DNA of 64,000 nt from Candidatus Sulfotelmatobacter sp. (GTDB lineage: Bacteria > Verrucomicrobiota > Verrucomicrobiia > Limisphaerales > UBA11358): the NCBI GenBank assembly GCA_035503455.1, contig DATJTK010000174.1, forward strand, positions 992 through 64,991. Direction: 5' to 3'. Numbering within the stretch: position 1 is the first letter of the stretch; every line of letters starts with the position of its first letter. The translations under genes and the position numbers were made by a program. The notes beneath the pieces are model-generated. The model was not told the origin of the DNA and did no database searches. It saw only the letters and a list, made by a program, of their open reading frames with translations. Positions 1 through 64,000 of the stretch are shown here, piece after piece.

Positions 1-755
1 AAGATACACTGGCCGTGTTCATCCCATTGCTTCTCTACATGTGCCATCGTATTGCGTGGGTGAATAACTTCAACCGGGAAGAGGGTATAAACGGACTTTA
101 ATTCTTTTAGCGCTGCCAATATTTTGGCTTCTTTCTCGGTTCCATTGCCATCTGAAGCTTTTTTGTTTAATTCTTTAATTCTGTCTTTTAAGATCCCCTG
201 CAGTAGCTTGTCCTTTTTGCCAAAATCGAATAGCCCGAATTCAGGGTCAAGCAGTCGATCTCGGAATAAAACGCCCTGATCTCCAAAGCAGTGAACCAAA
301 ACCTCGTTCAGCTTCGCCTCGATATCAATTGTCTCAGCAATCACGAGTCCACGAATGTTATTGATGTCTTGGGTCTTTTTCAGAGTCAGATCAATAACTG
401 CGAGGATTCGCTCCTCGGCGTCCTCCCTGGACGTGAAGTACACACCGTCGGGCGGCGTTTCAAATTTATCCTTTGGGTTTCCTGACTGTGAGTAAAAGAC
501 GATTTCGATTAAGACGTGCTTTTTCCTGATTGTTTCAATTAATTCCTTGCCGGTAACCTTTGGCAACTGAAAATCCACAATGATCAGGTCCAACTCGGGA
601 TTCCTTATGGCCTCGGCGATGTTCGCTCCGTTTCGCTCGAGGGCTATGTTTAGGCGAAAGCCAAGCCCGTCGCAGTGATCTTTAAGGGACCCTTCAATTG
701 ATTGCACCCATTTAGGTGTGTCATCAATCCATAGGATATTATAGTCCAGTTTCAT
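1..755 (-). CDS. Response-regulator receiver (REC) domain protein with C-terminal helical HEPN-like domain; 3' end cut by window edge
   Basis: Absent from the ORF track because it runs off the window. My translation of the minus strand from ATG at 753-755 gives MKLDYNILWIDDTPKWVQSIEGSLKDHCDGLGFRLNIALERNGANIAEAIRNPELDLIIVDFQLPKVTGKELIETIRKK..., open down to nt 3 (about 251 codons). IDD and LIIVD acidic pockets fit a receiver domain. The tail reads ...VEVIHPRNTMAHVEKQW, and RNxxAH (nt 39-56) fits the Rx4-6H HEPN signature. The ATG overlaps the upstream TGA (ATGA). Confidence 0.6.
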   Translation of the reverse strand, partial: MKLDYNILWIDDTPKWVQSIEGSLKDHCDGLGFRLNIALERNGANIAEAIRNPELDLIIVDFQLPKVTGKELIETIRKKHVLIEIVFYSQSGNPKDKFETPPDGVYFTSREDAEERILAVIDLTLKKTQDINNIRGLVIAETIDIEAKLNEVLVHCFGDQGVLFRDRLLDPEFGLFDFGKKDKLLQGILKDRIKELNKKASDGNGTEKEAKILAALKELKSVYTLFPVEVIHPRNTMAHVEKQWDEHGQCI

Positions 756-3127
756 TTTCTGAAGATAAGGACGAACTCTGCTCCATTTTCATTTTTTGTG
801 TTTAACTCGATATCCCCGTTCATGCCCCGAACAATCTCGGCAACGTGGTACAGCCCTAATCCCGAACCGTTCGTTGTCGAAAATCCCATCTCAAATATCC
901 TCTTCGCGTTTTTTTTCGGCACGCCAACACCATCATCCTTGACGCTCAACTTGAGTTCTTTCGCCGTCGCTTCTAATACAGTAACGACGATATCCCTTGC
1001 CTTGTGCTTGCGTGAATTACTGAACAGGTTGTCCATCACGATGCTCATCTCGATAGGAGTAAAGGCCGTTACGAAAGCGGCGGGCTTAGGAGCGACAAAT
1101 CGGACGCTGATTTCATCGTCATCTGGGGTTCGGATTGTACCCGCGCATACATTAAGCACATACTCGCGGATGAATTCAACCATATCAGCGCTGATTTCAA
1201 CAGCATCCATAACGAAGTTGGCCTTTGTCGCAAATCGGACTATGGTTAAGATTTTTTGGGCCTCGTAACTGATGCGCTCAATGGTAACGCCAACAACTTC
1301 TGGCAACAGGGGCTTGCCCTGTTGAATTCGGCGGCTCAAGTCCTTCACGTGGTTTTCAATCGTACCCGCCGAAATTCCAACATAGTGATGTAGGTTGACC
1401 ACTTGAGCGAGATCGCGAGAAAGGACCGATTTCAAAAAAAGGTTTTGGGTCGTCGTTTGGCGGTGCTCTTTCTCAGCCTTCGCTTCGGCTTCCCGCGCAC
1501 GTCGCGCTTCCTCTTCGGCAATCCGGGCCTTCTCTGCAGCTTCCCGTGCCTCCTGTTCAGCAGCCTTTGCCTTTTCTTTAGCCACGCCTGCTTCCTGCTC
1601 TGCCTCTTCCCTGGCTCGGGTGAGAACCTTTAGGTGCTTTTCGGCCTTGGCAGCTTCAATGATCAGAACCCTATTATTTGAATCGGCGGCGATGCGTTTG
1701 AAATTCTTGAGCAGCGATGAAACGCTACTTTCTGAACGGTTCTCCAATATGTTTAAAAGATCTGGGTCGTAAGAGAAATCCAGCACCTGTTCCGACTTCG
1801 TAAGCCGAGCGATTAGGTCAAAAATGTGAGCCTTTGTTTCTTCTGGTGATAGACCTTCTTGATCGAGTAAGTCACCATCGTTTCCGAATCGTATAATTCC
1901 AACGACAAAAGCCTCAAGCCTTTTCAAAGCAAACTCAATAAAAAACTCGCGCAGGTCATCAAACGCTTCATTATCAACGAGCCCGCCATCCCTACTGCTG
2001 GTTTCGCGGAATTCCGAATTATCGCCATTAATTTCGATTCGCCCGGTAAGATCTCGAGTGCCCAAAAAGCGTGCTTGGCCTTGTTGCTTACGTCTATTGA
2101 TACCCAGTTTGTCCTCGTGTACGTCACCAAACGGATGGATGCGAAATCCATTCTTATAGAGAAATACAGAACCGTACTCCACTGGGCGTAGCCCCATGCT
2201 CTTTGAGAAAAGCATTTTGGCGGAATGATTTAACGCGAAAAGATAGATTGAAATATTTTTCAAAGTCTTTTCGTAAGGATTCTTCTCGCGGATTTCATAA
2301 ATCAGTGTTCCTCTGTCTGTCAATTTCGTGCTTAGTTCTTTTCCGTCCGCCGCAACACGCACTTCAATCTGTGTGGTCTTGAGCCGCAAATTTTCAAATA
2401 GAAAATTGCGAATTCGCCCATTAACTATATTCCATGGCTCGGTCTTCGGTGCCTCACTATCAGCTGCCTTTTCCTCCGGAACGTGAAGATAAATCGCGAA
2501 GTCATCGACGTCGTTTTCCTGATTCGGGTTAACGAGCCTTTCTAACGATCGTCTCAACCCCAGGAGCTTGTCGCGCGTCCAGTCGCTGCTTCTCAAGCCG
2601 CCGATTTCGAGAATTGTTCCACGGCGCAGGTGATACGGGATTGAATGCGCGGTTTTATACTCAACCGGCACAGCGATAAATTCTTTTTTGGCATCTACCT
2701 CGAAATCATTCCAGTTAACCGTCAAAATATTGAACGGAGCCCCCGACGCATTCTTTCGGCTATAAACTTTCAAATTGCTTCCGAGTCGATCGCAGGAAAA
2801 GCGGCCAATGCCCTTCGCTCCAGCATAAACCCTGGTAGATTTGATTTTGTCCCGATAGTCTGCGCCTTCTTTCTTGGCGGAGTATGCCACAAAAAGCCAC
2901 TTGTTGAATAAATCCGGCCGATCCATTCCGTTGCCATTATCCTGAACCACGATTCTAGCGCTCTTCGAATTCAGCGACATGAAGGTAATATCAACACGCG
3001 TGGCATTTGCATCGAACGAGTTCTTTACCAATTCGAAAACGGCAATAAAGTCGTTAGTTATAAGCTCCTTTCCGATGATAGTCTTCAGCGCGGAGCTTAC
3101 TCGAAAGGATGGTTTGGTTTCAGGCAT
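752..3127 (-). CDS. Hybrid ATPase: N-terminal MORC/Hsp90-like GHKL (HATPase_c_3-type) module, coiled coil, C-terminal histidine-kinase-type HATPase_c
   Basis: 791-aa ORF. The N-terminus has AVFELVKNSFDANA (N box), VVQDNGNGMD (G1) and YAGAKGIGRFS (G2). An E/A/K-rich coiled coil lies at about nt 1455-1625. The C-terminus has IVMDNLFSNSRKH, VKDDGVGVP and GFSTTNGSGLGLY, typical of sensor kinase catalytic domains. A canonical H-box is not obvious (FLKSVLSRDLAQVVNLHHY). Confidence 0.75.
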   Translation of the reverse strand: MPETKPSFRVSSALKTIIGKELITNDFIAVFELVKNSFDANATRVDITFMSLNSKSARIVVQDNGNGMDRPDLFNKWLFVAYSAKKEGADYRDKIKSTRVYAGAKGIGRFSCDRLGSNLKVYSRKNASGAPFNILTVNWNDFEVDAKKEFIAVPVEYKTAHSIPYHLRRGTILEIGGLRSSDWTRDKLLGLRRSLERLVNPNQENDVDDFAIYLHVPEEKAADSEAPKTEPWNIVNGRIRNFLFENLRLKTTQIEVRVAADGKELSTKLTDRGTLIYEIREKNPYEKTLKNISIYLFALNHSAKMLFSKSMGLRPVEYGSVFLYKNGFRIHPFGDVHEDKLGINRRKQQGQARFLGTRDLTGRIEINGDNSEFRETSSRDGGLVDNEAFDDLREFFIEFALKRLEAFVVGIIRFGNDGDLLDQEGLSPEETKAHIFDLIARLTKSEQVLDFSYDPDLLNILENRSESSVSSLLKNFKRIAADSNNRVLIIEAAKAEKHLKVLTRAREEAEQEAGVAKEKAKAAEQEAREAAEKARIAEEEARRAREAEAKAEKEHRQTTTQNLFLKSVLSRDLAQVVNLHHYVGISAGTIENHVKDLSRRIQQGKPLLPEVVGVTIERISYEAQKILTIVRFATKANFVMDAVEISADMVEFIREYVLNVCAGTIRTPDDDEISVRFVAPKPAAFVTAFTPIEMSIVMDNLFSNSRKHKARDIVVTVLEATAKELKLSVKDDGVGVPKKNAKRIFEMGFSTTNGSGLGLYHVAEIVRGMNGDIELNTKNENGAEFVLIFRK

Positions 3128-4313
3128 CGTGGGCCAATTGTTTTAACACATACCCAGCAAGCTCTGCAAAAAGTGGCGGAATCGCGTTGCCAACCTGCGT
3201 GTAGCGAGGGACCTCTCTGGATCGGCGGTCACCGCCGGATGTATATTTGCCCCGAAACTCAAAGTCATCCGGGAATGATTGAATCCGAGCACACTCGCGA
3301 ACAGTAAGTACCCGTGGCTCGGCGTAATGAATGTAGTCGTCTGGGAGACTGGTAATCGTTGGACAAACTGCGTTTTCGTCGAGCGGGGTAATCGAACGTT
3401 TTTTCAAATCATACTTCGTCCGCAAATCGCCAGAGAGTTGTTTATCGCGGGGGGCGTGCTCCAGGATTTCTTCAAAACGCTCAACAATGTGCGGACGGTG
3501 CCTCGGGAATCGGTGGCTGTCGGGAATTTTCGGCAGGTAATCCAGGCGCATCAATTTCTGATATTTGTTCTTCGCAGGAGCGTATTGTCCAGAACGAAAA
3601 TTCCTCGAATCCGGGCATTCGGCTTCGCCGTGCTGCCGCTCCAAATCAGAAATCGCCTGTGACACGCTTTGAACGATCCCCAAGCCCTTTTTCTTCAGGA
3701 ATTCAGTCCTACGCTCCGTCAGGCACTCGAAAAACTCTTCAGCTTTTCCAATTAGTGTGCCGACGAGAATAAAGCGGAGCCGCCTTTGGGGCACACCGTA
3801 ATTCCCGAAGTTTATAATCTTCCAGCAGACGTCGTAGCCGAGATCCTTCAATCGCCGGACGACTTGGGCCGAGTACACAACCCCTGAGCCGTTTTTCAAA
3901 AATTCCATGCCGAATCCGCGGACATTCTCGAAGAATAAAAGCTTCGGCATGACCAACTCGACGAACGAAACATATGAATCGACCAGCCTGTTCCTGCGGT
4001 CCCGTTGGTTGCGCCGCCCATTGACCGAAAAACCCTGGCACGGAGGTCCGCCGGCAATCAGGTCTACAGATGACGCAAGCTTCCGAACTTGTGTTTTATA
4101 ATTCAAAAGAACCTCGTCGATGTCATGCGGGCCAAGCGGGAACCAACCTGGCCAACGAAAATGTTTTTTCCGATCAATGAGATTGTGCCTAAGCGTCTCG
4201 AAGGCAAACGCATCCTTTTCAATTGCAAAGAGCCCTTGCCAGCCAGATTGCATCAGTCCCCATGATAGGCCGCCACAGCCAGCATAGAGGTCAATGTACT
4301 CGAGAGACGCCAT
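3120..4313 (-). CDS. dcm: DNA (cytosine-5)-methyltransferase
   Basis: 397 aa with motif I DLYAGCGG, motif IV GGPPCQGFS, motif VI ENV, QRR and motif X GNAIPP. Its stop overlaps the downstream ATPase start by 8 nt. Confidence 0.93.
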   Translation of the reverse strand: MASLEYIDLYAGCGGLSWGLMQSGWQGLFAIEKDAFAFETLRHNLIDRKKHFRWPGWFPLGPHDIDEVLLNYKTQVRKLASSVDLIAGGPPCQGFSVNGRRNQRDRRNRLVDSYVSFVELVMPKLLFFENVRGFGMEFLKNGSGVVYSAQVVRRLKDLGYDVCWKIINFGNYGVPQRRLRFILVGTLIGKAEEFFECLTERRTEFLKKKGLGIVQSVSQAISDLERQHGEAECPDSRNFRSGQYAPAKNKYQKLMRLDYLPKIPDSHRFPRHRPHIVERFEEILEHAPRDKQLSGDLRTKYDLKKRSITPLDENAVCPTITSLPDDYIHYAEPRVLTVRECARIQSFPDDFEFRGKYTSGGDRRSREVPRYTQVGNAIPPLFAELAGYVLKQLAHDA

Positions 4314-4327
4314 TTTAAACGCTTTTC

Positions 4328-4341
4328 TTAACAGTTGTTAA
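4328..4341. promoter_or_regulatory. Perfect inverted repeat TTAACA-GT-TGTTAA in the 31-nt spacer between the HNH gene and dcm
   Basis: Read directly at nt 4328-4333 and 4336-4341. It lies 15 nt upstream of the dcm ATG on the minus strand. An operator or hairpin role is only a guess. Confidence 0.3.
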
Positions 4342-4344
4342 CCG

Positions 4345-5151
4345 CTATGTCATGCACTTTTCGGCATGGAGTCTCAGAAATCCCGCATCCGGCGCAAATT
4401 TCTTCGGCAGCAGCAGACGTGCGCCGTCAAAGCTAGTGAGCCAGCGCCTGGTTTCATTGTCCTCTGTGGATTCGCTAAGCCGCCCAGAAAAGCGGATGAG
4501 GTACCCGTCTTCAATCCACATCAAGTGCCGGTCAAACGCACGGTCGTGGAGTGCGTTCAGGCACAGGCCGTTTCGTGGATTCAACCGGTTTTTTTCATCA
4601 TCGGACCACGGGATGATGTGGCTGGCCGTCAGCAGCGGTTGAACGGTCAGACCGGTGACACAGCAGCGGAAATTATAGGCGGAAAGAATACGGTCACGAA
4701 AAAAGCTTTGGTTCACGCGCACGCGAACGGTCGCCTCGCGCTCCAGTCCGGCCGGTGGCAGGTCATCGGTCTCCACGTCCGCCACCTCTTCAATGGGTTT
4801 GTGAAGTCGGGCGGCCAGCAAACGTTCGCTTTCGAAGGCCAGCGTTTCCGGTTGATCGGCAAATTCGCGCCAGATTTCCACCTCGCCTTTGGCGCCATGG
4901 CTCATGCCGCGAATTCCGCGCGCCTGCAGCGCCGGGTCGAGCCGCGCAAAATTGGAAAGCTTCAGCGAGACCGCGCCAGCCCTGCGCCCCAACAATTTTG
5001 CCAATTGGATGACGCGCGGGTTGTGCATGTGGATTTGCCCGAATGGAATTTTGCAATACAAGTTGAACGCCAGGATGTGCTCCTCGCGCGTCCAATCTTT
5101 GTGTTTCCCGGCCATGACCTGATTTCCGCCAAAATTGTGACTGTTTAACAT
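4345..5151 (-). CDS. HNH endonuclease (HNH_2 / restriction-type)
   Basis: The C-terminus has CCVTG...ASHIIPW...NPRNGLCLNALHDRAFD. The N-terminal DWTREEHILAFNLYCKIPFGQIH... region is typical of stand-alone HNH restriction-like proteins. The track start at 5160 is TTG; ATG options are 5151 and 5115. GC content is host-like, unlike the genes downstream. Confidence 0.8.
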   Translation of the reverse strand: MLNSHNFGGNQVMAGKHKDWTREEHILAFNLYCKIPFGQIHMHNPRVIQLAKLLGRRAGAVSLKLSNFARLDPALQARGIRGMSHGAKGEVEIWREFADQPETLAFESERLLAARLHKPIEEVADVETDDLPPAGLEREATVRVRVNQSFFRDRILSAYNFRCCVTGLTVQPLLTASHIIPWSDDEKNRLNPRNGLCLNALHDRAFDRHLMWIEDGYLIRFSGRLSESTEDNETRRWLTSFDGARLLLPKKFAPDAGFLRLHAEKCMT

Positions 5152-5217
5152 GTTTGGCAAGCACGATGTTGCGAATTGAAATCCGTACCGTTACCATGAC
5201 CGTAAATTATCACTGGC

Positions 5218-6117
5218 ATGGTAAATATGGACCTCAAGGGAATTCTGATTCTTCCGATTTATACCGCCTTGTTTATGGCAGTATTTGTAGCGGTCGTTGC
5301 ATGGGACCGGCGCAAACGACGGACTCGAAAGCCGTTTGGTGAAAATGTGAAACTCTTGCGGATGCCGGGCGAACATCTTTGGCGGCAAGTAATCGAGAAG
5401 GACGCGTCCGAGATATATTGGACATTTGGCCTAATGGTTTTGCCGATCTTTGCCGCATGGTTGGCCCTTCAAATTGCGGCTCATTTTTTCAACAAATCGT
5501 ACGTCGGCTTTGTCGTCGCAATCGTTGTTTTCGTATTCGTCATGCTGTTATGCATTCGATGGCTGGTCGCTCGGCTGCAAAGACGCCAAAATGAATACCT
5601 GGGATTTTTCGGCGAGCGGTTCGTTGCAGATTGTCTCGAGCCTCTGAAAGAAAACGGATGGTTCGTTTTCCACGACATTCAATGCGATGGTGCGACCGGG
5701 AAATTCAATCTGGATCACGTGGCCGTTGGCCCAGGCGGAATTTGGGTGGTTGAAACGAAGACTCGGCGCAAGGGCCGCGCGCGCCCTGACATGGACCCTG
5801 GGAAAGTGGTGTTCGATGGCGCGAAAATCATCTGGCCGTGGTGGAATGATTCGACCTCCATCAAACAGGCAGCGAATAATTCGAACTGGCTTCGAGATTG
5901 GTTGGAAAAAATGACTGAGAGGAAGTTTGACGTTTCCGCCGTGATTGCGATTCCGGGATACAAAGTAGAAGCAAAAAGCAGGACAGGAGTCCGGGTAGTA
6001 GCACCAGAAGACCTTCAAGATGTCCTGGTTGGCTATGGAAAAACGATATTGTCTGCCGAAGATATCAGGATGATTCGTCTTCAATTGGCCGCCAAATGCC
6101 GGGACGTGGAGTTCTAA
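5218..6117 (+). CDS. NERD (nuclease-related) domain protein with N-terminal transmembrane segments
   Basis: 299 aa with three hydrophobic helices in the first ~110 aa, followed by WFVFHDIQCDGATGKFNLDHVAVGPGGIWVVETKTRRK, the NERD core pattern. It is divergent from the HNH/dcm operon. Confidence 0.75.
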   Translation: MVNMDLKGILILPIYTALFMAVFVAVVAWDRRKRRTRKPFGENVKLLRMPGEHLWRQVIEKDASEIYWTFGLMVLPIFAAWLALQIAAHFFNKSYVGFVVAIVVFVFVMLLCIRWLVARLQRRQNEYLGFFGERFVADCLEPLKENGWFVFHDIQCDGATGKFNLDHVAVGPGGIWVVETKTRRKGRARPDMDPGKVVFDGAKIIWPWWNDSTSIKQAANNSNWLRDWLEKMTERKFDVSAVIAIPGYKVEAKSRTGVRVVAPEDLQDVLVGYGKTILSAEDIRMIRLQLAAKCRDVEF

Positions 6118-6290
6118 CCGGTTTTTGAACAACAAAGGCCAAAAGCACGAAGACCGGGCATCGAATTATTGGATCACCGGACATCGGATTGTTAGACCCG
6201 GATTCGCTCGGAAGCTTCCGCCTACACTGAATACGCCCCAAAGCTACGGCGGACAAGACGCCGGGCAGGTTGCTGGATAAATGGATTTGC

Positions 6291-6350
6291 GGGATGGGGG
6301 ATCCGATTTGGGCAGAGCGGCAGCTAGTGGCAGCTCTGCCCTACCGTTTT
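6291..6350 (+). repeat. Intergenic hairpin module, copy 1 (gggatgggggatccgatttGGGCAGAGC...GCTCTGCCCtaccgtttt)
   Basis: Near-identical to 6739-6787 except for a longer loop. A GC stem is followed by a T-run, so it may act as a terminator for plus-strand transcripts such as the NERD gene. Confidence 0.6.
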
Positions 6351-6650
6351 TGGATTTGCCGGCCGCGGCGCAGGGCAGGCTATGAGGAATTCACGAATCT
6401 GGGAAGGAAGACCGGATTTTTCGCCCATTTATTCAACTATCCACCGATCCGACCATCCAAAATCCCCACCAGCGATAACGTTAATGTAGCTTTTTGTAGC
6501 TTTTGGTGTTGCCAAAATGTTGCCGACTAAACCATTGGCATTCAACGATGTAGCCGATGTAGCCGATCTTCAGAGCAATCATCATCAAATCATAGCCAAA
6601 ACCGAAAACTTTTTTAACCACGAAACACACAAAACACACGAAAGGTTTTC

Positions 6651-6722
6651 GCGGATTTAAACAATGAGGAAAACAGGAATTCAGGAACTTAAATCTGCGT
6701 CAATCTGTGAAATCTGCGGATC
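6651..6722 (+). repeat. About 70-bp intergenic repeat (gcggatttaaacaatgaggaaaacaggaattcaggaacttaaatctgcgtcaatctgtgaaatctgcggatc), copy 1
   Basis: A direct copy at about 90% identity lies at 7402-7471. Shorter relatives occur at 9261-9299 and 13101-13143, and inverted at 59535-59575, 60171-60207 and 61191-61250. Confidence 0.75.
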
Positions 6723-6738
6723 ATGGTTATGGATTGAC

Positions 6739-6787
6739 GGGATGGGGATCCGATTTGGGCAGAGCGGCAGCTCTGCCCTACCGTTTT
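6739..6787 (+). repeat. Intergenic hairpin module, copy 2
   Basis: gggatggggatccgatttGGGCAGAGCggcaGCTCTGCCCtaccgtttt. It overlaps the 3' end of the 6778-7353 ORF and supplies that ORF's stop codon. Confidence 0.6.
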
Positions 6788-7353
6788 CCGTTTTCCGGTT
6801 GGTAAACGTGTACCATGGCGCCGGTACTGAAAACTTTCGTTTCAATCAGCTTGAGGTACAGAGGCTTGCTGAGCTTTTCAAATAGACCGAAACCGCTGCC
6901 CGCCGCCACAGGATGGATGGCCAGGCAGAATTCATCGATGAGACCTGTTTGAACCAAATTTTGGGCAAATTCAATGCCTCCATGAGCCATCAGGTCTTTG
7001 CCCTTTTGTTTCTTAAGATCTCTGATCCCTTTAGCCAGGTCACCGGTGACGACCTTCGCATCCGCCCAACCTTTTGCGATCGAGGCCTGACTCGGATCAA
7101 AGCCTTTTTTCGAGAAAACGATTTTAGGAATTTCGTTCATGGGCTTCGCAAGGATTCCGCCGGCATTGGGCCAAAAAGAAGCCATCTCGCAGAATGCTTT
7201 TCGGCCCATCAGATGGGCCCCTGCCTGCCCCATTTTTTCCGCGACCCAGGCCGCTCCGTCAGGACTTCTTGATTTGGCAAAATCGAGTTTTCCATCGGAT
7301 GATTCCATAAATCCATCGATCGATACGGATATTCTCAAAATTAATTTTCTCAT
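6778..7353 (-). CDS. Dihydrofolate reductase family protein (RibD C-terminal domain-like)
   Basis: 191 aa. MRKLILRISVSIDGFMESSDGKLDF...HLMGRKAFCEMASFWP...LMAHGGIEFAQNLVQTGLIDEFCLAIHPV fits the family pattern. Confidence 0.8.
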   Translation of the reverse strand: MRKLILRISVSIDGFMESSDGKLDFAKSRSPDGAAWVAEKMGQAGAHLMGRKAFCEMASFWPNAGGILAKPMNEIPKIVFSKKGFDPSQASIAKGWADAKVVTGDLAKGIRDLKKQKGKDLMAHGGIEFAQNLVQTGLIDEFCLAIHPVAAGSGFGLFEKLSKPLYLKLIETKVFSTGAMVHVYQPENGKR

Positions 7354-7401
7354 TGGGCCTCAAGGCTGGTCCCTTTAAGCGGCATGAGCAAGGCCAAAGG
7401 A

Positions 7402-7471
7402 GGATTCGAACAATGATGAAAATAGGAATTCAGGAACTTAAATCTGCGTCAATCTGCGAAATCTGCGGATC
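7402..7471 (+). repeat. About 70-bp intergenic repeat, copy 2
   Basis: ggattcgaacaatgatgaaaataggaattcaggaacttaaatctgcgtcaatctgcgaaatctgcggatc. Together with copy 1 it brackets the DHFR-family gene. Confidence 0.75.
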
Positions 7472-8067
7472 CCATTCCCTGACGGTCGCGGCTCTGCTCC
7501 AATCTGTGCCGACTTTTTCCTTTTTCCTTTTTAATTTTGCCATTCGTTCACACCCCCGTGAACGAACGCAAATCAAAACGCGCCTGGCGTGAACGACAAA
7601 TCTTCGAATTTCCAAATAAAAACCCCGTTTTTTAGCCTCCAAACGTTTCGTTCACGCTTTCAACACCCTACACTTGCGTTTTCGTGAACGAAGCAGTCTG
7701 CACCGCAGAAACAGAGCCCCGGAGTGAGGTGCCGCGAACCACGAACCACTATGCCGCACGCAAAGGGCGCAAAGTCCGCAAAGAATTTTTGGCGTTTCCT
7801 ATCCTTTGCGTCCGTGGCGACCGTTGCGTGAGGCTTTGTTGTTCAAATCCGAGGACGAGGACGAACCCCTTTTACCCGGTTTCGTGTGGTTCGTGTATTT
7901 CGTTGCGCGAGATCAGACGCGCTCGCGCTTATAAATTGCGCTCGCGTTCCGCACTGCGTATTCAGGCGCTTTGAATTATGGACATCCAACCCGGGGCGGC
8001 GCTCAGTGGCAGTGCCACTTCCAAGATTCGCTTGCCCCGGGCTATTATAGTCCGCTCTTTCAGGGCT

Positions 8068-9189
8068 TCAGTTAGCACCTTCTGCCGCAGGGGCGGCGGC
8101 GGGCCGTTTGCGCCAGAGAAACCATAACCCAAGTCCCGCCGCCACTCCGCCAAGATGCGCCAACGATGCCACAGTGCCGTGACCGGACATTTGAATCATT
8201 GCTCCAAACAGTTGCATTACAAACCACAGACCGAAAAGCACCCACGCCGGAAGCCGAACCCAGCCGGAATGTCCCCGCAACCATAACCACCAGAAAAAGA
8301 TCGCAATGCGCGCCCTGGGAAATTGAAACGCATAAAATACCAGCACGCCGGAAATGCCGGCGCTGGCCCCGATGGTTGGCAAATTGGAACGGGGATCTCC
8401 CACTATATCCAATATGTTGCCGACAAAATCGGATCCAAAAATCAGGAGCAAAAATCGCCACCATCCGAGGATCCCCTCCACTTCGCCGCCGAATAACAGG
8501 AAGAAATAAAGATTGCCGAATAGGTGCGCGAAGCCTGCGTGCAGGAAAAACGACGTCAGAAACGTCAGGCCGCCGTACCGCAATGCGTGCGCCGGTACGA
8601 GCCCGAAATTCTCTATCGCTTCGCGCAGATCGGAAAACGCGCAGAAACTCACGATGACGATGAGAAGGGACAAGCCCCATGTCACCCACGGCCGGCTGGC
8701 GACTTCCGCGTTGTAATATTTGACCGGAAAGCCCAGGGAAGCCGGGATCCATTTCCAGGCCTCGTCCGGCGGGTCGGTCAGAACATCTTCCCCAAGCGCC
8801 GCCTGCTGTTGCATCTTGTGTTTCGCCTCGGCTTCTGCCGCGGTCAAAAGAACCGAGTCAGGCGAATCCAGGACGCCTTCGGGCAATACTTCAAATTTTC
8901 CCGCTTCGAACCAAACCACGACGCAGGGCCTGCACGAATTGAGCGTGACGGGCGGGTCCGAGACGTCAAACGATTTCATCGAGCATTGGCAGAAGGGGCA
9001 TTCCAGCCAGGAGACCTGGGTGGCCGTGTTGATTTTCCGGACGAGTCCCGAGGCAAACCGATCGCCGGTGAGCCGGCGAATTTGTGGCACAGTCACGGCG
9101 CGGCCATTGCATTGACCGCAATAGTAATAGAGGCCATCCCGTTGCCGGACGGTTTGCAACGCAATCTTGCACGTTGGACAGGTGGCCAT
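8068..9189 (-). CDS. Rhomboid family intramembrane serine protease with N-terminal zinc-ribbon domains
   Basis: 373 aa. Cys pairs CPTCK...CGQCNG and CPFCQC...CRPC sit at the N-terminus. The protein is polytopic, with catalytic GASAGISG and the downstream HLGG motif. Confidence 0.85.
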   Translation of the reverse strand: MATCPTCKIALQTVRQRDGLYYYCGQCNGRAVTVPQIRRLTGDRFASGLVRKINTATQVSWLECPFCQCSMKSFDVSDPPVTLNSCRPCVVVWFEAGKFEVLPEGVLDSPDSVLLTAAEAEAKHKMQQQAALGEDVLTDPPDEAWKWIPASLGFPVKYYNAEVASRPWVTWGLSLLIVIVSFCAFSDLREAIENFGLVPAHALRYGGLTFLTSFFLHAGFAHLFGNLYFFLLFGGEVEGILGWWRFLLLIFGSDFVGNILDIVGDPRSNLPTIGASAGISGVLVFYAFQFPRARIAIFFWWLWLRGHSGWVRLPAWVLFGLWFVMQLFGAMIQMSGHGTVASLAHLGGVAAGLGLWFLWRKRPAAAPAAEGAN

Positions 9190-9221
9190 CTGAATTTACG
9201 ATTTACGATTTACGAGATGAA

Positions 9222-9255
9222 TTTAGCCACAGATGGGCACAGATGAAACACAGAT
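9222..9255 (+). repeat. 34-bp repeat tttagccacagatgggcacagatgaaacacagat
   Basis: An exact inverted copy (34/34) lies at 35361-35394. It is preceded by three tandem atttacg heptamers (9200-9220). Confidence 0.8.
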
Positions 9256-9355
9256 TTTCAGGGATTTAAACAATAAGGAACGCAGGAAATCGGGAAAGGA
9301 ACTTTTTTAGGCGCCAAAACATCGAACATCGAACATCGAATTATTGTTCCAACGT

Positions 9356-9515
9356 GGCAGGGCGGACGTGCCCGTCCGCCGGGCACGCGCCCCGGCGCGC
9401 GCCAGTCACGGTTGGGGCTCTGTTGGCGATTGAAACATCGAACCTCGGACATGCCGAACGTTTTGAAACGCGAGCGCTACGCGCTCGCCTGGCGGACGGG
9501 CACGTCCGCCCTACC
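9356..9515. repeat. Nested-hairpin element: two 27-nt arms in inverted orientation, each itself a palindrome (GGCGGACG..CGTCCGCC)
   Basis: The left arm is ggcagggcggacgtgcccgtccgccgg (9356-9382). The right arm is ctggcggacgggcacgtccgccctacc (9489-9515), matching 25/27 as an inverted repeat. An internal palindrome gcgagcgc-tac-gcgctcgc lies at about 9470-9488. Confidence 0.65.
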
Positions 9516-9760
9516 TTGTCCTTCGTGGCCTGCCCGGCGTAGGCCTCGCGAAGACGGGTCTTCGCGGGACAACGTTTCGTGTGGTTCGTGTATTTCGTGG
9601 TTCCTTTTTTTCCTGCAAGGTTTCACAACCGTAATCGTATAGATTAGTGAAGATATGAAACACAAATTTCAACCTCTCCATTTGGCATTCGACGAAAAAG
9701 CTGTTATTATGAACATAGGCAAGAGAGGAAGCGTCAATTATAATAGACCGACGATGACGG

Positions 9761-10882
9761 ATGGACCATATCGCAATGAAAACAATCTTTAATCTCACTT
9801 TAATGTTCGTGTTCGGTCTCGCCGTATTTGTATCCATGCCCCGGGCGCAGGCACAGGACCAGGTCCCGCCGCCCATGCCCGCCGGGCAGACCTTTAGCGA
9901 TGCTCAACTGCAACAGTTGCTGGGGCCTATCGCGCTTTATCCCGATCCCTTGATCGCCAACATGCTTCCTGCCGCCACGCTTCCCACCGAAATCGTCATG
10001 GCTGACCGCTATGTCAGCGGCGGCGGCGATCCCAATCAAATTGATCAGCAGCCGTGGGACCCCAACGTTCAGGCGCTTGCCCATTATCCCGCCGTTTTGA
10101 AATGGATGGACGATAACCTCAACTGGACGACTCAACTGGGCGAAGCGTTCCAAAACCAGCAGGACGATGTCATGAACGCGATTCAGGAATTGCGCACTGA
10201 GGCCTATAATCTGGGCAACCTTCAATCCACACCCGAGCAGCAGGTCGTTGACGACAACGGTTACATTGAAATCATCCCGGCCAACCCGGATGACCTCTAT
10301 GTCCCGCAATATCAGCCAGACCAGGTCTATTACGATCAACCCATCGTCGGCGGCACCCCCTATATCACCTTTGGCGTGGGCTTCGTCATTGGGCCGTGGT
10401 TGTGCGGCGATTTTGATTGGCATAATCGGCATCTGATCTACTGGGACCGCGATCATCCGCGCCCGGCCGGCTGGTGGAATCAGACCCCGCAATTTCGCGC
10501 CAACTACTTCGCTGCCGGCCACGCCAACGTTTGGAATCCTGCCAATCGCGCGACCTACAACGCCCCGGCCTGGGGCGATCGCGGCTATGACAATCACCTG
10601 CCCTGGACCGCTCCGGCGGTAAATCGCCCTGCGCCCGCGCCTGTGGAACAACGTCCAAACGCGTTCATCGGCATCCAAAACAGCCAGGATACTCGAGACT
10701 ACAGCGATCGGGGCGAGCACAGCATGGAAACGATGCCTCAATTCCGCAACCTCGGCGCATTTCACGGCGGCGAACCGGCAGGCGGCCAATTTCATGGCGG
10801 CGGCGCTCCGGCGGGCGGCGGTTACCACGGCGGTGGAAGTCCTCCTGCGGGCGGTGGCGGCGGCGGCGGTGGAAGACGTTAA
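9761..10882 (+). CDS. DUF3300 domain-containing secreted protein
   Basis: Signal-like N-terminus, LLGPIALYPDPLIANMLPAATLPTEIVMADRY (DUF3300 signature) and a Gly-rich tail. It is paired with a DUF2950-like gene, as is common. Confidence 0.72.
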   Translation: MDHIAMKTIFNLTLMFVFGLAVFVSMPRAQAQDQVPPPMPAGQTFSDAQLQQLLGPIALYPDPLIANMLPAATLPTEIVMADRYVSGGGDPNQIDQQPWDPNVQALAHYPAVLKWMDDNLNWTTQLGEAFQNQQDDVMNAIQELRTEAYNLGNLQSTPEQQVVDDNGYIEIIPANPDDLYVPQYQPDQVYYDQPIVGGTPYITFGVGFVIGPWLCGDFDWHNRHLIYWDRDHPRPAGWWNQTPQFRANYFAAGHANVWNPANRATYNAPAWGDRGYDNHLPWTAPAVNRPAPAPVEQRPNAFIGIQNSQDTRDYSDRGEHSMETMPQFRNLGAFHGGEPAGGQFHGGGAPAGGGYHGGGSPPAGGGGGGGGRR

Positions 10883-10902
10883 GTGAACCTCGATTTAATC
10901 CT

Positions 10903-11868
10903 ATGACATCCAAAGTGTCCCGGCTCATGAAATTTAAACACGTCTGTGCTGTGGCCCTGGCCATTCAGGCGCTGTGGCCATTGCAATCGGTTCGCGCAAT
11001 GAACCCAAACCAGGAGAGCTTCAATTCGCCTGAGGAGGCCGTCAATGTCATGGTGACAGCCGCCCGAAACCGCGAGACCGAGGAACTCCACGCCGTTTTC
11101 GGCCCGGAGGGCAGAACATTAGTTTCGCCGGATGCCGTCCAGGCCGCCGCATCGTACGACATGTTTATAAAACGGCTGCAGCAGAAAATTGTGTTGGTGA
11201 CCAATTCCGACGACAATATCTCGCTTCTTTTGGGCAATGACAATTGGCCCTTTCCAATTCCGCTCATTAAACGCGACGGACAATGGCTTTTCGACACTGA
11301 CGCCGGCCGGCAGGAAATCATTGCCCGCCGTGTCGGCATGAACGAGTTGGGCGCGATTGCCGTGTGCCATGCCTACGTGCAGGCGCAGCGCGAATACGCC
11401 AGCCAGGACCGCATGACCAATGGCATTCTGGCGTACGCCCAATTCCTTCACAGCGATCCCGGCACGCACGACGGCCTTTACTGGCCCGTCAAAGCGGGCG
11501 AACCGTTAAGCCCGCTGGGACCCCTCGTTGCGGCCGCGCACGGAGAAGGCTATCATCACACCGCGAAAATGTTGAATCAGCAGACCGCGCCGTATCACGG
11601 CTACTATTTCAAAATCCTCACCCGCCAGGGCCGGCACGCTCTTGGGGGAAAATATAATTACATTATCAACGGACACATGATCGCGGGTTTCGCGCTGATT
11701 GCGTGGCCTGCCGAATGGGGCAACACCGGTGTCATGACCTTTATCGTCAATCAACAGGGCAAAATCTATGAAGCTGACCTCGGTCCAAAAACCATCCACC
11801 TCGCTCCCCGTATAGCGGAATTTGATCCCGACCCCCGCTGGTGGAGCCCGGTGGGAGCAGTGCCATGA
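10903..11868 (+). CDS. DUF2950 family secreted protein
   Basis: Signal peptide plus DGLYWPVKAGEPLSPLGPLVA...GYYFKILTRQG...GFALIAWPAEWGNTGVMTFIVN motifs. It lies immediately downstream of the DUF3300 gene. Confidence 0.7.
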   Translation: MTSKVSRLMKFKHVCAVALAIQALWPLQSVRAMNPNQESFNSPEEAVNVMVTAARNRETEELHAVFGPEGRTLVSPDAVQAAASYDMFIKRLQQKIVLVTNSDDNISLLLGNDNWPFPIPLIKRDGQWLFDTDAGRQEIIARRVGMNELGAIAVCHAYVQAQREYASQDRMTNGILAYAQFLHSDPGTHDGLYWPVKAGEPLSPLGPLVAAAHGEGYHHTAKMLNQQTAPYHGYYFKILTRQGRHALGGKYNYIINGHMIAGFALIAWPAEWGNTGVMTFIVNQQGKIYEADLGPKTIHLAPRIAEFDPDPRWWSPVGAVP

Positions 11869-11997
11869 GTGCCAAGGGTGCTGAGGGATGAAGGATGAGT
11901 TATGAAGAATGAGTGGGAGATGGGAGATGGAAGATGGAAGATGGGAGGATGGGTCCCGTTTCGAGGACGAGGACGAGAGTGCCATGAGTGCCAATCG

Positions 11998-12037
11998 TTC
12001 GATGTTCGATGTTGGGCGTTCGATGTTCGATGTTTCC
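11998..12037 (+). repeat. catcgaa/ttcgatg heptamer repeat arm (ttcgatgttcgatgttgggcgttcgatgttcgatgtttcc)
   Basis: Same module as the right arm of the palindrome at 40128-40160. The opposite orientation occurs at 9317-9340. Confidence 0.7.
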
Positions 12038-12260
12038 GGGTGAGTTCGACGCCGTGGGATTCCCAAAGTTCTCACGCTCTCACGCTCCGAGGCCAGGCGC
12101 CGACGCTGACTGACTCGCACGCGCCGGGGGGCGCGCGCCGTCACGGCGGGCACGCCGTGACCCACCAGCACTGGCATCAATCCATCAATCAACAAATCCA
12201 ACCATCGACCGCCGATCTTCCATCCTCCATCCTCCATCCTCGTCCCCCGCTACCTCGTCC

Positions 12261-13037
12261 CTACCCTCGCGCCGGGTCCTGGCGGTAGTACCAGCTCATT
12301 TGCTCATAGAGCGCCGGATGCTGCTCGCGCAGTTCGCGCGGTTTGCCAAAAAAGCTTTCGGTGGCCACGGCGAAAAATTCGGCCGGATTGACAGCGCCGT
12401 AATTGCGCAGGACGTCCGGTTCACCGCGTTGCGCGCGGGCGCGGAGCCGTCCAAATTCCTCCTGCATCACGCGCGACCATTCAGCGTACCGGCGCCGTCG
12501 GGCCGATAACGATTCGCCCTGCCCCAGCAGCGGAGCGCCGTCAGCGGCGCCGTCTTCGTAATCCAATTGGTGAGCAAATTCGTGAAGGACCACGTTGTGC
12601 CCGCTGTCAGGTTCAGCCAGTCCGCCGGCGACGGCGTCCCAGGCCAGCACGACGGCGCCGTGATGCCAGGATTCGCCGATCCTTGTATCCTGCCATTCGT
12701 GCATGACCCCGTCGCCGATGTGGCGCGTGGTGGGAACAACGTATGTGCTCGGATACACCAGGATCGCGCGCAAATCCGGATAATAATCCGTTTCACGATG
12801 CAGCAGAAGCCGGCAGGCCTCGGCGGCGATACAAACCTTGTGCTCCTCTTCAATGACGAACCCGCCGCAGCCTTCAAATTCCTTTTCAGCCAGAAAAACC
12901 TGGATGTGCCCCTGCAATTCACGGCGGTCGTCATCAGACAAACGACGATAAAACGGACAGCGATCATGAATGATCCGAAGCCATTCTTCAGGAAACGGCG
13001 CGGACCGGAGCTTTTTTCTTCGCATTGACTGGAACAT
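12261..13037 (-). CDS. mtfA: Zinc-dependent peptidase, M90 (MtfA-like)
   Basis: HEFAHQLD zinc motif, and the N-terminus PFPEEWLRIIHDRCPFYRRLSDDDRRELQGHIQVFLAEKEFEGCGG is typical of MtfA. The track start at 13085 is probably too far upstream; ATG options are 13037 and 13025. Confidence 0.75.
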   Translation of the reverse strand: MFQSMRRKKLRSAPFPEEWLRIIHDRCPFYRRLSDDDRRELQGHIQVFLAEKEFEGCGGFVIEEEHKVCIAAEACRLLLHRETDYYPDLRAILVYPSTYVVPTTRHIGDGVMHEWQDTRIGESWHHGAVVLAWDAVAGGLAEPDSGHNVVLHEFAHQLDYEDGAADGAPLLGQGESLSARRRRYAEWSRVMQEEFGRLRARAQRGEPDVLRNYGAVNPAEFFAVATESFFGKPRELREQHPALYEQMSWYYRQDPARG

Positions 13038-13463
13038 ACAGTTTTTTATCCGCAGACCCGCCTTCGCGGCGCTTCGGCGCGGCAAGTTTCGCTAATTTTC
13101 GCGGATTTAAAAAATGAGGAAATCAGGAAATCAGGAATTCAGGTTTAACTTGGGTCGTTTTCGCGCTTTTCATGAACCGCCTTTGGAGCGCGGCTGTGTC
13201 GGAGAGCAGCCGCAGCGCGTCACGACGTTCGTGGCTGCTGCGGCTGGCGCCCCTTTACCCACACACAGCCGCGCTCCGTGCGCCAATCGGTTCATGGTCC
13301 CAATGCATGCGAAAGAACTGCAATATTTTCGTTTTGAACGATTCTCCCTCACCCCTGCCCTCTCCCGCTGGGAGAGCGGGAATAGTTCGCCGACGATTGG
13401 TGTGGCGATCAATGATACTGGTTCGTGGCAAGGCGGCGCGGCAGCGCCGCCCTACCAGGATAA

Positions 13464-14741
13464 TCAGGCGCTTACTCGGAAATATCGTTCCGGTAAAAGC
13501 TGCCAAACGAGAAAGACGGCGATGGGATGCAGCAGGCCGGCGCAGATGAAAATGGGGTGGTAGGAAAAGCGGGAAACGATATCGCCGGTGTACCAATTCG
13601 CGAGGGCACCGGCAATCGCGCCGCCCATGCCGGAAACACCCGCCGCCATGGCAACGGCGCCCGGCGGAAACAAATCCGCCGGCAGCGCCATGAGATTCGA
13701 TATCCAAACCGCATGACCAAACACGACCAGGCACATGGCGGCAATCGCCAGTTGCGACGTGGGAAGATATGGCGCGAGAATGGCCGCCGGCAAAAATGCA
13801 GCGCCGATCGTCATCGCCGTCTTGCGAGACCGGCCGATGTCCCATCCCATCCGTATCATCCAACCAGACAGCAATCCGCCAATAATATAACCGGGCATCC
13901 CTCCGTACACGTAGGGCATCCACGTGTTGTTGCCAACCATCGCCAAATCGAAACCGCGCTCTTTTTCCAGATACGCGGGCAGCCAGAAAATGACGAAGTA
14001 AATGACTGGGTCGGTTAGAAAACGCGGCAGAATCACCATTAATCCCGGCCGGCTGAAGACGACATCAAGCCAATTTGTTTTTTGGGCCGGGATTTCGGGC
14101 GTAACCACAGCCGCTGGCGCTTCCCGAAATTCGGCCGCTTCCGCGTCGCTCAACCAGCGATTGCGGCGCGGAGATTCATAGATGGCCAGCCAGGCCAACA
14201 ACCAAATAATGCCGAGCGCGCCGGTAACAATGAATGCCGCGCGCCAGCCGAAATGGAGCGCAATGCGGGCCGCAAGCGGCGCAGCCACCGCCGCGCCCAG
14301 CGACGAGCCAACATTGAATATGCCCACACCGAGCGCCCGTTGCCGCGCCGGAAACCATTCGCCGATTGCCTTGACGGCGGCAGGAAAACTGCCAGGTTCA
14401 GCCAGACCCAGGCCAAATCGGCAGGCCGCGAAGGACCATTTGCCGCCGGCCACGCCGTGGAGCATTTGTGAGATGGACCACAGACAGACAAAGACCGCCA
14501 TGCCGAATTTTGTGCCAATTTTATCAATCACATAGCCCGAACCGGCGTACATGATGGCGTACGCAACCAAAAAAAGGCTGACGATTTGCGAATAATCCGA
14601 GTCGGTCAGATTGAGGCTTTGTTTGATTTCTCCCACCAGCACCGGCATCGCCGTGCGGTCTATGTAATTGATCAACGTGACGCCGAGCAACAGCGCGGCA
14701 ATGACCCATCGCAGTTTTGGAATGGTGAGGCGCGGGTTCAT
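13464..14741 (-). CDS. MFS transporter (hexuronate/anionic sugar ACS-type)
   Basis: 12-TM pattern with LINYIDR, GLGLAEPGSFPA and RQRALGVGIFNVGSSLG motifs. The likely start is MNPRLTIPKLRW at 14741. Confidence 0.85.
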   Translation of the reverse strand: MNPRLTIPKLRWVIAALLLGVTLINYIDRTAMPVLVGEIKQSLNLTDSDYSQIVSLFLVAYAIMYAGSGYVIDKIGTKFGMAVFVCLWSISQMLHGVAGGKWSFAACRFGLGLAEPGSFPAAVKAIGEWFPARQRALGVGIFNVGSSLGAAVAAPLAARIALHFGWRAAFIVTGALGIIWLLAWLAIYESPRRNRWLSDAEAAEFREAPAAVVTPEIPAQKTNWLDVVFSRPGLMVILPRFLTDPVIYFVIFWLPAYLEKERGFDLAMVGNNTWMPYVYGGMPGYIIGGLLSGWMIRMGWDIGRSRKTAMTIGAAFLPAAILAPYLPTSQLAIAAMCLVVFGHAVWISNLMALPADLFPPGAVAMAAGVSGMGGAIAGALANWYTGDIVSRFSYHPIFICAGLLHPIAVFLVWQLLPERYFRVSA

Positions 14742-14836
14742 GTTTCTTCTTACACAGTATTCGAATTTTGGTAGTTTGGTGTCCACGCTTTAGCGTGCTC
14801 CGGAGCAGCCTAAAGGCTGGACACCGAACACAGTCG

Positions 14837-15991
14837 TCAGCGCAATAATTCAAGCGATAAAATCAGAGCGCGCGGCAAATGGAAAGGGTCTTTCACAGGG
14901 AGCGCAACGACGGCGGACATCGGTTTTCCGGCGCGGTCCAAACGCTGGCGCCATTCGCCAACGTCCGGCATCAAAAAATGCCTGAAACTCCATTCGTATA
15001 TTTGGTCGAACCATCCTTCGCACCATGGCTCCTTTGTCAATTCCCGCGCCAGAAGGAGTCCGTACAGAGCCTCGGTGTGCGGCCACCACAGCTTGGTCTC
15101 GGAATTGGGCAGGAATGGCGGATGGCCTTCAACGTCAATGCCCAGGAAAATCCCGCCGTATTCCGAGTCCCATCCGTTTTCCAAATGCCACCGCAACACT
15201 TCCGCCGCTCCCCGGATGGTATTGCGGCCGGCCCGCGCCATCGCGCGCCGCATGACGAACCACATGGACTCGATGGCGTGCCCGGGCATGACGAATGTTC
15301 CTTCCGGCGCCGGGACTTCCTGGTAATTTCGGTCCAAAAATTCCACGAGACACTTTCGCGCCGGACGAACAAAATGATGCATCACGCGGAGGGCGTAATC
15401 GTCCGCCGCCTGGGAAATGGCCGCGTCATTTGTGGTGCGCGCCAGTTCGCCGGCGACTTCGGTGAGAATCATCGGCACACCGTGATTTCGCCGGTTGGGC
15501 GGCAATTTGTAAGGCGCGGTTTCGGCAAACTCCGGCGCTTCGACCCGTTCCTGAATGCTCGAAAACGTTTTGCGGGCCAGTGCCAGCAAATCAGCATCGG
15601 GGACGGCGCGGCAATATTCGCTGAGCCCGTAAACTGCGAAACAATCGGAATAAATGCTGATGGCGCCTTCGACCACGTTTCCTTCCCGGGTCGTGTGGTA
15701 AACCCAGCGGCCGCGTTCGTCGCGCCCGTGCCGGAGCAGAAAATCGATCGCCTCCCGCGCCCATTTCAGGAATTCCGGCCGCTTTTCGATTCGATTGTAA
15801 AGGGCCGAACACGTCCAAACCCATCGCGCCTGCGACCAAATATATTTGTCTCCGCTAACAGGTTTGCCGTCTTCCTCCATGCACGAGAGCACGCCTCCCA
15901 ATTTTTCGTCCACGCCATGCCGGGCCCAAAACGGCACGATGCCGTCCAGCAATAATTCCATGTACGTCCGCCGCAGTTGATTCTTGTTCAT
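14837..15991 (-). CDS. AGE family epimerase/isomerase (N-acylglucosamine 2-epimerase-like)
   Basis: 384 aa. ...FWARHGVDEKLGGVLSCMEEDG...DKYIWSQARWVW...PGHAIESMWF... fits the (alpha/alpha)6 AGE pattern. Confidence 0.85.
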   Translation of the reverse strand: MNKNQLRRTYMELLLDGIVPFWARHGVDEKLGGVLSCMEEDGKPVSGDKYIWSQARWVWTCSALYNRIEKRPEFLKWAREAIDFLLRHGRDERGRWVYHTTREGNVVEGAISIYSDCFAVYGLSEYCRAVPDADLLALARKTFSSIQERVEAPEFAETAPYKLPPNRRNHGVPMILTEVAGELARTTNDAAISQAADDYALRVMHHFVRPARKCLVEFLDRNYQEVPAPEGTFVMPGHAIESMWFVMRRAMARAGRNTIRGAAEVLRWHLENGWDSEYGGIFLGIDVEGHPPFLPNSETKLWWPHTEALYGLLLARELTKEPWCEGWFDQIYEWSFRHFLMPDVGEWRQRLDRAGKPMSAVVALPVKDPFHLPRALILSLELLR

Positions 15992-16056
15992 TTTACGCCT
16001 GTCCGCGCCTGATTCTTATCTCATTTTTGCAACCCTGGGGAAAGCAGAACAAAGAA

Positions 16057-17685
16057 TTATGACTTTCTGCCCTGCGGCTTCTGGACAAAATCCATTCCAA
16101 CCAGGCAGACATCATCTTCGAAATCATGGCTGCAGGAAAAGTTGCGAACGATGGCCAGCAACTCGTCAAAGAGCTGGTTCGTAGGTTTGGCGATGAGGGG
16201 CTTCAAGTCCATCATCAGCCGCTGCTGGGAATAAAGCTCCTCGTTGGCGCCCAGGACTTCGTAAAGGCCGTCGGTAAAAAGCATGATCAGGTCGCCGGGA
16301 ACAATTTGAACTTCCGAAGTTTGATATGGCGGATCACCAAACAGACCCAGCGCGGGCTGGCTGTGACCGGTAGAATTGGCCAGGGCCGTGATCGAATTTG
16401 CCGGACGGCGCACGAGCAAGGGCCGTGGATGACCCGCGTTGGCAAAACGCATCACGCCGGCGCCCCAATTTGCGACGAAATAAAACGCCGTCGTGAGCAT
16501 CGGCGATCCCGTAGTTTTGAGGATGTTGAACAGGTCTGCATTGAGTTTTCGGAGGAAAAATCCGGGATCATGAGCGCAGGGTTTCAATTCTTCCACCAGC
16601 GCCCGTATCATGGCGGTAACCAATGCCGCGCGAATGCCATGGCCCGTGACGTCGCAAATAAACACGCTCACCTCTTCGTCCGAAAGCGCCGATACCGCGA
16701 AAAAATCGCCGCTCACGGCCTCGGCCGAGTGATAACGATGGGCAAATTGAAACGCGCTTTGGTCGGACAGCGCGTCTTTGGGAAAGTTCGGATATTGCTG
16801 GGGGAGCATGGTGAGCTGGATTTCGCGCGCCATGCGCAGGTTTTCCTCCATCACCTGATTTTTTCCCCTCAATTCCTCCCGGCTGCGCGAGAGTTCGGCG
16901 GTCGTCCGCCGGATTTGTTCCTCAGCATACTTGCGTTCAGTGATGTCCTCTACCGTGCCCTCGTAATAGAGGACTTTCCCTTCGGAATCGCGGACCGCCC
17001 GGCAATTTTCCGAAATCCAAATGACCGTCTGGTCCTTCCGAAAAATTTTCGATTCAAAGCCGGTAATCACGTCGTTGCCCTGCATCAGTTCGACAAATTC
17101 CGCGCGGCGACGGGGTTCGACATAAAGGCTGTGCGCGATATCGGTGATGTTGGCAATCAGGTCCGCCGGCGAATCGTAACCGTAGATGCGCGCCAGCGCG
17201 ACATTGGCCATCATGTAGTGCCCGTCCGGTGTCGTGCGAAAAATTCCTTCAATCAAGTGGTCGAAGATTCCGTAGTAATTCTCCTTCTCCGCCACGAGCG
17301 AGACGCGTTCAATTTGCCTTTCTATCGCGCAACGGATGGTGCGCTGCATCAGGTGCGCCTGGAATTCCTCCCTGGCCAGGTAGCCCTGCGCCCCGGCATT
17401 GATGGTTTCCACCGCAAAGGACTCGTCATTCACGGAACCCACCACGATCACCGGCAAGTGCGGGGCCTGAATTGTCAGCGCGGTCACCTGGAACAGGCTT
17501 GCCGTGTTCGGAGTGACTGGTTCGAACAGAATCGCACTGAAGCTGTTGTTCTTGAGAACGGAGGCAGCCCGGTCAAATTCGGCGCGTTCGAGCGTTCCGC
17601 CGGATCCCTGCAAGGCCTCGGCGGCGTTGCGCGCGAATTCCTCATCTTTGCCAATGAACAATATTTTCAATGCCTGCGGGTCCAT
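16057..17685 (-). CDS. Response regulator REC - PAS - PP2C/SpoIIE phosphatase
   Basis: 542 aa with an N-terminal receiver (KILFIGKDE...AILFEP), a PAS segment (IFRTTPDGHYMMANVALARIYGY...EGTVEDITERKYAEE) and a C-terminal SpoIIE-type domain (SGDFFAV...ICDVTGHG...FTDGL). Confidence 0.85.
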   Translation of the reverse strand: MDPQALKILFIGKDEEFARNAAEALQGSGGTLERAEFDRAASVLKNNSFSAILFEPVTPNTASLFQVTALTIQAPHLPVIVVGSVNDESFAVETINAGAQGYLAREEFQAHLMQRTIRCAIERQIERVSLVAEKENYYGIFDHLIEGIFRTTPDGHYMMANVALARIYGYDSPADLIANITDIAHSLYVEPRRRAEFVELMQGNDVITGFESKIFRKDQTVIWISENCRAVRDSEGKVLYYEGTVEDITERKYAEEQIRRTTAELSRSREELRGKNQVMEENLRMAREIQLTMLPQQYPNFPKDALSDQSAFQFAHRYHSAEAVSGDFFAVSALSDEEVSVFICDVTGHGIRAALVTAMIRALVEELKPCAHDPGFFLRKLNADLFNILKTTGSPMLTTAFYFVANWGAGVMRFANAGHPRPLLVRRPANSITALANSTGHSQPALGLFGDPPYQTSEVQIVPGDLIMLFTDGLYEVLGANEELYSQQRLMMDLKPLIAKPTNQLFDELLAIVRNFSCSHDFEDDVCLVGMDFVQKPQGRKS

Positions 17686-17945
17686 AATTTGACCTGGAAG
17701 TCAGCGACCACAACGGGTCGCTTTGACAAAGATACAGTTTTCGCCCCCCGCCGCAAGGGAATGAGTACAAGGATAGTGCCATGAGTGCGCATGAGCGCCG
17801 TGAGTGCCACGAGTGCCATCCGGGGCCCGGTTGCAAGCCGCGGGCTGCATGAATCTAATTTTCAAATGAATGCATCACGGAACATTTAGATATCTAATTC
17901 ATTGCACCAAGCCGCTTAAAAACATTTACTATTAAATATTATTTA

Positions 17946-19427
17946 ATGCGCAACTTTTATTTTTCAATGACAGAGTTGCCCGTTAGTGTCAATTTTGAAG
18001 CGGTTTTCGGTTGCCATTATTGTGCGAAGGGCTTACTCTTGGACTGGTGTGAGGAAAGAAACCAGCCAACAAGGACTGCCATTATGAGAACGAAGCCAAC
18101 GCTGCCGGCGGAGAAAGAAAAGCCCGTCCGCCAGGCGCGAACCACCGCTGAATCTTCTCCCGGGGAAGAATCTCCTGCTCCCCATTCCAAACGCCGTTCT
18201 CCTGCCGCCAAAAAAACTCCTAAAGCCATCGCCTCATCCATTAGCGAACCTGTTCCGACGGTCAAAAAGCGCGTCACCCGTGCCAAAGCTCCGAAGAAAA
18301 AGATTGAAATTCCGCCCATTTTGCTTGAGGGCGACCACCCGGCGCCGCCGCCGGCCAGTGGCCCGGGACAAAAATACGTGCTGGGCGCCTGGCCTGTTTC
18401 TCAAAAAACCGAGCCGGAAGCCGAATTGCCGGAAGCTTATGGCACGCGAAAGCTCTTTCTCACCGCCCGCGATCCGCACTGGCTTTACGCCAATTGGGAC
18501 CTGACCCAGGAACAGCAATCCAATTTAAATGCGCGTTCGGCGGAGGGCCATCTTATCCTCCGCATATACGGCAATAAAATCGAGGGTCATCCGCTTTACG
18601 AAATCCACGTCCACCCGGAATCGCGTCATTGGTTTGCGCACGTCGAAAAGGCGGGAAGCCCGTACACGGCGGAACTGGGCTATTATTCGCCGGTCGGCCG
18701 ATGGATGCGCGTGGCGGCTTCCGGCGCGACAGTCACGCCGCCGGATTCTGTGTCCCAGGACGGCAACGCGGAGTTTGCGACCATACCCTTCGAATTTCCT
18801 TTTTCAAAGCTGCTGGACATCGTCAAAGACGCCGTCCGCGAAAACCGGCCGCTGGCGCAGGCAGTCGAAGAATTGCGCCGGACCGGTCATCCCGCCCTTC
18901 CCCGGATTAACGGCGAGCCGATATCCAGTTGGACCCATGAACAGGAATCCGCCCTGGCGAAAATTATCGCCATAGACGAATCGCGGCGAGTCTGGATGGG
19001 TTCCCTCGAAATTACCGAACTCCTCCGCCGGCGGATGGCCCAGGAGATGTCCTCGTTCGGCTTGATTTCTTCGCTTGGTGTTTCCTCCCTGGGTATTTCC
19101 AGCTTCTCAAGCCCATTCGGAGGCATGCCGGGCAAAGGTTTTTGGTTCAACGTGAATGCTGAATTGATTATCTATGGCGCCACGGAAGCGGATGCCAAAG
19201 TCACCATTGGCGGACACCAAATCAAGTTGCGCCGTGACGGTTCCTTCAGTTTCCGTTTCGCCCTGCCGGACGGAAATTACGGTTTGCCGGCCGTGGCCGT
19301 TTCCGCAGACGGCACAGACGCCCGCGCCGCCGATTTAAAATTCAGCCGCAACACCCAGTACATGGGCGACGTGGGAGCGCATCCGCAGGACCCGACGCTC
19401 AAAGCGCCATCGCCCGAAAATCTCTGA
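17946..19427 (+). CDS. DUF4912 domain-containing protein
   Basis: LFLTARDPHWLYANWDLT...HLILRIY...IHVHPESRHWFAHV is the DUF4912 pattern. The N-terminus is basic and Pro/Lys-rich. The real start is more likely ATG 18084 (MRTKPTLPAEK). Confidence 0.65.
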   Translation: MRNFYFSMTELPVSVNFEAVFGCHYCAKGLLLDWCEERNQPTRTAIMRTKPTLPAEKEKPVRQARTTAESSPGEESPAPHSKRRSPAAKKTPKAIASSISEPVPTVKKRVTRAKAPKKKIEIPPILLEGDHPAPPPASGPGQKYVLGAWPVSQKTEPEAELPEAYGTRKLFLTARDPHWLYANWDLTQEQQSNLNARSAEGHLILRIYGNKIEGHPLYEIHVHPESRHWFAHVEKAGSPYTAELGYYSPVGRWMRVAASGATVTPPDSVSQDGNAEFATIPFEFPFSKLLDIVKDAVRENRPLAQAVEELRRTGHPALPRINGEPISSWTHEQESALAKIIAIDESRRVWMGSLEITELLRRRMAQEMSSFGLISSLGVSSLGISSFSSPFGGMPGKGFWFNVNAELIIYGATEADAKVTIGGHQIKLRRDGSFSFRFALPDGNYGLPAVAVSADGTDARAADLKFSRNTQYMGDVGAHPQDPTLKAPSPENL

Positions 19428-19428
19428 C

Positions 19429-19686
19429 ATGGATTCCTCAGAACGCGGGGCTTTAGGCCTCGTCCGTCTTGTGGCGGCAGCGATCATCCTGATTGGGCTG
19501 CTGGACGGGGGCATTTATTTTACCCAATATCTAATGCCATACGCGACAACGAATCATCCAAACCAGCACCTGCCGCCGGTGAATTTTCTTCGCGTCATAT
19601 TGGATTCAATCCCAATCGTCGCCGGCATCGTAATCCTCATCAAGGCCAGGGCCATCGCCGAATGGCTTTCGGATTGGATTCAATAG
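19429..19686 (+). CDS. Small membrane protein (2 TM), hypothetical
   Basis: 85 aa with two hydrophobic helices. It starts 1 nt after the DUF4912 stop. Confidence 0.45.
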   Translation: MDSSERGALGLVRLVAAAIILIGLLDGGIYFTQYLMPYATTNHPNQHLPPVNFLRVILDSIPIVAGIVILIKARAIAEWLSDWIQ

Positions 19687-19726
19687 ACGAAGAGCACGGA
19701 CGCACACGGACGCACACGGACAGACA

Positions 19727-21076
19727 CTAAAATCGTGAGCCGTCCATCACAATGTCCGTCGCATTGGTGATGTAATTTTTTTCGGCGGCGTGAAGAAAAC
19801 GGCACTTAATGATGGACACATTGGTGATCGGGGCTGATTCCGACCATCCTTCAATGAATATCGGTTGTTTCGTTAACTCCTGGAATGTCGTGTTTCGGAT
19901 GTCAATATTTCGGATCACGGGAACCGCGTCGCCGTCCATCGCTCCGCTGCTGGCGTATCTCAAGGTCATGTCGATGCCGATTTGCGCCTGTTTTATGACG
20001 CAATCGCGCAAATAAACTCCCTCGATATAACCGCCGCGCGCAGGATTTGTCTTCAGGCGAATAGCCATTTCCAAATCAGGACTGTCGAAATGGCAATTTT
20101 CGGCGAACACGTTTCGGATGCCGCCCGAGGTTTCGCTGCCGATCGCGATGCCGCCGTGACCGGCCTTGAAGCGGCAATTTTGAATGACGATGTCGCGGCT
20201 TGGAATGTTGATTTTCTGGCCGTCGCGGTCCCGGCCCGATTTGATGGCGATGCAATCGTCGCCGTCACTGAAATTGCAATTTCTAATGAGCACATCCGCG
20301 GAGGAATCGGGGTCGCAACCGTCGGTGTTTGGGCCCTGGGTATCCACCGTGACATTTCGGATGGTCACGTTGGTGCAATAAACCGGATTGATTACCCACA
20401 TTGGCGAGTTAACAATGTGCATGCCCTCGATAAGGACATTTTGGCAACGAATTGGCGCGACGAAATTCGGGCGCAGATGGCAGCCGTCGCCGAAAACGCG
20501 CTGAGCAACCGGCACACCAAAGCCGGCTATCTCGACCAGCCGTTTGGGATCGCCGCTGGATTTCCACGAATGCCAGTTTGTCCCCTGACCGTCGAGCGTA
20601 CCTTCGCCCGTGACCGCAATATTGGTTTGCTCAAAAGCATAAACGAGCGGCGAATAATTCATCACCTCCGTTCCTTCGTAGCGCGCGAAAACCGGCGGCA
20701 GATATTGTTTTGGGTCCGCGCTGAACCGAATTGTCGCGCCCTTTTTGACATCGAGGTCCACGTTGCTTTTCAGATGTATTGCGCCCGTCAACCAGATACC
20801 GTTGGGAACGACAACGACTCCTCCGCCGGCGGCGCTGCATGCGTCAATAGTCTTTCGAAATGCTTCGGTGCAATCGGTGACGCCATCTCCGATGGCGCCG
20901 TATTTGGCAACGGAAACCTCGCGACGCGGAAACTTTGGGGGTTTGATATGCGCGAGAATGGCGGGAACTTGTGCCCACGCGTTTGCCGCCTGGTCAACCG
21001 GGGCGCCCCGGGCGGCCAAAACGCAGATTAAAATTAGAATAAGCAGCGTTTCCCGCACTGGAATTTTTTGAACCAT
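19727..21076 (-). CDS. Glycoside hydrolase family 28 (polygalacturonase-like)
   Basis: Signal peptide plus GH28 motifs NTDGCDP, GDDCIAIKSG, GHGGIAIGSE and RLKT. Confidence 0.88.
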   Translation of the reverse strand: MVQKIPVRETLLILILICVLAARGAPVDQAANAWAQVPAILAHIKPPKFPRREVSVAKYGAIGDGVTDCTEAFRKTIDACSAAGGGVVVVPNGIWLTGAIHLKSNVDLDVKKGATIRFSADPKQYLPPVFARYEGTEVMNYSPLVYAFEQTNIAVTGEGTLDGQGTNWHSWKSSGDPKRLVEIAGFGVPVAQRVFGDGCHLRPNFVAPIRCQNVLIEGMHIVNSPMWVINPVYCTNVTIRNVTVDTQGPNTDGCDPDSSADVLIRNCNFSDGDDCIAIKSGRDRDGQKINIPSRDIVIQNCRFKAGHGGIAIGSETSGGIRNVFAENCHFDSPDLEMAIRLKTNPARGGYIEGVYLRDCVIKQAQIGIDMTLRYASSGAMDGDAVPVIRNIDIRNTTFQELTKQPIFIEGWSESAPITNVSIIKCRFLHAAEKNYITNATDIVMDGSRF

Positions 21077-21079
21077 TCA

Positions 21080-21108
21080 GAAAAAGCAGGCGCTGAATTC
21101 GCGCCCGC
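21080..21108 (-). terminator. Possible intrinsic terminator after the PEP-CTERM gene
   Basis: The minus strand reads GCGGGCGC-gaattca-GCGCCTGC-TTTTT, an 8-bp stem with 1 mismatch plus a T-run. It ends only 4 nt before the GH28 start codon, so the call is uncertain. Confidence 0.35.
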
Positions 21109-21125
21109 TCCGTCATTTTTCCCAA

Positions 21126-22037
21126 TTAGCGGCGGCGAAAACGCATCATGCCAAACGCTCCGAACGCCGCGCCCACGAGGGCCATGACAGACGGTTCGGG
21201 AGCCGGGGTAATCTCGGTTACAGATTCAGAGAGGATGTTGATATCCACCGCGGCGGCTTTGCCATAGTTGCCAAAGTCGAGTTCATTAAAGGTGTCATAA
21301 AGGCCGCTGGAGTCGGTAGTCGTCCAACTGTCCAGTATTGAGGACCCGTTGCTTATCATAGCCGAGATTTGGTTGCCGCTGGCGCCTTCGTCGGTAATAG
21401 TATAGGTCAAAGTGTAGTTTATATTCAGTTGAAGGTTGGCGTTATTGGCAGCGCCGGAACTGCTTAATTGAGTATAGCTCGATCCGGTCATTTCCGAGTA
21501 ATAGCCTAACTCATTGGCGTCCGTCGCGCCTCCCTGGCGGCTATAGAATTTGGTCGAAGTACCGGCACTGGTATTATATCCCATAATTCCGAAATAGCCC
21601 TGGCTGGCGGCGGTCTCGCCGCCAGTGCCTGTGCTGCCGTTGGAGCTGCCCTGCTCATTTGTCGAGTTGACCGTGGAATTATTGTACAGGCCGACCAATA
21701 GACCGCCCGTGTCTGTGGACATGCCGCTGGGCGAATTGAAGATGGCAGTTAGAGAGAGAGAATCGCCGTCGCTTAATGTAACCGAATTGAATTCTGAGAA
21801 CATCTCGTTGACCTTGCCAGTACTTCCGGAATTGACGGTCAGCGCCAAACCCTGGCCCGCGGTGGGATTCAAGGCATAGCTTGCGGCGCTGGTGTTATTC
21901 AAATTATACCATGATGGCCCCAGACTGCTATCTGAAGCGAAATCGTCGCTAAAGATGGTCGTTTGGGCTGACGCCGATGAGATGAAAGCTAACAGGCCGC
22001 AATTGGCTGCGAGAAGGTAGATAATCGCCTTTTTCAT
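21126..22037 (-). CDS. PEP-CTERM sorting domain-containing secreted protein
   Basis: Signal peptide, a Ser/Thr/Asn/Gly-rich body and the C-terminal PAPEPSVMALVGAAFGAFGMMRFRRR (PEP motif, TM helix, Arg cluster). Confidence 0.85.
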   Translation of the reverse strand: MKKAIIYLLAANCGLLAFISSASAQTTIFSDDFASDSSLGPSWYNLNNTSAASYALNPTAGQGLALTVNSGSTGKVNEMFSEFNSVTLSDGDSLSLTAIFNSPSGMSTDTGGLLVGLYNNSTVNSTNEQGSSNGSTGTGGETAASQGYFGIMGYNTSAGTSTKFYSRQGGATDANELGYYSEMTGSSYTQLSSSGAANNANLQLNINYTLTYTITDEGASGNQISAMISNGSSILDSWTTTDSSGLYDTFNELDFGNYGKAAAVDINILSESVTEITPAPEPSVMALVGAAFGAFGMMRFRRR

Positions 22038-22200
22038 AGGTTTGATTCGTCGGATTTAAAGGCAATTTACCCTCTATTTTAAGCCCTGTCATCAAGGCGC
22101 ACCGTGAATCCCTTGCAATGTACTTTGAAAAATGAGAACAACGGCTGCTGTTCCACTTACAGCAACCGGACAAGCCTAATTTGCGTGTTTTTTTGCCGTT

Positions 22201-23307
22201 TTAGAAGGGGAACTTCTTTATAACATCAACAACGCGAGCGATTTGCGCTTCGGTTAATTCAGGATAAATCGGCAGGCTAAGGCACTGGAGCGCGGCCTTT
22301 TCGGAGACCGGAAAATCGCCTTTTTTGTGTCCCAAATCTGCATACGCTTTTTGCAAGTGCAACGGAATCGGGTAATGAATCGAGCAGCCAACTCCATTGT
22401 CCTCCAGATGTTTCTTCAGTTCGTCCCGTCGCGCATGGCGCACCACATAACAATGCCAGACGCTCTCGGCGAATTCGGCCTGGCGGGGCAATTGCAATGG
22501 AGTTCCTGCCAGCAATTCGTTGTAGCGTTTTGCCACGCGCTGCCGTTCGCGAGTCCATTTGTCCAGATGCCGCAGCTTCACTCCCAGAGTCGCACCCTGA
22601 AAACCTTCCATGCGGTAATTGAAACCCACTTCGTCGTGGTAATAGCGGACCTTCGAACCGTGCTCGCGCAAGGCCCGTCCGCGCGCCTCGAAGTCGCCAT
22701 TGTTCGTCACGAGTGCGCCGCCCTCGCCGCATGCGCCGAGATTTTTACCCGGATAAAAACTGAAGCAGGACATCACGCCTAATGTGCCCACCACACGGCC
22801 CTTATATTTTGCGCCGACCGCCTGGCAGGCGTCTTCGATCAACGGCAACTTGTGCCGTTGGCAAATCTCCAGGATACGATCGACGTCAAAGGGCTGGCCG
22901 TACAAGTGGACCGGCATAACCGCTTTTGTCCGCGGGGTAATTGCTTTTTCAACAAGCGCAGGATCCATGTTGAAGGTCGCGTCGTCAATGTCCGCAAACA
23001 CCGGCTTTGCGCCCACGTAGGAAATGGCCCAACTCGTCGCGACAAAGGTGAACGGCGTGGTAACGACTTCGTCGCCCGCGCCGATGTTGAGCAGCTTCAG
23101 CGCCACATGCAACGCGGACGTCCCGCTGTTGAAGCCCAGCGCATGTTTCGCGCCGCAAAACTGCGCAAAATCTTTTTCAAATTGCGCGACGTCCGGCCCG
23201 AGGCAAAACGAGCAATTGTCCAGCGTGCGCGCGAGCGCGGCGTCGAGTTCCTTCCGCAGCCCGCGAATCTGCGCGGGCAAATCCAAATAAGGCACTTTGT
23301 CAGACAT
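22201..23307 (-). CDS. DegT/DnrJ/EryC1/StrS family sugar aminotransferase
   Basis: 368 aa. VPYLDL...GPDVAQFEKDFAQFCGAKHALGFNSGTSALHVAL...SFYPGKNLGA (PLP Lys) is the typical family pattern. Confidence 0.9.
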   Translation of the reverse strand: MSDKVPYLDLPAQIRGLRKELDAALARTLDNCSFCLGPDVAQFEKDFAQFCGAKHALGFNSGTSALHVALKLLNIGAGDEVVTTPFTFVATSWAISYVGAKPVFADIDDATFNMDPALVEKAITPRTKAVMPVHLYGQPFDVDRILEICQRHKLPLIEDACQAVGAKYKGRVVGTLGVMSCFSFYPGKNLGACGEGGALVTNNGDFEARGRALREHGSKVRYYHDEVGFNYRMEGFQGATLGVKLRHLDKWTRERQRVAKRYNELLAGTPLQLPRQAEFAESVWHCYVVRHARRDELKKHLEDNGVGCSIHYPIPLHLQKAYADLGHKKGDFPVSEKAALQCLSLPIYPELTEAQIARVVDVIKKFPF

Positions 23308-23657
23308 AGGCGGTTACAATAACGCAATTCCGTAAAAATGCGATTTTTTAATACACTGCCCGTCAATATTGGATAAAAACCGATTTCACCGACGCCCTTC
23401 ACGCCGGATTCAAGTCCTACGGAGGTTTTCCGGCGACCCTTCCACTGGAAACAGCGAAGAGTCTGAGGCCATGTTAAAATTGTGTTAATCAAGGCTTTTT
23501 GCCTTGCCACCAGTCCAACCGATTTTTAGTGTCATTCCATTCATCAGACATGCTGAATTAAACCGCTGACAATCAAAGCCATGCCGACGCCTATGCATGC
23601 GCAGCACGAATGTGGCAGGGCGGCGCTCCCGCGCCGCCATTTCAAATGAACTAACCT

Positions 23658-25127
23658 ATGCAAATCGACGAGGCATTTGTGGATTCCCAGGCGACCAATG
23701 CGGCGGCAATCAAAAACGCGCGCCTGGTCGTCATCAAAAAGAAACTCGTCGGCCTGTTCAAATCCTCGGACGGCTCGCTGCTGTTCGGCGACTGCAAAGG
23801 CAGCGGCGCGGAAAACTACCGGCCTTCCGCGGATTTTTCGGACAGCACCAAACCCGTCTATCGCTGCACCTGCCCGAGCCATCAGTTTCCCTGCAAACAT
23901 TCCCTCGCCCTGCTCTACGCTTATGCCCAGGGACAGAAATTTACCGAGAAGGAGGTGCCGGCGGACATCGCTGAAAAGCGCGCCAAGATCGTCCAACGCA
24001 CTGAAAAAAAGAAGGTCGAAGCCGAAAAGCCTGACAAACCCGAAAAGCCTCACAAGGTCAATACCAGCGCGCTAATAAAGAAAATCGAAACACAGATTGG
24101 CGGCCTCGAATTGCTTGAATCGCTGGTGAACGATCTCGTCCGCTCCGGCCTTGGCACGCTCAACTCCAAGTCCGCGCGCCAAATGGAGGATCAGGCGAAG
24201 CAACTCGGCGACGCCTACCTGCCCGGCGCGCAGAATGCCCTCCACGCATTGACCGGACTTTTCTACCGCACGCAAATCAGTTCCCAGGACGAGTTGAAAC
24301 CCTCCGAACGCGAACAGGTTTACAGCGCCGCGCTCGACCAGTTGAATCGCCTGCAATCGCTGTGCAAGCAAGGGCGAAAATATTTGCAGAACCGGCTCGA
24401 TGAACCGGAACTTAAGCCGGAAACGGAGACGGACATTGCCGCATGGCTCGGGCACGCATGGCAATTGCGCGAACTGAAGGATGCAGGCCTCGTGCAGGCC
24501 AATGTCGAACTCCTGCAACTTGCCTTCAACTCGCACGATGACTGGACGCGCGGCGAATTTGTCGAGACCGGCGTTTGGATGAATTTGCAGACCGGGGCGG
24601 TGCAATTGACTCGCAACTATCGCCCGTATCGCGCGGCGAAGTACATTCGCGAAGACGATTCGTGTTTTCAGGTCATGATCTGCCCCGAGCTATGCATTTA
24701 CCCCGGCAACTTGAATCCGCGCATCCGATGGGAAGCGAGCGAGCCGCGGCCAACGGTCGTGGCCGACTTTGCCCGCGCCCGCGAGTTCGCAAAGCCCGAC
24801 CTGAAGGCCGTCATCAAGGACGTGAAGACCCAATTGAAATCGCCCCTGGGCGATCGCCGTCCGGTGGCATTGGTGAAATATCGCGCGCTCGGCAAAGCTG
24901 GTGAAGATGTCATCATAGAAGACGCTGCCGGCGAACGCCTCGTGCTCGCCGACGACGGCTATCCCGGAGATCCAGCCACGCTGCCGCTGCTGCCGATGCT
25001 GTCATCAGACATCCATCACGACCAGGCGATGCTCGTCCGCTTTCATCACAACCTGGACACCCAAAAGCTCCGCGCCAAACCGCTCAGTATCGTCACGGCG
25101 ACGGATGTAGTGAGGTTGACATATTAA
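23658..25127 (+). CDS. SWIM zinc-finger protein (YehQ-like)
   Basis: 489 aa with YRCTCPSHQFPCKHSLALLYAY (CxCxnCxH SWIM motif) near the N-terminus and a long helical C-terminal region. It is the first gene of the MoxR/VWA cluster. Confidence 0.8.
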   Translation: MQIDEAFVDSQATNAAAIKNARLVVIKKKLVGLFKSSDGSLLFGDCKGSGAENYRPSADFSDSTKPVYRCTCPSHQFPCKHSLALLYAYAQGQKFTEKEVPADIAEKRAKIVQRTEKKKVEAEKPDKPEKPHKVNTSALIKKIETQIGGLELLESLVNDLVRSGLGTLNSKSARQMEDQAKQLGDAYLPGAQNALHALTGLFYRTQISSQDELKPSEREQVYSAALDQLNRLQSLCKQGRKYLQNRLDEPELKPETETDIAAWLGHAWQLRELKDAGLVQANVELLQLAFNSHDDWTRGEFVETGVWMNLQTGAVQLTRNYRPYRAAKYIREDDSCFQVMICPELCIYPGNLNPRIRWEASEPRPTVVADFARAREFAKPDLKAVIKDVKTQLKSPLGDRRPVALVKYRALGKAGEDVIIEDAAGERLVLADDGYPGDPATLPLLPMLSSDIHHDQAMLVRFHHNLDTQKLRAKPLSIVTATDVVRLTY

Positions 25128-25245
25128 TATGTTAAAGCTCTCCCATTGTATGGACCGTCCAGAACCGAGAAGACTCTTGAGAACTGACCTGCCGTCTTGG
25201 AGTGTCTCGACGCGTCGGGATGACCCGCTTCCGAGACTCGCACCA

Positions 25246-25335
25246 CTTCGAATCGTCAATCGCCATTTGAAAGTCCAACGACGTCCGAAAGCGGTGTCGC
25301 GCAGACTTGCCACCGCACTCCAAGACGGCAAGCGC
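25246..25335 (+). repeat. About 90-bp dispersed repeat (cttcgaatcgtcaatcgccatttgaaagtccaacgacgtccgaaagcggtgtcgcgcagacttgccaccgcactccaagacggcaagcgc)
   Basis: A second copy lies inverted at 62227-62316 with only a handful of mismatches by eye. This copy sits inside the SWIM-HEAT intergenic gap. Confidence 0.75.
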
Positions 25336-25523
25336 GGAATGGACGGTTCATGGTCCCTCGCGGGTTCATTGCGCGAACGCACGATTCGCGAATTATTTAA
25401 ACTCAGTGTGAACCGTCACGCAGGACAGGCATCCTGCCTGCCGGTTCAGGGCGCATCCTGCGCCCAGTCAAACACGCGGCTGGAAGCCGCCTTAACCGGC
25501 AGGCAAGATGCCTGCCCTGCGCA

Positions 25524-27338
25524 ATGAGCATCGCCTTGATTGAAGAATCCGCGAAAGAAGTTCGCCGACTTGCCATCGCCGGCAGCCCGCTTGCTGTCGG
25601 AGATTTTCGGCTGAAAAAACTCATCCCGCCGCTGGAACAGGCCGGCGCGAAAGTTCCCGTGTTCGCGCAAGTCGCCAAAGCGATCAACGACGTCGTAAAC
25701 GCGACCGAGGCGGAGTCCGCCGCGCGCCTGCTAAACTTAAGCACGCTGCTCAATGCAATCCTCTATACTCAGGGCCAAACCAGCACGACCGGAGATTTCC
25801 AGAAACTCGAAATTTTTCCCTCCAAATGCTCCACCACACGGACCACCGCCCGCGTGCTCAAACCGTTGATCGAAGCGCTGTCATCGTCCGGCGGCGGACG
25901 ACTTGAAATCATTAAATCCGCTGTCGAACGCGGCGCGTTCAACGATCTGCGTCTCATCGATCCCGCGATCCGCGCGCTGGGTGACAATTATCCGGAAATC
26001 GCCGACCTGGTTGCGGAAAAAATTCTTCCCGCCTACGGCCCGGGAATCATTCCGCGCCTCAAGACCGGACTCGATCTCAAAGGCAAGAAACACGATGCGC
26101 GAAAACTGGAAGTGATGCACCGGCTTGATCCCGTCGGGACGCTCGATCTTTGCAAAAATGCGCTGGAGGATGGGTCACCCGAAGTCAAAATCGCCGCTAT
26201 CGCCTGCCTCGGGCAACACGAAGACTGCCTGCCGCTCGTGCTCGAACAGGCCAGCGCGAAGAACAAACAAGTCCGCGCCGCGGCGCTGGAAGCGCTCGCC
26301 GAACATGACCGTCCCGAGATTACGAAGATTTTCAGCGAACTGATCGGAGGCAAAGCGTTCGACATTCTCGTCCGCCCGTTCCGTCGGTTGCGCAACCGGC
26401 AGGTTTTGAATTCCCTATTGGATGAAGGTCGAACGAAGTTTGATCTGATTCTCAAAGGCGATTCACAGCAAATCTTACTCTTTCACGAGATTTTAAACTG
26501 TCTGGCCTCGCGGAGAGATAGCGAAGTAGAAAAATTTTTCCTGGAGATTTTCGCCAAATCAGTCGCACTAACAAAGCTAGCCTTGCACAACCTTTCCGTT
26601 AAAGTTAATGCGGTCCAAAACGCCCCGATACAAGGGGCTGATTTGATGGAGCGTCTGGTCGAGCGGGTTTACGGGATTGGTTCTCGCGCAGCACTGGAGG
26701 CCATTTTGGAAAGACGCGAGGACCTTCCAACGTCGGTATTTCCGTATGTGTTGCGGAGCGCTGTTCGGACATGGCCTCCGGACAAAGTTTATTCCGAATT
26801 TTCGCCTTTGCTCGAAGGAAAAACGGGGGCGGGAAAAGAAAAGCGCGAAATGTTGGAGGGATTTATCAACACGAGCCACGCCAGGTTGGAACAGCCACCA
26901 GACGCAGGCGAAGACGCTGATCGGCAATCGATGCCAGAGAGCCTGACATGGGACCCATGCTGGCTGGACGCTGCCATCAAGGCCGACTCGCGAGTAATAG
27001 TGTGCTGGCTGGCTCGGCCGAATCATATTGGGTCGTTAAACTATTTGTGGAAACTTGGAACGCCCAAGAGCGCCAACCACACGGCGCTGACCGTCCGGGC
27101 CCTCGCTCGATGCCAACATCCAAACGTGACAGACTTTTTCATTGGACAGGTGGCCCGAAAATCAAAAGGCGCGAACTATCTCGATTACGAATTACAAACA
27201 CTTCTCGAATCAGCGAAACACTTACCCGCATCAGATTTGCCGAAACTCGACGCGTTCGCCACGAAACTGGATGAAAAATTCGCAGACGCATACCTCGTCG
27301 CCATCGAGCCGTTACGCCGACCCAATCAACCCGACTGA
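25524..27338 (+). CDS. HEAT/ARM-like repeat protein, hypothetical
   Basis: 604 aa and all-helical in character, with HEAT-like units such as DGSPEVKIAAIACLGQHEDCLPLVLEQASAKNKQVRAAALEALAEHDRPE. It ends 11 nt before the AAA+ gene. Confidence 0.6.
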   Translation: MSIALIEESAKEVRRLAIAGSPLAVGDFRLKKLIPPLEQAGAKVPVFAQVAKAINDVVNATEAESAARLLNLSTLLNAILYTQGQTSTTGDFQKLEIFPSKCSTTRTTARVLKPLIEALSSSGGGRLEIIKSAVERGAFNDLRLIDPAIRALGDNYPEIADLVAEKILPAYGPGIIPRLKTGLDLKGKKHDARKLEVMHRLDPVGTLDLCKNALEDGSPEVKIAAIACLGQHEDCLPLVLEQASAKNKQVRAAALEALAEHDRPEITKIFSELIGGKAFDILVRPFRRLRNRQVLNSLLDEGRTKFDLILKGDSQQILLFHEILNCLASRRDSEVEKFFLEIFAKSVALTKLALHNLSVKVNAVQNAPIQGADLMERLVERVYGIGSRAALEAILERREDLPTSVFPYVLRSAVRTWPPDKVYSEFSPLLEGKTGAGKEKREMLEGFINTSHARLEQPPDAGEDADRQSMPESLTWDPCWLDAAIKADSRVIVCWLARPNHIGSLNYLWKLGTPKSANHTALTVRALARCQHPNVTDFFIGQVARKSKGANYLDYELQTLLESAKHLPASDLPKLDAFATKLDEKFADAYLVAIEPLRRPNQPD

Positions 27339-27349
27339 CCCTATTCATT

Positions 27350-28447
27350 ATGCCCAAGGAAACTCCAAACGACCTCCGCCAACCCGCCGAAACCCTCTAC
27401 GCCGAAGAACTCGACGCGTTGATTAAAGCCGAGAAGAATCCAGTGCCCGCCGGCTGGCGGATGTCGCCGCGCTCGGTGCTCACCTACATTTGCGGAGGCA
27501 AATGCGGCAAGCTCGATATCACGCCCAAATACATCGGCCATCAGCGCCTGGTGGAAATTGCGATCTCGACGCTCGTCACGGACCGCGCATTGCTGCTCAT
27601 CGGCGAACCGGGCACGGCCAAGTCGTGGCTCTCCGAACATCTCGCCGCCGCCATCAACGGCGATTCCACCAAAGTCGTGCAAGGCACGGCGGGCACGACT
27701 GAGGAACAAATTCGTTACACCTGGAATTACGCCATGCTCATCGCGCGCGGCCCGAGCAACGAGTCGCTCATCAAGAGCCCCATCTTCCGCGCCATGGAAT
27801 CGGGCAGCATCGCGCGCTTCGAGGAAGTCACCCGTTGCGCTTCGGAAGTGCAGGACGCATTGATTTCCATTCTATCCGAAAAACGGCTCTCCGTTCCCGA
27901 ACTGGCCACCGAAATCCCCGCTCAACGCGGATTCTCGGTGATCGCCACGGCCAACACGCGTGACCGCGGCGTCAACGACATGTCCGCCGCCTTGAAACGC
28001 CGCTACAATATCGTCGTGCTGCCCGCGCCGGCGGATTTGGAAACCGAAGTATCCATCGTCACCAAACGCGTGAAGGAACTCGCCGGCAATCTGCAATTGC
28101 GCGCCGAAATTCCGCATGAGGACGCCATCATCAAAATTGTGACCATCTTCCGTGAACTGCGCGCCGGCCAGACGCTCGACGGGAAGAACAAGGTCAAGAC
28201 ACCGTCGGGCGTTCTTTCAACCGCCGAAGCGATCTCATTGCTCGCCAACAGCATGGCGCTCTCCGGCAACTTCGGCGACGGCAATGTCAGCGATAACGAC
28301 CTCGCTTCCGGCCTGCAGGGCGCGGTCATCAAGGATGACGACAAGGACCTGATCGTCTGGAAAGATTATCTGGCCAACGTGATGAAGAAGCGCGGCGCAA
28401 CCTGGCGCGGGCTGTACTCGGCATGTACAGAACACGCGGGGGAATAG
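27350..28447 (+). CDS. MoxR-type AAA+ ATPase (AAA_5; YehL-like)
   Basis: Walker A LLLIGEPGTAKSWL, a Walker B-like IARFEEVTRC followed by VQDALISILSEKRLSV, and sensor ATANTRDRG. 365 aa. Confidence 0.88.
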   Translation: MPKETPNDLRQPAETLYAEELDALIKAEKNPVPAGWRMSPRSVLTYICGGKCGKLDITPKYIGHQRLVEIAISTLVTDRALLLIGEPGTAKSWLSEHLAAAINGDSTKVVQGTAGTTEEQIRYTWNYAMLIARGPSNESLIKSPIFRAMESGSIARFEEVTRCASEVQDALISILSEKRLSVPELATEIPAQRGFSVIATANTRDRGVNDMSAALKRRYNIVVLPAPADLETEVSIVTKRVKELAGNLQLRAEIPHEDAIIKIVTIFRELRAGQTLDGKNKVKTPSGVLSTAEAISLLANSMALSGNFGDGNVSDNDLASGLQGAVIKDDDKDLIVWKDYLANVMKKRGATWRGLYSACTEHAGE

Positions 28448-28459
28448 TATCCTCAATTG

Positions 28460-30829
28460 ATGAGTGCCGCGCCCCATATCTTTGGCGTCCGCCATCTTTC
28501 ACCGGCGGCAGCGTGGCATTTGCGGCAGTTGCTGGATCGCGTCCGCCCAAAGCTCGTGTTGATCGAAGGTTCGGACGACGCGGACGAATTGATTCATCAC
28601 ATCGTCAGCCCGCAATCGAAACTGCCGATTGCGATTCTTGCCTATACCGCCGACGCGCCGGTGCGGACGTTTGTTTATCCGCTGGCATCCTATAGCCCGG
28701 AATACCAGGCGCTCGTCTGGTGCCAGCAAAACAAAGCGAAGGCCCGTTTCATCGATTTGCCGTCGTCTGTTTTTCTCGGCCTGATGGACCGGGACGATGG
28801 GACGGCGCCGGTTGAAAAAGATAAACCTGAGGAAGCCGACGAAAAACAAAAAGGAAAGGATAAGCCTACGTTGGCCCAACTCGTTAAGGACGAGGACGAG
28901 GACGAGAAAGTTGTCGAACAAAAACCCAGGCGGGAATCTATTTATGACCGCCTCGCAGAACTGGCCGGCGAACCCGACTACGAAACCTATTGGGAACGTC
29001 ATTTCGAGCAGTTGCACGCCAATGACAGTTACCTGAACGCCGCGCGCAGTTACGGCGCGGAATTGCGAGAGATGGAGGATTTTTCCACGCGTCACGCTGC
29101 CGAAAACCTGGTGCGCGAGGCCTACATGCGACGGAAGATTCAACAAGCAATCGCCGAAGGCTTCAAACCGGAGCAAATCGTGGTAGTGACCGGCGCATTT
29201 CATGCCACTGCCCTTGGCGCCGATTTGCCGCCGATGACCGATGAGGAATTCGCCAAACTCCGCAAGCGCGCGTCCAAAATGACGCTGATGCCGTATTCAT
29301 TTTTCAAATTGTCGTCGCAATCCGGTTACGGCGCGGGGAACCATGCGCCCGCTTACTTCGAACTCGTATGGAATTCCTTCAACGAGAATACAGCGCCCGA
29401 GTTGCCCGAATTATTTCTCACGAGCGTCGCCCGCGAGTTGCGGTCATCCGGCACTTTTCGTTCAACTGCCGAGGTCATTGATGGCGTTCGCCTGGCCGAG
29501 ACGATGGCCGGGATGAAGAGTTCGCGTCCGACCTTGCGTGAACTCCAGGATGCCGCAGTAACGTTGCTCGGCCAGGGTGATCCGGCGGTCGTTCGCGAAT
29601 CATTGTTGCGCGTGGAAGTGGGCACTGCCATCGGCGCGCTGGCCAAGGGCGTCAGTCAAACTTCGATTCAGGACGATTTTTACCGTGAATTGAGCCGGCT
29701 GAAATTGGAGCAATTCAAGACGGGCGTGAAGCGCGATCTCGATCTCGACCTGCGGGAGAATCGCCGGGTCAAGAGCGCGGAAGCTGCGTTCCTCGATTTG
29801 CATCGCTCCAGTTTTCTGCATCGGCTTGCGGTGCTCGAAGTGCCATTCGCGCAAAAGCAGGCGGTGCGACAGGACGGAACAACCTGGGCCGAACGCTGGG
29901 CGCTGCAATGGACGCCGGAGGCCGAAATCGCGATTGTCGAAGCGGTGTTGCTGGGCGAGACGATCGAACTGGCGGTCGCCTTCAAGTTTAAGCAGCAGCT
30001 TGAGAAATGCACGGTGATTGCTGAAGCCGCCCAGGTCATTCGGCGCGCATGCGAATGCGGGATGAGCGGCTCAATTGAACTCGCGCGCCAGACCCTGCAA
30101 CGGCTCGCGAACGATTCTTCGGAATTCACAGCATTGGCCGGCGCGGCCGCTGAACTGGGTCTGGTGATTCGCTACGGCGACGTCCGCCAATTCGACGCCG
30201 AGCCGCTCAAACCGTTGCTCGAACAGTTGTTTCTCGAAGGCGCGCTCGGGCTCGTCGGCGCGTCGAACTGCGATCTTGCCGCCGCAAAGGCGATGCTCAT
30301 AGGCGTCAACGAAATGAACAAAGTCGCGCTGGATTACACGTCGTTGATTGACGAACCGCTCTGGATATCCGAACTCCAAAAGCTCGCCCAGGCCGACCAT
30401 TTGAATCCAATGCTGTCCGGTTACGCCTGCGCCCTGCTCGTCGAGCGTGGATTGATTTCGAACGAAGAACTGGCGAAGGAAGTTTCGCGCCGGCTGTCGC
30501 CGGGCATCGCCGCCGATTTGGGCGCAGGATGGTTTGAGGGCCTGGCGCAGCGAAATCGTTACGCGTTGCTGACGCGCCTCGCGCTCTGGGAACAACTCGA
30601 TAGTTACGTCGGCGCATTGACGGAGGAGGAATTCAAGCGCGCGCTCGTGTTTCTTCGCCGCGCGTTTGGCGATTTTTCGCCGCAGGAAAAACACAGCATC
30701 ACCGAAAACCTCGGCGAAATCTGGGGCGTGAACAAGGATGCGGCGAGCGAAGTGTTGAGCGCGGAACTGAACGAAGACGAAAAGAAAAAGCTCGATGAAC
30801 TGAGTGATTTCAATTTTGAGGAACTGTAA
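28460..30829 (+). CDS. DUF5682 family protein (YehM-like)
   Basis: About 789 aa. The N-terminus HIFGVRHLSPAAAWHLRQLLDRVRPKLVLIEGSDD fits the DUF5682 pattern as I remember it. There is an acidic insert (DEDEDE) and a long helical C-terminus. The track start at 28457 is TTG; ATG is at 28460. Confidence 0.72.
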   Translation: MSAAPHIFGVRHLSPAAAWHLRQLLDRVRPKLVLIEGSDDADELIHHIVSPQSKLPIAILAYTADAPVRTFVYPLASYSPEYQALVWCQQNKAKARFIDLPSSVFLGLMDRDDGTAPVEKDKPEEADEKQKGKDKPTLAQLVKDEDEDEKVVEQKPRRESIYDRLAELAGEPDYETYWERHFEQLHANDSYLNAARSYGAELREMEDFSTRHAAENLVREAYMRRKIQQAIAEGFKPEQIVVVTGAFHATALGADLPPMTDEEFAKLRKRASKMTLMPYSFFKLSSQSGYGAGNHAPAYFELVWNSFNENTAPELPELFLTSVARELRSSGTFRSTAEVIDGVRLAETMAGMKSSRPTLRELQDAAVTLLGQGDPAVVRESLLRVEVGTAIGALAKGVSQTSIQDDFYRELSRLKLEQFKTGVKRDLDLDLRENRRVKSAEAAFLDLHRSSFLHRLAVLEVPFAQKQAVRQDGTTWAERWALQWTPEAEIAIVEAVLLGETIELAVAFKFKQQLEKCTVIAEAAQVIRRACECGMSGSIELARQTLQRLANDSSEFTALAGAAAELGLVIRYGDVRQFDAEPLKPLLEQLFLEGALGLVGASNCDLAAAKAMLIGVNEMNKVALDYTSLIDEPLWISELQKLAQADHLNPMLSGYACALLVERGLISNEELAKEVSRRLSPGIAADLGAGWFEGLAQRNRYALLTRLALWEQLDSYVGALTEEEFKRALVFLRRAFGDFSPQEKHSITENLGEIWGVNKDAASEVLSAELNEDEKKKLDELSDFNFEEL

Positions 30830-32034
30830 TGCCAAACCCGGTGAACCAGGAACAATTGAAGCGCTGGCGGCTGATTCTCGGCCGGCACGCGCAGGATTCC
30901 CTTGCCCAGATGGGCGGCGGCGGACTCGAACTTTCGCCTGACCAAATTGGCATGGACGAAGCGCTCGCGGCCATTTACGACGAATCTTCCGGCGAAGCCG
31001 ACGGACAGCGTGGCCGGCAACGAAGCGCAGGCCTCGGCCCTTCCGCGCCAAATCTGGCAAAGTGGCTGGGGGACATCCGCAATTATTTCAAGGAAGACGT
31101 CGTCACCGTCATCCAAAACGACGCCATCGAGCGCAAAGGACTCACACAACTCCTATTTGAACCGGAATTGCTGAAGAATGTCGATCCGAATCCGCAACTC
31201 GTCGGCACGTTGATGTCGCTGAAAGGCCGCATCCCGGAACGGACGAAGGAAACGGCGCGCATGGTCGTGCGCGCGGTGGTCGAAAAGATCAAACGCCTGC
31301 TCGAACAACGCATCCGCCAGGCCGTGCTGGGCGCGCTCAATCGAAAAGAACATTCGCCCCTGCCCAACTCCGCGAACATCGACTGGAAATGGACCATTGG
31401 CCGCAACTTGAAAAATTACCAGCCGGCGCTTGGAACGATCGTGCCGGAGCGAGTTTACTTTTACTCGCGCGCCCAGCGCTCGAACAATTGGACCGTCATC
31501 GTCTGCATGGACCAAAGCGGTTCGATGGCCGAATCGGTCGTTTACGGCTCCGTGACCGGCTCGATTTTCGCCTCACTGCCCGCGCTCGACACTCGAGTGG
31601 TTGCGTTCGACACCAATATCGTGGACCTGACTGAACAATGCGGCAACGACCCGGTGGATATGATTTTCGGCGTCCAACTCGGCGGCGGGACGGACATCAA
31701 CAAAGCCATGGCATATTGCGAGCAATTCATCACCGACCCCGGCCAGACCATTTTTTTCCTTATCAGCGACCTTATCGAAGGCGGCAATCAGTCCCAACTC
31801 ATCCGCCGCATGCATGAAATGGCGGCCTCGGGCGTGCGTGTCATCACGCTGCTGGCTTTGTCAGACAGCGGCATCCCAATGTTTGACGAACAAGTCGCCA
31901 AAAAACTATCCGCCGGAGGAGTGCCCTGTTTCGGTTGCACTCCCAACAAACTCCCCGAACTCATTGAGGGCGTTCTCAAGAAGCATGATTTGAAAGCCCT
32001 GGCCGCGCGCCTGGCGACGAAGAAGGAGAAGTAA
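30829..32034 (+). CDS. VWA domain protein, CoxE-like (YehP-like)
   Basis: 401 aa with MIDAS VCMDQSGSM, then GGGTDINKAM and FLISDLIEGG. Its start overlaps the previous stop (TAATG). Confidence 0.85.
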   Translation: MPNPVNQEQLKRWRLILGRHAQDSLAQMGGGGLELSPDQIGMDEALAAIYDESSGEADGQRGRQRSAGLGPSAPNLAKWLGDIRNYFKEDVVTVIQNDAIERKGLTQLLFEPELLKNVDPNPQLVGTLMSLKGRIPERTKETARMVVRAVVEKIKRLLEQRIRQAVLGALNRKEHSPLPNSANIDWKWTIGRNLKNYQPALGTIVPERVYFYSRAQRSNNWTVIVCMDQSGSMAESVVYGSVTGSIFASLPALDTRVVAFDTNIVDLTEQCGNDPVDMIFGVQLGGGTDINKAMAYCEQFITDPGQTIFFLISDLIEGGNQSQLIRRMHEMAASGVRVITLLALSDSGIPMFDEQVAKKLSAGGVPCFGCTPNKLPELIEGVLKKHDLKALAARLATKKEK

Positions 32035-32329
32035 GACACGGAAGAAAATCCGCGCAGGTATCAGTCACGATGCTATCAACAATCTCGCCGCCCCGAACCA
32101 AAGAAATACCCGCGCGACCGCAAAGCATCTGCCAACTTTTACCATCGCTGGAAAATGTCCATAGCTCATCTCCGTCCTGCATCATCATAACGATCTTGCG
32201 CCATTGAGCGTTTTGAAATCCAAATGGAATACCGGCCGGGCCGAGCCGCGAATCTTCGAACGTGTTTTCTGCCTCAGCTTGCTCTCGTGTGACCTTATGT
32301 TTGAGCCATTCTTTGTGCATAACAATCAC
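31976..32329 (-). CDS. Hypothetical small protein
   Basis: 117-aa ORF convergent with the VWA gene, overlapping its 3' end by 59 nt. The core ...FGFQNAQWRKIVMMMQDGDELWTFSSDGKSWQMLCGRAGISLVRGGEIVDSIVT looks like a real globular domain, while the tail looks like read-through. Confidence 0.4.
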   Translation of the reverse strand: MIVMHKEWLKHKVTREQAEAENTFEDSRLGPAGIPFGFQNAQWRKIVMMMQDGDELWTFSSDGKSWQMLCGRAGISLVRGGEIVDSIVTDTCADFLPCLTSPSSSPGARPGLSNHAS

Positions 32330-32433
32330 CTCCAGGCATTGACTATAACCGAAAAACGCAGGAACGCAAATTTGGCCGAAATCGAGAAACTTTTCAGGAG
32401 CCCGGGTGTTTTCTGACTAACGGCGCATTCGGT

Positions 32434-34095
32434 TTGACCGAAACAGAAAACAAGATTTTTGATATGGAAACCTCAACAAGTCCGGCGGTCAGGTCTCAAC
32501 CAGCCGCGAATCCATTTTTCGGCTGGCTCCATTCGATGTGCAAACGGATCATGGCGGGCAATCCATTCTATTTGGCGAGCGCCGGACTTCTCCTCTACGG
32601 CATCAACCAATTGACTACGGATTCCAAATTGGTTGGCGCGGAGTTTCCGATGTTGCGGTTCAATTTCTGCGCCCTGTTTCTGTACGAAATCATGCTGGTC
32701 GGCACCGCCATAATGCTGATTCGCCGCAGGATTTGGTATGACGCCCTGTTGTTATTTGGCCTGACCAATCTCTTTGTCATCGTGCCATTCAGCCTGATCA
32801 GTCGGGCAGTGTTTCTCAGTTCGCACCTCGCGCTGGCCATGAGCATTTGCGGCGCTGCGCTGGCGGTCGCCAAATTTTGGGCGTTCAAACGATATGCGCC
32901 CGAGCTTAATTTGCCACGAAGGCTTCTATTCTTCGGCGTGTTATTGCTGCTTGTGAACGCTTCGGCCCCGCTGCTTTTCAAAAGAATCGCACTGGACCTG
33001 GACCATGTTAGCAAGTGGCTTAACTTCATCTGGGAATTTCTCCTCCCGGCATTGGCTGGACTCGGAATATTCCTTCCGCGTCAGGCATGGCGGACCGGGA
33101 GGTCCGCCCTACCGTTTCGCGGTGGCACGCCGGGAGGAGAAAAATGGCTGCCCACTGCGATTTTCTCCGGCTGGACGATCGTTACCGCTTTTCACTTCGG
33201 CGGCATCGGATACTCGAACAGTTACGTTTGGAATTGGCCGCTGCTGGTGCCAATAGCTTGGGTGGTAACATGGACAGCCTATGTTCGAATCACGGATTTC
33301 ATCACCAGGCCAAACCGGCTCATTGAACAAATCGTGTTGTCCGTGCCTCTGTTGCCGCCTTTACTGGCCGTCCAATCGGAAGGGATATTAACGGTATTTG
33401 CGGGGTTAAATCTCGTTATTTACGGGTCACTGTTTATTCGCAAGGATCGAAATTTCCTGGCCCTGACCCGATTGCTTGGCGCCATTGCGATTCTTGCCGG
33501 CACTTTGCCAATGTCCTGGATTAGTCACATCGTGCCGAGCGTTGAGCGCCCGGAATGGGCCATGCTTTCGGTATTTGCGTGTTTCTTCTGGCTCATATTC
33601 TGGTCTCGCGATCCTCGCATAGCGTTGTTCGGCGCGTTGAGTCTAATCGGCCTCTGTTTTTGGTATGCCCCGGAATTCGGGCAGTACGCCTTCCAGGTGG
33701 CGCTGGTGTCATTGCTGGCCCACAGCCTGCGCTGGGAAGAGCAAGTACACAAGGGCGCGACGATACTTTGTTTTGTCGCGAGCATGCTATGGTCGTTGGT
33801 GTCGTGTTCGTGGTTATTTGACTCGGTCCACCCGGAGCGGCTTCTCGTTGACTCGGCTGCAGGGGTACTTCTAGCGGTCTATTTGCTGCACGCGACCATA
33901 TTTCGACGCTGGAAACGCTTGATCGTTCCGATTAGCGCAGCGTCTGTCCTGGCCTCGGAGCCAGCCATGATTGTGGGAAAGTGGCTTAACGGTGATACGC
34001 CTGGAATGCTCGCCGTCATCGGCAGTTTTATATTATTCGCGCTGGGCAGCATCGCTGCGTTCTCCAAACCAAAATGGTGGCCTCCCGGCCCGTAG
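32434..34095 (+). CDS. Polytopic integral membrane protein, hypothetical
   Basis: 553 aa with at least 12 hydrophobic helices and no motif I recognise. The start codon is non-ATG in the track. The stop codon lies inside the terminal repeat of the element at 34092. Confidence 0.6.
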   Translation: MTETENKIFDMETSTSPAVRSQPAANPFFGWLHSMCKRIMAGNPFYLASAGLLLYGINQLTTDSKLVGAEFPMLRFNFCALFLYEIMLVGTAIMLIRRRIWYDALLLFGLTNLFVIVPFSLISRAVFLSSHLALAMSICGAALAVAKFWAFKRYAPELNLPRRLLFFGVLLLLVNASAPLLFKRIALDLDHVSKWLNFIWEFLLPALAGLGIFLPRQAWRTGRSALPFRGGTPGGEKWLPTAIFSGWTIVTAFHFGGIGYSNSYVWNWPLLVPIAWVVTWTAYVRITDFITRPNRLIEQIVLSVPLLPPLLAVQSEGILTVFAGLNLVIYGSLFIRKDRNFLALTRLLGAIAILAGTLPMSWISHIVPSVERPEWAMLSVFACFFWLIFWSRDPRIALFGALSLIGLCFWYAPEFGQYAFQVALVSLLAHSLRWEEQVHKGATILCFVASMLWSLVSCSWLFDSVHPERLLVDSAAGVLLAVYLLHATIFRRWKRLIVPISAASVLASEPAMIVGKWLNGDTPGMLAVIGSFILFALGSIAAFSKPKWWPPGP

Positions 34096-34272
34096 CGCAG
34101 GTTTCCAAACCTGCCGTATCGCCGATTTCTAAATCGGCTAGCCGTCCGAACGCGGACCACCGCAAGCTCCCGGAACACCGTGGCGTGGGTTTCCAAATCG
34201 GCAGTCGAGCGACCACGAACGATCAGCAGGTTTGGAAACCTGCGATACAGCAGACTTGGAAGTCTGCGCTAC
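34092..34272. repeat. MITE/REP-like element with terminal inverted repeats GTAGCGCAG...CTGCGCTAC and internal GCAGGTTTCCAAACCTGC-type hairpins
   Basis: The ends read gtagcgcaggtttccaaacctgccgtatcgccgatttctaaatcggc... and ...cagcaggtttggaaacctgcgatacagcagacttggaagtctgcgctac. Related full copy at 40985-41147, half copy at 55995-56061. Confidence 0.65.
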
Positions 34273-34691
34273 GGTTCATGGCCCAGCTCTGCTTCAAGTT
34301 CGCTTACTCGATACTGTACGTTGTCACCGTAGCCCCACCCGATTCTTTGGGCACTAGAGCCCAATTTTTGAATGCGCTCCCGAAAGCGAGGATATGATTC
34401 GGGACATTCGCGCCAAAGGTGCTGAGCCATTTCGTTCAGCACGGACTCCAGACTGGTATAAAACGGCGCCTCTATATCGCCAAATTGTTTTGTAAACTCG
34501 GTGCCATTTTCCACATAGGTCAGCATTAAATCGATCGTGCCTTCCAAATTGCCAGTAGCTTTGCGGTAATCGCGAATGGCCTTGCGCGCTTCAGCGAGTT
34601 TGAGTTTTCCAAAGCCACGTGACGGGAAGAATTGCTCCACAATCTTGCGACGATATTTTTCCAGACCCGGTCCGGCCTTTTCATCGGCCAT
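34269..34691 (-). CDS. Hypothetical helical protein
   Basis: 140 aa. KLKLAEARKAIRDYRKATGNLEGTIDLMLTYVENGTEFTKQFGDIEAPFYTSLESVLNEM looks like a conserved helical family (possibly DUF6155-like, from memory, unverified). Confidence 0.5.
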   Translation of the reverse strand: MADEKAGPGLEKYRRKIVEQFFPSRGFGKLKLAEARKAIRDYRKATGNLEGTIDLMLTYVENGTEFTKQFGDIEAPFYTSLESVLNEMAQHLWRECPESYPRFRERIQKLGSSAQRIGWGYGDNVQYRVSELEAELGHEP

Positions 34692-34855
34692 GAAACGAGC
34701 TTGTAGAAAATCGCGATTCCCCGCCGAAAGTTCATAGAGGCTTCACCAGCGCAATCAACGCCGGCTTCGACCAACCATTCAGCTGTCGGCGCACACTTTG
34801 CCAGCCTGTAAATTTATTCTCTGCCATGTGAAATTTCAATAATCGTTGGCACGTC

Positions 34856-35311
34856 TCATTTTAGAAAATCCGTCAGCGCCCGCCAGTGGCTTCCCGCGTC
34901 GAATGCTTCTCTATCGATCAACCGAAGCCGTCTGGTTAAATCTTCAAGGTCTTGTTTGGCGGAAGAAAAATATTCGTTCAACAGTCTAAAGCTTGTCGCA
35001 AACCGATCAACACTCGTGTTTAGAACGCTCAGCGGCTGTTCCAATTCCACGTCAATCCGTACAACGGAACCGCCTATCTCGTCGGCGCAAACGAACGCGC
35101 TGCCAGCATTCGGGAATTTCTCCTCACCAAATACTCGGTATCGGAGCCAGTCCGGTGGTAAAGGGGGCCCGCCGACAACAGGTTCTGTGGTCACTGGCCG
35201 CAAATGCCACATGAGTCTTGAGAAATTAAATGAAACCCATGTTTCCCGAAACTGCCACCTTGCCCGATTCGGCAGCGAATCGACCAATTGCTTTTGAAAT
35301 TCGGGATTCAC
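34856..35311 (-). CDS. Hypothetical protein, possibly SUKH/SMI1-KNR4-like immunity-type fold
   Basis: 151 aa. LPPDWLRYRVFGEEKFPNAGSAFVCADEIGGSVVRIDVE...LNEYF vaguely resembles SUKH family patterns. This is a weak call. Confidence 0.4.
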   Translation of the reverse strand: MNPEFQKQLVDSLPNRARWQFRETWVSFNFSRLMWHLRPVTTEPVVGGPPLPPDWLRYRVFGEEKFPNAGSAFVCADEIGGSVVRIDVELEQPLSVLNTSVDRFATSFRLLNEYFSSAKQDLEDLTRRLRLIDREAFDAGSHWRALTDFLK

Positions 35312-35360
35312 ATTTCATCATAAGGTGCTGGCCCAAATCAAATCGTCGTTCGGCTGCAGC

Positions 35361-35394
35361 ATCTGTGTTTCATCTGTGCCCATCTGTGGCTAAA
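35361..35394 (-). repeat. 34-bp repeat, exact inverted copy of 9222-9255
   Basis: atctgtgtttcatctgtgcccatctgtggctaaa. It lies 1 nt from the stop codon of the SWIM-ligase-WGR gene. Confidence 0.8.
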
Positions 35395-35395
35395 A

Positions 35396-36724
35396 TCAAA
35401 CCTGGCCCGGCGTTTTCTCCTCGTAACCTTCATCCGTCTTTTGTTCGATGAGAAGCGCCATCGCATCGGCTGCGGCTTGCTCGTCTGCAAATGTTTTCGT
35501 CTTGGATTGGCCGGCTGAACCAATGCGTCCCCATCGCGTAGTCATGTTGTTGCCCGATTGTGAAACTTCCCAGAATTTGCTGGAGCTGCCTTCGACAAAC
35601 TCGAAGTAGCGGGGTTTGGAATCGCTGCCACCCGAAATCGAAACCGCCGGTGGCGCTTCGGGTTTCGTGGACACCGGCGATTGCACACTTTTAAGGGCGA
35701 CATCATGCCGCACGCCGACCCAACTTGGAAAACGCGGCACGCCCGCGTCAGAAAGCTCCTGGTAGCGAAAGGTCACGGTGGCGCCGATGCCCGGCGGATT
35801 CTCGCGTTCGCCGTCGCTGAAACCCGTGCCAATGGCGAAATCGGCGCCATCCGGCAGGCGCACCAACAACGCGCCCATTCGTCCCTTATGGCGTCCCGCG
35901 CCGGCCTGATGCCCAATGACAATGGCTTCCGCATCATGAAACGTTTTGACCTTCAGCAGCGTGGTTGAGCGGCCGGCAACATACTTCGATCCCGGTTGCC
36001 GGAGCATTAGCCCCTCGCCTCCGAGTGCCTCGACGCGCTTCAGTTCCGCGCGCAGGGCATCCAGGTTTTTGCATCGTTCGTGGACATGCTCCCGGGCGAA
36101 TTTTGCCACGGCCCTTGCAAGCGCATCCTTCAGAAAGGCAAGACGCTCCTCGAAACCGCCATTCGCCGCGGGCGCATCGAAGATGAGAAAGCGCACTTCC
36201 TTCCAAAGCTCGTTCTTGTCCTGGCGCCGGACGATGCTGACGGTGCGTTGAAACTTCTTGCGGTCAATCCAAAGTTCCCCATCAAGCGGCACCGCGGGCA
36301 GACCCTCAATGAACCAATCCGGCGCGTAATAGATGTGGCCCTGGCGCGAAAGAAATTGTTTGCCGTCCCAATAGGCGCGCACACCGTCGAGTTTTTCGCT
36401 CATCCACCAGCCGGACAAATCGGCGGCGTTGTCCCAACTCTCAGCCAGCAACAGCGGCGGGCCGGAATCAGCGTCCGCTTCACCGTCCGCAGTCTGCGCT
36501 GCGCGAACAGGACGTTGCGGCAATGCGCCACCGATGCGCGCTTCCTCCGCCGCATCTCCGCGCAGTTTGCGCAGGTGCTTGCAGGTCCTTTTCTCGATTC
36601 CGATGGATTGGTTGCGCCAGGCCGGGCAAGTGCATGAATAAACGCCACCGGTATTTTTTAAAACGTAAGGCTTCGCTCCCGAGCCCTGCATTTCCGTTGA
36701 TTCTCCGTCTTGTAGGTCGGGCAT
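35396..36724 (-). CDS. ATP-dependent DNA ligase (LigE/minimal type) with N-terminal SWIM zinc finger and C-terminal WGR domain
   Basis: 442 aa. SWIM motif YSCTCPAWRNQSIGIEKRTCKH (C31-x-C33-x14-C48-x-H50, nt about 36575-36634). Adenylation motif MSEKLDGVRAYW (K111, nt 36392-36394), then EGLMLRQ, LLKVKT and an OB region. The C-terminal WGR is YFEFVEGSSSKFWEVSQSGNNMTTRWGRIGSAGQSKTKTFADEQAAADAMALLIEQKTDEGYEE (nt about 35420-35632). Confidence 0.85.
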   Translation of the reverse strand: MPDLQDGESTEMQGSGAKPYVLKNTGGVYSCTCPAWRNQSIGIEKRTCKHLRKLRGDAAEEARIGGALPQRPVRAAQTADGEADADSGPPLLLAESWDNAADLSGWWMSEKLDGVRAYWDGKQFLSRQGHIYYAPDWFIEGLPAVPLDGELWIDRKKFQRTVSIVRRQDKNELWKEVRFLIFDAPAANGGFEERLAFLKDALARAVAKFAREHVHERCKNLDALRAELKRVEALGGEGLMLRQPGSKYVAGRSTTLLKVKTFHDAEAIVIGHQAGAGRHKGRMGALLVRLPDGADFAIGTGFSDGERENPPGIGATVTFRYQELSDAGVPRFPSWVGVRHDVALKSVQSPVSTKPEAPPAVSISGGSDSKPRYFEFVEGSSSKFWEVSQSGNNMTTRWGRIGSAGQSKTKTFADEQAAADAMALLIEQKTDEGYEEKTPGQV

Positions 36725-37098
36725 GGGTGATGGATATTTGAGGGTTGGCGGTTATCTGTGTTGCGTTGTCTTCCAAAAGTATTTGGACGATTTAACTTCT
36801 GTCAATGCCATCGTCCAAATTCATACCTTGAACTCTCCGGCACCGCCAAAGGCGCGCGCCACCATACCAGCCTGGGGCCTCGCCCCAGGATATCGAGCAT
36901 AGAGCACCCCAAGGGCTGAAGGCCCGTCTTATCAATTCGCACCCGGCGAACCAACGTTTGATTCCACGCGTCAAAATCCACAGGTTGATCCATGCTATAA
37001 ATCGCGCCGTTGGCGCTTATCCCATTTCGCCAGGAACATGGGGCGTTGCCCCATGCTGGTATAAAGTGGGCCTTTGGCCCATCATCCCGCCGCTCTAG

Positions 37099-38670
37099 CT
37101 ATTGCTCCGACTCCCTCTTCTTCACCGCTTTCTTCTTCGGTTTGGCCTCCGCACTTTCGGCTTCCGCTGGAACTGGAGCCGCAACCGCAACCGCCTTCGG
37201 TCCGCCGTACAGGTCGAAACCTTTGGTGATATTTTCTTCGATCAACTTTTTCGTCAGCGCCTCGGCCCGAGTCTCAGTGTGGGCGAACAGAGTTGTGACT
37301 TCGAGCGGCGTCTTGCGACCGGCGGAAAAATCCGTCCAAAAGATGACGTAGGGAAATGCCCCAGCCGTCGCGGGCCGCCGTCCGACCACCAGTTTGCGCA
37401 CGGCCAAAGCGCCTTTGACTTCCTTGCTATAAACCTCGCGGCGCACGACTTCGAGGACCGGCAGATTCCGATTGATCAATTCAGGCGCCGCAATCTCGCG
37501 GCCGGAAAGCTGGGCGATCCGCACGGCCTGCGGAGTGAAATCCTTGTCCGCGCGCAGGCGATGAAACGTCGGCAGCAACAACCTCGGACTCGCGGCGAGC
37601 CCGTCAAAACTCCAGCGCTGGTTATTCCAGCCAAAGACCTGCTGTCCGCTGGCTTCCTCGTCGGGCGGCAGAATGTCTTCCGCCTCCACTTCCACGACGA
37701 AACCGGGCTTCACGAAGCGCACGGGACGGCCATCGCTGTCGCTCATCGCCAGCGGCGCATCCACTCGCAGCGTGGACAACCGCCCCAGCCAGTCTACGCG
37801 GTCCTGGTCATTGAAACCCGAGCCGACGCGCGCGATCGATTGCAATTGCAGCCCGCGTTCGCTCGCCGGATAAGCCAAGGCCGTCAGAAGCGACATCATG
37901 CCGTAATTGCCTTCAAACTCGCCTTCCACAAAACCAACTACCGCCGCGTCCACGGTCCGGCGCGGTTTAAGTTTGCAGACTTCAGGCCGATCCAACCGGC
38001 GGATGACGAGACCTTCCAGCCCGCCGGAAGTCTTCTGATCAAACAGTTTCGGCAGGTCCGCGCCGCTCACCTCGCCACCTTCGGCGCGATGTACCAGCTT
38101 GTCCATATTGGTGCCGGCCAATTCGCCGATTAATTTCCAAATCGTGAGAAAATCAGATTGATGCACGCGCAGGTCGCGTCCGTCGTGCATAATTACATCG
38201 AGCACGGCCAGGCGGAAGCGGCCCGCATCGGCCGGGTCATTGGAATAACTGGCGCGCGTGACGTCAGCGCTCGCGCAACGGCGGCCATCCACAGTCTCGC
38301 GAAGATAAAGTTCGGCGCGCAATAGCGCTTTCTTCGTACCGTGCGCCTTGAGATTCGCCGCCAACTCCTTCAAACACGGCAGTCCGACACGAGCCCGACC
38401 CGATGGCGCATTGAATGTGAAGATGTCCGGACTGCGTCCCGCTTCAAAATATACGAACACACCTTCCCCATCGTATTTGGTGGTTTCGAGCACGCGACTG
38501 TCCGGGCCGTAACGCGCGGGCAGGTCCGCGGGTTTGATGGCAATGAAACGATTCGAGACTTCGACGTCGTATTGCTCGGCCACTTCCATGAGCACGCGGT
38601 CGGTCACGGCGGCGCGCGGCCCGAAGGCGTAGTCGCCGCTCTTTTTGGTCAATCTGGCCAGGTCAATCAT
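37099..38670 (-). CDS. ATP-dependent DNA ligase (nucleotidyltransferase + OB) with about 130-aa C-terminal extension and Lys-rich tail
   Basis: 523 aa with motif I ETTKYDGEG (K65, nt 38476-38478), LRAELY, EGLVIRR, CKLKPRR and motif VI-like PTFHRLRADKD. The tail is AEAKPKKKAVKKRESEQ. Its start overlaps the upstream stop (ATGA at 38667-38670). Confidence 0.8.
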   Translation of the reverse strand: MIDLARLTKKSGDYAFGPRAAVTDRVLMEVAEQYDVEVSNRFIAIKPADLPARYGPDSRVLETTKYDGEGVFVYFEAGRSPDIFTFNAPSGRARVGLPCLKELAANLKAHGTKKALLRAELYLRETVDGRRCASADVTRASYSNDPADAGRFRLAVLDVIMHDGRDLRVHQSDFLTIWKLIGELAGTNMDKLVHRAEGGEVSGADLPKLFDQKTSGGLEGLVIRRLDRPEVCKLKPRRTVDAAVVGFVEGEFEGNYGMMSLLTALAYPASERGLQLQSIARVGSGFNDQDRVDWLGRLSTLRVDAPLAMSDSDGRPVRFVKPGFVVEVEAEDILPPDEEASGQQVFGWNNQRWSFDGLAASPRLLLPTFHRLRADKDFTPQAVRIAQLSGREIAAPELINRNLPVLEVVRREVYSKEVKGALAVRKLVVGRRPATAGAFPYVIFWTDFSAGRKTPLEVTTLFAHTETRAEALTKKLIEENITKGFDLYGGPKAVAVAAPVPAEAESAEAKPKKKAVKKRESEQ

Positions 38671-39371
38671 GTTGCGGACGCCGGCGCTGCCGGCCGTTTG
38701 AGTTCCTGATCCGACAACAACAACAGCAGACGATAACGCGCATCGTCGCCCTTACCCTCCACTTCACCATAAAGAAATCCGCGAAACGGCGTGCCTCCGT
38801 CACGCAGCACCAGCGGCCCCGCGCCTTTCGGGCCGGCGCCCACGAGCGCCATGCTTTGGCTTTCCTGCAGCGACTTCGCCAGGCCATGAAGAAAATCAAA
38901 CGTCAAGCCGTCGGTATGGACAAGCTGTTGCATCCCGCGAAAGACAAATTTCGTCAGGCATTCCTTCACCGGCATGCGGCGAACGATTTTCAGCGGCTGC
39001 GTCGTGTCCACGTTCGCCGTGCGGAATACGCGGCTGCGCCGCTCCTTCTCCTGTCCGTCCGGCGCGTAAACCACCTCGACCTCCTTGAATTCAGTCGCGA
39101 TCGCCGGCTGCGCGCTGCGGGTATCGAGGTAAACCGCTGTTGCGTCGCGCATCAATCGACCCGCAAGCTGGAAATCCAACTCCGGATCGCCCTCAATCAA
39201 TTGCGCGGAATTCGCGGACGCCATGAAGTTTTGCCCATTCAACGCCTGCACGCGTTTGACTTTGCCTGCGCTGGTCACCTGCTCCAGCGGCGCGGCGTTC
39301 TTCTCAGCCATGGGCGAACTTAGGCCCACGCGCGCGCTACGGCCTTCGTTTTCGAGATGAAGCGTGAACAT
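38667..39371 (-). CDS. Hypothetical protein (orphan), second gene of the ligase operon
   Basis: 234-aa ORF, translationally coupled to the ligase gene, with no recognisable motif. Its composition looks like a real protein rather than an antisense artefact. Confidence 0.6.
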   Translation of the reverse strand: MFTLHLENEGRSARVGLSSPMAEKNAAPLEQVTSAGKVKRVQALNGQNFMASANSAQLIEGDPELDFQLAGRLMRDATAVYLDTRSAQPAIATEFKEVEVVYAPDGQEKERRSRVFRTANVDTTQPLKIVRRMPVKECLTKFVFRGMQQLVHTDGLTFDFLHGLAKSLQESQSMALVGAGPKGAGPLVLRDGGTPFRGFLYGEVEGKGDDARYRLLLLLSDQELKRPAAPASAT

Positions 39372-39386
39372 GTTTCCTCCGTTACG

Positions 39387-39962
39387 TTACATCATGCTGA
39401 AATCCAGCGGATCAGCCGCTTCCTCGGCGCCGCCCGCCGGGGCATCAAAAAATTGATACGCCACAGTGCGCCCGGCCATCGGGCAGGCTTTGAGCTGGCC
39501 CACGAGAAGAAACGCGCCATCATCGCGCACGAGCAGCAGGACATCGCGCGGGCGCGCCGACTTGCGATAATTGAAAGTTCCTCGATAGAGGCCAGGAGCA
39601 AGCCCGCCCGCGTCAACGGGATAAACATCCGTCGTCAGGAAACGCGCGAGCGTCTCCAGCGGCACGGCTTCGAGCGGTTCGCCGCCATCGAACGAACTTG
39701 GACGCAACTCAAGTTTCTGTCCGGCGCAATGAATCTCCGGCGTTTCCGCGGGCGAACCGTCATTGTCCACCGAAGTCATCGCCACCTGGCTTTTGCGAAG
39801 AGTCGCGCCATCGGGCAACAGCCAGCCGCGCTCAAGCCGCTGTCCGTTTTGCTCGACGACATGGTCCACGCGCCCGTAAAGGTCGTCCTTGCCAATTTTG
39901 GATTCGAGAGTGGCGGCGATTTCCTTGCCACCGACAGAAAGCTTTAATGATTTAGCAGCCAT
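39387..39962 (-). CDS. Hypothetical protein (orphan), first gene of the ligase operon
   Basis: 191-aa ORF lying 15 nt upstream of the next gene, with no recognisable motif and an acidic C-terminus (GGAEEAADPLDFSMM). Confidence 0.6.
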   Translation of the reverse strand: MAAKSLKLSVGGKEIAATLESKIGKDDLYGRVDHVVEQNGQRLERGWLLPDGATLRKSQVAMTSVDNDGSPAETPEIHCAGQKLELRPSSFDGGEPLEAVPLETLARFLTTDVYPVDAGGLAPGLYRGTFNYRKSARPRDVLLLVRDDGAFLLVGQLKACPMAGRTVAYQFFDAPAGGAEEAADPLDFSMM

Positions 39963-40050
39963 AGTGACTGACTCTGATTCAACTGTTTACGATCAACCCG
40001 GAACAATTAGCTTTGGATATCAGGTTTGGCGAAAATCCCGTTAAAGTCAA

Positions 40051-40160
40051 GACCCTCCAAAACATCAGACCCTCCAAAACATCGAACATCGAACATCGAA
40101 CGCTGAACATCGAATTCATTCTGCGCGTTCGATGTTGGGCGTTCGATGTTCGATGTTTCC
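40051..40160. repeat. Heptamer-repeat palindrome in the divergent promoter region
   Basis: gaccctccaaaacatc occurs twice (40051-40083). The left arm aaacatcgaacatcgaacatcgaacgctgaacatcgaa (40077-40114), a 13-nt loop, and the right arm ttcgatgttgggcgttcgatgttcgatgtttcc (40128-40160) form an imperfect inverted repeat of about 33 nt. Confidence 0.75.
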
Positions 40161-40238
40161 CTTCCTCCTTTCCTCATTCCTTTCTCCGAAAAATAATCTG
40201 GCTGACACACTGCCAAACGGCCACATTAAGAAATTTAA

Positions 40239-40976
40239 ATGGTCAACGAATCGCATCCTGAAATCAGTTTCGTCGTTCCTTGTTATAATGAAGAAGGCAA
40301 TTTACGCGAACTTTTCAAGGCCATCCGCGCCGTCATCGAGCCGCTGAATATTTCCTACGAAATCCTGGTCACCGACGATCGCAGCGCCGATAAATCCTGG
40401 GAAATCTTAAAGGAATTCGCGGCGGCGGACAACCGCGTCCGGATCTTTCGGCTGGAGATCAACCGCGGTGAATCCGCCGCGCAATGGGTCGCCATGAAAG
40501 CCGCGAAGGGGAAATACATCGTCACGCTGGACGCCGATTTGCAAAATGATCCCAAGGACCTGCCCAAATTCCTGGAAGCGCTCAAAGGCTACGATTGCGT
40601 TTGCGGTTCCCGCGTGGCCGTGCGCGCGCAATCGGATAGTTTTGTGAAAGTCGCATCTTCGCGCATCGCCAATTGGGTGCGCAATAAACTCTCAGACGAA
40701 AATATTTCCGATGCCGGCTGCTGTTACCGCGCCTTCAAACGCGAGTGCATCGACGATTTGAAGTTTTTCAAAGGAATGCACCGGTTCATGCCCACGCTCA
40801 TAAAAATGGAAGGCTTTACCGTGACTGAGATCCCCATCTCGAGCAATCCACGCTTCGCCGGCCAGAGCAATTACGGCGTCTGGAACCGGTTATTTGCTTC
40901 GTTTTACGATCTGCTGGCCGTGCGCTGGATGAAAAAGCGCATGTTCAAAATTAAGGTGGCGGAGAAAATAAATTAG
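40239..40976 (+). CDS. Glycosyltransferase family 2 (polyprenyl-phosphate sugar transferase-like)
   Basis: 245 aa with ISFVVPCYNEEGNL, TDDRSAD, the DADLQNDP (DxD) motif and a C-terminal amphipathic region, as in DPM1/ArnC-like enzymes. Confidence 0.88.
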   Translation: MVNESHPEISFVVPCYNEEGNLRELFKAIRAVIEPLNISYEILVTDDRSADKSWEILKEFAAADNRVRIFRLEINRGESAAQWVAMKAAKGKYIVTLDADLQNDPKDLPKFLEALKGYDCVCGSRVAVRAQSDSFVKVASSRIANWVRNKLSDENISDAGCCYRAFKRECIDDLKFFKGMHRFMPTLIKMEGFTVTEIPISSNPRFAGQSNYGVWNRLFASFYDLLAVRWMKKRMFKIKVAEKIN

Positions 40977-40984
40977 CTCGAATC

Positions 40985-41147
40985 GTAGCGCAGGTTTCCA
41001 AACCTGCTGTATCGCGGGTTTCTAAACCCGCTGATCGTACGAAGTCGGACGCTCGTCCGATTTAAGAACGATCGAGGGACCGGGCAACGTCGCGCGGCCA
41101 GCCGATTTGGAAATCGGCGATACGGCAGGTTTGGAAACCTGCGCTAC
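40985..41147. repeat. MITE/REP-like element, full copy (same family as 34092-34272)
   Basis: The ends read gtagcgcaggtttccaaacctgctgtatcgcgggtttctaaacccgc... and ...gccgatttggaaatcggcgatacggcaggtttggaaacctgcgctac. It lies between convergent genes, and its right terminus supplies the GH57 stop codon. Confidence 0.7.
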
Positions 41148-42751
41148 AGCCAATAATTCCAATTCGCGTTGGGAAAAATATTATCGCGCGACTCGATCTC
41201 GTGCAGCCAGCGCTCGTCTATGCTTGTGGACGTCAATTGGTCGTGCAGGCCGATAAAATTTAACAAGTGCTGTTTGACGCGGCGACGGGCGTAATCCGGG
41301 CTCGTGCCGGCCCGCAAAATGAACGGCCAATCGCTGGATTGCGCCAGCAATAGTTCGCGCGCAGCCTGGCGCAGGGCCCGGCCTTTCAGGTCGGCCGCTT
41401 TGGACGTTTTTTTGGCGGGACTGCCCACGAGCGTCTTTTGAAATTTTTCCGCCAGGCCGCTCATTCGTTCCTGCGCGATTTGCAAGTGCGGCAGAATCCA
41501 TTCGTTTTTGTCATTCAGCCACGCGCGCATGTAGCCTTCTTCGCCCCATGTCGAGCCGCTGGGCGTCGCGATTTGATTTGTCGGATGGCGTCGCAGATAA
41601 TCTCCCGGTGTGATGAGTTCAACGACTTTTTGGTCATGAACCAGTTTTCGCGCGAAGAAATTCAGAAACTCCACGCCTTCATGCCACCAATGCCCGAATA
41701 ACTCAGCGTCATACGGCGCAACAACGAGCGGCGGCCGGTCCAAAAGCCCGGTCAACCGCTCGATTTGGCCGACCCGTTCGTTCAGGAAATGTTGAGCGTG
41801 TTCGTCAGCCGTCCGCACGGCGTCCTCGCGCTGGTATATCTGTTTTTCGCCGGCGCCGGTGATTTTGTAATATTTGATGCCCGTGAATCCCCGGGTTTCC
41901 GGCGATGGCAGGTGCGGTTTGATATAATCAAAATCCAGGTCGAAGCCGATGTCGCGGTAAAAATCACGGTACCGCGGGTCGCCGGGATACCCCTCGCGCT
42001 GGCTCCAAACCTGGCGCGACGAATCGAAATCGCGTCCAAAAGCGGCGAGGCCGTTGGGCGTGAAAACAGGCGCGAACGTGCCAAACCGTGGACGCGGGTT
42101 TGCGTACAAAATCCCATGCGTGTCCAGGATGAACCATCGGATGTTCGCCTCCTGCAAAAAGGTTTCGACTCCCGGCACATAAGCGCATTCGGGCAGCCAG
42201 ATGCCGCCGGGATCGCGTCCAAAACAATTTCTGTAGTCGTCACGCGCAGTGAGGATTTGCGCGCGGATGGACGGCGGATGGTTCGCCAGCAACGGCAGCA
42301 GCGCATGGGTTGCTGCCGTGGTGATGATTTCGATGCGCCCCTCATCCTGGAGCTGTTTGAACGCATGAATGAGGTTGCCCCCGCAATTGCGCCAGGTATC
42401 GCGGACACCGCTGAAGCGATGGTGATACATCCACGCCAATTCGCGGAACTGGCGGTCCCAATGCGTCCGCCGGATTTCTTTCTCAGCCAGATCGATCAAA
42501 CCGTCCAGGTGCGCTTCGTAACGGCGGCACAGAAGCTGATCCAGCAGCATGGCACAGAGCGGCGGAGACAGGGAAATCGTGACCGGCGCGGTCATCCGGT
42601 CGCGGCGCCAGCCTTCCAGCATTTGAAGCAACGGAATATAGGTTTCCGTCACGGCCTCAAACAGCCAGCTTTCCTCCAGAAATTTTTCGTGTTCCGGATG
42701 GCGCACAAACGGCAGATGCGCGTGCAATACCAGGGCGAAATATCCTCGCAT
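41144..42751 (-). CDS. Glycoside hydrolase family 57 / 1,4-alpha-glucan branching enzyme-like (DUF1957-containing)
   Basis: 535 aa. MRGYFALVLHAHLPFVRHPE...ESWLFEAVTETYIPLL...PYDAELFGHWWHEG is the GH57 branching-enzyme pattern. Confidence 0.88.
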   Translation of the reverse strand: MRGYFALVLHAHLPFVRHPEHEKFLEESWLFEAVTETYIPLLQMLEGWRRDRMTAPVTISLSPPLCAMLLDQLLCRRYEAHLDGLIDLAEKEIRRTHWDRQFRELAWMYHHRFSGVRDTWRNCGGNLIHAFKQLQDEGRIEIITTAATHALLPLLANHPPSIRAQILTARDDYRNCFGRDPGGIWLPECAYVPGVETFLQEANIRWFILDTHGILYANPRPRFGTFAPVFTPNGLAAFGRDFDSSRQVWSQREGYPGDPRYRDFYRDIGFDLDFDYIKPHLPSPETRGFTGIKYYKITGAGEKQIYQREDAVRTADEHAQHFLNERVGQIERLTGLLDRPPLVVAPYDAELFGHWWHEGVEFLNFFARKLVHDQKVVELITPGDYLRRHPTNQIATPSGSTWGEEGYMRAWLNDKNEWILPHLQIAQERMSGLAEKFQKTLVGSPAKKTSKAADLKGRALRQAARELLLAQSSDWPFILRAGTSPDYARRRVKQHLLNFIGLHDQLTSTSIDERWLHEIESRDNIFPNANWNYWL

Positions 42752-42873
42752 CGGTCTATTGAAACAAGTTTGCGCTTAACGTTCAAGGTTTCGCGGGGCC
42801 ATCGGTCGGATCCGTCCGATCCGTCGGATCTTCCCTTGAATCGCCTCCCATTTTTGACTTATTCTCGTCTCGT

Positions 42874-43836
42874 GTGAATGCTGAATCATCCCCTGCTGCC
42901 GCCAGCCCCTGGATCAAAAAATTCCTGGCGCACCTGGCCACAGACCGGGGCGCGTCGCTTTATACGCAAAAAAATTATCGGCAGGCGCTTGAGGAATTTT
43001 CACGGTGGCATGCCCAGGAACGCCAATCGGCGCCGGCCTGGGACAAGCTCCAGCGCGACGACTTTCGCGGTTATTTGCGGTACCTGGGACGGAACAATTT
43101 GAGCCGCGCGGCGACGTCTCTGCGCTTTTCCGCGCTGCGCACATTCTACAAATTCCTCATCCGGCACGGCATGCTGGCCAGTTCGCCTATAAAAAATTTA
43201 TCGCTGCCCAAACCCGAAAAGCGGCTGCCTAAATTTTTAACCATTCAGCAGATGGAAGCTTTGCTGACTGCGCCATTGCAACTGGCACAGTCGCGCCAGG
43301 GCAAAAAAGGAGCGGGACGCCCCGTGTCCATGGCCGTGGGGTTGCGGGACGTAGCGGTCCTGGAAACGATTTATTCCTGCGGCCTGCGCATCAGCGAATT
43401 GTGCGGCCTGCGCGCCGATGACATGGATTGGGCGCAACAAATCGTCCGGGTCCGCGGCAAAGGCAAAAAGGAGCGGCTCGTGCCCATCGGCAAACCGGCG
43501 TTGGATGCCATCGAGCACTATTGGAAAACATTGAAAATGCCGCCCGCGGGAGCATCGCCGGTTTTCTTCAGCGAAACGAGAAGCCACGCGCCGTTGCATC
43601 CGGTCCAATTATCGCGACGGTTAAAGCAATATCTCGCTTTCGCGGGCCTGGACCCAAATTTGACGCCCCACAAGCTGCGTCACAGCTATGCCACGCACAT
43701 GCTCGATGCCGGGGCGGATTTGCGCAGCGTCCAGGAATTGCTCGGCCATGCGCATTTGACGACGACTCAGATTTACACGCACGTCACCACCGAACGGCTT
43801 AAGAAAGCCTATGATGCGGCCCATCCGAGGGCGTGA
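42874..43836 (+). CDS. Tyrosine recombinase, XerC/XerD family
   Basis: 320 aa with the catalytic pattern ...GLRISEL...HKLRHSYATHMLDAGADLRSVQELLGHAHLTTTQIYTHV. GTG start. Confidence 0.88.
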   Translation: MNAESSPAAASPWIKKFLAHLATDRGASLYTQKNYRQALEEFSRWHAQERQSAPAWDKLQRDDFRGYLRYLGRNNLSRAATSLRFSALRTFYKFLIRHGMLASSPIKNLSLPKPEKRLPKFLTIQQMEALLTAPLQLAQSRQGKKGAGRPVSMAVGLRDVAVLETIYSCGLRISELCGLRADDMDWAQQIVRVRGKGKKERLVPIGKPALDAIEHYWKTLKMPPAGASPVFFSETRSHAPLHPVQLSRRLKQYLAFAGLDPNLTPHKLRHSYATHMLDAGADLRSVQELLGHAHLTTTQIYTHVTTERLKKAYDAAHPRA

Positions 43837-43864
43837 CCATGAGTGCGCAGGCGTGTTGCGTATT

Positions 43865-43910
43865 GCGTGGCACGTCAAGTATCACGGTGCACGTACTTGA
43901 CGCACCACGC
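43865..43910 (+). other. Strong interrupted hairpin 29 nt downstream of the recombinase gene
   Basis: gcgtgg-ca-cgtcaagta-[tcacggtgcacg]-tacttgacg-ca-ccacgc gives 6+9 bp stems. There is no T-run, so it is not a canonical intrinsic terminator. Confidence 0.5.
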
Positions 43911-44007
43911 ATTCACATTCAATCAGAGACTCGTTACCTCGTCTCCTACCATTACAAAAGGTTGCTTTTTTTTGAAATAGCCGCCATGCTATAGTGTCTA
44001 ACAGTTT

Positions 44008-44736
44008 ATGAAGAGAATACAGGTTTTCACTATCGCCGCAGCCACGTCCGCGGTCGTTTTGACGGGCTGCACATATCCAAACGGGGACCCAAATAATACG
44101 GGCACGGGCGCGTTGATTGGCGCGGGCAGCGGCGCTGCTTTGGGCGCTGCTTTAGGCGGACGCAACGCCGGCGCAGGCGCGCTCGTAGGCGCCGCTTTTG
44201 GAGCCCTCACAGGCGCCCTTATCGGAAATTCCATCGACCGGGACCAGGCCGCACAATTGCAGGCGAGCGCTCCCGTCACCTATGTTCGCGTGCAGCAAAA
44301 CCAGCCGCTGGCGGTTTCTGACGTCGAGGCGCTGGTGCGGGCCAAAGTCAGCGACGACGTTATCATTGCCCAGATTCAAAATTCACATGCGGTTTATCAC
44401 CTGAGTCCGCAGGACATCATTGACCTGCACACAGCGGGCGTCAGCGACCGCGTAGTCAATTTCATGATTGCCACGGTGAACGGCCCGCCGCCGCCGCCAA
44501 CAACGGTTGTGACCTCTGACCAACCTCCCCCAGTGCCCGATGAGACTGTGGCTGCGGCGCCTGGCCCTGGCTGGGTCTGGATCGGCGGCGAATGGGAGTG
44601 GAACGGCGTTGGATGGGTTTGGGCTGGTGGCCGCTGGGCGTATCCGCCCTACCCGGGCGCGATATGGGTGCATGGCTATTGGTATCGCGGCCCATTTGGC
44701 GGCTGGCGGCATGTGGGCGGCCATTGGCGGTACTAA
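44008..44736 (+). CDS. Lipoprotein with glycine-zipper segment and C-terminal W/G/Y-rich (YXWGXW-like) repeats
   Basis: Lipobox VVLTGC, the Gly zipper GALIGAGSGAALGAALGGRNAGAGALVGAAFGALTGALIG, and the C-terminal GWVWIGGEWEWNGVGWVWAGGRWAY...HGYWYRGPFGGWRHVGGHWRY. Confidence 0.65.
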   Translation: MKRIQVFTIAAATSAVVLTGCTYPNGDPNNTGTGALIGAGSGAALGAALGGRNAGAGALVGAAFGALTGALIGNSIDRDQAAQLQASAPVTYVRVQQNQPLAVSDVEALVRAKVSDDVIIAQIQNSHAVYHLSPQDIIDLHTAGVSDRVVNFMIATVNGPPPPPTTVVTSDQPPPVPDETVAAAPGPGWVWIGGEWEWNGVGWVWAGGRWAYPPYPGAIWVHGYWYRGPFGGWRHVGGHWRY

Positions 44737-44761
44737 TCTTCGTCCTTGATTCGGGCACAGT

Positions 44762-45142
44762 TTAGGAAACAAGTTGCACAGACGAATGGTTAAGCTTGGT
44801 GTCAAATGTGGCCAACCTGAATCCGTGCTTGGCTGCCAAATTTGCTAAATAATGATCTGTTACCTGATCCGAATCCCGCGGATGGCTTTCCAGGGCAGGT
44901 AGATCGTCTGGAATTCTTTCCGCTTTTCGCTCCGACGCAAACCGCTCCAGGACCTTCCTTGCTTCCTGCATGGTCAATCCAATGGCGGATTTGGTGTTGG
45001 TGCTAATGCGCAGGAAACCGAGTTCAACTATGGGGCATAGCACGATTTCCTTGTCCGCCAGCCAGTCATGAGCCCGGACATGCAATGAATGGCTTCGAAC
45101 GATGCCTGCGATCAATAGGTTTACATCCAGCAAATGCTTCAC
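44762..45142 (-). CDS. vapC: PIN-domain toxin, VapC family
   Basis: 126 aa. MKHLLDVNLLIA... supplies the N-terminal acidic residue, with downstream PIVELGF and ...VTDHYLANLAAKHGFRLATFD. It overlaps the upstream antitoxin ORF by 4 nt. Confidence 0.8.
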   Translation of the reverse strand: MKHLLDVNLLIAGIVRSHSLHVRAHDWLADKEIVLCPIVELGFLRISTNTKSAIGLTMQEARKVLERFASERKAERIPDDLPALESHPRDSDQVTDHYLANLAAKHGFRLATFDTKLNHSSVQLVS

Positions 45143-45372
45143 GGAAAGTCTGCCAGAAGTTCTTTGATTGCCGTTTCGTCAATCGGCTGTTCCGGCGCCA
45201 CAACAGTAAAGCCGTCCTCTTTGACGATACGACATTTGGGGTTCGTGGGCGCCCCCGCCTGGATAACAAAAAGCGTGAATCCACCATCCGCATTTTGCTG
45301 AACGGAATACACCTGGCCCGGCTTGGCCGAAGGAAGTCGGACGCGTTTCTGACTGTCTGCCTTTGTTGTCAT
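45139..45372 (-). CDS. vapB: AbrB/MazE/SpoVT-type antitoxin (VapB-like)
   Basis: The small ORF MTTKADSQKRVRLPSAKPGQVYSVQQNADGGFTLFVI... has a looped-hinge-helix-like N-terminus. The track start at 45447 is probably too long, and ATG 45372 is preferred. Confidence 0.6.
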   Translation of the reverse strand: MTTKADSQKRVRLPSAKPGQVYSVQQNADGGFTLFVIQAGAPTNPKCRIVKEDGFTVVAPEQPIDETAIKELLADFP

Positions 45373-45591
45373 CGCAGGACTAATATCGCGCTTAGAGAAG
45401 CCATATTCAATCGCTTTTTGCGGCCTCCTTAGCCGATGCGAGCGCATATCCTTTCGCTCGCAAGCCGTCTATCTTTTTGTTTTGTTTGGTGGACGAAAGG
45501 GCCGGAGCCGGATACGTTTTTACATGCCTTTGGCGCGGATTTTAGTGTATGGCTGTGCCCGGTCTGGCATCCGACTAGCTCTCAGAAGCGC

Positions 45592-46059
45592 ATGAAGACT
45601 GTCTTCTTGAAGCTCGCAGAATGTATTTTTGCGTTGCTCGCAGGTTGGATTGCCGCCGCAGTTCCGATGGCGGTGTCTGCTCATTTACCTGCTCATGCCG
45701 ATATAAGAGATGTGGCATGGTTGTTCTTCCTCCTGGTTACGGGCGCGCTGGTTGTGCCTTGTTGGATATTAATAGCCGTGCCCCTTTTTGTCTTCCTGCG
45801 TTCAAGAGCGGTTTTTTGGCGATATTACGTGTCGATTCCCTTCGGCGCGGTCATCGGGCTCTTGATCAGTTTTGCTTTGGCATTTGCCCTGTACGCCGGG
45901 CCGGTTTCCGGCGCAGGGACAGGCATTTTTTGGCTCACATTATCGGGAGCTGCCTCCGGAGCAATGACGTTTGGCGTGATGTCATGGATGAACGGGAGAG
46001 AACATAAGAACGAGGAAAAGATGGCCCGGCCCGGTCTCACCGTGGAACCGGCAAAATAA
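45592..46059 (+). CDS. Small integral membrane protein, hypothetical
   Basis: Four hydrophobic helices follow MKTVFLKLAECIF. The track start at 45436 overlaps the antitoxin gene and is unlikely. Confidence 0.5.
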   Translation: MKTVFLKLAECIFALLAGWIAAAVPMAVSAHLPAHADIRDVAWLFFLLVTGALVVPCWILIAVPLFVFLRSRAVFWRYYVSIPFGAVIGLLISFALAFALYAGPVSGAGTGIFWLTLSGAASGAMTFGVMSWMNGREHKNEEKMARPGLTVEPAK

Positions 46060-46121
46060 TTACTGGCTCCCCGGTGTTTGGGTTCATTGACGCAAGTGTG
46101 GAGCGCCGATATGCTGCATTT

Positions 46122-46592
46122 ATGGCGCTGGTCCGGATATTAATCGATGGCTACAGCCTCCTGCACAACTGGCCCGAGTTGGCACCCGGCCAGCCACGGC
46201 ATTCGGAGCGGGCGCGGGACGAATTGATTCGGGTTTTGACGCAATATCACGACGCCACTGGCGAGCCCATCACGATCTTTTTCGACGGCGCCGGAGCGCC
46301 GGTGTCGGCCCAAAAAGCCCAATCGAGCCGCGACGTCGAGGTCCTCTTTTCCAAAGCCGGGCAAACGGCTGACGACCTGATTGAGCGCGCGGCCCATCGT
46401 TTCCAGCAATACGGCCAGGTGCTCGTTGTGACCGATGATTTTGCCGAACGCGACACCGTGGAGGCGCTGGGCGCCGTGGCCTCCAGTTGCGCGAATTTCA
46501 TCAATTCGATTGAAAAGGCGCTCACAGAACTGCAGGATGAACTCAGAAGTTATAATCGTATGGAAAAAAACCGTTTTAAACGGCCGCGATAA
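46122..46592 (+). CDS. NYN domain RNase-like protein (YacP/Rae1-like)
   Basis: VRILIDGYSLLHNWPEL...ITIFFDGAGA...VLFSKAGQTADDLIERAAH...VLVVTDDFAERD matches the YacP-like NYN pattern. Confidence 0.75.
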   Translation: MALVRILIDGYSLLHNWPELAPGQPRHSERARDELIRVLTQYHDATGEPITIFFDGAGAPVSAQKAQSSRDVEVLFSKAGQTADDLIERAAHRFQQYGQVLVVTDDFAERDTVEALGAVASSCANFINSIEKALTELQDELRSYNRMEKNRFKRPR

Positions 46593-46595
46593 AAA

Positions 46596-47735
46596 ATGAA
46601 AGTTCGAAAAAATCCGATTCGTCTGTCCATTTATTCGGCGCTGCTGGCCGGACTCGTCCTTGTTCCAACGTTGCGCGCCCAAGTCAGCACTCCGCCGGTT
46701 GCAAATCGCGTGCTGCTGATTTTTGACACGTCGTCCGCGATGAAAAAGCGCCTGCCGGCTGAAGAAAAGGCCATCCGCCAGCTTTTCGCAATAACTTTGA
46801 ACGGGCACTTGCACCAGGGCGACACCGTCGGTGTGTGGACATTCAACCAGGACCTGCACATTGGACAATTCCCGCTTCAGGAATGGACGGATGACAAAAT
46901 TGCGACGCTTCCCGACGAAATCGTCGGATTCCTTAAACAGCAGCATTATACAAAGGAAACCAGCTTTGATGGCTTGCTCCCAACACTGAACCAGGTGGTG
47001 CGCGGTTCCCCGCGATTGACCACCCTCATTTTTTGCGACGGTAATGGAACAGTGAAAGACATTCCGGGCATCGATGCCATTAACACTACTTTCAAACAGC
47101 ACTACCGTCAGATGGAAAAGGCGCGCGTGCCATTCGTGATTGTCCTGCGAAGCCAGTTCGGACCGGCCGGGTTCGGCCGATACGTTGGGTGCACCATTAA
47201 CTCCGCAGACTCCATCAATATCCCGCAATTTCCGCCGATGCCCGTGCCGCCGGCGCCAACTCCGGCTCCGGTTCAAGAGCCGCCGCCGCCACCACCGCCG
47301 CTGCCGCCCCTGGCCCCGATGATTATCGTCGGCACGAATGCCGAAACCAATGCCGCCGCGCCGCCTGCGGCTCCCCAACAACAGCCCGCACCTCCGCCGC
47401 ATGCCCAAAGTGCTCCCCCGGCTTCCGCTTCCGTGCCGCCAGCCGCATCCCCAGCCCCGGCCATCCCGCTCGCTAAAACCAATTCCGCTCCCCCGCCGCC
47501 TCCGCCAACCGCCTCAATCGAACCGACGAATCCAATCGTGCCGCCTGCCCGTCCCGGTCCTCCCGCAACGGCAACGGTCGCACCCCCGGAAAGCTCCGGC
47601 ACAAGCAGAGATGGTTTGGTTGCCGCGGGCGCGGGGCTTCTGGTCGTGGCTGTTGGAGCGCTTTATCTGGTTTTTCGCCGTTCCCGCAGCCGCACTTCGC
47701 CAAGTCTCATCACCGAATCCTTGAAAAAAAGATAA
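46596..47735 (+). CDS. Secreted/anchored protein with vWA-like N-terminal domain, long Pro-rich linker and C-terminal TM helix
   Basis: Signal peptide, then VLLIFDTSSAMKKRL (MIDAS-like DxSxA), PPPPPPPLPPLAP and further P/A-rich tracts, and the C-terminal LVAAGAGLLVVAVGALYLVFRR. Confidence 0.55.
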   Translation: MKVRKNPIRLSIYSALLAGLVLVPTLRAQVSTPPVANRVLLIFDTSSAMKKRLPAEEKAIRQLFAITLNGHLHQGDTVGVWTFNQDLHIGQFPLQEWTDDKIATLPDEIVGFLKQQHYTKETSFDGLLPTLNQVVRGSPRLTTLIFCDGNGTVKDIPGIDAINTTFKQHYRQMEKARVPFVIVLRSQFGPAGFGRYVGCTINSADSINIPQFPPMPVPPAPTPAPVQEPPPPPPPLPPLAPMIIVGTNAETNAAAPPAAPQQQPAPPPHAQSAPPASASVPPAASPAPAIPLAKTNSAPPPPPPTASIEPTNPIVPPARPGPPATATVAPPESSGTSRDGLVAAGAGLLVVAVGALYLVFRRSRSRTSPSLITESLKKR

Positions 47736-47783
47736 AATTTCAGTCGTGACTTTTGCCCGCGCTCGTGGAACATTTTTCGCCCC

Positions 47784-48452
47784 ATGAAAATCATCAATTT
47801 ATTATGCGCACTGGGACTGTTCGCCGGCACGCTGACAGTAAACGCCCAGGACACCAAATCGAGTTCACCGGCCTATGCCGATCCTTCAAAGCTCACTGAA
47901 AAGGCCCCTGACACTTTCAAGACCGTCTTCAACACCACCAAAGGAAACTTCACCATTGAAGTCACGCGCTCGCTCGCGCCCAATGGCGCGGACCGCTTCT
48001 ATAACCTCGCCAAATCCGGCTACTTCACGGACATAGCTTTTTTCCGCGTAGTCCCTGGTTTTATGGTCCAGTTTGGCATTCACGGTGATCCTGCCATTTC
48101 TGCGAAATGGGCCGACGCGAACATTCCCGATGATCCGGTCAAAGGCAGCAACACGCGCGGCACCATAACTTACGCCATGTCTTCCGCTCCCAACTCGCGT
48201 TCAACCCAATTGTTCATCAACTTCGGAGATAACAGCCGCCTTGACGGCATGGGCTTTGCCCCGTTTGGCAAAGTGACAGACGGGATGGACGTCGTGGACA
48301 AAATCTACGGCGGATACGGTGACATGCCCGAGCAGGGCGGGACCGGCCCGGACCCGGGAGGCATCGCGTCGCAAGGCAACGCCTACCTGAAAAAGAACTT
48401 TCCAAAACTTGACTATATCAAATCAGTGACCGTTATTACGGAGAAAAAGTAA
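47784..48452 (+). CDS. ppiA: Peptidylprolyl isomerase, cyclophilin type, with signal peptide
   Basis: Signal MKIINLLCALGLFAGTLTVNAQ plus FFRVVPGFMVQFG...YAMSSAPNSRSTQLFINF cyclophilin motifs. Confidence 0.9.
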   Translation: MKIINLLCALGLFAGTLTVNAQDTKSSSPAYADPSKLTEKAPDTFKTVFNTTKGNFTIEVTRSLAPNGADRFYNLAKSGYFTDIAFFRVVPGFMVQFGIHGDPAISAKWADANIPDDPVKGSNTRGTITYAMSSAPNSRSTQLFINFGDNSRLDGMGFAPFGKVTDGMDVVDKIYGGYGDMPEQGGTGPDPGGIASQGNAYLKKNFPKLDYIKSVTVITEKK

Positions 48453-48474
48453 AACTATAACCAAGGGAGGTTTT

Positions 48475-48987
48475 GTGAACGAAGTCGCTGTTATCAACAC
48501 AAACGCAGGAGACATGGTCATTGAGTTTTTGGACGTCGCTCCAAATACCGCGGCCAATTTTGTAAAACTTGCCAAACAGGGCTTTTACGATGGCACCTGT
48601 TTTCACCGGATCATTAAGGGATTCATGATTCAGGGCGGCGACCCGCTCACCAAAGATCCTTCCAAGGAAAACGTCTGGGGCACAGGCGGTCCCGGTTATA
48701 CCATCAAGGCCGAATTTAACGATCATTCCCACCAATTCGGCGTCATGTCCATGGCGCGCAGTTCGGACCCAAATTCGGCGGGTTCACAGTTCTTTATTTG
48801 CGATGGCGACGCGTCATTTCTGGACCGGCAGTACACAGCGTTCGGCCGATTGATTAAAGGCGATGATGTGCTGAAAAAAATCGCCGGCACCCCGGTCGGC
48901 CAGGGAGGAGGAGGCGAACGCAGCAAACCGATCGAGCGGGTCAGCGTCAATAGCATCAAAATTGTGCCCGCGGATTCGGTGGCGTAG
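48475..48987 (+). CDS. ppiB: Peptidylprolyl isomerase, cyclophilin type, cytoplasmic
   Basis: FHRIIKGFMIQGGDP...MSMARSSDPNSAGSQFFI...AFGRLIKGDDVLKKI. GTG start preceded by a GGGAGG Shine-Dalgarno sequence. Confidence 0.9.
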   Translation: MNEVAVINTNAGDMVIEFLDVAPNTAANFVKLAKQGFYDGTCFHRIIKGFMIQGGDPLTKDPSKENVWGTGGPGYTIKAEFNDHSHQFGVMSMARSSDPNSAGSQFFICDGDASFLDRQYTAFGRLIKGDDVLKKIAGTPVGQGGGGERSKPIERVSVNSIKIVPADSVA

Positions 48988-48993
48988 CCGGCT

Positions 48994-51114
48994 TCAGGCG
49001 TCGGCTCTCAACTTGTTCGTGGCTGCGGCCGGCTTTTTTTCAGGTTCCAATTGGCGGGTGTAGTACCGATAAACGGTTTGTGCGATTGTCACGGGTTTCG
49101 CATCCAGGGAATTTAGCGAAAAGTTGACGGCTTTGGCCTGATATTTAAGCAGGATGAATTTCGGAAAGCGCGACTGTTTTTGCTTCAGGCGGAACATGAG
49201 GGTGAACGTCGAATAGGAGCGTCTCACCAGCATTTTTTCGATGTCCGTAAACTTCAACTGACGGTTCCAGCCGGTGTAGGAAATGCCCTCTGCGGTCAGA
49301 ATAAATTCAGCGTTTCGGTTCCGTTTCCAGGTCATCGCAAAGACAAACCCAACAATAACCGCGAACGCGGCGAAACACAGGGTCCCAATCAGATTATCAA
49401 TAAAAATAACGGCCACCACGCAGCCGGCCAAAATGAGCACCAGGAACACAAGAGCCACCCATAGCTGGGATTGTTTGTAACGCCACCGTTTCTCCGGAAA
49501 ATGTTTATCAAGCAATTCCCTGCCCTCATCCGTTTTGTAATCCGCCTGTGCGACCTGGCTTCTGGCGCGCAATTTGCCAATCTGGGCTTCAGCCTGCTGC
49601 GCAAGACCGGAAAAGAGAGCGTCACGATTCGAAAACCAGGTTGCGTACGCGCTTTGCGATTCCGCCAGGGCAATGGACCGGGCCTTGTCGGCGTCAATCG
49701 TCTGCTGAAGGGCCTCAAGCCGCACGTGCAGTGAAGGATGAGTATCGAGCGGATGCGGCAGCTTTTTCTCAAATAGCTGGGACCAGAAAGTCGCATCAGC
49801 GGCCAATGTGTCCCGCACAATCGCCTGCAAAGGAATATCCAAAAAATTTCCTTCTTTGTTCTTAATCGTTTCGGATAAATTGCGAGTGAACGCCTCGACA
49901 GCCACCTGGAACTTAACGAGCGCCTGCGCGGCGATTTCCGGTGACGTGACCGCCGCGGCTTTTTGGTCGGCAAGCAATTCACGCGCGCGCGAAGTCGCCC
50001 GCTCGGTCTCCCCAAAAGACAATCCAAAGAAATTGAGAAATTGAAAACTCGGCCAGCCCATCCAGCCGGACCGCGCCAGGGCCACCATCGTTCCGTGGAT
50101 TTTGAACCTCAATGGATAGAACTCCCGCGTGAGCCGCGTGTCCTCGCCAATGAAATGCCCCAGTTCGTGGCCGATGATTGCCAGCACTTCATCGCCGGAA
50201 AGCTGTTTTAACAGCGGGTAGCACAGAAACAGCGTTTTGCCCTGGGTGCACCCTGAATCATAGCGCACGGCCAGTTCCGTAACGAAAAAATTAAGCTTCA
50301 TGCCTATCAGGATCCGGTCCGGCGGCGCCGTTTGCAGCTTGTTCGCGGCTTCCCGGATGGCTTGCCACAATTCCGGCGCTTCTTCCGGCGTCACTTCCCT
50401 GCAAAAACGTTCCTTAAACTCCATCGGCACTTTTTTCAACAAGACCTTCGCGCTCATGAATAATGCGAACAAACCGCCGATAATGATGATCGCGAGAATC
50501 TTTATGGAATATGCGGACATCAGCAAAACCATAAGTTCGAATGTCCCGTAGGCCAGCAGCGGAACCAGGAGAAAGACCTTGGCCAGGGCCGCAACCATTG
50601 CAACCGTCCAACCCAGCCGGTAACAGGCAATGAGATCGTTTTGGGATTTTTTGGCCTTTGCATTCAGCGCGAAAATAGCTGCGCTGGCAACCATGAGCCC
50701 CGCCAGTAGCGCAGACGACAATATCAATCCCCACCTCAATCTGCGGAACCGGGCGGCAATGCCGGTTTTCTCAAGCCGGGCATGCAAATCCTCGAAACCC
50801 GGCGGGCAATTCAGCGAGACCTGCCCGAAATCCACTGTGGAATATTTCTCCACTGCCGCTTCTTTTTGAACGGGTGAAAGATTCACTTTCGAATTTATCT
50901 CCGAGGCCAGTTCCGAATGAATTCTGCTGTCCAACCAGCCGGGAGCCATAACGAAGAACGCCCATACCAGCACCGGGATAAGCAAACTTTTGAAAAGCGC
51001 CTTTCGAAGGCTTTTGCGGACGTCAAGAGGCGGTTTATTTTTGGTCATAGACAACAACCCGTTCTTAAGATTTCCCAAATTGTTTCGGCCAATATGTGGT
51101 CTGTCAAGAAACAC
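48994..51114 (-). CDS. M48 family zinc metallopeptidase, polytopic, with C-terminal 2-TM + PH-like (YdbT/bPH-type) module
   Basis: HExxH in LAIIGHELGHFIGED and multiple TM helices. The C-terminal TM pair is followed by EFILTAEGISYTGWNRQLKFTDIEKMLV.... The start is uncertain (51114 or ATG 51048). Confidence 0.72.
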   Translation of the reverse strand: MFLDRPHIGRNNLGNLKNGLLSMTKNKPPLDVRKSLRKALFKSLLIPVLVWAFFVMAPGWLDSRIHSELASEINSKVNLSPVQKEAAVEKYSTVDFGQVSLNCPPGFEDLHARLEKTGIAARFRRLRWGLILSSALLAGLMVASAAIFALNAKAKKSQNDLIACYRLGWTVAMVAALAKVFLLVPLLAYGTFELMVLLMSAYSIKILAIIIIGGLFALFMSAKVLLKKVPMEFKERFCREVTPEEAPELWQAIREAANKLQTAPPDRILIGMKLNFFVTELAVRYDSGCTQGKTLFLCYPLLKQLSGDEVLAIIGHELGHFIGEDTRLTREFYPLRFKIHGTMVALARSGWMGWPSFQFLNFFGLSFGETERATSRARELLADQKAAAVTSPEIAAQALVKFQVAVEAFTRNLSETIKNKEGNFLDIPLQAIVRDTLAADATFWSQLFEKKLPHPLDTHPSLHVRLEALQQTIDADKARSIALAESQSAYATWFSNRDALFSGLAQQAEAQIGKLRARSQVAQADYKTDEGRELLDKHFPEKRWRYKQSQLWVALVFLVLILAGCVVAVIFIDNLIGTLCFAAFAVIVGFVFAMTWKRNRNAEFILTAEGISYTGWNRQLKFTDIEKMLVRRSYSTFTLMFRLKQKQSRFPKFILLKYQAKAVNFSLNSLDAKPVTIAQTVYRYYTRQLEPEKKPAAATNKLRADA

Positions 51115-51198
51115 GTTGCGTGTTGCGTATTGCGTGTTCCGTCATGATTTTCAAGGAATGATTTCCATTTTCAATTTGTAATTGGTAACCTATCAGTT

Positions 51199-52013
<815 letters not shown>

Positions 52014-52017
<4 letters not shown>

Positions 52018-52553
52018 AGCGTTTGCCCCCAAACCTTCACTCGCGCCTCGCAAACGTTAAATTGTTCATTTGCGACGTGGACGGCGTGCTGACCGATGGC
52101 TCGATTTATATCGGCGGACCCGATGAATTCAAACGATATAGCATTCACGACGGCCTGGGTCTCGTGCTGCTCCGGCGCGCCGGCATCAAAATCGCATGGG
52201 TTTCAAGCCGCCCCTCCCCGGCAACCACGATGCGCGCGCGCGAACTTAAAATCACTTTTCTTGTCCAACAAAAGGATCAGTTGAGCAAGGCGGCAGCCAT
52301 CGAGACAATTTTGGCCCGGGAAAAGCTAATTTGGGACGAGGTTTGTTTCGTGGGCGATGACATCGTGGACCTTGCGCCGCTGGAAAAAGCAGGCGTTGGA
52401 GCGGCGGTGGCCGATGCGGTGGATGAGGCGAAGGCCGCGGCGGATTTCGTGACCCGGGCCCGTGGGGGACATGGCGCGGTGCGCGAAATGGCGGAAATGA
52501 TTTTAAAGGCCCAGGGCAAGTGGGATTCTATCATCGCCGCCTATAAAGAATGA
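52014..52553 (+). CDS. kdsC: 3-deoxy-D-manno-octulosonate 8-phosphate phosphatase (HAD, KdsC family)
   Basis: [13 protein letters not shown]...FSIHDGLGL...[11 protein letters not shown]...GGHGAVRE pattern. It overlaps the kdsA stop by 4 nt. Confidence 0.85.
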
Positions 52554-52563
52554 TTTCCGGATC

Positions 52564-53037
52564 GTGATGAATGAAAAGATGACATATGCGCGGCGGGCAA
52601 AGCGCTTCGCACTGCTGTTGACCGCTGCCATGGCATTGGCCGCGATAGCCGGCCGCGCGCAACAACTCCCCATCGCCGGCGGCGCAAGCGATTTTAATTC
52701 CGTGGAATACTTCAAGGCGCCGCACCAACAGGACATCGAAGGCCTGTTTTCCGGGGCCGAAGCAGACCCGCTCCCCGGCGGGCTTTTGCTCATCAAACAG
52801 GCCAAAATTGAGAAGTTCGATTTGACCGGCAAACTGCAACTCGTTGCCGAAGCGCCCGAATGCGTTTACGATCCCGTCAACGCAATCGCCAATTCCGCGG
52901 GGGAAGTACACGTGCGCTCGGGCGACGGGAAAACGAAAATTGATGGAGAAGGTTTTTTATGGCGGCAAAATGATTCCTTATTCACCATCTCGAACCAGGT
53001 GGAAACGGTCATTGAAGAACCCGCGTCTAAACGATGA
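52564..53037 (+). CDS. LptC-like LPS export protein (tentative)
   Basis: 157 aa with a single N-terminal hydrophobic anchor and a beta-rich body. Its position between kdsC and the lptA-like/lptB genes matches the canonical kdsC-lptC-lptA-lptB order. Confidence 0.5.
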   Translation: MMNEKMTYARRAKRFALLLTAAMALAAIAGRAQQLPIAGGASDFNSVEYFKAPHQQDIEGLFSGAEADPLPGGLLLIKQAKIEKFDLTGKLQLVAEAPECVYDPVNAIANSAGEVHVRSGDGKTKIDGEGFLWRQNDSLFTISNQVETVIEEPASKR

Positions 53038-53687
53038 AATTCCCTGCATTTGTCCTTCTATGCCTCGCTTGCGGCATTACGACGCTTTCCGCGCAAACAA
53101 ACACCGCAACGAATGGCGTCGACTCCATCCTGGCGCTCGTCACGACAAACAGGCCTGCCGCGCCGCCGGCCACCAACAAGCCCGATGCGACTCCTCCGCG
53201 CGAGCCGCTCACGATTAAATCAACCGGCCCCCTCATCATTGATATGATAAATCACTGGGCCACTTACAGTGACAATGTGCACGTAACCGATGGACAAACG
53301 AAATTGGCCTGCGAATGGCTCAAGGCAAATTTCGCCGGAAGCGGAGAATCACCCACAAACATTGTGGCCGAAACAAATGTCGTCGTTGACTTTGTAGATC
53401 AAAAGGGCCAGAAAGACCGCGCCCTCGGGGACAAGGCAGTGTACAATTTTCAGGTCCAGGATGGCGTGACGAATGAAACCGTCACGCTGACGGGCGATCT
53501 TCCTGATCATCCTCCCGAAGTTATGCAAGGCCCGAATTACACAAACACCCTGACCGGCAGCAAATTTGTTTATTACCCCATGACGAAAATTTGGCGTGTC
53601 GAGCAGCCGAGCGTTGTCTATTGGACCACGAACAACGCGTCAGGAACCAATTCCAGGGGAAACGATATTTTTTCGTTCCCGAAATAA
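53034..53687 (+). CDS. LptA/OstA N-terminal domain-like periplasmic protein (tentative)
   Basis: Signal peptide plus LTIKSTGPLIIDMINHWATYSDNVHVTDGQTKLACEWL...ALGDKAVYNF...TVTLTGD, which resembles the OstA_N repeat logic. It lies immediately upstream of lptB. Confidence 0.58.
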   Translation: MKFPAFVLLCLACGITTLSAQTNTATNGVDSILALVTTNRPAAPPATNKPDATPPREPLTIKSTGPLIIDMINHWATYSDNVHVTDGQTKLACEWLKANFAGSGESPTNIVAETNVVVDFVDQKGQKDRALGDKAVYNFQVQDGVTNETVTLTGDLPDHPPEVMQGPNYTNTLTGSKFVYYPMTKIWRVEQPSVVYWTTNNASGTNSRGNDIFSFPK

Positions 53688-53700
53688 CCAGGACGTCTGA

Positions 53701-54498
53701 GTGAACGAAACCCAACCCAAATCCGAATTGAAAAAAGTCGTTTTGGCGGCTGGCGACACGGCCGCCACCGGGCAACAACCCCTGCTCCTCACGGATAAAC
53801 TCGTCAAACAATATCGTGGACGGCGCGTGGTCGACGAAGTCTCCGTGGATGTGAGCGCCGGCGAAATCGTGGGATTGCTCGGCCCTAACGGCGCGGGCAA
53901 GACGACGACGTTTAACATGGTGGTCGGCGTCGTAAGGCCGGATGATGGGTTTGTTGCCTTTCAAGGCCGCAAAATCACAAACCTGCCCATGCACAAACGC
54001 GCGCGGCTGGGCATCGGCTATCTCACGCAGGAGCCGTCCGTGTTTCGCAAGTTGACGGTGGAACAAAATATCCTGGCGATCCTGGAAACGTTGAAGTTAT
54101 CGCGCGACGAACGCGCCGTGCGCCTGAAGTATCTCCTCGAAGAACTCGATTTGACGCCCGTCGCAAAAAGCAGGGCGTATCAATTAAGCGGCGGCGAAAA
54201 ACGGCGGCTGGAAATCACCCGCGCGCTGGTCACCAGCCCAAAGCTCCTTCTGCTCGACGAACCCTTTAGCGGCATTGACCCCATTGCCGTTTATGAAGTG
54301 CAAAAGATTGTGCGCCGCCTGCGCGAGCGCGGACTGGGAATCCTGGTCACGGACCATAATGTGCGCGAAACCTTGAAATTAATCGACCGCGGCTACATTA
54401 TTCACAAAGGCCAGGTATTGGTGGCCGGCAGTTCGGAATTTTTGGCCAATGATCCCAAGGCCCGGGAAATTTACCTGGGACCGGAATTTAACATGTGA
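53701..54498 (+). CDS. lptB: LPS export ABC transporter ATP-binding protein
   Basis: Walker [10 protein letters not shown], signature [11 protein letters not shown], Walker B LLLDEP and the typical LptB C-terminus ...[13 protein letters not shown]. Confidence 0.92.
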
Positions 54499-54507
54499 TT
54501 GCTGAAT

Positions 54508-55464
54508 ATGGCGCATCCATCCGTTACCGTTGAACAATTTTTTAAAGAGCACGGGTCAGCCCTGCAAATGCGGCTTATCGCGGACGGCGGCAGCCTCAAA
54601 CGCGCCATTCGCGAACCAACCGTGAATCGGCCCGGCCTGGCCTTGAGCGGCTTTACCCGTTACTTCGCCCATAAACGCATCCAGGCCATCGGCCATGCTG
54701 AATCCTATTTTTTGCAGTCCCTGCCCAGCGCCGACCGCGAAAGGCACCTGGCAGACTTGTTCGCTTTCAAAATTCCCTGCATCGTTTTCAGCCGCGGCCT
54801 CAAACCTGACAAGGAATTTCTCCAGGCCGCCATCGACGCCGGCGTGCCCATTTTTCAGACACCGCTGGTGACGATGAAATTTATCAACGCCGCGACTCTC
54901 GCCCTGGAAATGATGTTCGCCCCGCGCGCAACGGAAATCGGCAGCATGGTGGATATCCTCGGCGTGGGCGTCCTCATCCGCGGTGAAAGCGGCATCGGCA
55001 AGAGCGAAGCAGTCCTGGCCCTCATCGAGCGCGGCTACAGCCTCGTGGCCGACGACGTCACGCGCATGACCCTTGTGGACGGACGCGACATTGTGGGCAC
55101 CAGTTCGGATTTGACCCGCAGCCACATGGAAATCCGCGGCATCGGCATCATAAACGTCGCCGCTATGTTCGGCGTCAAAAGCATTCGCAAGGAAAAAACG
55201 CTCGACCTCGTCGTCATGCTCAAACCATGGGACGACGTTTCCGACGTGGACCGGCTGGGTTTGGAGCAGGAATTCGTTAAAGTCCTGGGCGTGGAAATCC
55301 CGCACATGGTTATTCCCGTCCGTCCCGGACGCGACCTGGCGCGGCTCATCGAGGTGGCCGCGTTTCAAACCAAATTGAAAATGTCCGGCTACAACGCCGC
55401 GCAGGAATTGAACGACCGCCTGATCGCCCACATGAGTACTGGCGAAGCAACGCCCCATTCGTAA
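54508..55464 (+). CDS. hprK: HPr kinase/phosphorylase
   Basis: P-loop GVLIRGESGIGKSE, LIERGYSLVADD and MEIRGIGIINV motifs. The track start is TTG at 54499, directly after the lptB stop; ATG is at 54508. Confidence 0.9.
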   Translation: MAHPSVTVEQFFKEHGSALQMRLIADGGSLKRAIREPTVNRPGLALSGFTRYFAHKRIQAIGHAESYFLQSLPSADRERHLADLFAFKIPCIVFSRGLKPDKEFLQAAIDAGVPIFQTPLVTMKFINAATLALEMMFAPRATEIGSMVDILGVGVLIRGESGIGKSEAVLALIERGYSLVADDVTRMTLVDGRDIVGTSSDLTRSHMEIRGIGIINVAAMFGVKSIRKEKTLDLVVMLKPWDDVSDVDRLGLEQEFVKVLGVEIPHMVIPVRPGRDLARLIEVAAFQTKLKMSGYNAAQELNDRLIAHMSTGEATPHS

Positions 55465-55684
55465 GGCCCAACACGTTGAGGCGTTGAAGAGTTAAAGCGT
55501 TGCGGCATTAAAGAGTGCGATGATTGGTGCCTGCCGTGACGGCACGCGCCGCCGGCGCCTGCGAGTCTTCCACCAATCCACAAATCCAATAATCCAGCCA
55601 TCCAGAATCGTTCCGCATTCCGCATTTCGAAATCCGCATTCGAAAAGGCTTGGCTAGCGCCCCTCCCTTGTTTAACCTCAATCC

Positions 55685-55990
55685 GTGGCCGTCATGAGCG
55701 CTAAGAAATTACCGAACAGCGAGTTTTTAATAAAAGAGTTGACGATTTCCAATAAACTGGGCATTCACGCCCGGCCTGCTGCTCTTTTTGTCAAAACGGC
55801 AAACCGCTTTGCCTGTGAAATCTTCGTCGAAAAGGACGGCGAAAAAATCAACGGCAAAAGCATTATGGGCCTGATGATGCTCGCCGCCGGGCCCGGGAGC
55901 AAAGTCACCCTGCACGTCCGCGGCGCCGATGCCGCGGCGGCCATCGCCGAACTCGAAGCCCTCGTCCAGCGAAAATTCGACGAGGAATAG
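55685..55990 (+). CDS. ptsH: HPr family phosphocarrier protein
   Basis: NKLGIHARPAALF (His15 site) and INGKSIMGLMMLAA (Ser46 site). About 100 aa. Confidence 0.88.
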   Translation: MAVMSAKKLPNSEFLIKELTISNKLGIHARPAALFVKTANRFACEIFVEKDGEKINGKSIMGLMMLAAGPGSKVTLHVRGADAAAAIAELEALVQRKFDEE

Positions 55991-55994
55991 CGCC

Positions 55995-56061
55995 GTAGCG
56001 CAGGTTTCCAAACCCGCCGTATCGCGCCGTATCGCGGGTTTCTAAACCCGCTGGTCGCAGG
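55995..56061 (+). repeat. Half copy of the GTAGCGCAGGTTTCCAAAC... element
   Basis: gtagcgcaggtttccaaacccgccgtatcgcgccgtatcgcgggtttctaaacccgctggtcgcagg. Only one terminus is present. Confidence 0.55.
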
Positions 56062-56184
56062 ACGTCACACGCCTGTCGAACACGGACCATGGCAAATTCC
56101 ACGTTCTTGGATTCTCTGTCCCATTTATCCACTAATCCAACAATCCAATTGTTCTTTGAGCCCGCGAACCCTACCCTTGTCCGT

Positions 56185-56472
56185 ATGGCGTCATCTGATT
56201 TTGACATTAAATATGTCGCACACCTTGCCCGGATCGAACTTTCGCCGGATGAAGAGAAAAAACTGGCCACCCAGTTGGGCAATATCATCGGCTACATCGA
56301 AAAATTGAACGAACTGGACGTTTCGAACGTAGAACCCACGGCCCATGCCGTTCCCCTCATCAATGTGACCCGTCCCGACCAGGTCGGCGAATCGCTGTCG
56401 CAGGAAGAGGCCCTCCGAAACGCTCCCGCCAAAACCAATGGCCTGTTTATTGTGCCCAAGATCGTTGAATAG
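56185..56472 (+). CDS. gatC: Asp-tRNA(Asn)/Glu-tRNA(Gln) amidotransferase subunit C
   Basis: [49 protein letters not shown] is the GatC pattern. ATG 56185 is preferred over the track start at 56089, which lies in repeat DNA. Confidence 0.88.
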
Positions 56473-56480
56473 CACCTCGT

Positions 56481-57950
56481 ATGTCGTTAAACGAATCAAC
56501 CATTTCCGAACTCGCGCCCAGGCTCGCCGCCCGGGAAATTTCCGCCCGCCAAATCATGCAGTCCTGCCTGGACCGCATGGCCCGCGTGGAGGGAAAAATC
56601 CACGCTTTTATCAGTTGGAACGAAAAAGACGCCCTGGCCCAGGCCGACGCTGCCGACCGCGATATATCCCGCGGAATAACTCATTCCGAGAAGCCGCTAC
56701 TTGGTATCCCAGTTGCTATCAAGGACGTTATGGCCGTCAAAGACCAGCCTTTGAATTGCGCTTCAAAGATATTGGGCGACTTTATTTCGCCTTATGATGC
56801 CACCGCGATTAGAAAATTAAAATCAGCGGGGGCCATCGTTTTTGGACGGTGCAACATGGACGAATTTGCCATGGGCAGTTCCACTGAGAATTCGGCCTTT
56901 GGCGTTACCCACAATCCGTGGGACGTGGACCGCATCCCAGGCGGTTCGTCGGGCGGCTCGGCCGCGGCGGTCGCCGCGGATGAAACCATCGCCTCGATTG
57001 GAACGGACACCGGCGGATCCATTCGCCAGCCTGCGGCGTTGTGCGGGGTGGTCGGCCTCAAACCCACGTACGGCCGTGTCTCGCGTTATGGCCTCGTGGC
57101 CTTTGCCAGTTCGCTCGACCAGGTCGGGCCATTCACCAAAAATGTGTCCGATGCCGCCACGTTGCTCGGCGTTTTAGGCGGCCAGGACCCGCACGATTCC
57201 ACCAGCGTGCCCCGTCCCGTGCCCGATTACAGGAAAGCCCTGGATGGGAACATCCGCGGAATCAAAATCGGTTTGCCAAAAGAATACATGGTTGGCGGCC
57301 TGGACCCGGAAGTTAAATTGGCCGTGGACGCCGCCGTAAAACAACTTCAGGAACTCGGCGCGGAAACCGTGGAAATTTCACTGCCTCACACCGATTATGC
57401 CGTGGCGACTTACTACATCGTCGCGACTGCCGAAGCCTCGGCCAACCTGGCGCGGTTCGACGGCGTCCGTTATGGCGCGCGCGCGGAGGCGGGGGATGTC
57501 CGCGAACTTTACAGCCGCACCCGTGGCGCGGGCTTTGGTCATGAGGTCAAACGCAGAATCATCCTGGGCACCTACGTTTTGAGCAGCGGCTATTACGACG
57601 CCTATTACCTGCGCGCCCAAAAAGTGCGCACGCTCATTCGAGAGGATTTTCTCGACGCCTTTGAAAACGTGGACGCCATCGTCACGCCCACGTCTCCCAC
57701 AGCGGCTTTCAAAATCGGCGAAAAAGCCGATGATCCCCTGCAGATGTATTTGTCGGACATCTTCACCATTTCCTGCAATCTTGCGGGAATATGCGGCATT
57801 AGTGTGCCGTGCGGTTTCACGAAAAACCCGAAACTGCCCATTGGCCTGCAATTGCTCGGCAAACCTTTTGGCGAGGAACTGTTGTTGCGCGTCGCTCGCG
57901 CGTACGAACGCAGTACTCAGTGGCACACTCAGAAGCCCGGTATCAACTAA
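56481..57950 (+). CDS. gatA: Glutamyl-tRNA(Gln) amidotransferase subunit A
   Basis: 489 aa with the amidase signature [12 protein letters not shown]...[13 protein letters not shown]. It is adjacent to gatC. Confidence 0.93.
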
Positions 57951-57959
57951 TCGATATGT

Positions 57960-58772
57960 ATGAATGCAGTCAAAACCCCTAATAAAATTTTGTTCTTTCT
58001 CGGATTGTCACTCCCGTTGCTGGCTTTATTGACCATCGGCTGGCTCGTGCGCGAAACCAGCGGCCGGTTCGAGGAATCGTTCTTTCAGGTCGAACACACC
58101 TACAAAGTCGTCAACCTCGTCGAGCAGACGCAATTGCACCTCCTGGACGCGGAAACCGAGCGCCGCGGCTACCTGCTGGCCGGCGGCTCCGGTTACCTGG
58201 ATTCCTACGGCGCCGCGATGGGCGACGTCCAAAAAGACATCGTCCAACTGCAAACTCTTCTCGGCAAAAGCACCACCCAGCAGACAAACATTTCCCAACT
58301 GCAGGACCTGATTAATGTGCGCCTGGGCATCGACCCGGAGAAAATGAAAGTATCGGCAAACCTGCCGGATATGCTCGCTGTTTCGCTCACCGCCGACGGG
58401 AAACAAACGATGGATGAAATCAATCGCGTGCTCTTCCAAGTGCGCCAGGATGAGGAAGACCGGTTGAACGAACGCGAATTGCGGACGGAAAACGACGCCA
58501 TTTCCGGGCGCATCGCCACCGTCATCCTCATCGGCACCGTCGCCATCGCCCTCATCTTTATTATTTTCATTTTGGTGCGCCTCGAAAAACTCCAGCAGTT
58601 TGTCACCATTTGCGCCTGGACCGGCCAGGTTAAAGATGGCGAGGATTGGATTCGCCTGGACCAATATCTTGAACGCCGCTTCGGCCTCTCGGTTTCCCAC
58701 GGCCTTTCCCGCGAAGCCGCCGTCAAAATGATTCACGAAATGGAAGCGCGCCAAAACGCCGTCGCCAAATAG
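57960..58772 (+). CDS. CHASE3 domain-containing membrane protein
   Basis: N-terminal TM helix, then VEHTYKVVNLVEQTQLHLLDAETERRGYLLAGGSGYLDSY (CHASE3 signature) and a second TM helix. There is a short cytoplasmic tail and no kinase or cyclase output. Confidence 0.68.
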   Translation: MNAVKTPNKILFFLGLSLPLLALLTIGWLVRETSGRFEESFFQVEHTYKVVNLVEQTQLHLLDAETERRGYLLAGGSGYLDSYGAAMGDVQKDIVQLQTLLGKSTTQQTNISQLQDLINVRLGIDPEKMKVSANLPDMLAVSLTADGKQTMDEINRVLFQVRQDEEDRLNERELRTENDAISGRIATVILIGTVAIALIFIIFILVRLEKLQQFVTICAWTGQVKDGEDWIRLDQYLERRFGLSVSHGLSREAAVKMIHEMEARQNAVAK

Positions 58773-58888
58773 TCCCGTTTGGTGTCCCCGGCGGAGTCCA
58801 ATAATGTGCCGGTGTTTGAAAGGTTGGCGCTTCAACGTTTCAACAAATCACGCGCCGAAGGCGAAAATAAGCTTGCTCTGAAAGTAAC

Positions 58889-59533
58889 TTGATGGTTACT
58901 TATTTGCGCATGCCCGCCGCCTCAAAAAAGAACCTTCCGCCGCGCAATCCCAGCCGTTCGCGTGAACGCATCCTGGGCGCCGCGCTGAAAGAATTTGCCG
59001 CCAAAGGATTCGCCGGCGCCCGCGTGGACGCCATCGCCCGCCGTGCCAGCATTAATAAGCGCATGCTTTACCATTATTTCGGCGACAAAGAAGAGCTGTT
59101 TAAAGCGGTTCTCCGCCGAAAAATTTCCCAGCGGAGGGCGTGGGCCGAGACATTGTCCGGCGACCCGGAGGAAACGTTGCCATTTTGGTTTGAGGCGGCC
59201 TGCCGGGATCCCGAATGGGTCCGCCTGTTCCAATGGGAGGCTTTGCAGGGCAACTGGCAAAAAGTCATTGATGAAAAAGATCGACTCGAGGGCACCGCTC
59301 GCGGACTCGAGCGCATCCGCCAGCGGCAGGAGCGCGGCCAGATTTCATCCGAGTTTGATCCCCGCCACGTGATGCTGACCATGCGTTCCCTGACCATGTT
59401 TCCAGTCGCGTTCCCTCAATTGACCCGGCTGATTACCGGAAAATCCATATTCGATCCCCAATTTCAAAAGGAACGCGCCGAATTCCTGAAAAAATTCGCC
59501 GCCGCCCTGCGCCCACAAAAAAAACCTGAATAG
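58889..59533 (+). CDS. TetR/AcrR family transcriptional regulator
   Basis: HTH region ILGAALKEFAAKGFAGARVDAIARRASINKRMLYHYFGDKEELF. The probable start is ATG 58910. Confidence 0.88.
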   Translation: MMVTYLRMPAASKKNLPPRNPSRSRERILGAALKEFAAKGFAGARVDAIARRASINKRMLYHYFGDKEELFKAVLRRKISQRRAWAETLSGDPEETLPFWFEAACRDPEWVRLFQWEALQGNWQKVIDEKDRLEGTARGLERIRQRQERGQISSEFDPRHVMLTMRSLTMFPVAFPQLTRLITGKSIFDPQFQKERAEFLKKFAAALRPQKKPE

Positions 59534-59576
59534 AGAATTCCTTCCTGATTTCCCGCATTCCTCATTATCTTGATCT

Positions 59577-60131
59577 CTACTTTTTCCTTTTTCCTTTTTC
59601 CTTTTTAATTTCCAGCTCCTCACTCCTTTCGCTGCGTCCTACGTCGTCCACAACCTGGACCTTATTTGCCTCGGCCCAATCTTTGACAAACTCCTTCATG
59701 GCGTCCTCACGGTACTGATACCAGTCGTCCAACAGGCCCAGGCGATGGGCTGTGTCCTTGTAATAGCGGAATGCGCCCTTGCCTTTAATGGCCCGCCACA
59801 ATTGCTCGGCAGCGTCGTTATCATCAAGCGTCCCGATGAATTGTTCCATGTGACGATATTCATGAAATTCAAATTTGTCCGGCGGATCTACGAATCGCTC
59901 ACCCGAATCTTCCGCAATGGCCCGCGCGAGTTTCAATTCTTCCTTCTGCCATTCTGCTATATCATCCACGGTTTCATCATCCCCTTCTTCCACGGCCCCA
60001 ATCACAGCGTCTTCCACCATCACCAAACGGCCGGTTTGCAAATCAAGTTTCGTCATGTGCTCCGTGGAATCGAATTCAAGCGCATCCATGAGTTCAGATA
60101 TGTTGACAGGCTTCTTTTCCATAATTTTCAA
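59577..60131 (-). CDS. UPF0158 family protein
   Basis: 184 aa. ...HEYRHMEQFIGTLDDNDAAEQLWRAIKGKGAFRYYKDTAHRLGLLDDWYQYRE... matches the UPF0158 pattern as I remember it. Confidence 0.65.
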   Translation of the reverse strand: MKIMEKKPVNISELMDALEFDSTEHMTKLDLQTGRLVMVEDAVIGAVEEGDDETVDDIAEWQKEELKLARAIAEDSGERFVDPPDKFEFHEYRHMEQFIGTLDDNDAAEQLWRAIKGKGAFRYYKDTAHRLGLLDDWYQYREDAMKEFVKDWAEANKVQVVDDVGRSERSEELEIKKEKGKRKK

Positions 60132-60296
60132 TTGAAAGTACGGTCAAGCATAGCGGTGAGCAAGGCTTGTAATTCCCTTCCTGATTTCCTCATTTCCTCA
60201 TGGTTTTAGTTCCCCTTATTCCTTATTCCTTTTTAATTTCTAATCGCGCCTTCGCGGCTTCATTGTTCATTTCCCGCCCCCCCGCCCCAATGACAC

Positions 60297-61001
60297 TCAT
60301 GGCACTGAATTAGTGCCGGTTTCGCGAAGAAAGGCATTGAGAATAGACAGATAAGCGTCCACTTCTTCACCCGCATCAGACCCCATCTGCTTCTTATACT
60401 CCTGCAACTGGTCGGCCGCGGATTGGACTTGCGACCGCAACCCGTTCATATCGATTTGCCCGCTGCTCAATCCATCCAATAACTCGTTGATTTTACCGAC
60501 GGCCTCGGGGCTGGCGCTTGAGCCGAGGACCTGCGCCGTGACTTCCTGAACAAGATTGCTGTGCCCTTGGATTTCACGAGCCATCGCCTCGAGGCCCGTC
60601 TCGACACTGGAATTGGCATCGGCATTGGAATTCGTTTGCGGATTTGCCTGGGCCGTGTAGGCGGCCGCGAGCGCGCTGGCGGCGGCGTCCGAAACGGAAT
60701 TCGCCTCGGTGGCAAGGTTGGGAATTCCAGTGTTCGCGCCCGACGCCACTGCTCCCTGCGCCGACGCTGTCGCTGTCGCTGTCGCCGTGCCGAATGCAAT
60801 GTTGGCGACTTTGACGCGCGGCAGGGTCAAGGTCCCCAGGCTATCGTCCTGGAGCACGAGAGCATCTGTCGTCACGGTCTCGACCTTCCCATTCAATACA
60901 TCCCCATTCCGCAGCGTTATTTGATCGGCGGATGCCGACGATACCGCAACACCAGTGAGAAACGCGGCCAGGAATAATATGAAGCTGATTAACTTTTTCA
61001 C
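60297..61001 (-). CDS. Secreted Ala/Ser/Thr-rich hypothetical protein
   Basis: A GTG at 61001 gives VKKLISFILFLAAFLTGVAVSSASA, a signal peptide. The longer track ORF (to 61115) runs through repeat DNA. Confidence 0.5.
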   Translation of the reverse strand: MKKLISFILFLAAFLTGVAVSSASADQITLRNGDVLNGKVETVTTDALVLQDDSLGTLTLPRVKVANIAFGTATATATASAQGAVASGANTGIPNLATEANSVSDAAASALAAAYTAQANPQTNSNADANSSVETGLEAMAREIQGHSNLVQEVTAQVLGSSASPEAVGKINELLDGLSSGQIDMNGLRSQVQSAADQLQEYKKQMGSDAGEEVDAYLSILNAFLRETGTNSVP

Positions 61002-61212
61002 AATGAAACCATAATCCGCGTAGGCGAATGCTGCAAATCCAAAATGGCCGGGCCAGCAAATAATAAATGAGGAAGGAAGGAACAAAGGAATGAATTGAAA
61101 TGCAACATCGAACATCTAATACCGCATATCCCCGACTGCGGACTGACTTCCATTAATCCATGCATCCAATAATCCACCAATCCACAATCCGTTTCCTGAT
61201 TTCCTGCATTCC

Positions 61213-62148
61213 TCATAGTTTTAATCTGCGCCTATCTGCGAAATCTGCGGATAAAAACTTCGCGCCTTTTTTATTCAATCCCCTTTGTCTGGTCATTCCG
61301 CAATTCGCATTAACAAAGATTCGTATCGTGATCTTATGCGGGATGGCGAATCTCGCCGGCGCGATTCGTTCCAACAAAGCCGCATGTTCGCGGTCAAATG
61401 CCTCCGTTTGTTCCCGGGTCAGGGCAGGGCCAATCCAGCGACACGCGCGAATGCGTCCACGCCACGATTCCCGACTAAACGGCACGTTTATTTGATACTC
61501 ATGAAACGTTTTTAATTTGAGCCAGTCCCGCGACCACTTCGGAACCACGTCCTTATCCCACCTGCGCTGCCTGCGCCGCGCCTCCACATTATACTTTCCG
61601 ATTAATTCAAGCGTCTGACGAAAGATTCCCTCTTCCCACCTGTCCCAAATCAGCGTGCTCACCAAAAGCAATCCGCCCGGACGAAGCAGACGCGGCACCT
61701 CCACCTTCATCTGCTCAACATCAAAATACGTCCAGCACATGCTCGCCGTAATGGCATCAAACGAATGATCCGGCAGACCCGTTTTCTCCGCATGACCCAC
61801 CTTAAATTTAATTTTGACCCCAGCATCGAGCGCCGCCAATTTTTGAGCCCGGATCTGCCCCTCCGACGGGTCCACAGCCGTGACCCGCGCCCCCTGCCCC
61901 GCAAACGGAATCGCCAGCGCACCCGTGCCCGAACCAAGATCAAGAATGTCCTGTCCTGCCGAACCGATGCCCAACTGTCGCAGCAACGTAAAATATTGTT
62001 TCGGGTATCCCGGACGATGCCGCAGATAATCGTGGGAAATTGCGCTCCAATTTAAATTCGGCGTTCCAGCCGTTCCATTTTTTAAATCTGATCTTGCGGC
62101 GTCTCCGACGCTTTCGATATTTGCTTTTGATTTCAAATCAGCCATCAA
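61213..62148 (-). CDS. Class I SAM-dependent methyltransferase
   Basis: Motif I ILDLGSGTGALAIPFA, post-I VTAVDPSEGQI and a Methyltransf_11-like spacing. Confidence 0.8.
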   Translation of the reverse strand: MMADLKSKANIESVGDAARSDLKNGTAGTPNLNWSAISHDYLRHRPGYPKQYFTLLRQLGIGSAGQDILDLGSGTGALAIPFAGQGARVTAVDPSEGQIRAQKLAALDAGVKIKFKVGHAEKTGLPDHSFDAITASMCWTYFDVEQMKVEVPRLLRPGGLLLVSTLIWDRWEEGIFRQTLELIGKYNVEARRRQRRWDKDVVPKWSRDWLKLKTFHEYQINVPFSRESWRGRIRACRWIGPALTREQTEAFDREHAALLERIAPARFAIPHKITIRIFVNANCGMTRQRGLNKKGAKFLSADFADRRRLKL

Positions 62149-62226
62149 TGCATTTTCCCTTTTTTAAGCGCGCGCATCAAGCCGCCAAGGCATCAAGTCC
62201 ATAGGAAGCATAAACCTTTGGACCCG

Positions 62227-62316
62227 GCGCTTGCCGTCCTGGAGTGCGGTGGCAAGTCCGCGCGACACCGCTTTCGGGCGTCGTTGGACTTTCAAATCGC
62301 GATTGACGCTTCGAAG
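62227..62316 (-). repeat. About 90-bp dispersed repeat, inverted copy of 25246-25335
   Basis: gcgcttgccgtcctggagtgcggtggcaagtccgcgcgacaccgctttcgggcgtcgttggactttcaaatcgcgattgacgcttcgaag. Confidence 0.75.
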
Positions 62317-62384
62317 TCGTCCGACTCCCGAAGCGAATCTCCTCGATTTTAACACTTCCAACATCGTCTTCAAATTTGCCCGAT

Positions 62385-64000
62385 TTATTGCGCGATGAGG
62401 CGATAGAATTTCTGGCCGGTCGCCGGCAAATCTGTGACCTGATAGCTTGAACCGTTGGTGGTGACGGGCCAGGGGACGTTTAGCCAGTTGGTCGAAGTAA
62501 GATTCGTGCTTTCCTGAAGGACGAAATTGCCTGCGTTGGTCGTGCTCCAGGAAAGAACCGGATAACCGCCAGAAAGCTTTGCTGTCAATGACGTTGACGG
62601 AGGGGCGCTAAAACCGTAGGTGTAGATGCTCCCATCATCACACGCGGCAAGTTTGGTTCCATCAGACGATGAAGCGATGGAAACAAAATCAGCCTCGGGC
62701 GCTCCGGAATTTATCCAGGTATTCCCTGAATCCATTGAAAGATAAACACCCGGCGGATCGGAACTGCCTGCCGCCAGCCTGCTGCCGTCCCATGAAGATG
62801 CGATAGCTTCCCATTCAATGTGGGGCGCGCCGATCAACGACCACGTGCTTCCAGAATTCGCGGAAACATAAATACCCTCAGTACTGGCTGCGGCGAGTTT
62901 GGTTCCATCAGACGACGCGGCAATACCAATCCAGTCATTGGTCGGAGCGCTTGTCGCCGTCCAGAGGCTTCCTAAATTCGTGGAAACATAAATGCCGCCG
63001 CCATAAACCACCGCCGCCAAAGTGGACCCGTCTGCCGATACAGTGACTCGGCGCCAGGTCTGAGTGGAAGCCGTCGCTGCCCAGGTAATTCCCGAATCCG
63101 CGGAAATGTAAATCTCGCCGCCAGAAACGGCGCCGGCCAAAACTGCGCCATTCGATGAACAAGCGAGAGATTCCCAGGTCTCGTCCGGGCTTGAATAATC
63201 CAAATAGAATATATCGCCGACATTCGTCTCAATTTGGGAACCGCCACTGGGGCCAGCCGCCGCAAATTTAGTGCCGTCAGAGGAGGAGACAACGATCGCG
63301 GTTGAGGCGGCATTCGCGCGGGTCCAGGTTGCGCCCGAGTTCGTCGAAAGCATAACAATCCCGCCAGCGGCCGCCAGCCTGGTTCCATCCGACGAAGAGG
63401 CGATGGAAGTCCAATCTTCGTCAGGCGCGCCGGTTTTTACCCATGCGGCATAAGGCGGCGCGACCAGGCTTAAAGCGTAAAGGCGCAGTTCGCCTATCGT
63501 GTTGACGGCGCCAAAGCCGGCGGAATAAAATAATTCATAAGCGTCGCATGGGATTGAATTGGTTACAAGCCAGACCCGGGTTTCGGCGCCATTTACAAAA
63601 TAACCGGCGCCGATGCCGATTTCAGTCAAGGATTCGCCGCTGTTTGTGCTGCCCTCAAGGGACCACGCGTGTGGTGTCCCGGCAGCGGTTTCACCCGACG
63701 TCAAAGCATACACCAACACAGTGTTTGGCGGGGAAAACGTGGCGCCTACAGTTGACGGCCCCTCACTCTCGTAATAAGTGCTATTGGCGCCGTCAAAAGC
63801 ATTGGTCACCGAATGCCCATCAACCCCTCCGAGGCCGCCCTCGGCAAAATAAGGACCGCTGGGTGGCAATTGCACGAGATTGCCGCCGGTCACGGCGACA
63901 ATGTTGTCCAGTCGCAGTTCCTCGGTATTGGTGTCGCAACGCGCGCCCCAGGCAAAAACATCTCCGCCTTCCGGTACGAAGCCGGTCGTCGCTACGTTGG
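62385..64000 (-). CDS. Large secreted BNR/Asp-box repeat protein with discoidin-like segment; 5' end outside window
   Basis: Repeated S-x-D-x-G-x-T-W boxes (STNSGATWTRA, SADSGITWAAT, STNLGSLWTAT, SANSGSTWSLI, SMDSGNTWINS) and a C-terminal beta-sandwich-like tail. I checked that the frame stays open from 63893 to nt 64000, so the gene is partial. Confidence 0.75.
   Translation of the reverse strand, partial: NVATTGFVPEGGDVFAWGARCDTNTEELRLDNIVAVTGGNLVQLPPSGPYFAEGGLGGVDGHSVTNAFDGANSTYYESEGPSTVGATFSPPNTVLVYALTSGETAAGTPHAWSLEGSTNSGESLTEIGIGAGYFVNGAETRVWLVTNSIPCDAYELFYSAGFGAVNTIGELRLYALSLVAPPYAAWVKTGAPDEDWTSIASSSDGTRLAAAGGIVMLSTNSGATWTRANAASTAIVVSSSDGTKFAAAGPSGGSQIETNVGDIFYLDYSSPDETWESLACSSNGAVLAGAVSGGEIYISADSGITWAATASTQTWRRVTVSADGSTLAAVVYGGGIYVSTNLGSLWTATSAPTNDWIGIAASSDGTKLAAASTEGIYVSANSGSTWSLIGAPHIEWEAIASSWDGSRLAAGSSDPPGVYLSMDSGNTWINSGAPEADFVSIASSSDGTKLAACDDGSIYTYGFSAPPSTSLTAKLSGGYPVLSWSTTNAGNFVLQESTNLTSTNWLNVPWPVTTNGSSYQVTDLPATGQKFYRLIAQ

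Follow-up and report, generated by a model that had tools for sequence, protein, structure and literature searches.

What do two small proteins do in front of two different ATP-dependent DNA ligases, and do the four genes form one system? We addressed this for genes A to D (Table 1), which lie in the window, the whole 64,000-nt stretch of DNA analysed. The initial annotation described four minus-strand open reading frames, their lengths, a 15-nt gap, an ATGA overlap and a 374-nt spacer, and we found them exactly as claimed. The gap between A and B holds a GGAGGA ribosome-binding site, and the overlap of B and C is 4 nt long. Genes A, B and C are flanked in the window by housekeeping genes (GT2, a GH57 branching enzyme and an XerC/D-like recombinase); the window holds no polymerase or phosphoesterase module and no AEP or nuclease.

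Table 1. Features of the ligase locus, in window coordinates
Feature	Position	Strand	Description and basis
Gene A	39387-39962	-	191 aa; putative small Ku-like subunit; ORF call, homologs, profile and model comparisons
Gene A, acidic C-terminal tail with tip DPLDFSMM	39390-39437	-	Putative docking peptide; tip conserved across phyla
Gene B	38667-39371	-	234 aa; putative large Ku-like subunit, distant paralog of A
Gene C	37099-38670	-	523 aa; ATP-dependent DNA ligase without N-terminal DNA-binding domain
C, nucleotidyltransferase domain	37963-38493	-	Residues ~60-236; invariant columns and alignment to solved ligases
C, OB domain	37537-37962	-	Residues ~237-378; Pfam DNA_ligase_A_C (PF04679) at 5e-9
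C, conserved C-terminal domain	37195-37479	-	Residues ~398-492; possibly WGR-like; candidate docking site for A/B
C, low-complexity Ala/Pro/Lys tail, ending in KPKKKAVKKRESEQ	37102-37194	-	Read from the sequence
C-D spacer	36725-37098	.	374 nt; hairpins, inverted repeats, promoter-like site
Gene D	35396-36724	-	442 aa; neighbour outside the conserved trio
D, SWIM-like finger	36572-36637	-	CxC..CxH pattern
D, LigE-type NT-OB_2 core	35702-36487	-	NF006592
D, WGR domain	35408-35611	-	C-terminal; WGR at 9.6e-19

Conservation of the A-B-C gene trio

Genes A, B and C were adjacent in all Verrucomicrobial loci covering them, including two at 45-48% identity, and the trio was found in every Limisphaerales locus fetched. 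Beyond Verrucomicrobia it occurred in L020 (a 72% GC lineage), L023 (Myxococcota), L024 (a 33% GC lineage), L040 and L041, as well as in SAR11 (L025, L038 and L039), where the order is C-A-B. The gap between A and B ranged from 7 to 44 nt across loci, and the three genes appear to be translationally coupled. Their dN/dS values were 0.05-0.14 with nearly equal dN, indicating purifying selection. The conserved unit is three genes, A-B-C, not four. The cross-phylum order, the purifying selection and the apparent coupling strengthen the suggestion made in the initial annotation that the two small proteins lead a dedicated nick or break repair system.

The genes flanking the trio vary between lineages. 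In SAR11 they are lpx genes, and two of the SAR11 loci also encode a small stand-alone WGR protein at a distance of a few kb. In L040 the trio has an AEP primase-polymerase (6.9e-7) on one side and an ExoIII-like nuclease on the other (2e-13 in Pfam, 9e-14 for xth). The best Pfam model for the AEP takes its name from the TOTE conflict system. LigD covers the functions of both neighbours, polymerisation and end cleaning, with domains of its own, and the pair suits LigC-type excision repair as well as end joining. A contig of Hyphomicrobiaceae (L022) carries A-B with no ligase alongside.

Gene D as a lineage-specific neighbour

Gene D adjoins C in 5 of the 14 Verrucomicrobial loci that reach past C (L005, L006, L011, L014 and L017) and is missing beside the trio in the other nine and in all other phyla. 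The C-D gap is 56 nt in L006, 12 nt in L011 and 49 nt in L014, versus 374 nt in the window; a spacer of this length makes it probable that D is not co-transcribed with C here. Besides hairpins immediately past the C stop codon, the spacer contains long-range inverted repeats (36864-36887 with 37039-37062; 36913-36932 with 37061-37080). A promoter-like site lies ahead of D (36778-36805, minus strand). The spacer is shared with L005 over just 61 nt upstream of D. Its description as a repeat spacer was not confirmed: inverted repeats occur inside it, but no second copy exists elsewhere in the window. Given the hairpins, the promoter-like site and the patchy presence of D, the claim of a four-gene operon was not upheld: order is kept across phyla for A-B-C, and D accompanies the trio in the closest relatives only.

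The core of D is LigE-type (NF006592, 337.8 bits versus a cutoff of 200; 4d05 at 5.4e-63), and the quoted motifs SEKLDGVR, EGLMLRQ and LLKVKT are all present. The SWIM finger is visible only as a CxC..CxH pattern (Pfam E-value 0.7). The hydrophilic N-terminus with this SWIM-like finger replaces the periplasmic signal sequence of Lig E, so D is presumably cytoplasmic. Its class, NT-OB_2-WGR, is the bacterial ligase cluster of Williamson and Leiros 2020 (PMC7470946), a self-sufficient ligase type that is widespread without A/B (PMC7470946). D is a lineage-specific neighbour outside the conserved system. The arrangement had been put forward as undescribed; we found no description of the A-B-C trio in the literature open to search, and D belongs to a known class.

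Ligase C and its C-terminal domain

The C family profile matched solved ligases at 5.6e-20, and the motifs TTKYDGEG, EGLVIRR and CKLKPRR were present as quoted. Motifs I (K65-Y-D-G), III (E120), IV (E219-G220), V (K233-x-K235) and VI (R373-x-D375-K376) were invariant in 10 diverse, catalytically intact family members. Judged by its sequence, C has a genuine, if divergent, ATP-dependent DNA ligase core with a minimal NT-OB architecture like that of LigC. Its best NCBIfam matches were LigD and NHEJ-ligase models, all under their cutoffs.

The domain that follows the core is kept in all lineages, pseudo-ligases included. It had no match in Pfam or PDB, and its hhalign comparison with WGR (P 0.0028, above 40 shuffles) suggests that it is possibly WGR-like. 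The Ala/Pro/Lys tail is missing from C of the aligned divergent relatives. The C homologs of L020 and L023 have lost every catalytic motif; as these are pseudo-ligases, ligation by C is not universally needed for the role of A/B.

Ku-like signal in genes A and B

The small proteins had been taken for orphans, which proved incorrect: database searches returned 269 homologs of A and 419 of B, the B family forming 333 clusters at 50% identity. Neither protein matched any Pfam, NCBIfam, PADLOC or PHROGs model, and B had no match in PDB. Compared with each other by hhalign, A and B scored 40.2 (P 2.2e-5, above 40 shuffles), and at the profile level they look like distant paralogs. Some relatives of B end in lysine-rich, H1-like PAAKK tails (HC2 at 7.7e-16), and others have a SAM domain as an alternative. 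A similar lysine-rich extended C-terminus is found in mycobacterial Ku. The acidic tail of A, a putative docking peptide, is conserved across phyla, as is its LDFxMM-type tip (LDFEML, LDFEMM, LDFAMF, LSFEMM, FDFEML, MDFGML). This conserved tip may be set beside the reported recruitment of LigD by the Ku C-terminus (bioRxiv 10.64898/2025.12.12.693941).

Structure prediction followed by Foldseek, which the initial annotation had named as a check on the small proteins, pointed to Ku for A. The best 50 PDB matches of the A model, an AF2 model of low confidence (pLDDT 49.5), were all Ku; the first was B. subtilis Ku (9vnq, E 1.1e-3, prob 0.99), and M. tuberculosis Ku and human Ku80 were also among them, with TM-scores of only ~0.3. 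In BFVD, the top match and the sole one with E <0.1 was the Ku of Mycobacterium phage Dylan. The model of B, though just as poor (pLDDT 41), gave noise only, indicating that a low-confidence model alone does not generate Ku matches.

Profile comparisons gave a marginal signal that varies with the alignment used. Using hhalign, A aligned with Ku co-linearly from residue 1 of both (score 22.4 versus a maximum of 18.3 in 40 shuffles; P 0.026 local, 0.0024 global), and the merged A+B profile was also co-linear with Ku (23.6 versus a maximum of 18.9 in 60 shuffles; P 0.014 local, 0.0016 global). The non-Verrucomicrobial subset of A scored 18.1, within the shuffle distribution, and B compared directly with Ku was not significant. 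The Ku HMM at E<10 collected 101 A members, 6 B members and none of 555 reversed decoys, with no significant E-value for any single A or B member; Pfam Ku (PF02735) matched neither protein. Together, these results give moderate support to a Ku-like fold for A. The absence of Ku, LigD-domain and Lhr partners that had been asserted is correct for standard HMMs, but is probably wrong for Ku, which A, and through A also B, resembles at fold and profile level.

A putative break-repair module and its alternatives

We propose, with about even confidence, that A-B-C repairs DNA breaks as a cryptic, minimal NHEJ-like module. In this proposal, A and B would be distant paralogs, built on a Ku-like core that has diverged strongly, and would most likely form a heterodimeric ring binding DNA ends, resembling Ku70/Ku80 or the products of the tandem Ku genes ahead of ligase-only ligD in rhizobial plasmids. 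C, by its motifs a catalytically complete ATP-dependent ligase, would be placed at the break by A/B, a reliance suggested by its lack of the usual N-terminal DNA-binding domain. A and C would most likely meet through the acidic LDFxMM tip of A and the conserved C-terminal domain of C, and the lysine-rich tails, carried by C here and by B elsewhere, would add non-specific DNA affinity. With neither a polymerase nor a phosphoesterase module in the window, the presumed substrates here would be only directly ligatable ends or nicks. D would be a ligase in its own right, autonomous and separate from the trio, that came to lie beside it in a single subclade of Limisphaerales and is co-transcribed with it in some relatives.

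A different function for A and B, which we consider unlikely, would be that of new non-Ku ligase accessory factors, such as scaffolds or lesion sensors, acting in nick or gap repair rather than on double-strand breaks, for example in stationary-phase excision repair like that of LigC-PrimPolC. This would agree with the LigC-like minimal core of C, with the failure of Ku HMMs to match A and B, with the low-confidence model on which the structural case is built, and with the nuclease and AEP of the L040 cluster, since an ExoIII-type AP endonuclease and an AEP are reported to partner LigC in mycobacterial base excision repair (PMC5663958; PMC7470946). However, Foldseek returned Ku alone in two libraries, the co-linear Ku alignments outscored shuffled controls, a paralog pair suits a ring dimer, and the lysine-rich tails have counterparts in Ku. 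That A and B are instead nucleoid-associated, chromatin-like DNA-binding proteins with a mainly structural ligase-like partner seems extremely improbable. The histone-H1-like tails on B relatives, the A-B pair of L022, and the two lineages whose partner lost its catalytic residues and retained its C-terminal domain would fit it, but C keeps all catalytic motifs under purifying selection in the window and most lineages, and the Ku-like signal favours end binding over a general nucleoid role.

The other alternatives concern the extent and purpose of the system. It is quite improbable that all four genes form one functional system with cooperating ligases: the short C-D gaps in L006, L011 and L014, the adjacency kept in five related loci and the WGR protein near two SAR11 trios, which hints at a recurrent WGR association, are outweighed by the nine Verrucomicrobial loci and all other phyla without D, by the spacer elements in the window and by the self-sufficiency of D-type ligases. 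A role as an anti-phage defence or counter-defence module, or as a mobile-element module protecting or sealing DNA ends, is very improbable. Its signs would be the varying flanks, the TOTE-named model of the L040 AEP, and L018, a 50-kb contig rich in small unknown ORFs that encodes a distant homolog of B together with an RNA ligase, PTH2 and a radical SAM enzyme, with a C-like ligase 3.5 kb from the B homolog. PADLOC, proposed earlier as a check for defence, gave no match for A, B, C or D, and IMG/VR pattern scans, INPHARED phages and PLSDB plasmids yielded no relatives. The housekeeping neighbours here and in SAR11, the strong, uniform purifying selection and the presence of the trio in all Limisphaerales loci fetched also speak against it, and the defence role floated in the initial annotation found no supporting signal. 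The link drawn there to a MoxR/VWA operon likewise found no support; that operon is syntenic in only the two nearest relatives.

Comparison with known systems

D resembles the NT-OB_2-WGR ligases and Lig E in its core and C-terminal WGR, and differs from Lig E at its N-terminus as described above. Mycobacterial LigC-PrimPolC shares the minimal NT-OB ligase with C, and the likeness is greater in L040, with its AEP primase-polymerase and ExoIII-like nuclease; A/B-like partners, however, are missing from LigC systems, the conserved C-terminal domain of C is an extra, and the window lacks the AEP and nuclease. Phage Mu Gam is a Ku-like end binder of ~174 aa, close to A in size. It acts alone as a homodimer that shields ends from nucleases, with no ligase partner, and Pfam Gam matched neither A nor B.

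Bacterial NHEJ (the Ku homodimer and LigD of M. tuberculosis and B. subtilis) is similar in that the gene of an end-binding factor adjoins that of an ATP-dependent ligase, the A model matches the Ku fold, C is nearest to LigD and NHEJ-ligase NCBIfam models, a C-terminal tail on the Ku-like protein probably recruits the ligase, and some trio lineages have lysine-rich tails. It differs in that A and B are two different subunits that PF02735 does not match, A being only 191 aa, and C has a family-specific C-terminal domain and no fused polymerase or phosphoesterase domains.

The putative A/B heterodimer of diverged paralogs recalls eukaryotic Ku70/Ku80 with DNA ligase IV, as does the acidic C-terminal tip of one subunit (A; Ku80), which finishes in hydrophobic residues. 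The Ku80 tip, ...DDLLDMI, recruits DNA-PKcs, and its similarity to the A tail may be convergent. A and B are, however, much smaller, without vWA or SAP domains, and have no XRCC4-like partner. In the rhizobial plasmid Ku-Ku-ligD arrangement, two genes annotated as paralogous Ku precede a ligase-only gene, as A and B precede C; the rhizobial Ku proteins are canonical and recognisable by sequence, whereas A and B are not, and are far more diverged from each other.

Organization of the ligase locus

The genes of the locus are A and B, the ATP-dependent ligase gene C, and D, which encodes a second ligase with a SWIM-like finger, a LigE-type core and a WGR domain. The initial annotation had described a four-gene operon, and we recovered in the window sequence the four minus-strand ORFs (35396-39962) with exactly the same spacings, as well as every ligase motif that it had quoted for C and D. 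Its sequence-level observations were accurate, while its interpretation was right in part.

Features of the ligase locus and related elements in the window
Feature	Position or extent	Strand	Description
Heptamer arrays	9318-9340; 11997-12034		AACATCG/GTTCGAT
MoxR/DUF5682/VWA operon	27350-32034	plus	MoxR-type AAA_5 ATPase, DUF5682 (5.7e-149), VWA_CoxE protein; HEAT-repeat protein ahead
Palindromic clusters	34090-34274; 40985-41037		intergenic; 24-28-nt units, CGCAGGTTTCCAAACCTGC-like
140-aa ORF	34269-34691	minus	no family
SUKH-4 immunity-family protein	34856-35311	minus	151 aa; Pfam 1.2e-6
D	35396-36724	minus	ORF, 442 aa
C-D spacer	374 nt		between C and D
Acido-Lenti-1 match	37037-37081	plus	Rfam, sub-threshold: 24.3 bits (gathering score 37), E 0.025
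C	37099-38670	minus	ORF, 523 aa
B/C overlap	ATGA	minus	read from sequence
B	38667-39371	minus	ORF, 234 aa
A-B gap	15 nt, GGAGGA inside	minus	read from sequence
A	39387-39962	minus	ORF, 191 aa
Divergent A/GT2 intergenic region	40050-40157		perfect 17-nt tandem duplication AGACCCTCCAAAACATC, two copies; two inverted AACATCG/GTTCGAT heptamer arrays, arms 30 nt, 93% complementary

One flank of the locus contains a GT2 glycosyltransferase, a GH57 branching enzyme and a XerC/D-type recombinase, and the other a SUKH-4 protein, a membrane protein and the MoxR-DUF5682-VWA operon. These are ordinary chromosomal genes, and the nearest relatives of the locus are found in Verrucomicrobial (Limisphaerales-type) metagenome-assembled genomes. 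The SUKH-4 protein and the 140-aa ORF, both downstream of D, were absent from every related locus (tblastn, 1e-5).

Because the heptamer arrays between A and the GT2 gene recur at two other places in the window, they look like a genome-wide intergenic repeat; the palindromic clusters on both sides of the locus resemble REP elements. When the regions upstream of A were compared in 13 loci, the sole common element was a TTGACT-type hexamer, limited to the closest relatives. A search with the palindrome TGTTC-N4-GAACA, which we take to be the LexA box, gave no match near the operon and two chance-level matches elsewhere.

Conservation of A, B and C

A and B had been regarded as orphans, but a word-indexed search retrieved 269 homologs of A and 419 of B, all of which bear the database name 'hypothetical protein'; the best 120 matches of each were 75-95% identical, and the B profile reached 333 clusters at 50% identity. 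A, B and C were adjacent and in unchanged order in all 16 Verrucomicrobial loci covering the trio, two of which are only 45-48% identical. Among the fetched loci of other relatives (L numbers), the trio was also present in a 72% GC lineage (L020), where it follows an ECF sigma/anti-sigma pair, in Myxococcota (L023), in a 33% GC lineage (L024), and in L040 and L041; in Candidatus Pelagibacter (SAR11; L025, L038 and L039) the order was C-A-B, beside lpx genes. With the order A-B-C or C-A-B, A and B lie beside an ATP-dependent ligase gene in at least 10 independent lineages, the exception being a Hyphomicrobiaceae contig (L022) with A-B and no ligase neighbor. Nearly all sequences returned by the profile search with distant A proteins came from SAR11, a result that informs taxonomy, not diversity.

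Genes of the trio overlap or are separated by a few bases. Compared with four relatives, A, B and C each had a dN/dS of 0.05-0.14, with dN almost identical across the genes, from which we conclude that the three are translated, constrained and evolving in step. The conserved unit is A-B-C, for which we found no description in the searchable literature.

A distant B homolog was also found on a 50.8-kb contig (L018; trio members at 7356-8711 and 12297-13736), among dense small unknown ORFs. The same stretch encodes an RNA ligase (PF09414), PTH2, a radical SAM enzyme and an NT5C nucleotidase, and a C-like ligase follows 3.5 kb downstream of B. Upstream of this B, a 205-aa gene is A-like by alignment, yet the HMM built on Verrucomicrobial A missed it. 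The contig possibly represents phage or mobile-element DNA.

Ligase C and its natural variants

C carries nucleotidyltransferase motifs I, III, IV and V and OB motif VI. Pfam detected its OB domain (PF04679, 5e-9) and barely its adenylation domain. Among solved ligases, a profile of ten diverse C-family members matched archaeal and Lig1-type cores (5.6e-20), the ligase domain of M. tuberculosis LigD (1.7e-11) and LigC (1.8e-10), and residues K65, D67, G68, E120, Y122, E219, G220, K233, K235, R373, D375 and K376 were invariant in 10/10 diverse members. From these motifs and matches, C is predicted to be a real but divergent ATP-dependent DNA ligase. Since only ~60 residues precede motif I, the usual N-terminal DNA-binding domain is missing. 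The OB fold is followed by a ~95-residue domain conserved in every lineage (consensus VLRREVYxKE..AVRKLV..TNKE..YP.YV..TDYSP.RK.PL....IKKGW) and, in this genome, by a Lys-rich tail; Pfam, NCBIfam and alignment revealed nothing beyond the NT and OB domains, this family-specific C-terminal domain and the tail. The C-terminal domain is WGR-like by eye, and in hhalign it scored above 40 shuffles against a small WGR alignment (P 0.0028), chiefly over the last helix. Six diverse members gave no Pfam WGR match for this domain, and a profile search with it against PDB sequences gave chance-level matches only.

In L020 (7465-8922) and L023 (7693-9078), the C homologs have lost motif I, with LVAG and WTPG replacing KxDG, and key residues of motifs III to VI, while the fold and C-terminal domain are retained. 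They are natural pseudo-ligases that are still paired with A and B, so that in these lineages A and B must have a role independent of catalysis by C. Such dead ligase paralogs would imply a further role besides catalysis, for instance in scaffolding or in sensing breaks.

Ligase D and the C-D spacer

The core of D is of the LigE-type NT-OB_2 class (NF006592, 337.8 bits against a cutoff of 200; PF14743, 3.2e-26; best solved structure 4d05, 5.4e-63) and is followed by a C-terminal WGR domain at residues 372-439 (PF05406, 9.6e-19). Lig E proper has a periplasmic signal peptide at the N-terminus, whereas that of D (MPDLQDGESTEMQGSGAKPY) is hydrophilic and leads into a CxC..CxH SWIM-like finger, as read from the sequence. 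Williamson and Leiros (PMC7470946) had already remarked on bacterial NT-OB_2-WGR ligases as a large cluster that had not been studied, and D therefore belongs to a known class. The four genes together are not the conserved unit: D lies downstream of C in the five closest loci only. L006, L011 and L014 have short C-D gaps (56, 12 and 49 nt), which make co-transcription likely there; in L005 the gap reaches 801 nt, and the window has 374 nt. We read D as an NT-OB_2-WGR ligase that would act independently and would have come into the neighborhood in one subclade.

The C-D spacer had been called a repeat spacer; it belongs to no repeat family and has no second copy in the window. Hairpins lie directly after the stop codon of C, a promoter-like site lies 54 nt upstream of D, and the spacer also has inverted repeats that pair over a long range. 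Within the spacer, the sub-threshold match to the Acido-Lenti-1 sRNA motif spans the full model length, is opposite in strand to the ligase genes and falls on the GC-rich hairpins that follow the stop codon of C. Two SAR11 loci encode a stand-alone WGR-domain protein of 69 aa at 2-5 kb from C-A-B (L025:247-456 and L038:2687-2896), which recalls the WGR domain fused to D beside the window trio.

Ku-like signal in A and B

The locus had been described as lacking Ku, and this stands insofar as no standard Ku model matches A or B, but A shows a moderate Ku-like signal. Neither protein matched Pfam or NCBIfam at E<=0.1, Ku PF02735 included, or any PADLOC or PHROGs model; 74 diverse B members gave only scattered single chance matches against Pfam, and the A and B profiles only chance-level matches against PDB sequences. 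We built AF2 models from shallow alignments (75-95% identity), which gave a pLDDT of 49.5 for A, above 70 only at residues 96-159, and of 41 for B. The Foldseek results showed that the best 50 PDB matches of the low-confidence A model were all Ku, with a TM of ~0.3, the top match being the B. subtilis Ku core (9vnq, E 1.1e-3, prob 0.99), followed by M. tuberculosis Ku and many human Ku80 chains. In the viral library BFVD, the single match of the A model with E<0.1 was the Ku of Mycobacterium phage Dylan. The equally poor B model gave noise only, indicating that low confidence alone does not produce Ku matches.

Profile comparisons by hhalign (Ku: alignment of 12 annotated plasmid Ku proteins)
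Comparison	Score	P	Controls
A family vs Ku	22.4	0.026 local, 0.0024 global	shuffle maximum 18.3 of 40; reversed Ku 10.6
Merged A+B vs Ku	23.6	0.014 local, 0.0016 global	shuffle maximum 18.9 of 60
Non-Verrucomicrobial A subset vs Ku	18.1	0.11	inside null
B vs Ku	16.1	0.22	reversed Ku 17.7; not shuffled
A vs B	40.2	2.2e-5	shuffle maximum 30.1 of 40

In hhalign, A and Ku scored above the shuffles in two of three set-ups, and their alignment was co-linear, both proteins starting from residue 1. The same register was found in all three Ku comparisons containing A, with GYE..g.yV..eEl of Ku facing GY.D..G.wV....L of A, and YYL.P of Ku facing SVY.L.P of A. A locally built Ku HMM weakly picked up 101 A and 6 B members and 0/555 reversed decoys, with no individually significant match (best E-value 0.35). 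The alignment of A with B covered 164 co-linear columns, and we read the two as probable distant paralogs. We hold with moderate confidence that A has a Ku-like core, and B would be Ku-like indirectly, solely through its similarity to A.

A possible end-joining module

We give about an even chance to the reading that the trio is a minimal and cryptic module of NHEJ-like type. In this reading the end binder would be a divergent, Ku-like heterodimer of A and B, and C would act as its dedicated ligase without a DNA-binding domain, recruited via the tail of A and the C-terminal domain of C. A always ends in an acidic stretch and a conserved tip, which is DPLDFSMM in the window and LDFEML, LDFEMM, LDFAMF, LSFEMM, FDFEML or MDFGML elsewhere; the tip of Ku80 has a similar acidic-hydrophobic pattern. 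Several B relatives have long C-terminal tails of histone-H1-like PAAKK type (HC2, 7.7e-16), and one carries a SAM domain; in this genome the Lys-rich tail is on C, and mycobacterial Ku has a similar lysine-rich extension. A preprint reports recruitment of LigD by the Ku C-terminus (bioRxiv 10.64898/2025.12.12.693941). The C-terminal extensions of five B-family proteins from the representative search (P0260, P0261, P0269, P0275 and P0278) are 100-350 residues long and consist of PAAKK/KAAK repeats (Pfam HC2, 7.7e-16) or a SAM domain (1.4e-13).

One locus, L040 (2914-8531), contains five genes encoding, in this order, an AEP primase-polymerase (PF22548, 6.9e-7), A, a B-SAM fusion, a C-type ligase and an ExoIII-like nuclease (PF03372, 2e-13; xth, 9e-14). 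The AEP and nuclease neighbors on either side of the trio fit a Ku-ligase system, and they would suit LigC-like excision repair as well (PMC5663958); as separate neighbors of the trio they were found in L040 only. A defence role, also raised in the initial annotation, is disfavored by the housekeeping flanks and by a PADLOC-DB v2 scan with 0 matches for A, B, C and D, its sole match being a chance-level ZorA (E 0.009) in the unrelated 140-aa ORF. No relatives of the trio were found in IMG/VR pattern scans, or by tblastn in INPHARED phages or PLSDB plasmids. We rejected the suggested pairing of the trio with the MoxR/DUF5682/VWA operon, since synteny of the two is limited to L005 and L006, the nearest relatives.

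Comparison with known end-joining systems

Surveys of NHEJ in bacteria find Ku by sequence models and have concluded that most bacteria are without the pathway. To our knowledge, Limisphaerales, Myxococcota and genome-streamlined SAR11-type lineages are scored as lacking NHEJ under canonical Ku models. The broader proposal, that A-B-C is an unrecognised and phylogenetically wide bacterial DNA-end-joining pathway, in which a heterodimeric Ku-like ring missed by all standard models works with a ligase without a DNA-binding domain docking through a new C-terminal domain, is tentative, and we place its chance slightly short of even. If A and B are a cryptic Ku-like heterodimer, NHEJ has been under-counted, including in abundant soil Verrucomicrobia and marine SAR11, the trio would be a compact three-protein end-joining kit, and a bacterial heterodimeric Ku would bear on the origin of the eukaryotic Ku70/Ku80 pair. 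The natural pseudo-ligase variants would make a scaffold role separable from catalysis. The interest of the trio lies in its breadth, including SAR11, its heterodimeric arrangement and these variants; even if the Ku link fails, A and B, which have no Pfam family and no solved structure, remain a strongly conserved, uncharacterised partner pair for a DNA ligase.

The layout of A-B-C is that of the annotated Ku-Ku-ligD trios of rhizobial plasmids, in which ligD is ligase-only. The fusion to an AEP polymerase and/or a 3'-phosphoesterase domain that marks LigD, the multidomain NHEJ ligase, is absent from C. LigD holds its polymerase and end-cleaning functions as domains; L040 is a split version of this combination, with the functions in separate genes.

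Follow-up and report, generated by a model that had tools for sequence, protein, structure and literature searches.

The analysed window, a stretch of 64,000 nucleotides, encodes at positions 35396..36724 (minus strand) a protein in which a LigE-type ATP-dependent DNA ligase core lies between an N-terminal zinc module, best classed as SWIM-type, and a C-terminal WGR domain. Judging by its sequence and predicted structure, this protein is probably a cytoplasmic nick-sealing DNA repair ligase in which two tethered DNA-binding modules take the place of a missing DNA-binding domain. The family of putative intracellular repair ligases to which it belongs is very large and already catalogued, and this protein is an ordinary representative.

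The open reading frame is complete, running from ATG to stop over 442 amino acids, and its AF2 model has a mean pLDDT of 90.7. Two flexible linkers separate the folded parts (both coordinates refer to the minus strand): residues ~67-90 (36455..36526), which are rich in Ala, Pro, Gly and Asp, have pLDDT values of 60-69 and are poorly conserved in the A1 and A3 alignments, and residues ~342-369 (35618..35701), which are predicted to be disordered, with pLDDT below 50 at residues 345-365. The N-terminus, MPDLQDGESTEMQGSGAKPY, is acidic, contains no hydrophobic stretch and lies within the folded domain predicted for the zinc module; no signal peptide is evident from inspection of the sequence or from the AF2 model. 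A sigma-70-like promoter match (TTGACA-16-AATACT, 10/12; 36778..36805, minus strand) is located ~55 nt upstream of the ATG and is weak evidence that the gene may have an independent transcript, the three promoter-like sites around the gene against 1.9 expected not being significant alone. The earlier note had described this frame, its C-x-C-x14-C-x-H pattern, a LigE-like core and a C-terminal WGR domain; the frame and the pattern were found as quoted, and the core and the WGR domain were borne out by the profile and structure searches presented below.

The core consists of a nucleotidyltransferase (NT, adenylation) domain at residues ~91-262 (35939..36454, minus strand), delimited by Pfam, PRK09125 and Lig E structure matches and by invariant columns, and an OB_2-type OB-fold domain at residues ~263-341 (35702..35938, minus strand). 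Pfam DNA_ligase_A_M (PF01068) matches residues 106-260 (E=3.8e-9) and DNA_ligase_OB_2 (PF14743) matches residues 275-339 (E=3.2e-26, 91.6 bits vs a cut-off of 28), while the NCBIfam Lig E-type equivalog PRK09125 spans residues 80-341 with 337.8 bits against a cut-off of 200 (E=3.8e-101). The closest solved structures are the Lig E enzymes 4d05, 8u6x and 6gdr (E=5e-63 to 2e-54; ~40% identity); Lig E enzymes are the top matches of the core both in the PDB and in Foldseek, where the AF2 model superimposes on the DNA-bound Ame-Lig 6gdr with an rmsd of 2.7 A and a TM of 0.86. Motif I, SEK111LDGVR, contains the catalytic lysine K111 (codon 36392-36394, minus strand), and together with LDGE150 (DGE148-150), FD183 (FD182-183), EG238 (EG237-238) and K258xK260 it is invariant in 108 homologs. 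The adenylation-domain motifs align to Psy-Lig, motif I and motifs III-VI are conserved, and in the OB-fold the residues P330, R331, F332 and R339 of the motif VI-like PRFPSWVGVR are conserved in the alignment. By sequence, the protein carries the hallmarks of the covalent nucleotidyltransferase superfamily, namely, motif I KxDG, motifs III, IIIa, IV and V, and OB-fold motif VI.

The WGR domain occupies residues ~370-439 (KFWEV...TRWGRIGSAGQ...EQKTDEGY; 35408..35617, minus strand) and is recognised by PF05406 at residues 372-439 well above the cut-off of 22 (67.7 to 71.7 bits, E=9.6e-19). A profile of the ligase-family WGR matches 2ra8 (1.8e-23), the PARP3 WGR 2eoc (5.7e-7) and, weakly, PARP1 (0.024) and PARP2 (0.15), with RWGRIG aligned to RWGRVG and the (W/Y/F)GR(I/V)G core in register with the PARP WGRs. 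The domain is 42% identical to the WGR of E. coli YehF and is closer to this bacterial YehF/2ra8 type than to the PARP type. In PARPs, WGR binds DNA close to the 5' terminus (PMC4081085), and bacterial WGRs are likewise regarded as DNA-binding (PMC7824862); by analogy, targeting of breaks or nicks by the ligase WGR is plausible.

The N-terminal zinc module comprises residues ~5-66 (36527..36712, minus strand; pLDDT 90-96), with predicted strands at residues 9-12, 20-25 and 28-31 and helices at 34-37, 49-55 and 57-64. The predicted zinc ligands C31, C33, C48 and H50 (CTCPAWRNQSIGIEKRTCKH; 36575..36634, minus strand) are accompanied in motif alignments by conserved W36, Q39, R46 and K49, and these ligands are invariant within alignments selected for the motif, the unbiased figure being its presence in 111/128 sequences. 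This figure refers to divergent ligase representatives (a 50%-identity set in which 95 or more residues precede the catalytic lysine), in which the CxCxnCxH pattern was found in 87%, with a loop of exactly 14 residues in 93 of the 111 positive cases and a typical position 50-90 residues ahead of the catalytic lysine. A scan of all six-frame open reading frames of the window, 46,188 residues in total, turned up only two instances of the pattern, one in the ligase and one in a Pfam-validated SWIM protein. The Cys/His pattern of the ligase clade is therefore conserved far above chance. The basic and aromatic residues W36, R46 and K49 would suit nucleic-acid binding; SWIM domains can also make protein-protein contacts.

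How widely is this combination distributed? The SWIM-LigE-WGR architecture is present in thousands of sequences from Verrucomicrobiota, Planctomycetota, Myxococcota and Obscuribacterales, and the nearest relatives of the window ligase belong to Verrucomicrobiae. Within the clade of ligases with a zinc module, WGR is present in 0-5 copies and at either end of the protein, and eukaryotic members carry BRCT, PBZ, WWE or PolX in place of WGR; the leaderless LigE-like clade also has members in fungi, protists, algae and giant-virus-sized viral contigs. What is new here is that the zinc module is the near-constant partner of the ligase clade, whereas WGR is a variable add-on. The earlier note had put its emphasis on WGR, which is indeed present, but the constant partner is the zinc module; it had also called a cytoplasmic, domain-decorated LigE-type enzyme atypical, which is overstated, as the very large leaderless clade, already present in the literature (PMC7470946, PMC8455567), normally has this form. 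Searches of the accessible literature yielded no biochemical characterisation of any bacterial clade member and no paper joining a SWIM zinc module with a WGR domain, the 'SWIM' queries being swamped by papers on swimming.

Taken together, these features suggest how such an enzyme could work. The minimal adenylation and OB_2 core would operate without a dedicated DNA-binding domain, and the SWIM-type CCCH zinc finger and the WGR domain, held by flexible linkers, would serve as small nucleic-acid-binding modules, a role that we infer from homology. Both modules would make binding to 5'-phosphorylated nicks or ends tighter and longer-lived and would bring the core there; the core would be adenylated at K111, AMP would be passed from K111 to the 5'-phosphate, and the nick would then be sealed. 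A repair role is supported by the DNA-damage-response accessory modules of the eukaryotic members and by the zinc module as the hallmark of the clade. As a rule the ligase gene is found by itself, and no neighbouring gene was conserved across the 80 genomes, as expected of a self-contained enzyme.

Several other readings have to be weighed against this one, and the first concerns the identity of the zinc module. Instead of a true SWIM domain, it could be a CCCH zinc knuckle peculiar to this family that serves the ligase structurally and fits the loose CxCxnCxH pattern by coincidence. The window copy itself is below threshold: Pfam SWIM gave nothing on residues 1-98 even at E<=10, and on the 58-residue segment it gave 11 bits (E=0.33), where the cut-off is 19.6. 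The 14-residue loop with its conserved W-R-x-Q also differs from the loops of accepted SWIM proteins in the neighbourhood, which have 6-7 residues. Foldseek of the isolated model against the PDB returned no significant neighbour (best E=3.6) and no SWIM-containing structure, an outcome that says little either way. Profile-profile comparison (hhalign) with accepted Yeh-type SWIM domains placed the two in register (P=7.6e-4) with a probability of 25%, a value limited by a comparison profile of six sequences, as the homolog search with the window SWIM protein retrieved close relatives only. Against the knuckle, Pfam SWIM (PF04434) is by far the most frequent top family in the divergent copies of the module (45/73, the next family having 9; best E=1.1e-4), UniProt names two homologs 'SWIM-type domain-containing protein', and accepted Yeh-type SWIM proteins themselves have a precomputed PF04434 match in just ~40% of cases. 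Moreover, VYSCTCPAW...CKH of the ligase closely resembles VYRCTCPSH..CKH of the validated SWIM protein in the window. In the AF2 model, strands 20-25 and 28-31 run to C31/C33 and helix 49-55 begins at C48-K-H50 (pLDDT >90), in agreement with the topology reportedly predicted for SWIM by Makarova et al. in 2002, i.e., beta-strands followed by a helix bearing CxH. Matches of the zinc-module profile to ZNF568 C2H2 zinc-finger linkers among PDB sequences were rejected as spurious noise. A knuckle unrelated to SWIM is thus unlikely, and the module is best classed as a divergent SWIM-type zinc finger; the SWIM assignment of the earlier note is thus the most suitable one at present, while the window copy on its own falls short of the profile threshold. 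Two other alternatives concern the substrate and the compartment. An enzyme acting on RNA or RNA-DNA hybrids rather than on DNA nicks would be in line with a weak Pfam RNA_ligase match that overlaps the adenylation domain in one eukaryotic homolog and with the RNA-binding function that a 2020 review gives for WGR in other proteins (PMC7470946). However, the core is closest to Lig E enzymes, which biochemical work has established as DNA ligases and which have been crystallised with nicked DNA, and the fusion partners of the relatives are DNA-damage modules, so that an RNA substrate seems very improbable. Still less credible is a Lig E that works in the periplasm or outside the cell on environmental DNA, like that of Neisseria, although the core is homologous to Lig E, and Lig E is described as targeted to the periplasm and tied to biofilm and competence. 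The window enzyme has no leader peptide, and its acidic N-terminus folds, according to the model, into the zinc module. Cysteine-based zinc sites and WGR domains are typical of intracellular proteins, which also counts against export. The leaderless Myxococcales/fungal cluster has, furthermore, been reported apart from canonical Lig E (PMC8455567).

The remaining alternative is that the ligase is an accessory or effector of a YehLMPQ-type system, in which case SWIM and WGR would be adaptor domains rather than autonomous break sensors. A complete Yeh-type cluster, oriented convergently to the ligase gene, lies at 23658-32034 of the window and encodes a SWIM protein, a HEAT/DUF4132-like protein, a MoxR AAA+ protein, a DUF5682 protein and a VWA protein; the MoxR, DUF5682 and VWA proteins match YehL, YehM and YehP with E=5e-82, 3e-31 and 1.5e-70, respectively. 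The E. coli cluster yehF/yehH(molR)-yehI-yehLMPQ, with which the window cluster shares the YehL, YehM and YehP homologs and a SWIM protein, has WGR (YehF, the relative of the ligase WGR noted above) and SWIM (YehQ) on separate proteins, and the ~25 kb inspected around yeh in E. coli K-12 contain no ligase. The ligase is the sole WGR open reading frame in the window and in loci L004, L006 and L034, and the family of Yeh clusters to which that of the window belongs has no WGR protein apart from the ligase, linkage to which is rare. The adjacency recurs in varied arrangements: convergent in the window, L004, L006, L087, L089 and L091, co-directional directly after VWA in L088 and L054, and co-directional after a YehQ-like protein in L034, from Obscuribacterales. 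The operon of a second, divergent neighbouring ligase also recurs near Yeh-type clusters (L114, L244/L245). The counts nevertheless speak against a general association. A Yeh cluster lies within 10 kb in just 4 of the 80 ligase-centred genome loci, and this ligase lies beside the cluster in 3 of the 25 Yeh-centred loci with enough flank, all three from close relatives with at least 83% DUF5682 identity; clusters at 42-63% DUF5682 identity have neither the ligase nor a WGR protein. Unbiased clustering of the neighbours in the 80 loci revealed no ligase neighbour conserved across phyla; all that came up were generic families (sigma-54 activators, kinases, sulfatases, DUF1501/DUF1559), none of them in more than 10 loci. 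PADLOC assigned neither the ligases nor the Yeh-type SWIM, HEAT, MoxR, DUF5682, VWA and membrane proteins to a defence system. Linkage conserved across lineages, as expected of a system component, was not found, and the ligase as a core component of the Yeh cluster was rejected as a general rule, the minority association being kept as a lead. An accessory role of this kind is therefore doubtful, and the self-contained repair ligase is the reading that we prefer.

These results amount mostly to a correct annotation of a widespread family that databases already recognise. Of practical use are the well-delimited domains, and the residues that can be tested, in a self-contained ligase with predicted DNA-binding modules of its own; such an enzyme could appeal to ligase enzymologists and to tool developers, as there is demand for minimal ligases that carry additional DNA-binding domains. 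Moreover, what marks the leaderless LigE-like clade is the SWIM-type zinc module and not WGR. That two different ligases are linked, in a minority of loci, to Yeh-type MoxR/VWA clusters may offer a first hint at the function of the conserved E. coli gene cluster; our literature search found no functional paper on yehLMPQ. As a speculation to which we give little weight, ATP-dependent ligases (the SWIM-LigE-WGR enzyme and the divergent neighbour with its two operon partners) might be recurrent optional partners of YehLMPQ-type MoxR/VWA/DUF5682/SWIM systems. If so, the Yeh-type machinery would act on DNA, in break processing, in repair or as a conflict system, and the SWIM and WGR domains common to the ligase and the Yeh proteins would be shared modules for the recognition of DNA or of partners.

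Among characterised enzymes, Lig E (Psy-Lig 4d05, Ame-Lig 6gdr and N. gonorrhoeae Lig E 8u6x) shares with the window ligase the two-domain NT and OB_2 core and all catalytic motifs, and both lack the large alpha-helical DNA-binding domain and the latch. Of the features that delimit Lig E in the strict sense (Williamson et al. 2016), the window protein, as far as its sequence indicates, has the minimal NT and OB_2 core; canonical Lig E is proteobacterial, mostly carries a signal peptide and has no appended domains, whereas the window ligase is leaderless, comes from Verrucomicrobiota and bears a zinc module and WGR on flexible linkers. With PARP1/2/3, it shares a homologous WGR domain but has neither the PARP catalytic domain nor the helical subdomain and therefore no allosteric signalling partner. 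DNA ligase III, with its N-terminal zinc finger, and the NAD+-dependent ligases, with theirs, also place a small zinc module on a ligase core, where it aids DNA engagement; this is an analogy between unrelated folds, the ligase III finger being PARP-like and that of the window ligase SWIM-like. The bacterial 'NT-OB_2-WGR' cluster of the 2020 review by Williamson & Leiros (PMC7470946) and the leaderless Myxococcales/fungal 'cluster c' distinguished from canonical Lig E in 2021 (PMC8455567) have a Pfam architecture identical to that of the window ligase, with shared phyla (delta-proteobacteria/Myxococcota and Planctomycetes) and a fungal link, although neither paper mentions the N-terminal zinc/SWIM module, its near-constant coupling to the core or the variation in the number and position of WGR. 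The eukaryotic 'Ligase E' enzymes of rotifers and fungi (Adineta vaga AvLigE and Mortierella MvLigE) are damage-induced and raise radiotolerance (PMC10665377). They share the NT and OB_2 core family with the window ligase, which does not by itself make them members of the zinc-module clade, and they are likewise intracellular, with break-signalling modules attached; the eukaryotic accessory modules read PAR or phospho-signals, whereas the bacterial clade uses WGR.

The reading frame on the minus strand at 35396..36724 lies exactly where the earlier note had placed it, is initiated by ATG and comprises 442 codons. Pfam assigns DNA_ligase_A_M to residues 106-260 (E=3.8e-9), DNA_ligase_OB_2 to residues 275-339 (E=3.2e-26) and WGR to residues 372-439 (E=9.6e-19). 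The proposed LigE-like core was borne out by NCBIfam PRK09125, an equivalog built on Lig E-type ligases (cut-off 200 bits), which matches residues 80-341 at 337.8 bits (E=3.8e-101). The nearest solved structures are all Lig E enzymes, namely Psychromonas Psy-Lig (4d05, E=5.4e-63), the N. gonorrhoeae enzyme (8u6x) and Alteromonas Ame-Lig (6gdr). Motif I (SEK111LDGVR) is invariant across 108 aligned divergent homologs, as are the DGE, FD, EG and KxK motifs. The AF2 model of the full-length ligase (mean pLDDT 90.7, pTM 0.72) consists of three folded units with two low-confidence linkers between them (residues ~67-90 and 345-365), and its core fits DNA-bound Ame-Lig 6gdr best (rmsd 2.7 A, TM 0.86).

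The WGR assignment of the C-terminus, also claimed previously, is secure: the domain scores 67.7-71.7 bits (Pfam cut-off 22) and shares 42% identity with the WGR of E. coli YehF. The WGR profile of the ligase family matches 2ra8, a WGR protein from bacteria (E=1.8e-23), and the PARP3 WGR (2eoc, E=5.7e-7) and, more weakly, PARP1 and PARP2, with the (W/Y/F)GR(I/V)G core in register. [quoted passage not shown]

Another question is whether the module preceding the core is a SWIM zinc finger. The motif C31-x-C33-x14-C48-x-H50 is present in the N-terminus, and its pattern is seen only twice in the six-frame ORFs of the window, in the ligase and in a Pfam-validated SWIM protein (23658-25127, plus strand; PF04434, E=2.9e-5). 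Among 128 cluster representatives (50% identity, at least 95 residues before the catalytic lysine), 111 carry the CxCxnCxH pattern, with a loop of exactly 14 residues in 93 of the 111 and the histidine usually 50-90 residues ahead of the lysine; the consensus is C-x-C-P-A-W-R-x-Q-x(7-9)-R-T-C-K-H. The module ranks among the most conserved features of the ligase family, and its identity as a conserved module predicted to bind zinc is well supported. Its assignment as a divergent long-loop SWIM-type finger is moderately supported. The earlier SWIM claim holds for the motif, and in the family SWIM is the commonest Pfam match (45 of 73 divergent copies, best E=1.1e-4; 9 for the runner-up), but the window copy reaches only 11 bits as a 58-residue segment (E=0.33; cut-off 19.6), and residues 1-98 give no match to the Pfam SWIM model at E<=10. 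This model is borderline even for accepted SWIM members, since only ~40% of the source-annotated 'SWIM zinc finger family' proteins of Yeh-type clusters (MoxR/VWA/DUF5682/SWIM gene groups like E. coli yehLMPQ) have a precomputed PF04434 match. A module profile aligned weakly with six accepted SWIM domains, with CxC and CxH in register (P=7.6e-4, probability 25%), and two eukaryotic homologs carry the UniProt name 'SWIM-type domain-containing protein'. AlphaFold2 renders the module as a confident small domain (pLDDT 90-96), in which strands 9-12, 20-25 and 28-31 run up to CxC and a helix starts at C48-K-H50. Foldseek found no significant PDB neighbour of the isolated module, and the sole return of a PDB sequence-profile search, C2H2 linker matches, was discarded as noise. 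A family-specific zinc knuckle distinct from SWIM is an unlikely identity for the module and would bear on classification alone.

Architecture counts for the best 150 representatives (Zn+ligase, 86; ligase alone, 19, many of them fragments; Zn+ligase+WGR, 11) indicate that the zinc module is the constant partner of the ligase core. The zinc-ligase fusion is the commonest form, and WGR is a mobile accessory, variable in copy number and found at either end. Rarer arrangements include WZL, ZLWW and WWWZL and extend up to ZLWWWWW (Z, zinc module; L, ligase core; W, WGR); metagenomic proteins join zinc module and core to five C-terminal WGR copies (P0121, 1055 aa), three N-terminal copies (P0146) or WGR plus LRR (P0129). 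Zn+ligase forms (query residues 1-340, 42-55% identity) also occur on IMG/VR viral contigs of about 100-527 kb, the size of giant viruses or jumbo phages (L164-L168, L172-L185), and the bare core is found on dozens of short phage contigs. In eukaryotic members (the alga Cymbomonas, the choanoflagellate Salpingoeca, the fungus Collybiopsis and the oomycete Pythium), BRCT, PBZ or WWE takes the place of WGR. The zinc module and LigE core are fused to WWE+BRCT in Cymbomonas P0159, PBZ+BRCT in Salpingoeca P0166, BRCT in Pythium P0225, PBZ in P0223 and, in the metagenomic representative P0201, a complete PolX (Pol beta/lambda) polymerase with no WGR. These fusions look like one-polypeptide gap-fill-and-seal or PAR-recruited ligases. 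WGR, BRCT, PBZ, WWE and PolX are all DNA-break or damage-signalling modules, which supports a repair function in which the accessory domains would target breaks.

The protein is probably an ATP-dependent ligase that seals nicks in the cytoplasm. The core, of the minimal Lig E type and devoid of a DNA-binding domain, would seal nicks with ATP, and the two tethered modules, predicted to bind nucleic acid, would help it through higher affinity for breaks and longer residence there. Judged from sequence, the zinc module or WGR may bind DNA, and the enzyme may prefer 5'-phosphorylated breaks and presumably acts in repair. An RNA substrate is very improbable. Function as a periplasmic Lig E seems more improbable still: the N-terminus (MPDLQDGESTEMQGSG...), acidic and lacking any hydrophobic stretch, is kept even in distant homologs, with G7 and Y20 invariant, so the start codon is right and no leader peptide is evident.

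The surroundings offer a rival reading. The ligase lies between a same-strand three-gene operon upstream and, on its other side, a convergent, complete Yeh-type cluster (23658-34095, plus strand). Here the SWIM gene is followed by a 132-aa ORF, a HEAT protein (25524-27338), homologs of MoxR/YehL (27350-28447; 40% identity, E=5e-82), DUF5682/YehM (28457-30829; E=3e-31) and VWA_CoxE/YehP (30829-32034; E=1.5e-70), and a predicted membrane protein of 553 aa (32434-34095; hydrophobic, no Pfam match). Conservation of the five-gene core extends to 80 metagenomic loci, human-gut contigs among them, at identities as low as 42%; PADLOC matched neither the cluster proteins nor the ligase. Since no other ORF of the window or of three related loci bears a WGR, and E. 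coli yeh contains both WGR and SWIM, the ligase was checked as a component of this system, to which its SWIM and WGR would be adaptors. The adjacency recurs in convergent orientation (window, L004, L006, L087, L089, L091), co-directionally directly after VWA (L088, L054) and, in the Obscuribacterales genome of L034, co-directionally behind a YehQ-like protein. However, a Yeh-type cluster lies within 10 kb in only 4 of the 80 ligase-centred loci listed, and of the 25 metagenomic loci centred on Yeh that have 5 kb or more of flank, only 3 contain the ligase, all three being close relatives (DUF5682 identity at least 83%). Clusters at 42-63% identity had neither ligase nor WGR protein. No other neighbour family was conserved, the best (generic regulators) reaching 10 of the 80 loci listed. 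As a rule, then, the ligase gene stands alone, with which a sigma-70-like promoter match 55 nt 5' of its ATG, not significant by itself, is consistent; the Yeh adjacency is a minority association, and an adaptor role is quite doubtful.

The upstream operon (37099-39962, minus strand) may be more novel than the SWIM-LigE-WGR ligase. It comprises 191-aa and 234-aa genes without family matches and a divergent 523-aa ATP-dependent ligase with a KYDG motif, a Lys/Ala/Glu-rich C-terminal tail, DNA_ligase_A_C as its only Pfam domain and no match in a PDB sequence search. The family of this ligase is narrow (283 matches, mostly 'hypothetical protein'). In L114 and L244/L245 the operon is kept at ~50% identity and again adjoins Yeh-type clusters, which is not the case in L246/L247. 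Downstream of the SWIM-LigE-WGR ligase, 34269-35311 (minus strand) holds variable cargo: a SUKH-4 immunity-family protein (34856-35311, minus strand; E=1.2e-6) and a 140-aa ORF are missing from the 87%-identical relative L001, where a DUF433/PIN toxin-antitoxin pair (7265-7856) separates the two ligases. Reverse-transcriptase (4 loci, e.g. L005 5552-7213) and PD-(D/E)XK nuclease families (5 loci, e.g. L076 15376-16461) occur nearby in a few genomes, in numbers too low for interpretation. A XerC/D-like recombinase (42874-43836, plus strand; Phage_integrase + SAM_1) a few kb away, adjoining GH57 branching-enzyme and GT2 genes, is probably housekeeping.

The ligase belongs to a family already catalogued. 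A word-indexed protein search gave >7,700 matches, the best 120 of which are all at least 78% identical with an identical Pfam combination, some named 'DNA ligase [Verrucomicrobiae]', and an exhaustive search of 50% representatives gave 1,422 clusters at E<=1e-30. At least 80 loci lie in GTDB species genomes of Verrucomicrobiota, Planctomycetota, Myxococcota and Obscuribacterales, and those listed include the cultured Labilithrix luteola, Archangium minus, Myxococcus eversor and Chondromyces apiculatus. A review of 2020 had already recorded bacterial ligases of the NT-OB_2-WGR type as a cluster (PMC7470946), and a leaderless Myxococcales/fungal cluster inside the Lig E network was described in 2021 (PMC8455567). 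Because the ligase+WGR fusion and non-secreted status are widespread and reported in earlier literature, both were already known; the zinc module goes unmentioned in both PMC7470946 and PMC8455567. New here are the recognition of the SWIM-type module as a clade hallmark and the Yeh-cluster lead. The description of this non-secreted, decorated ligase as atypical holds against canonical, proteobacterial Lig E alone. In the E. coli yeh locus, WGR (YehF, MolR/YehH) and SWIM (YehQ) are separate proteins. Bdelloid rotifers and Mortierella have a radiation-induced Ligase E that bears PBZ (PMC10665377), which the eukaryotic BRCT, PBZ and WWE fusions and the PolX fusion parallel.
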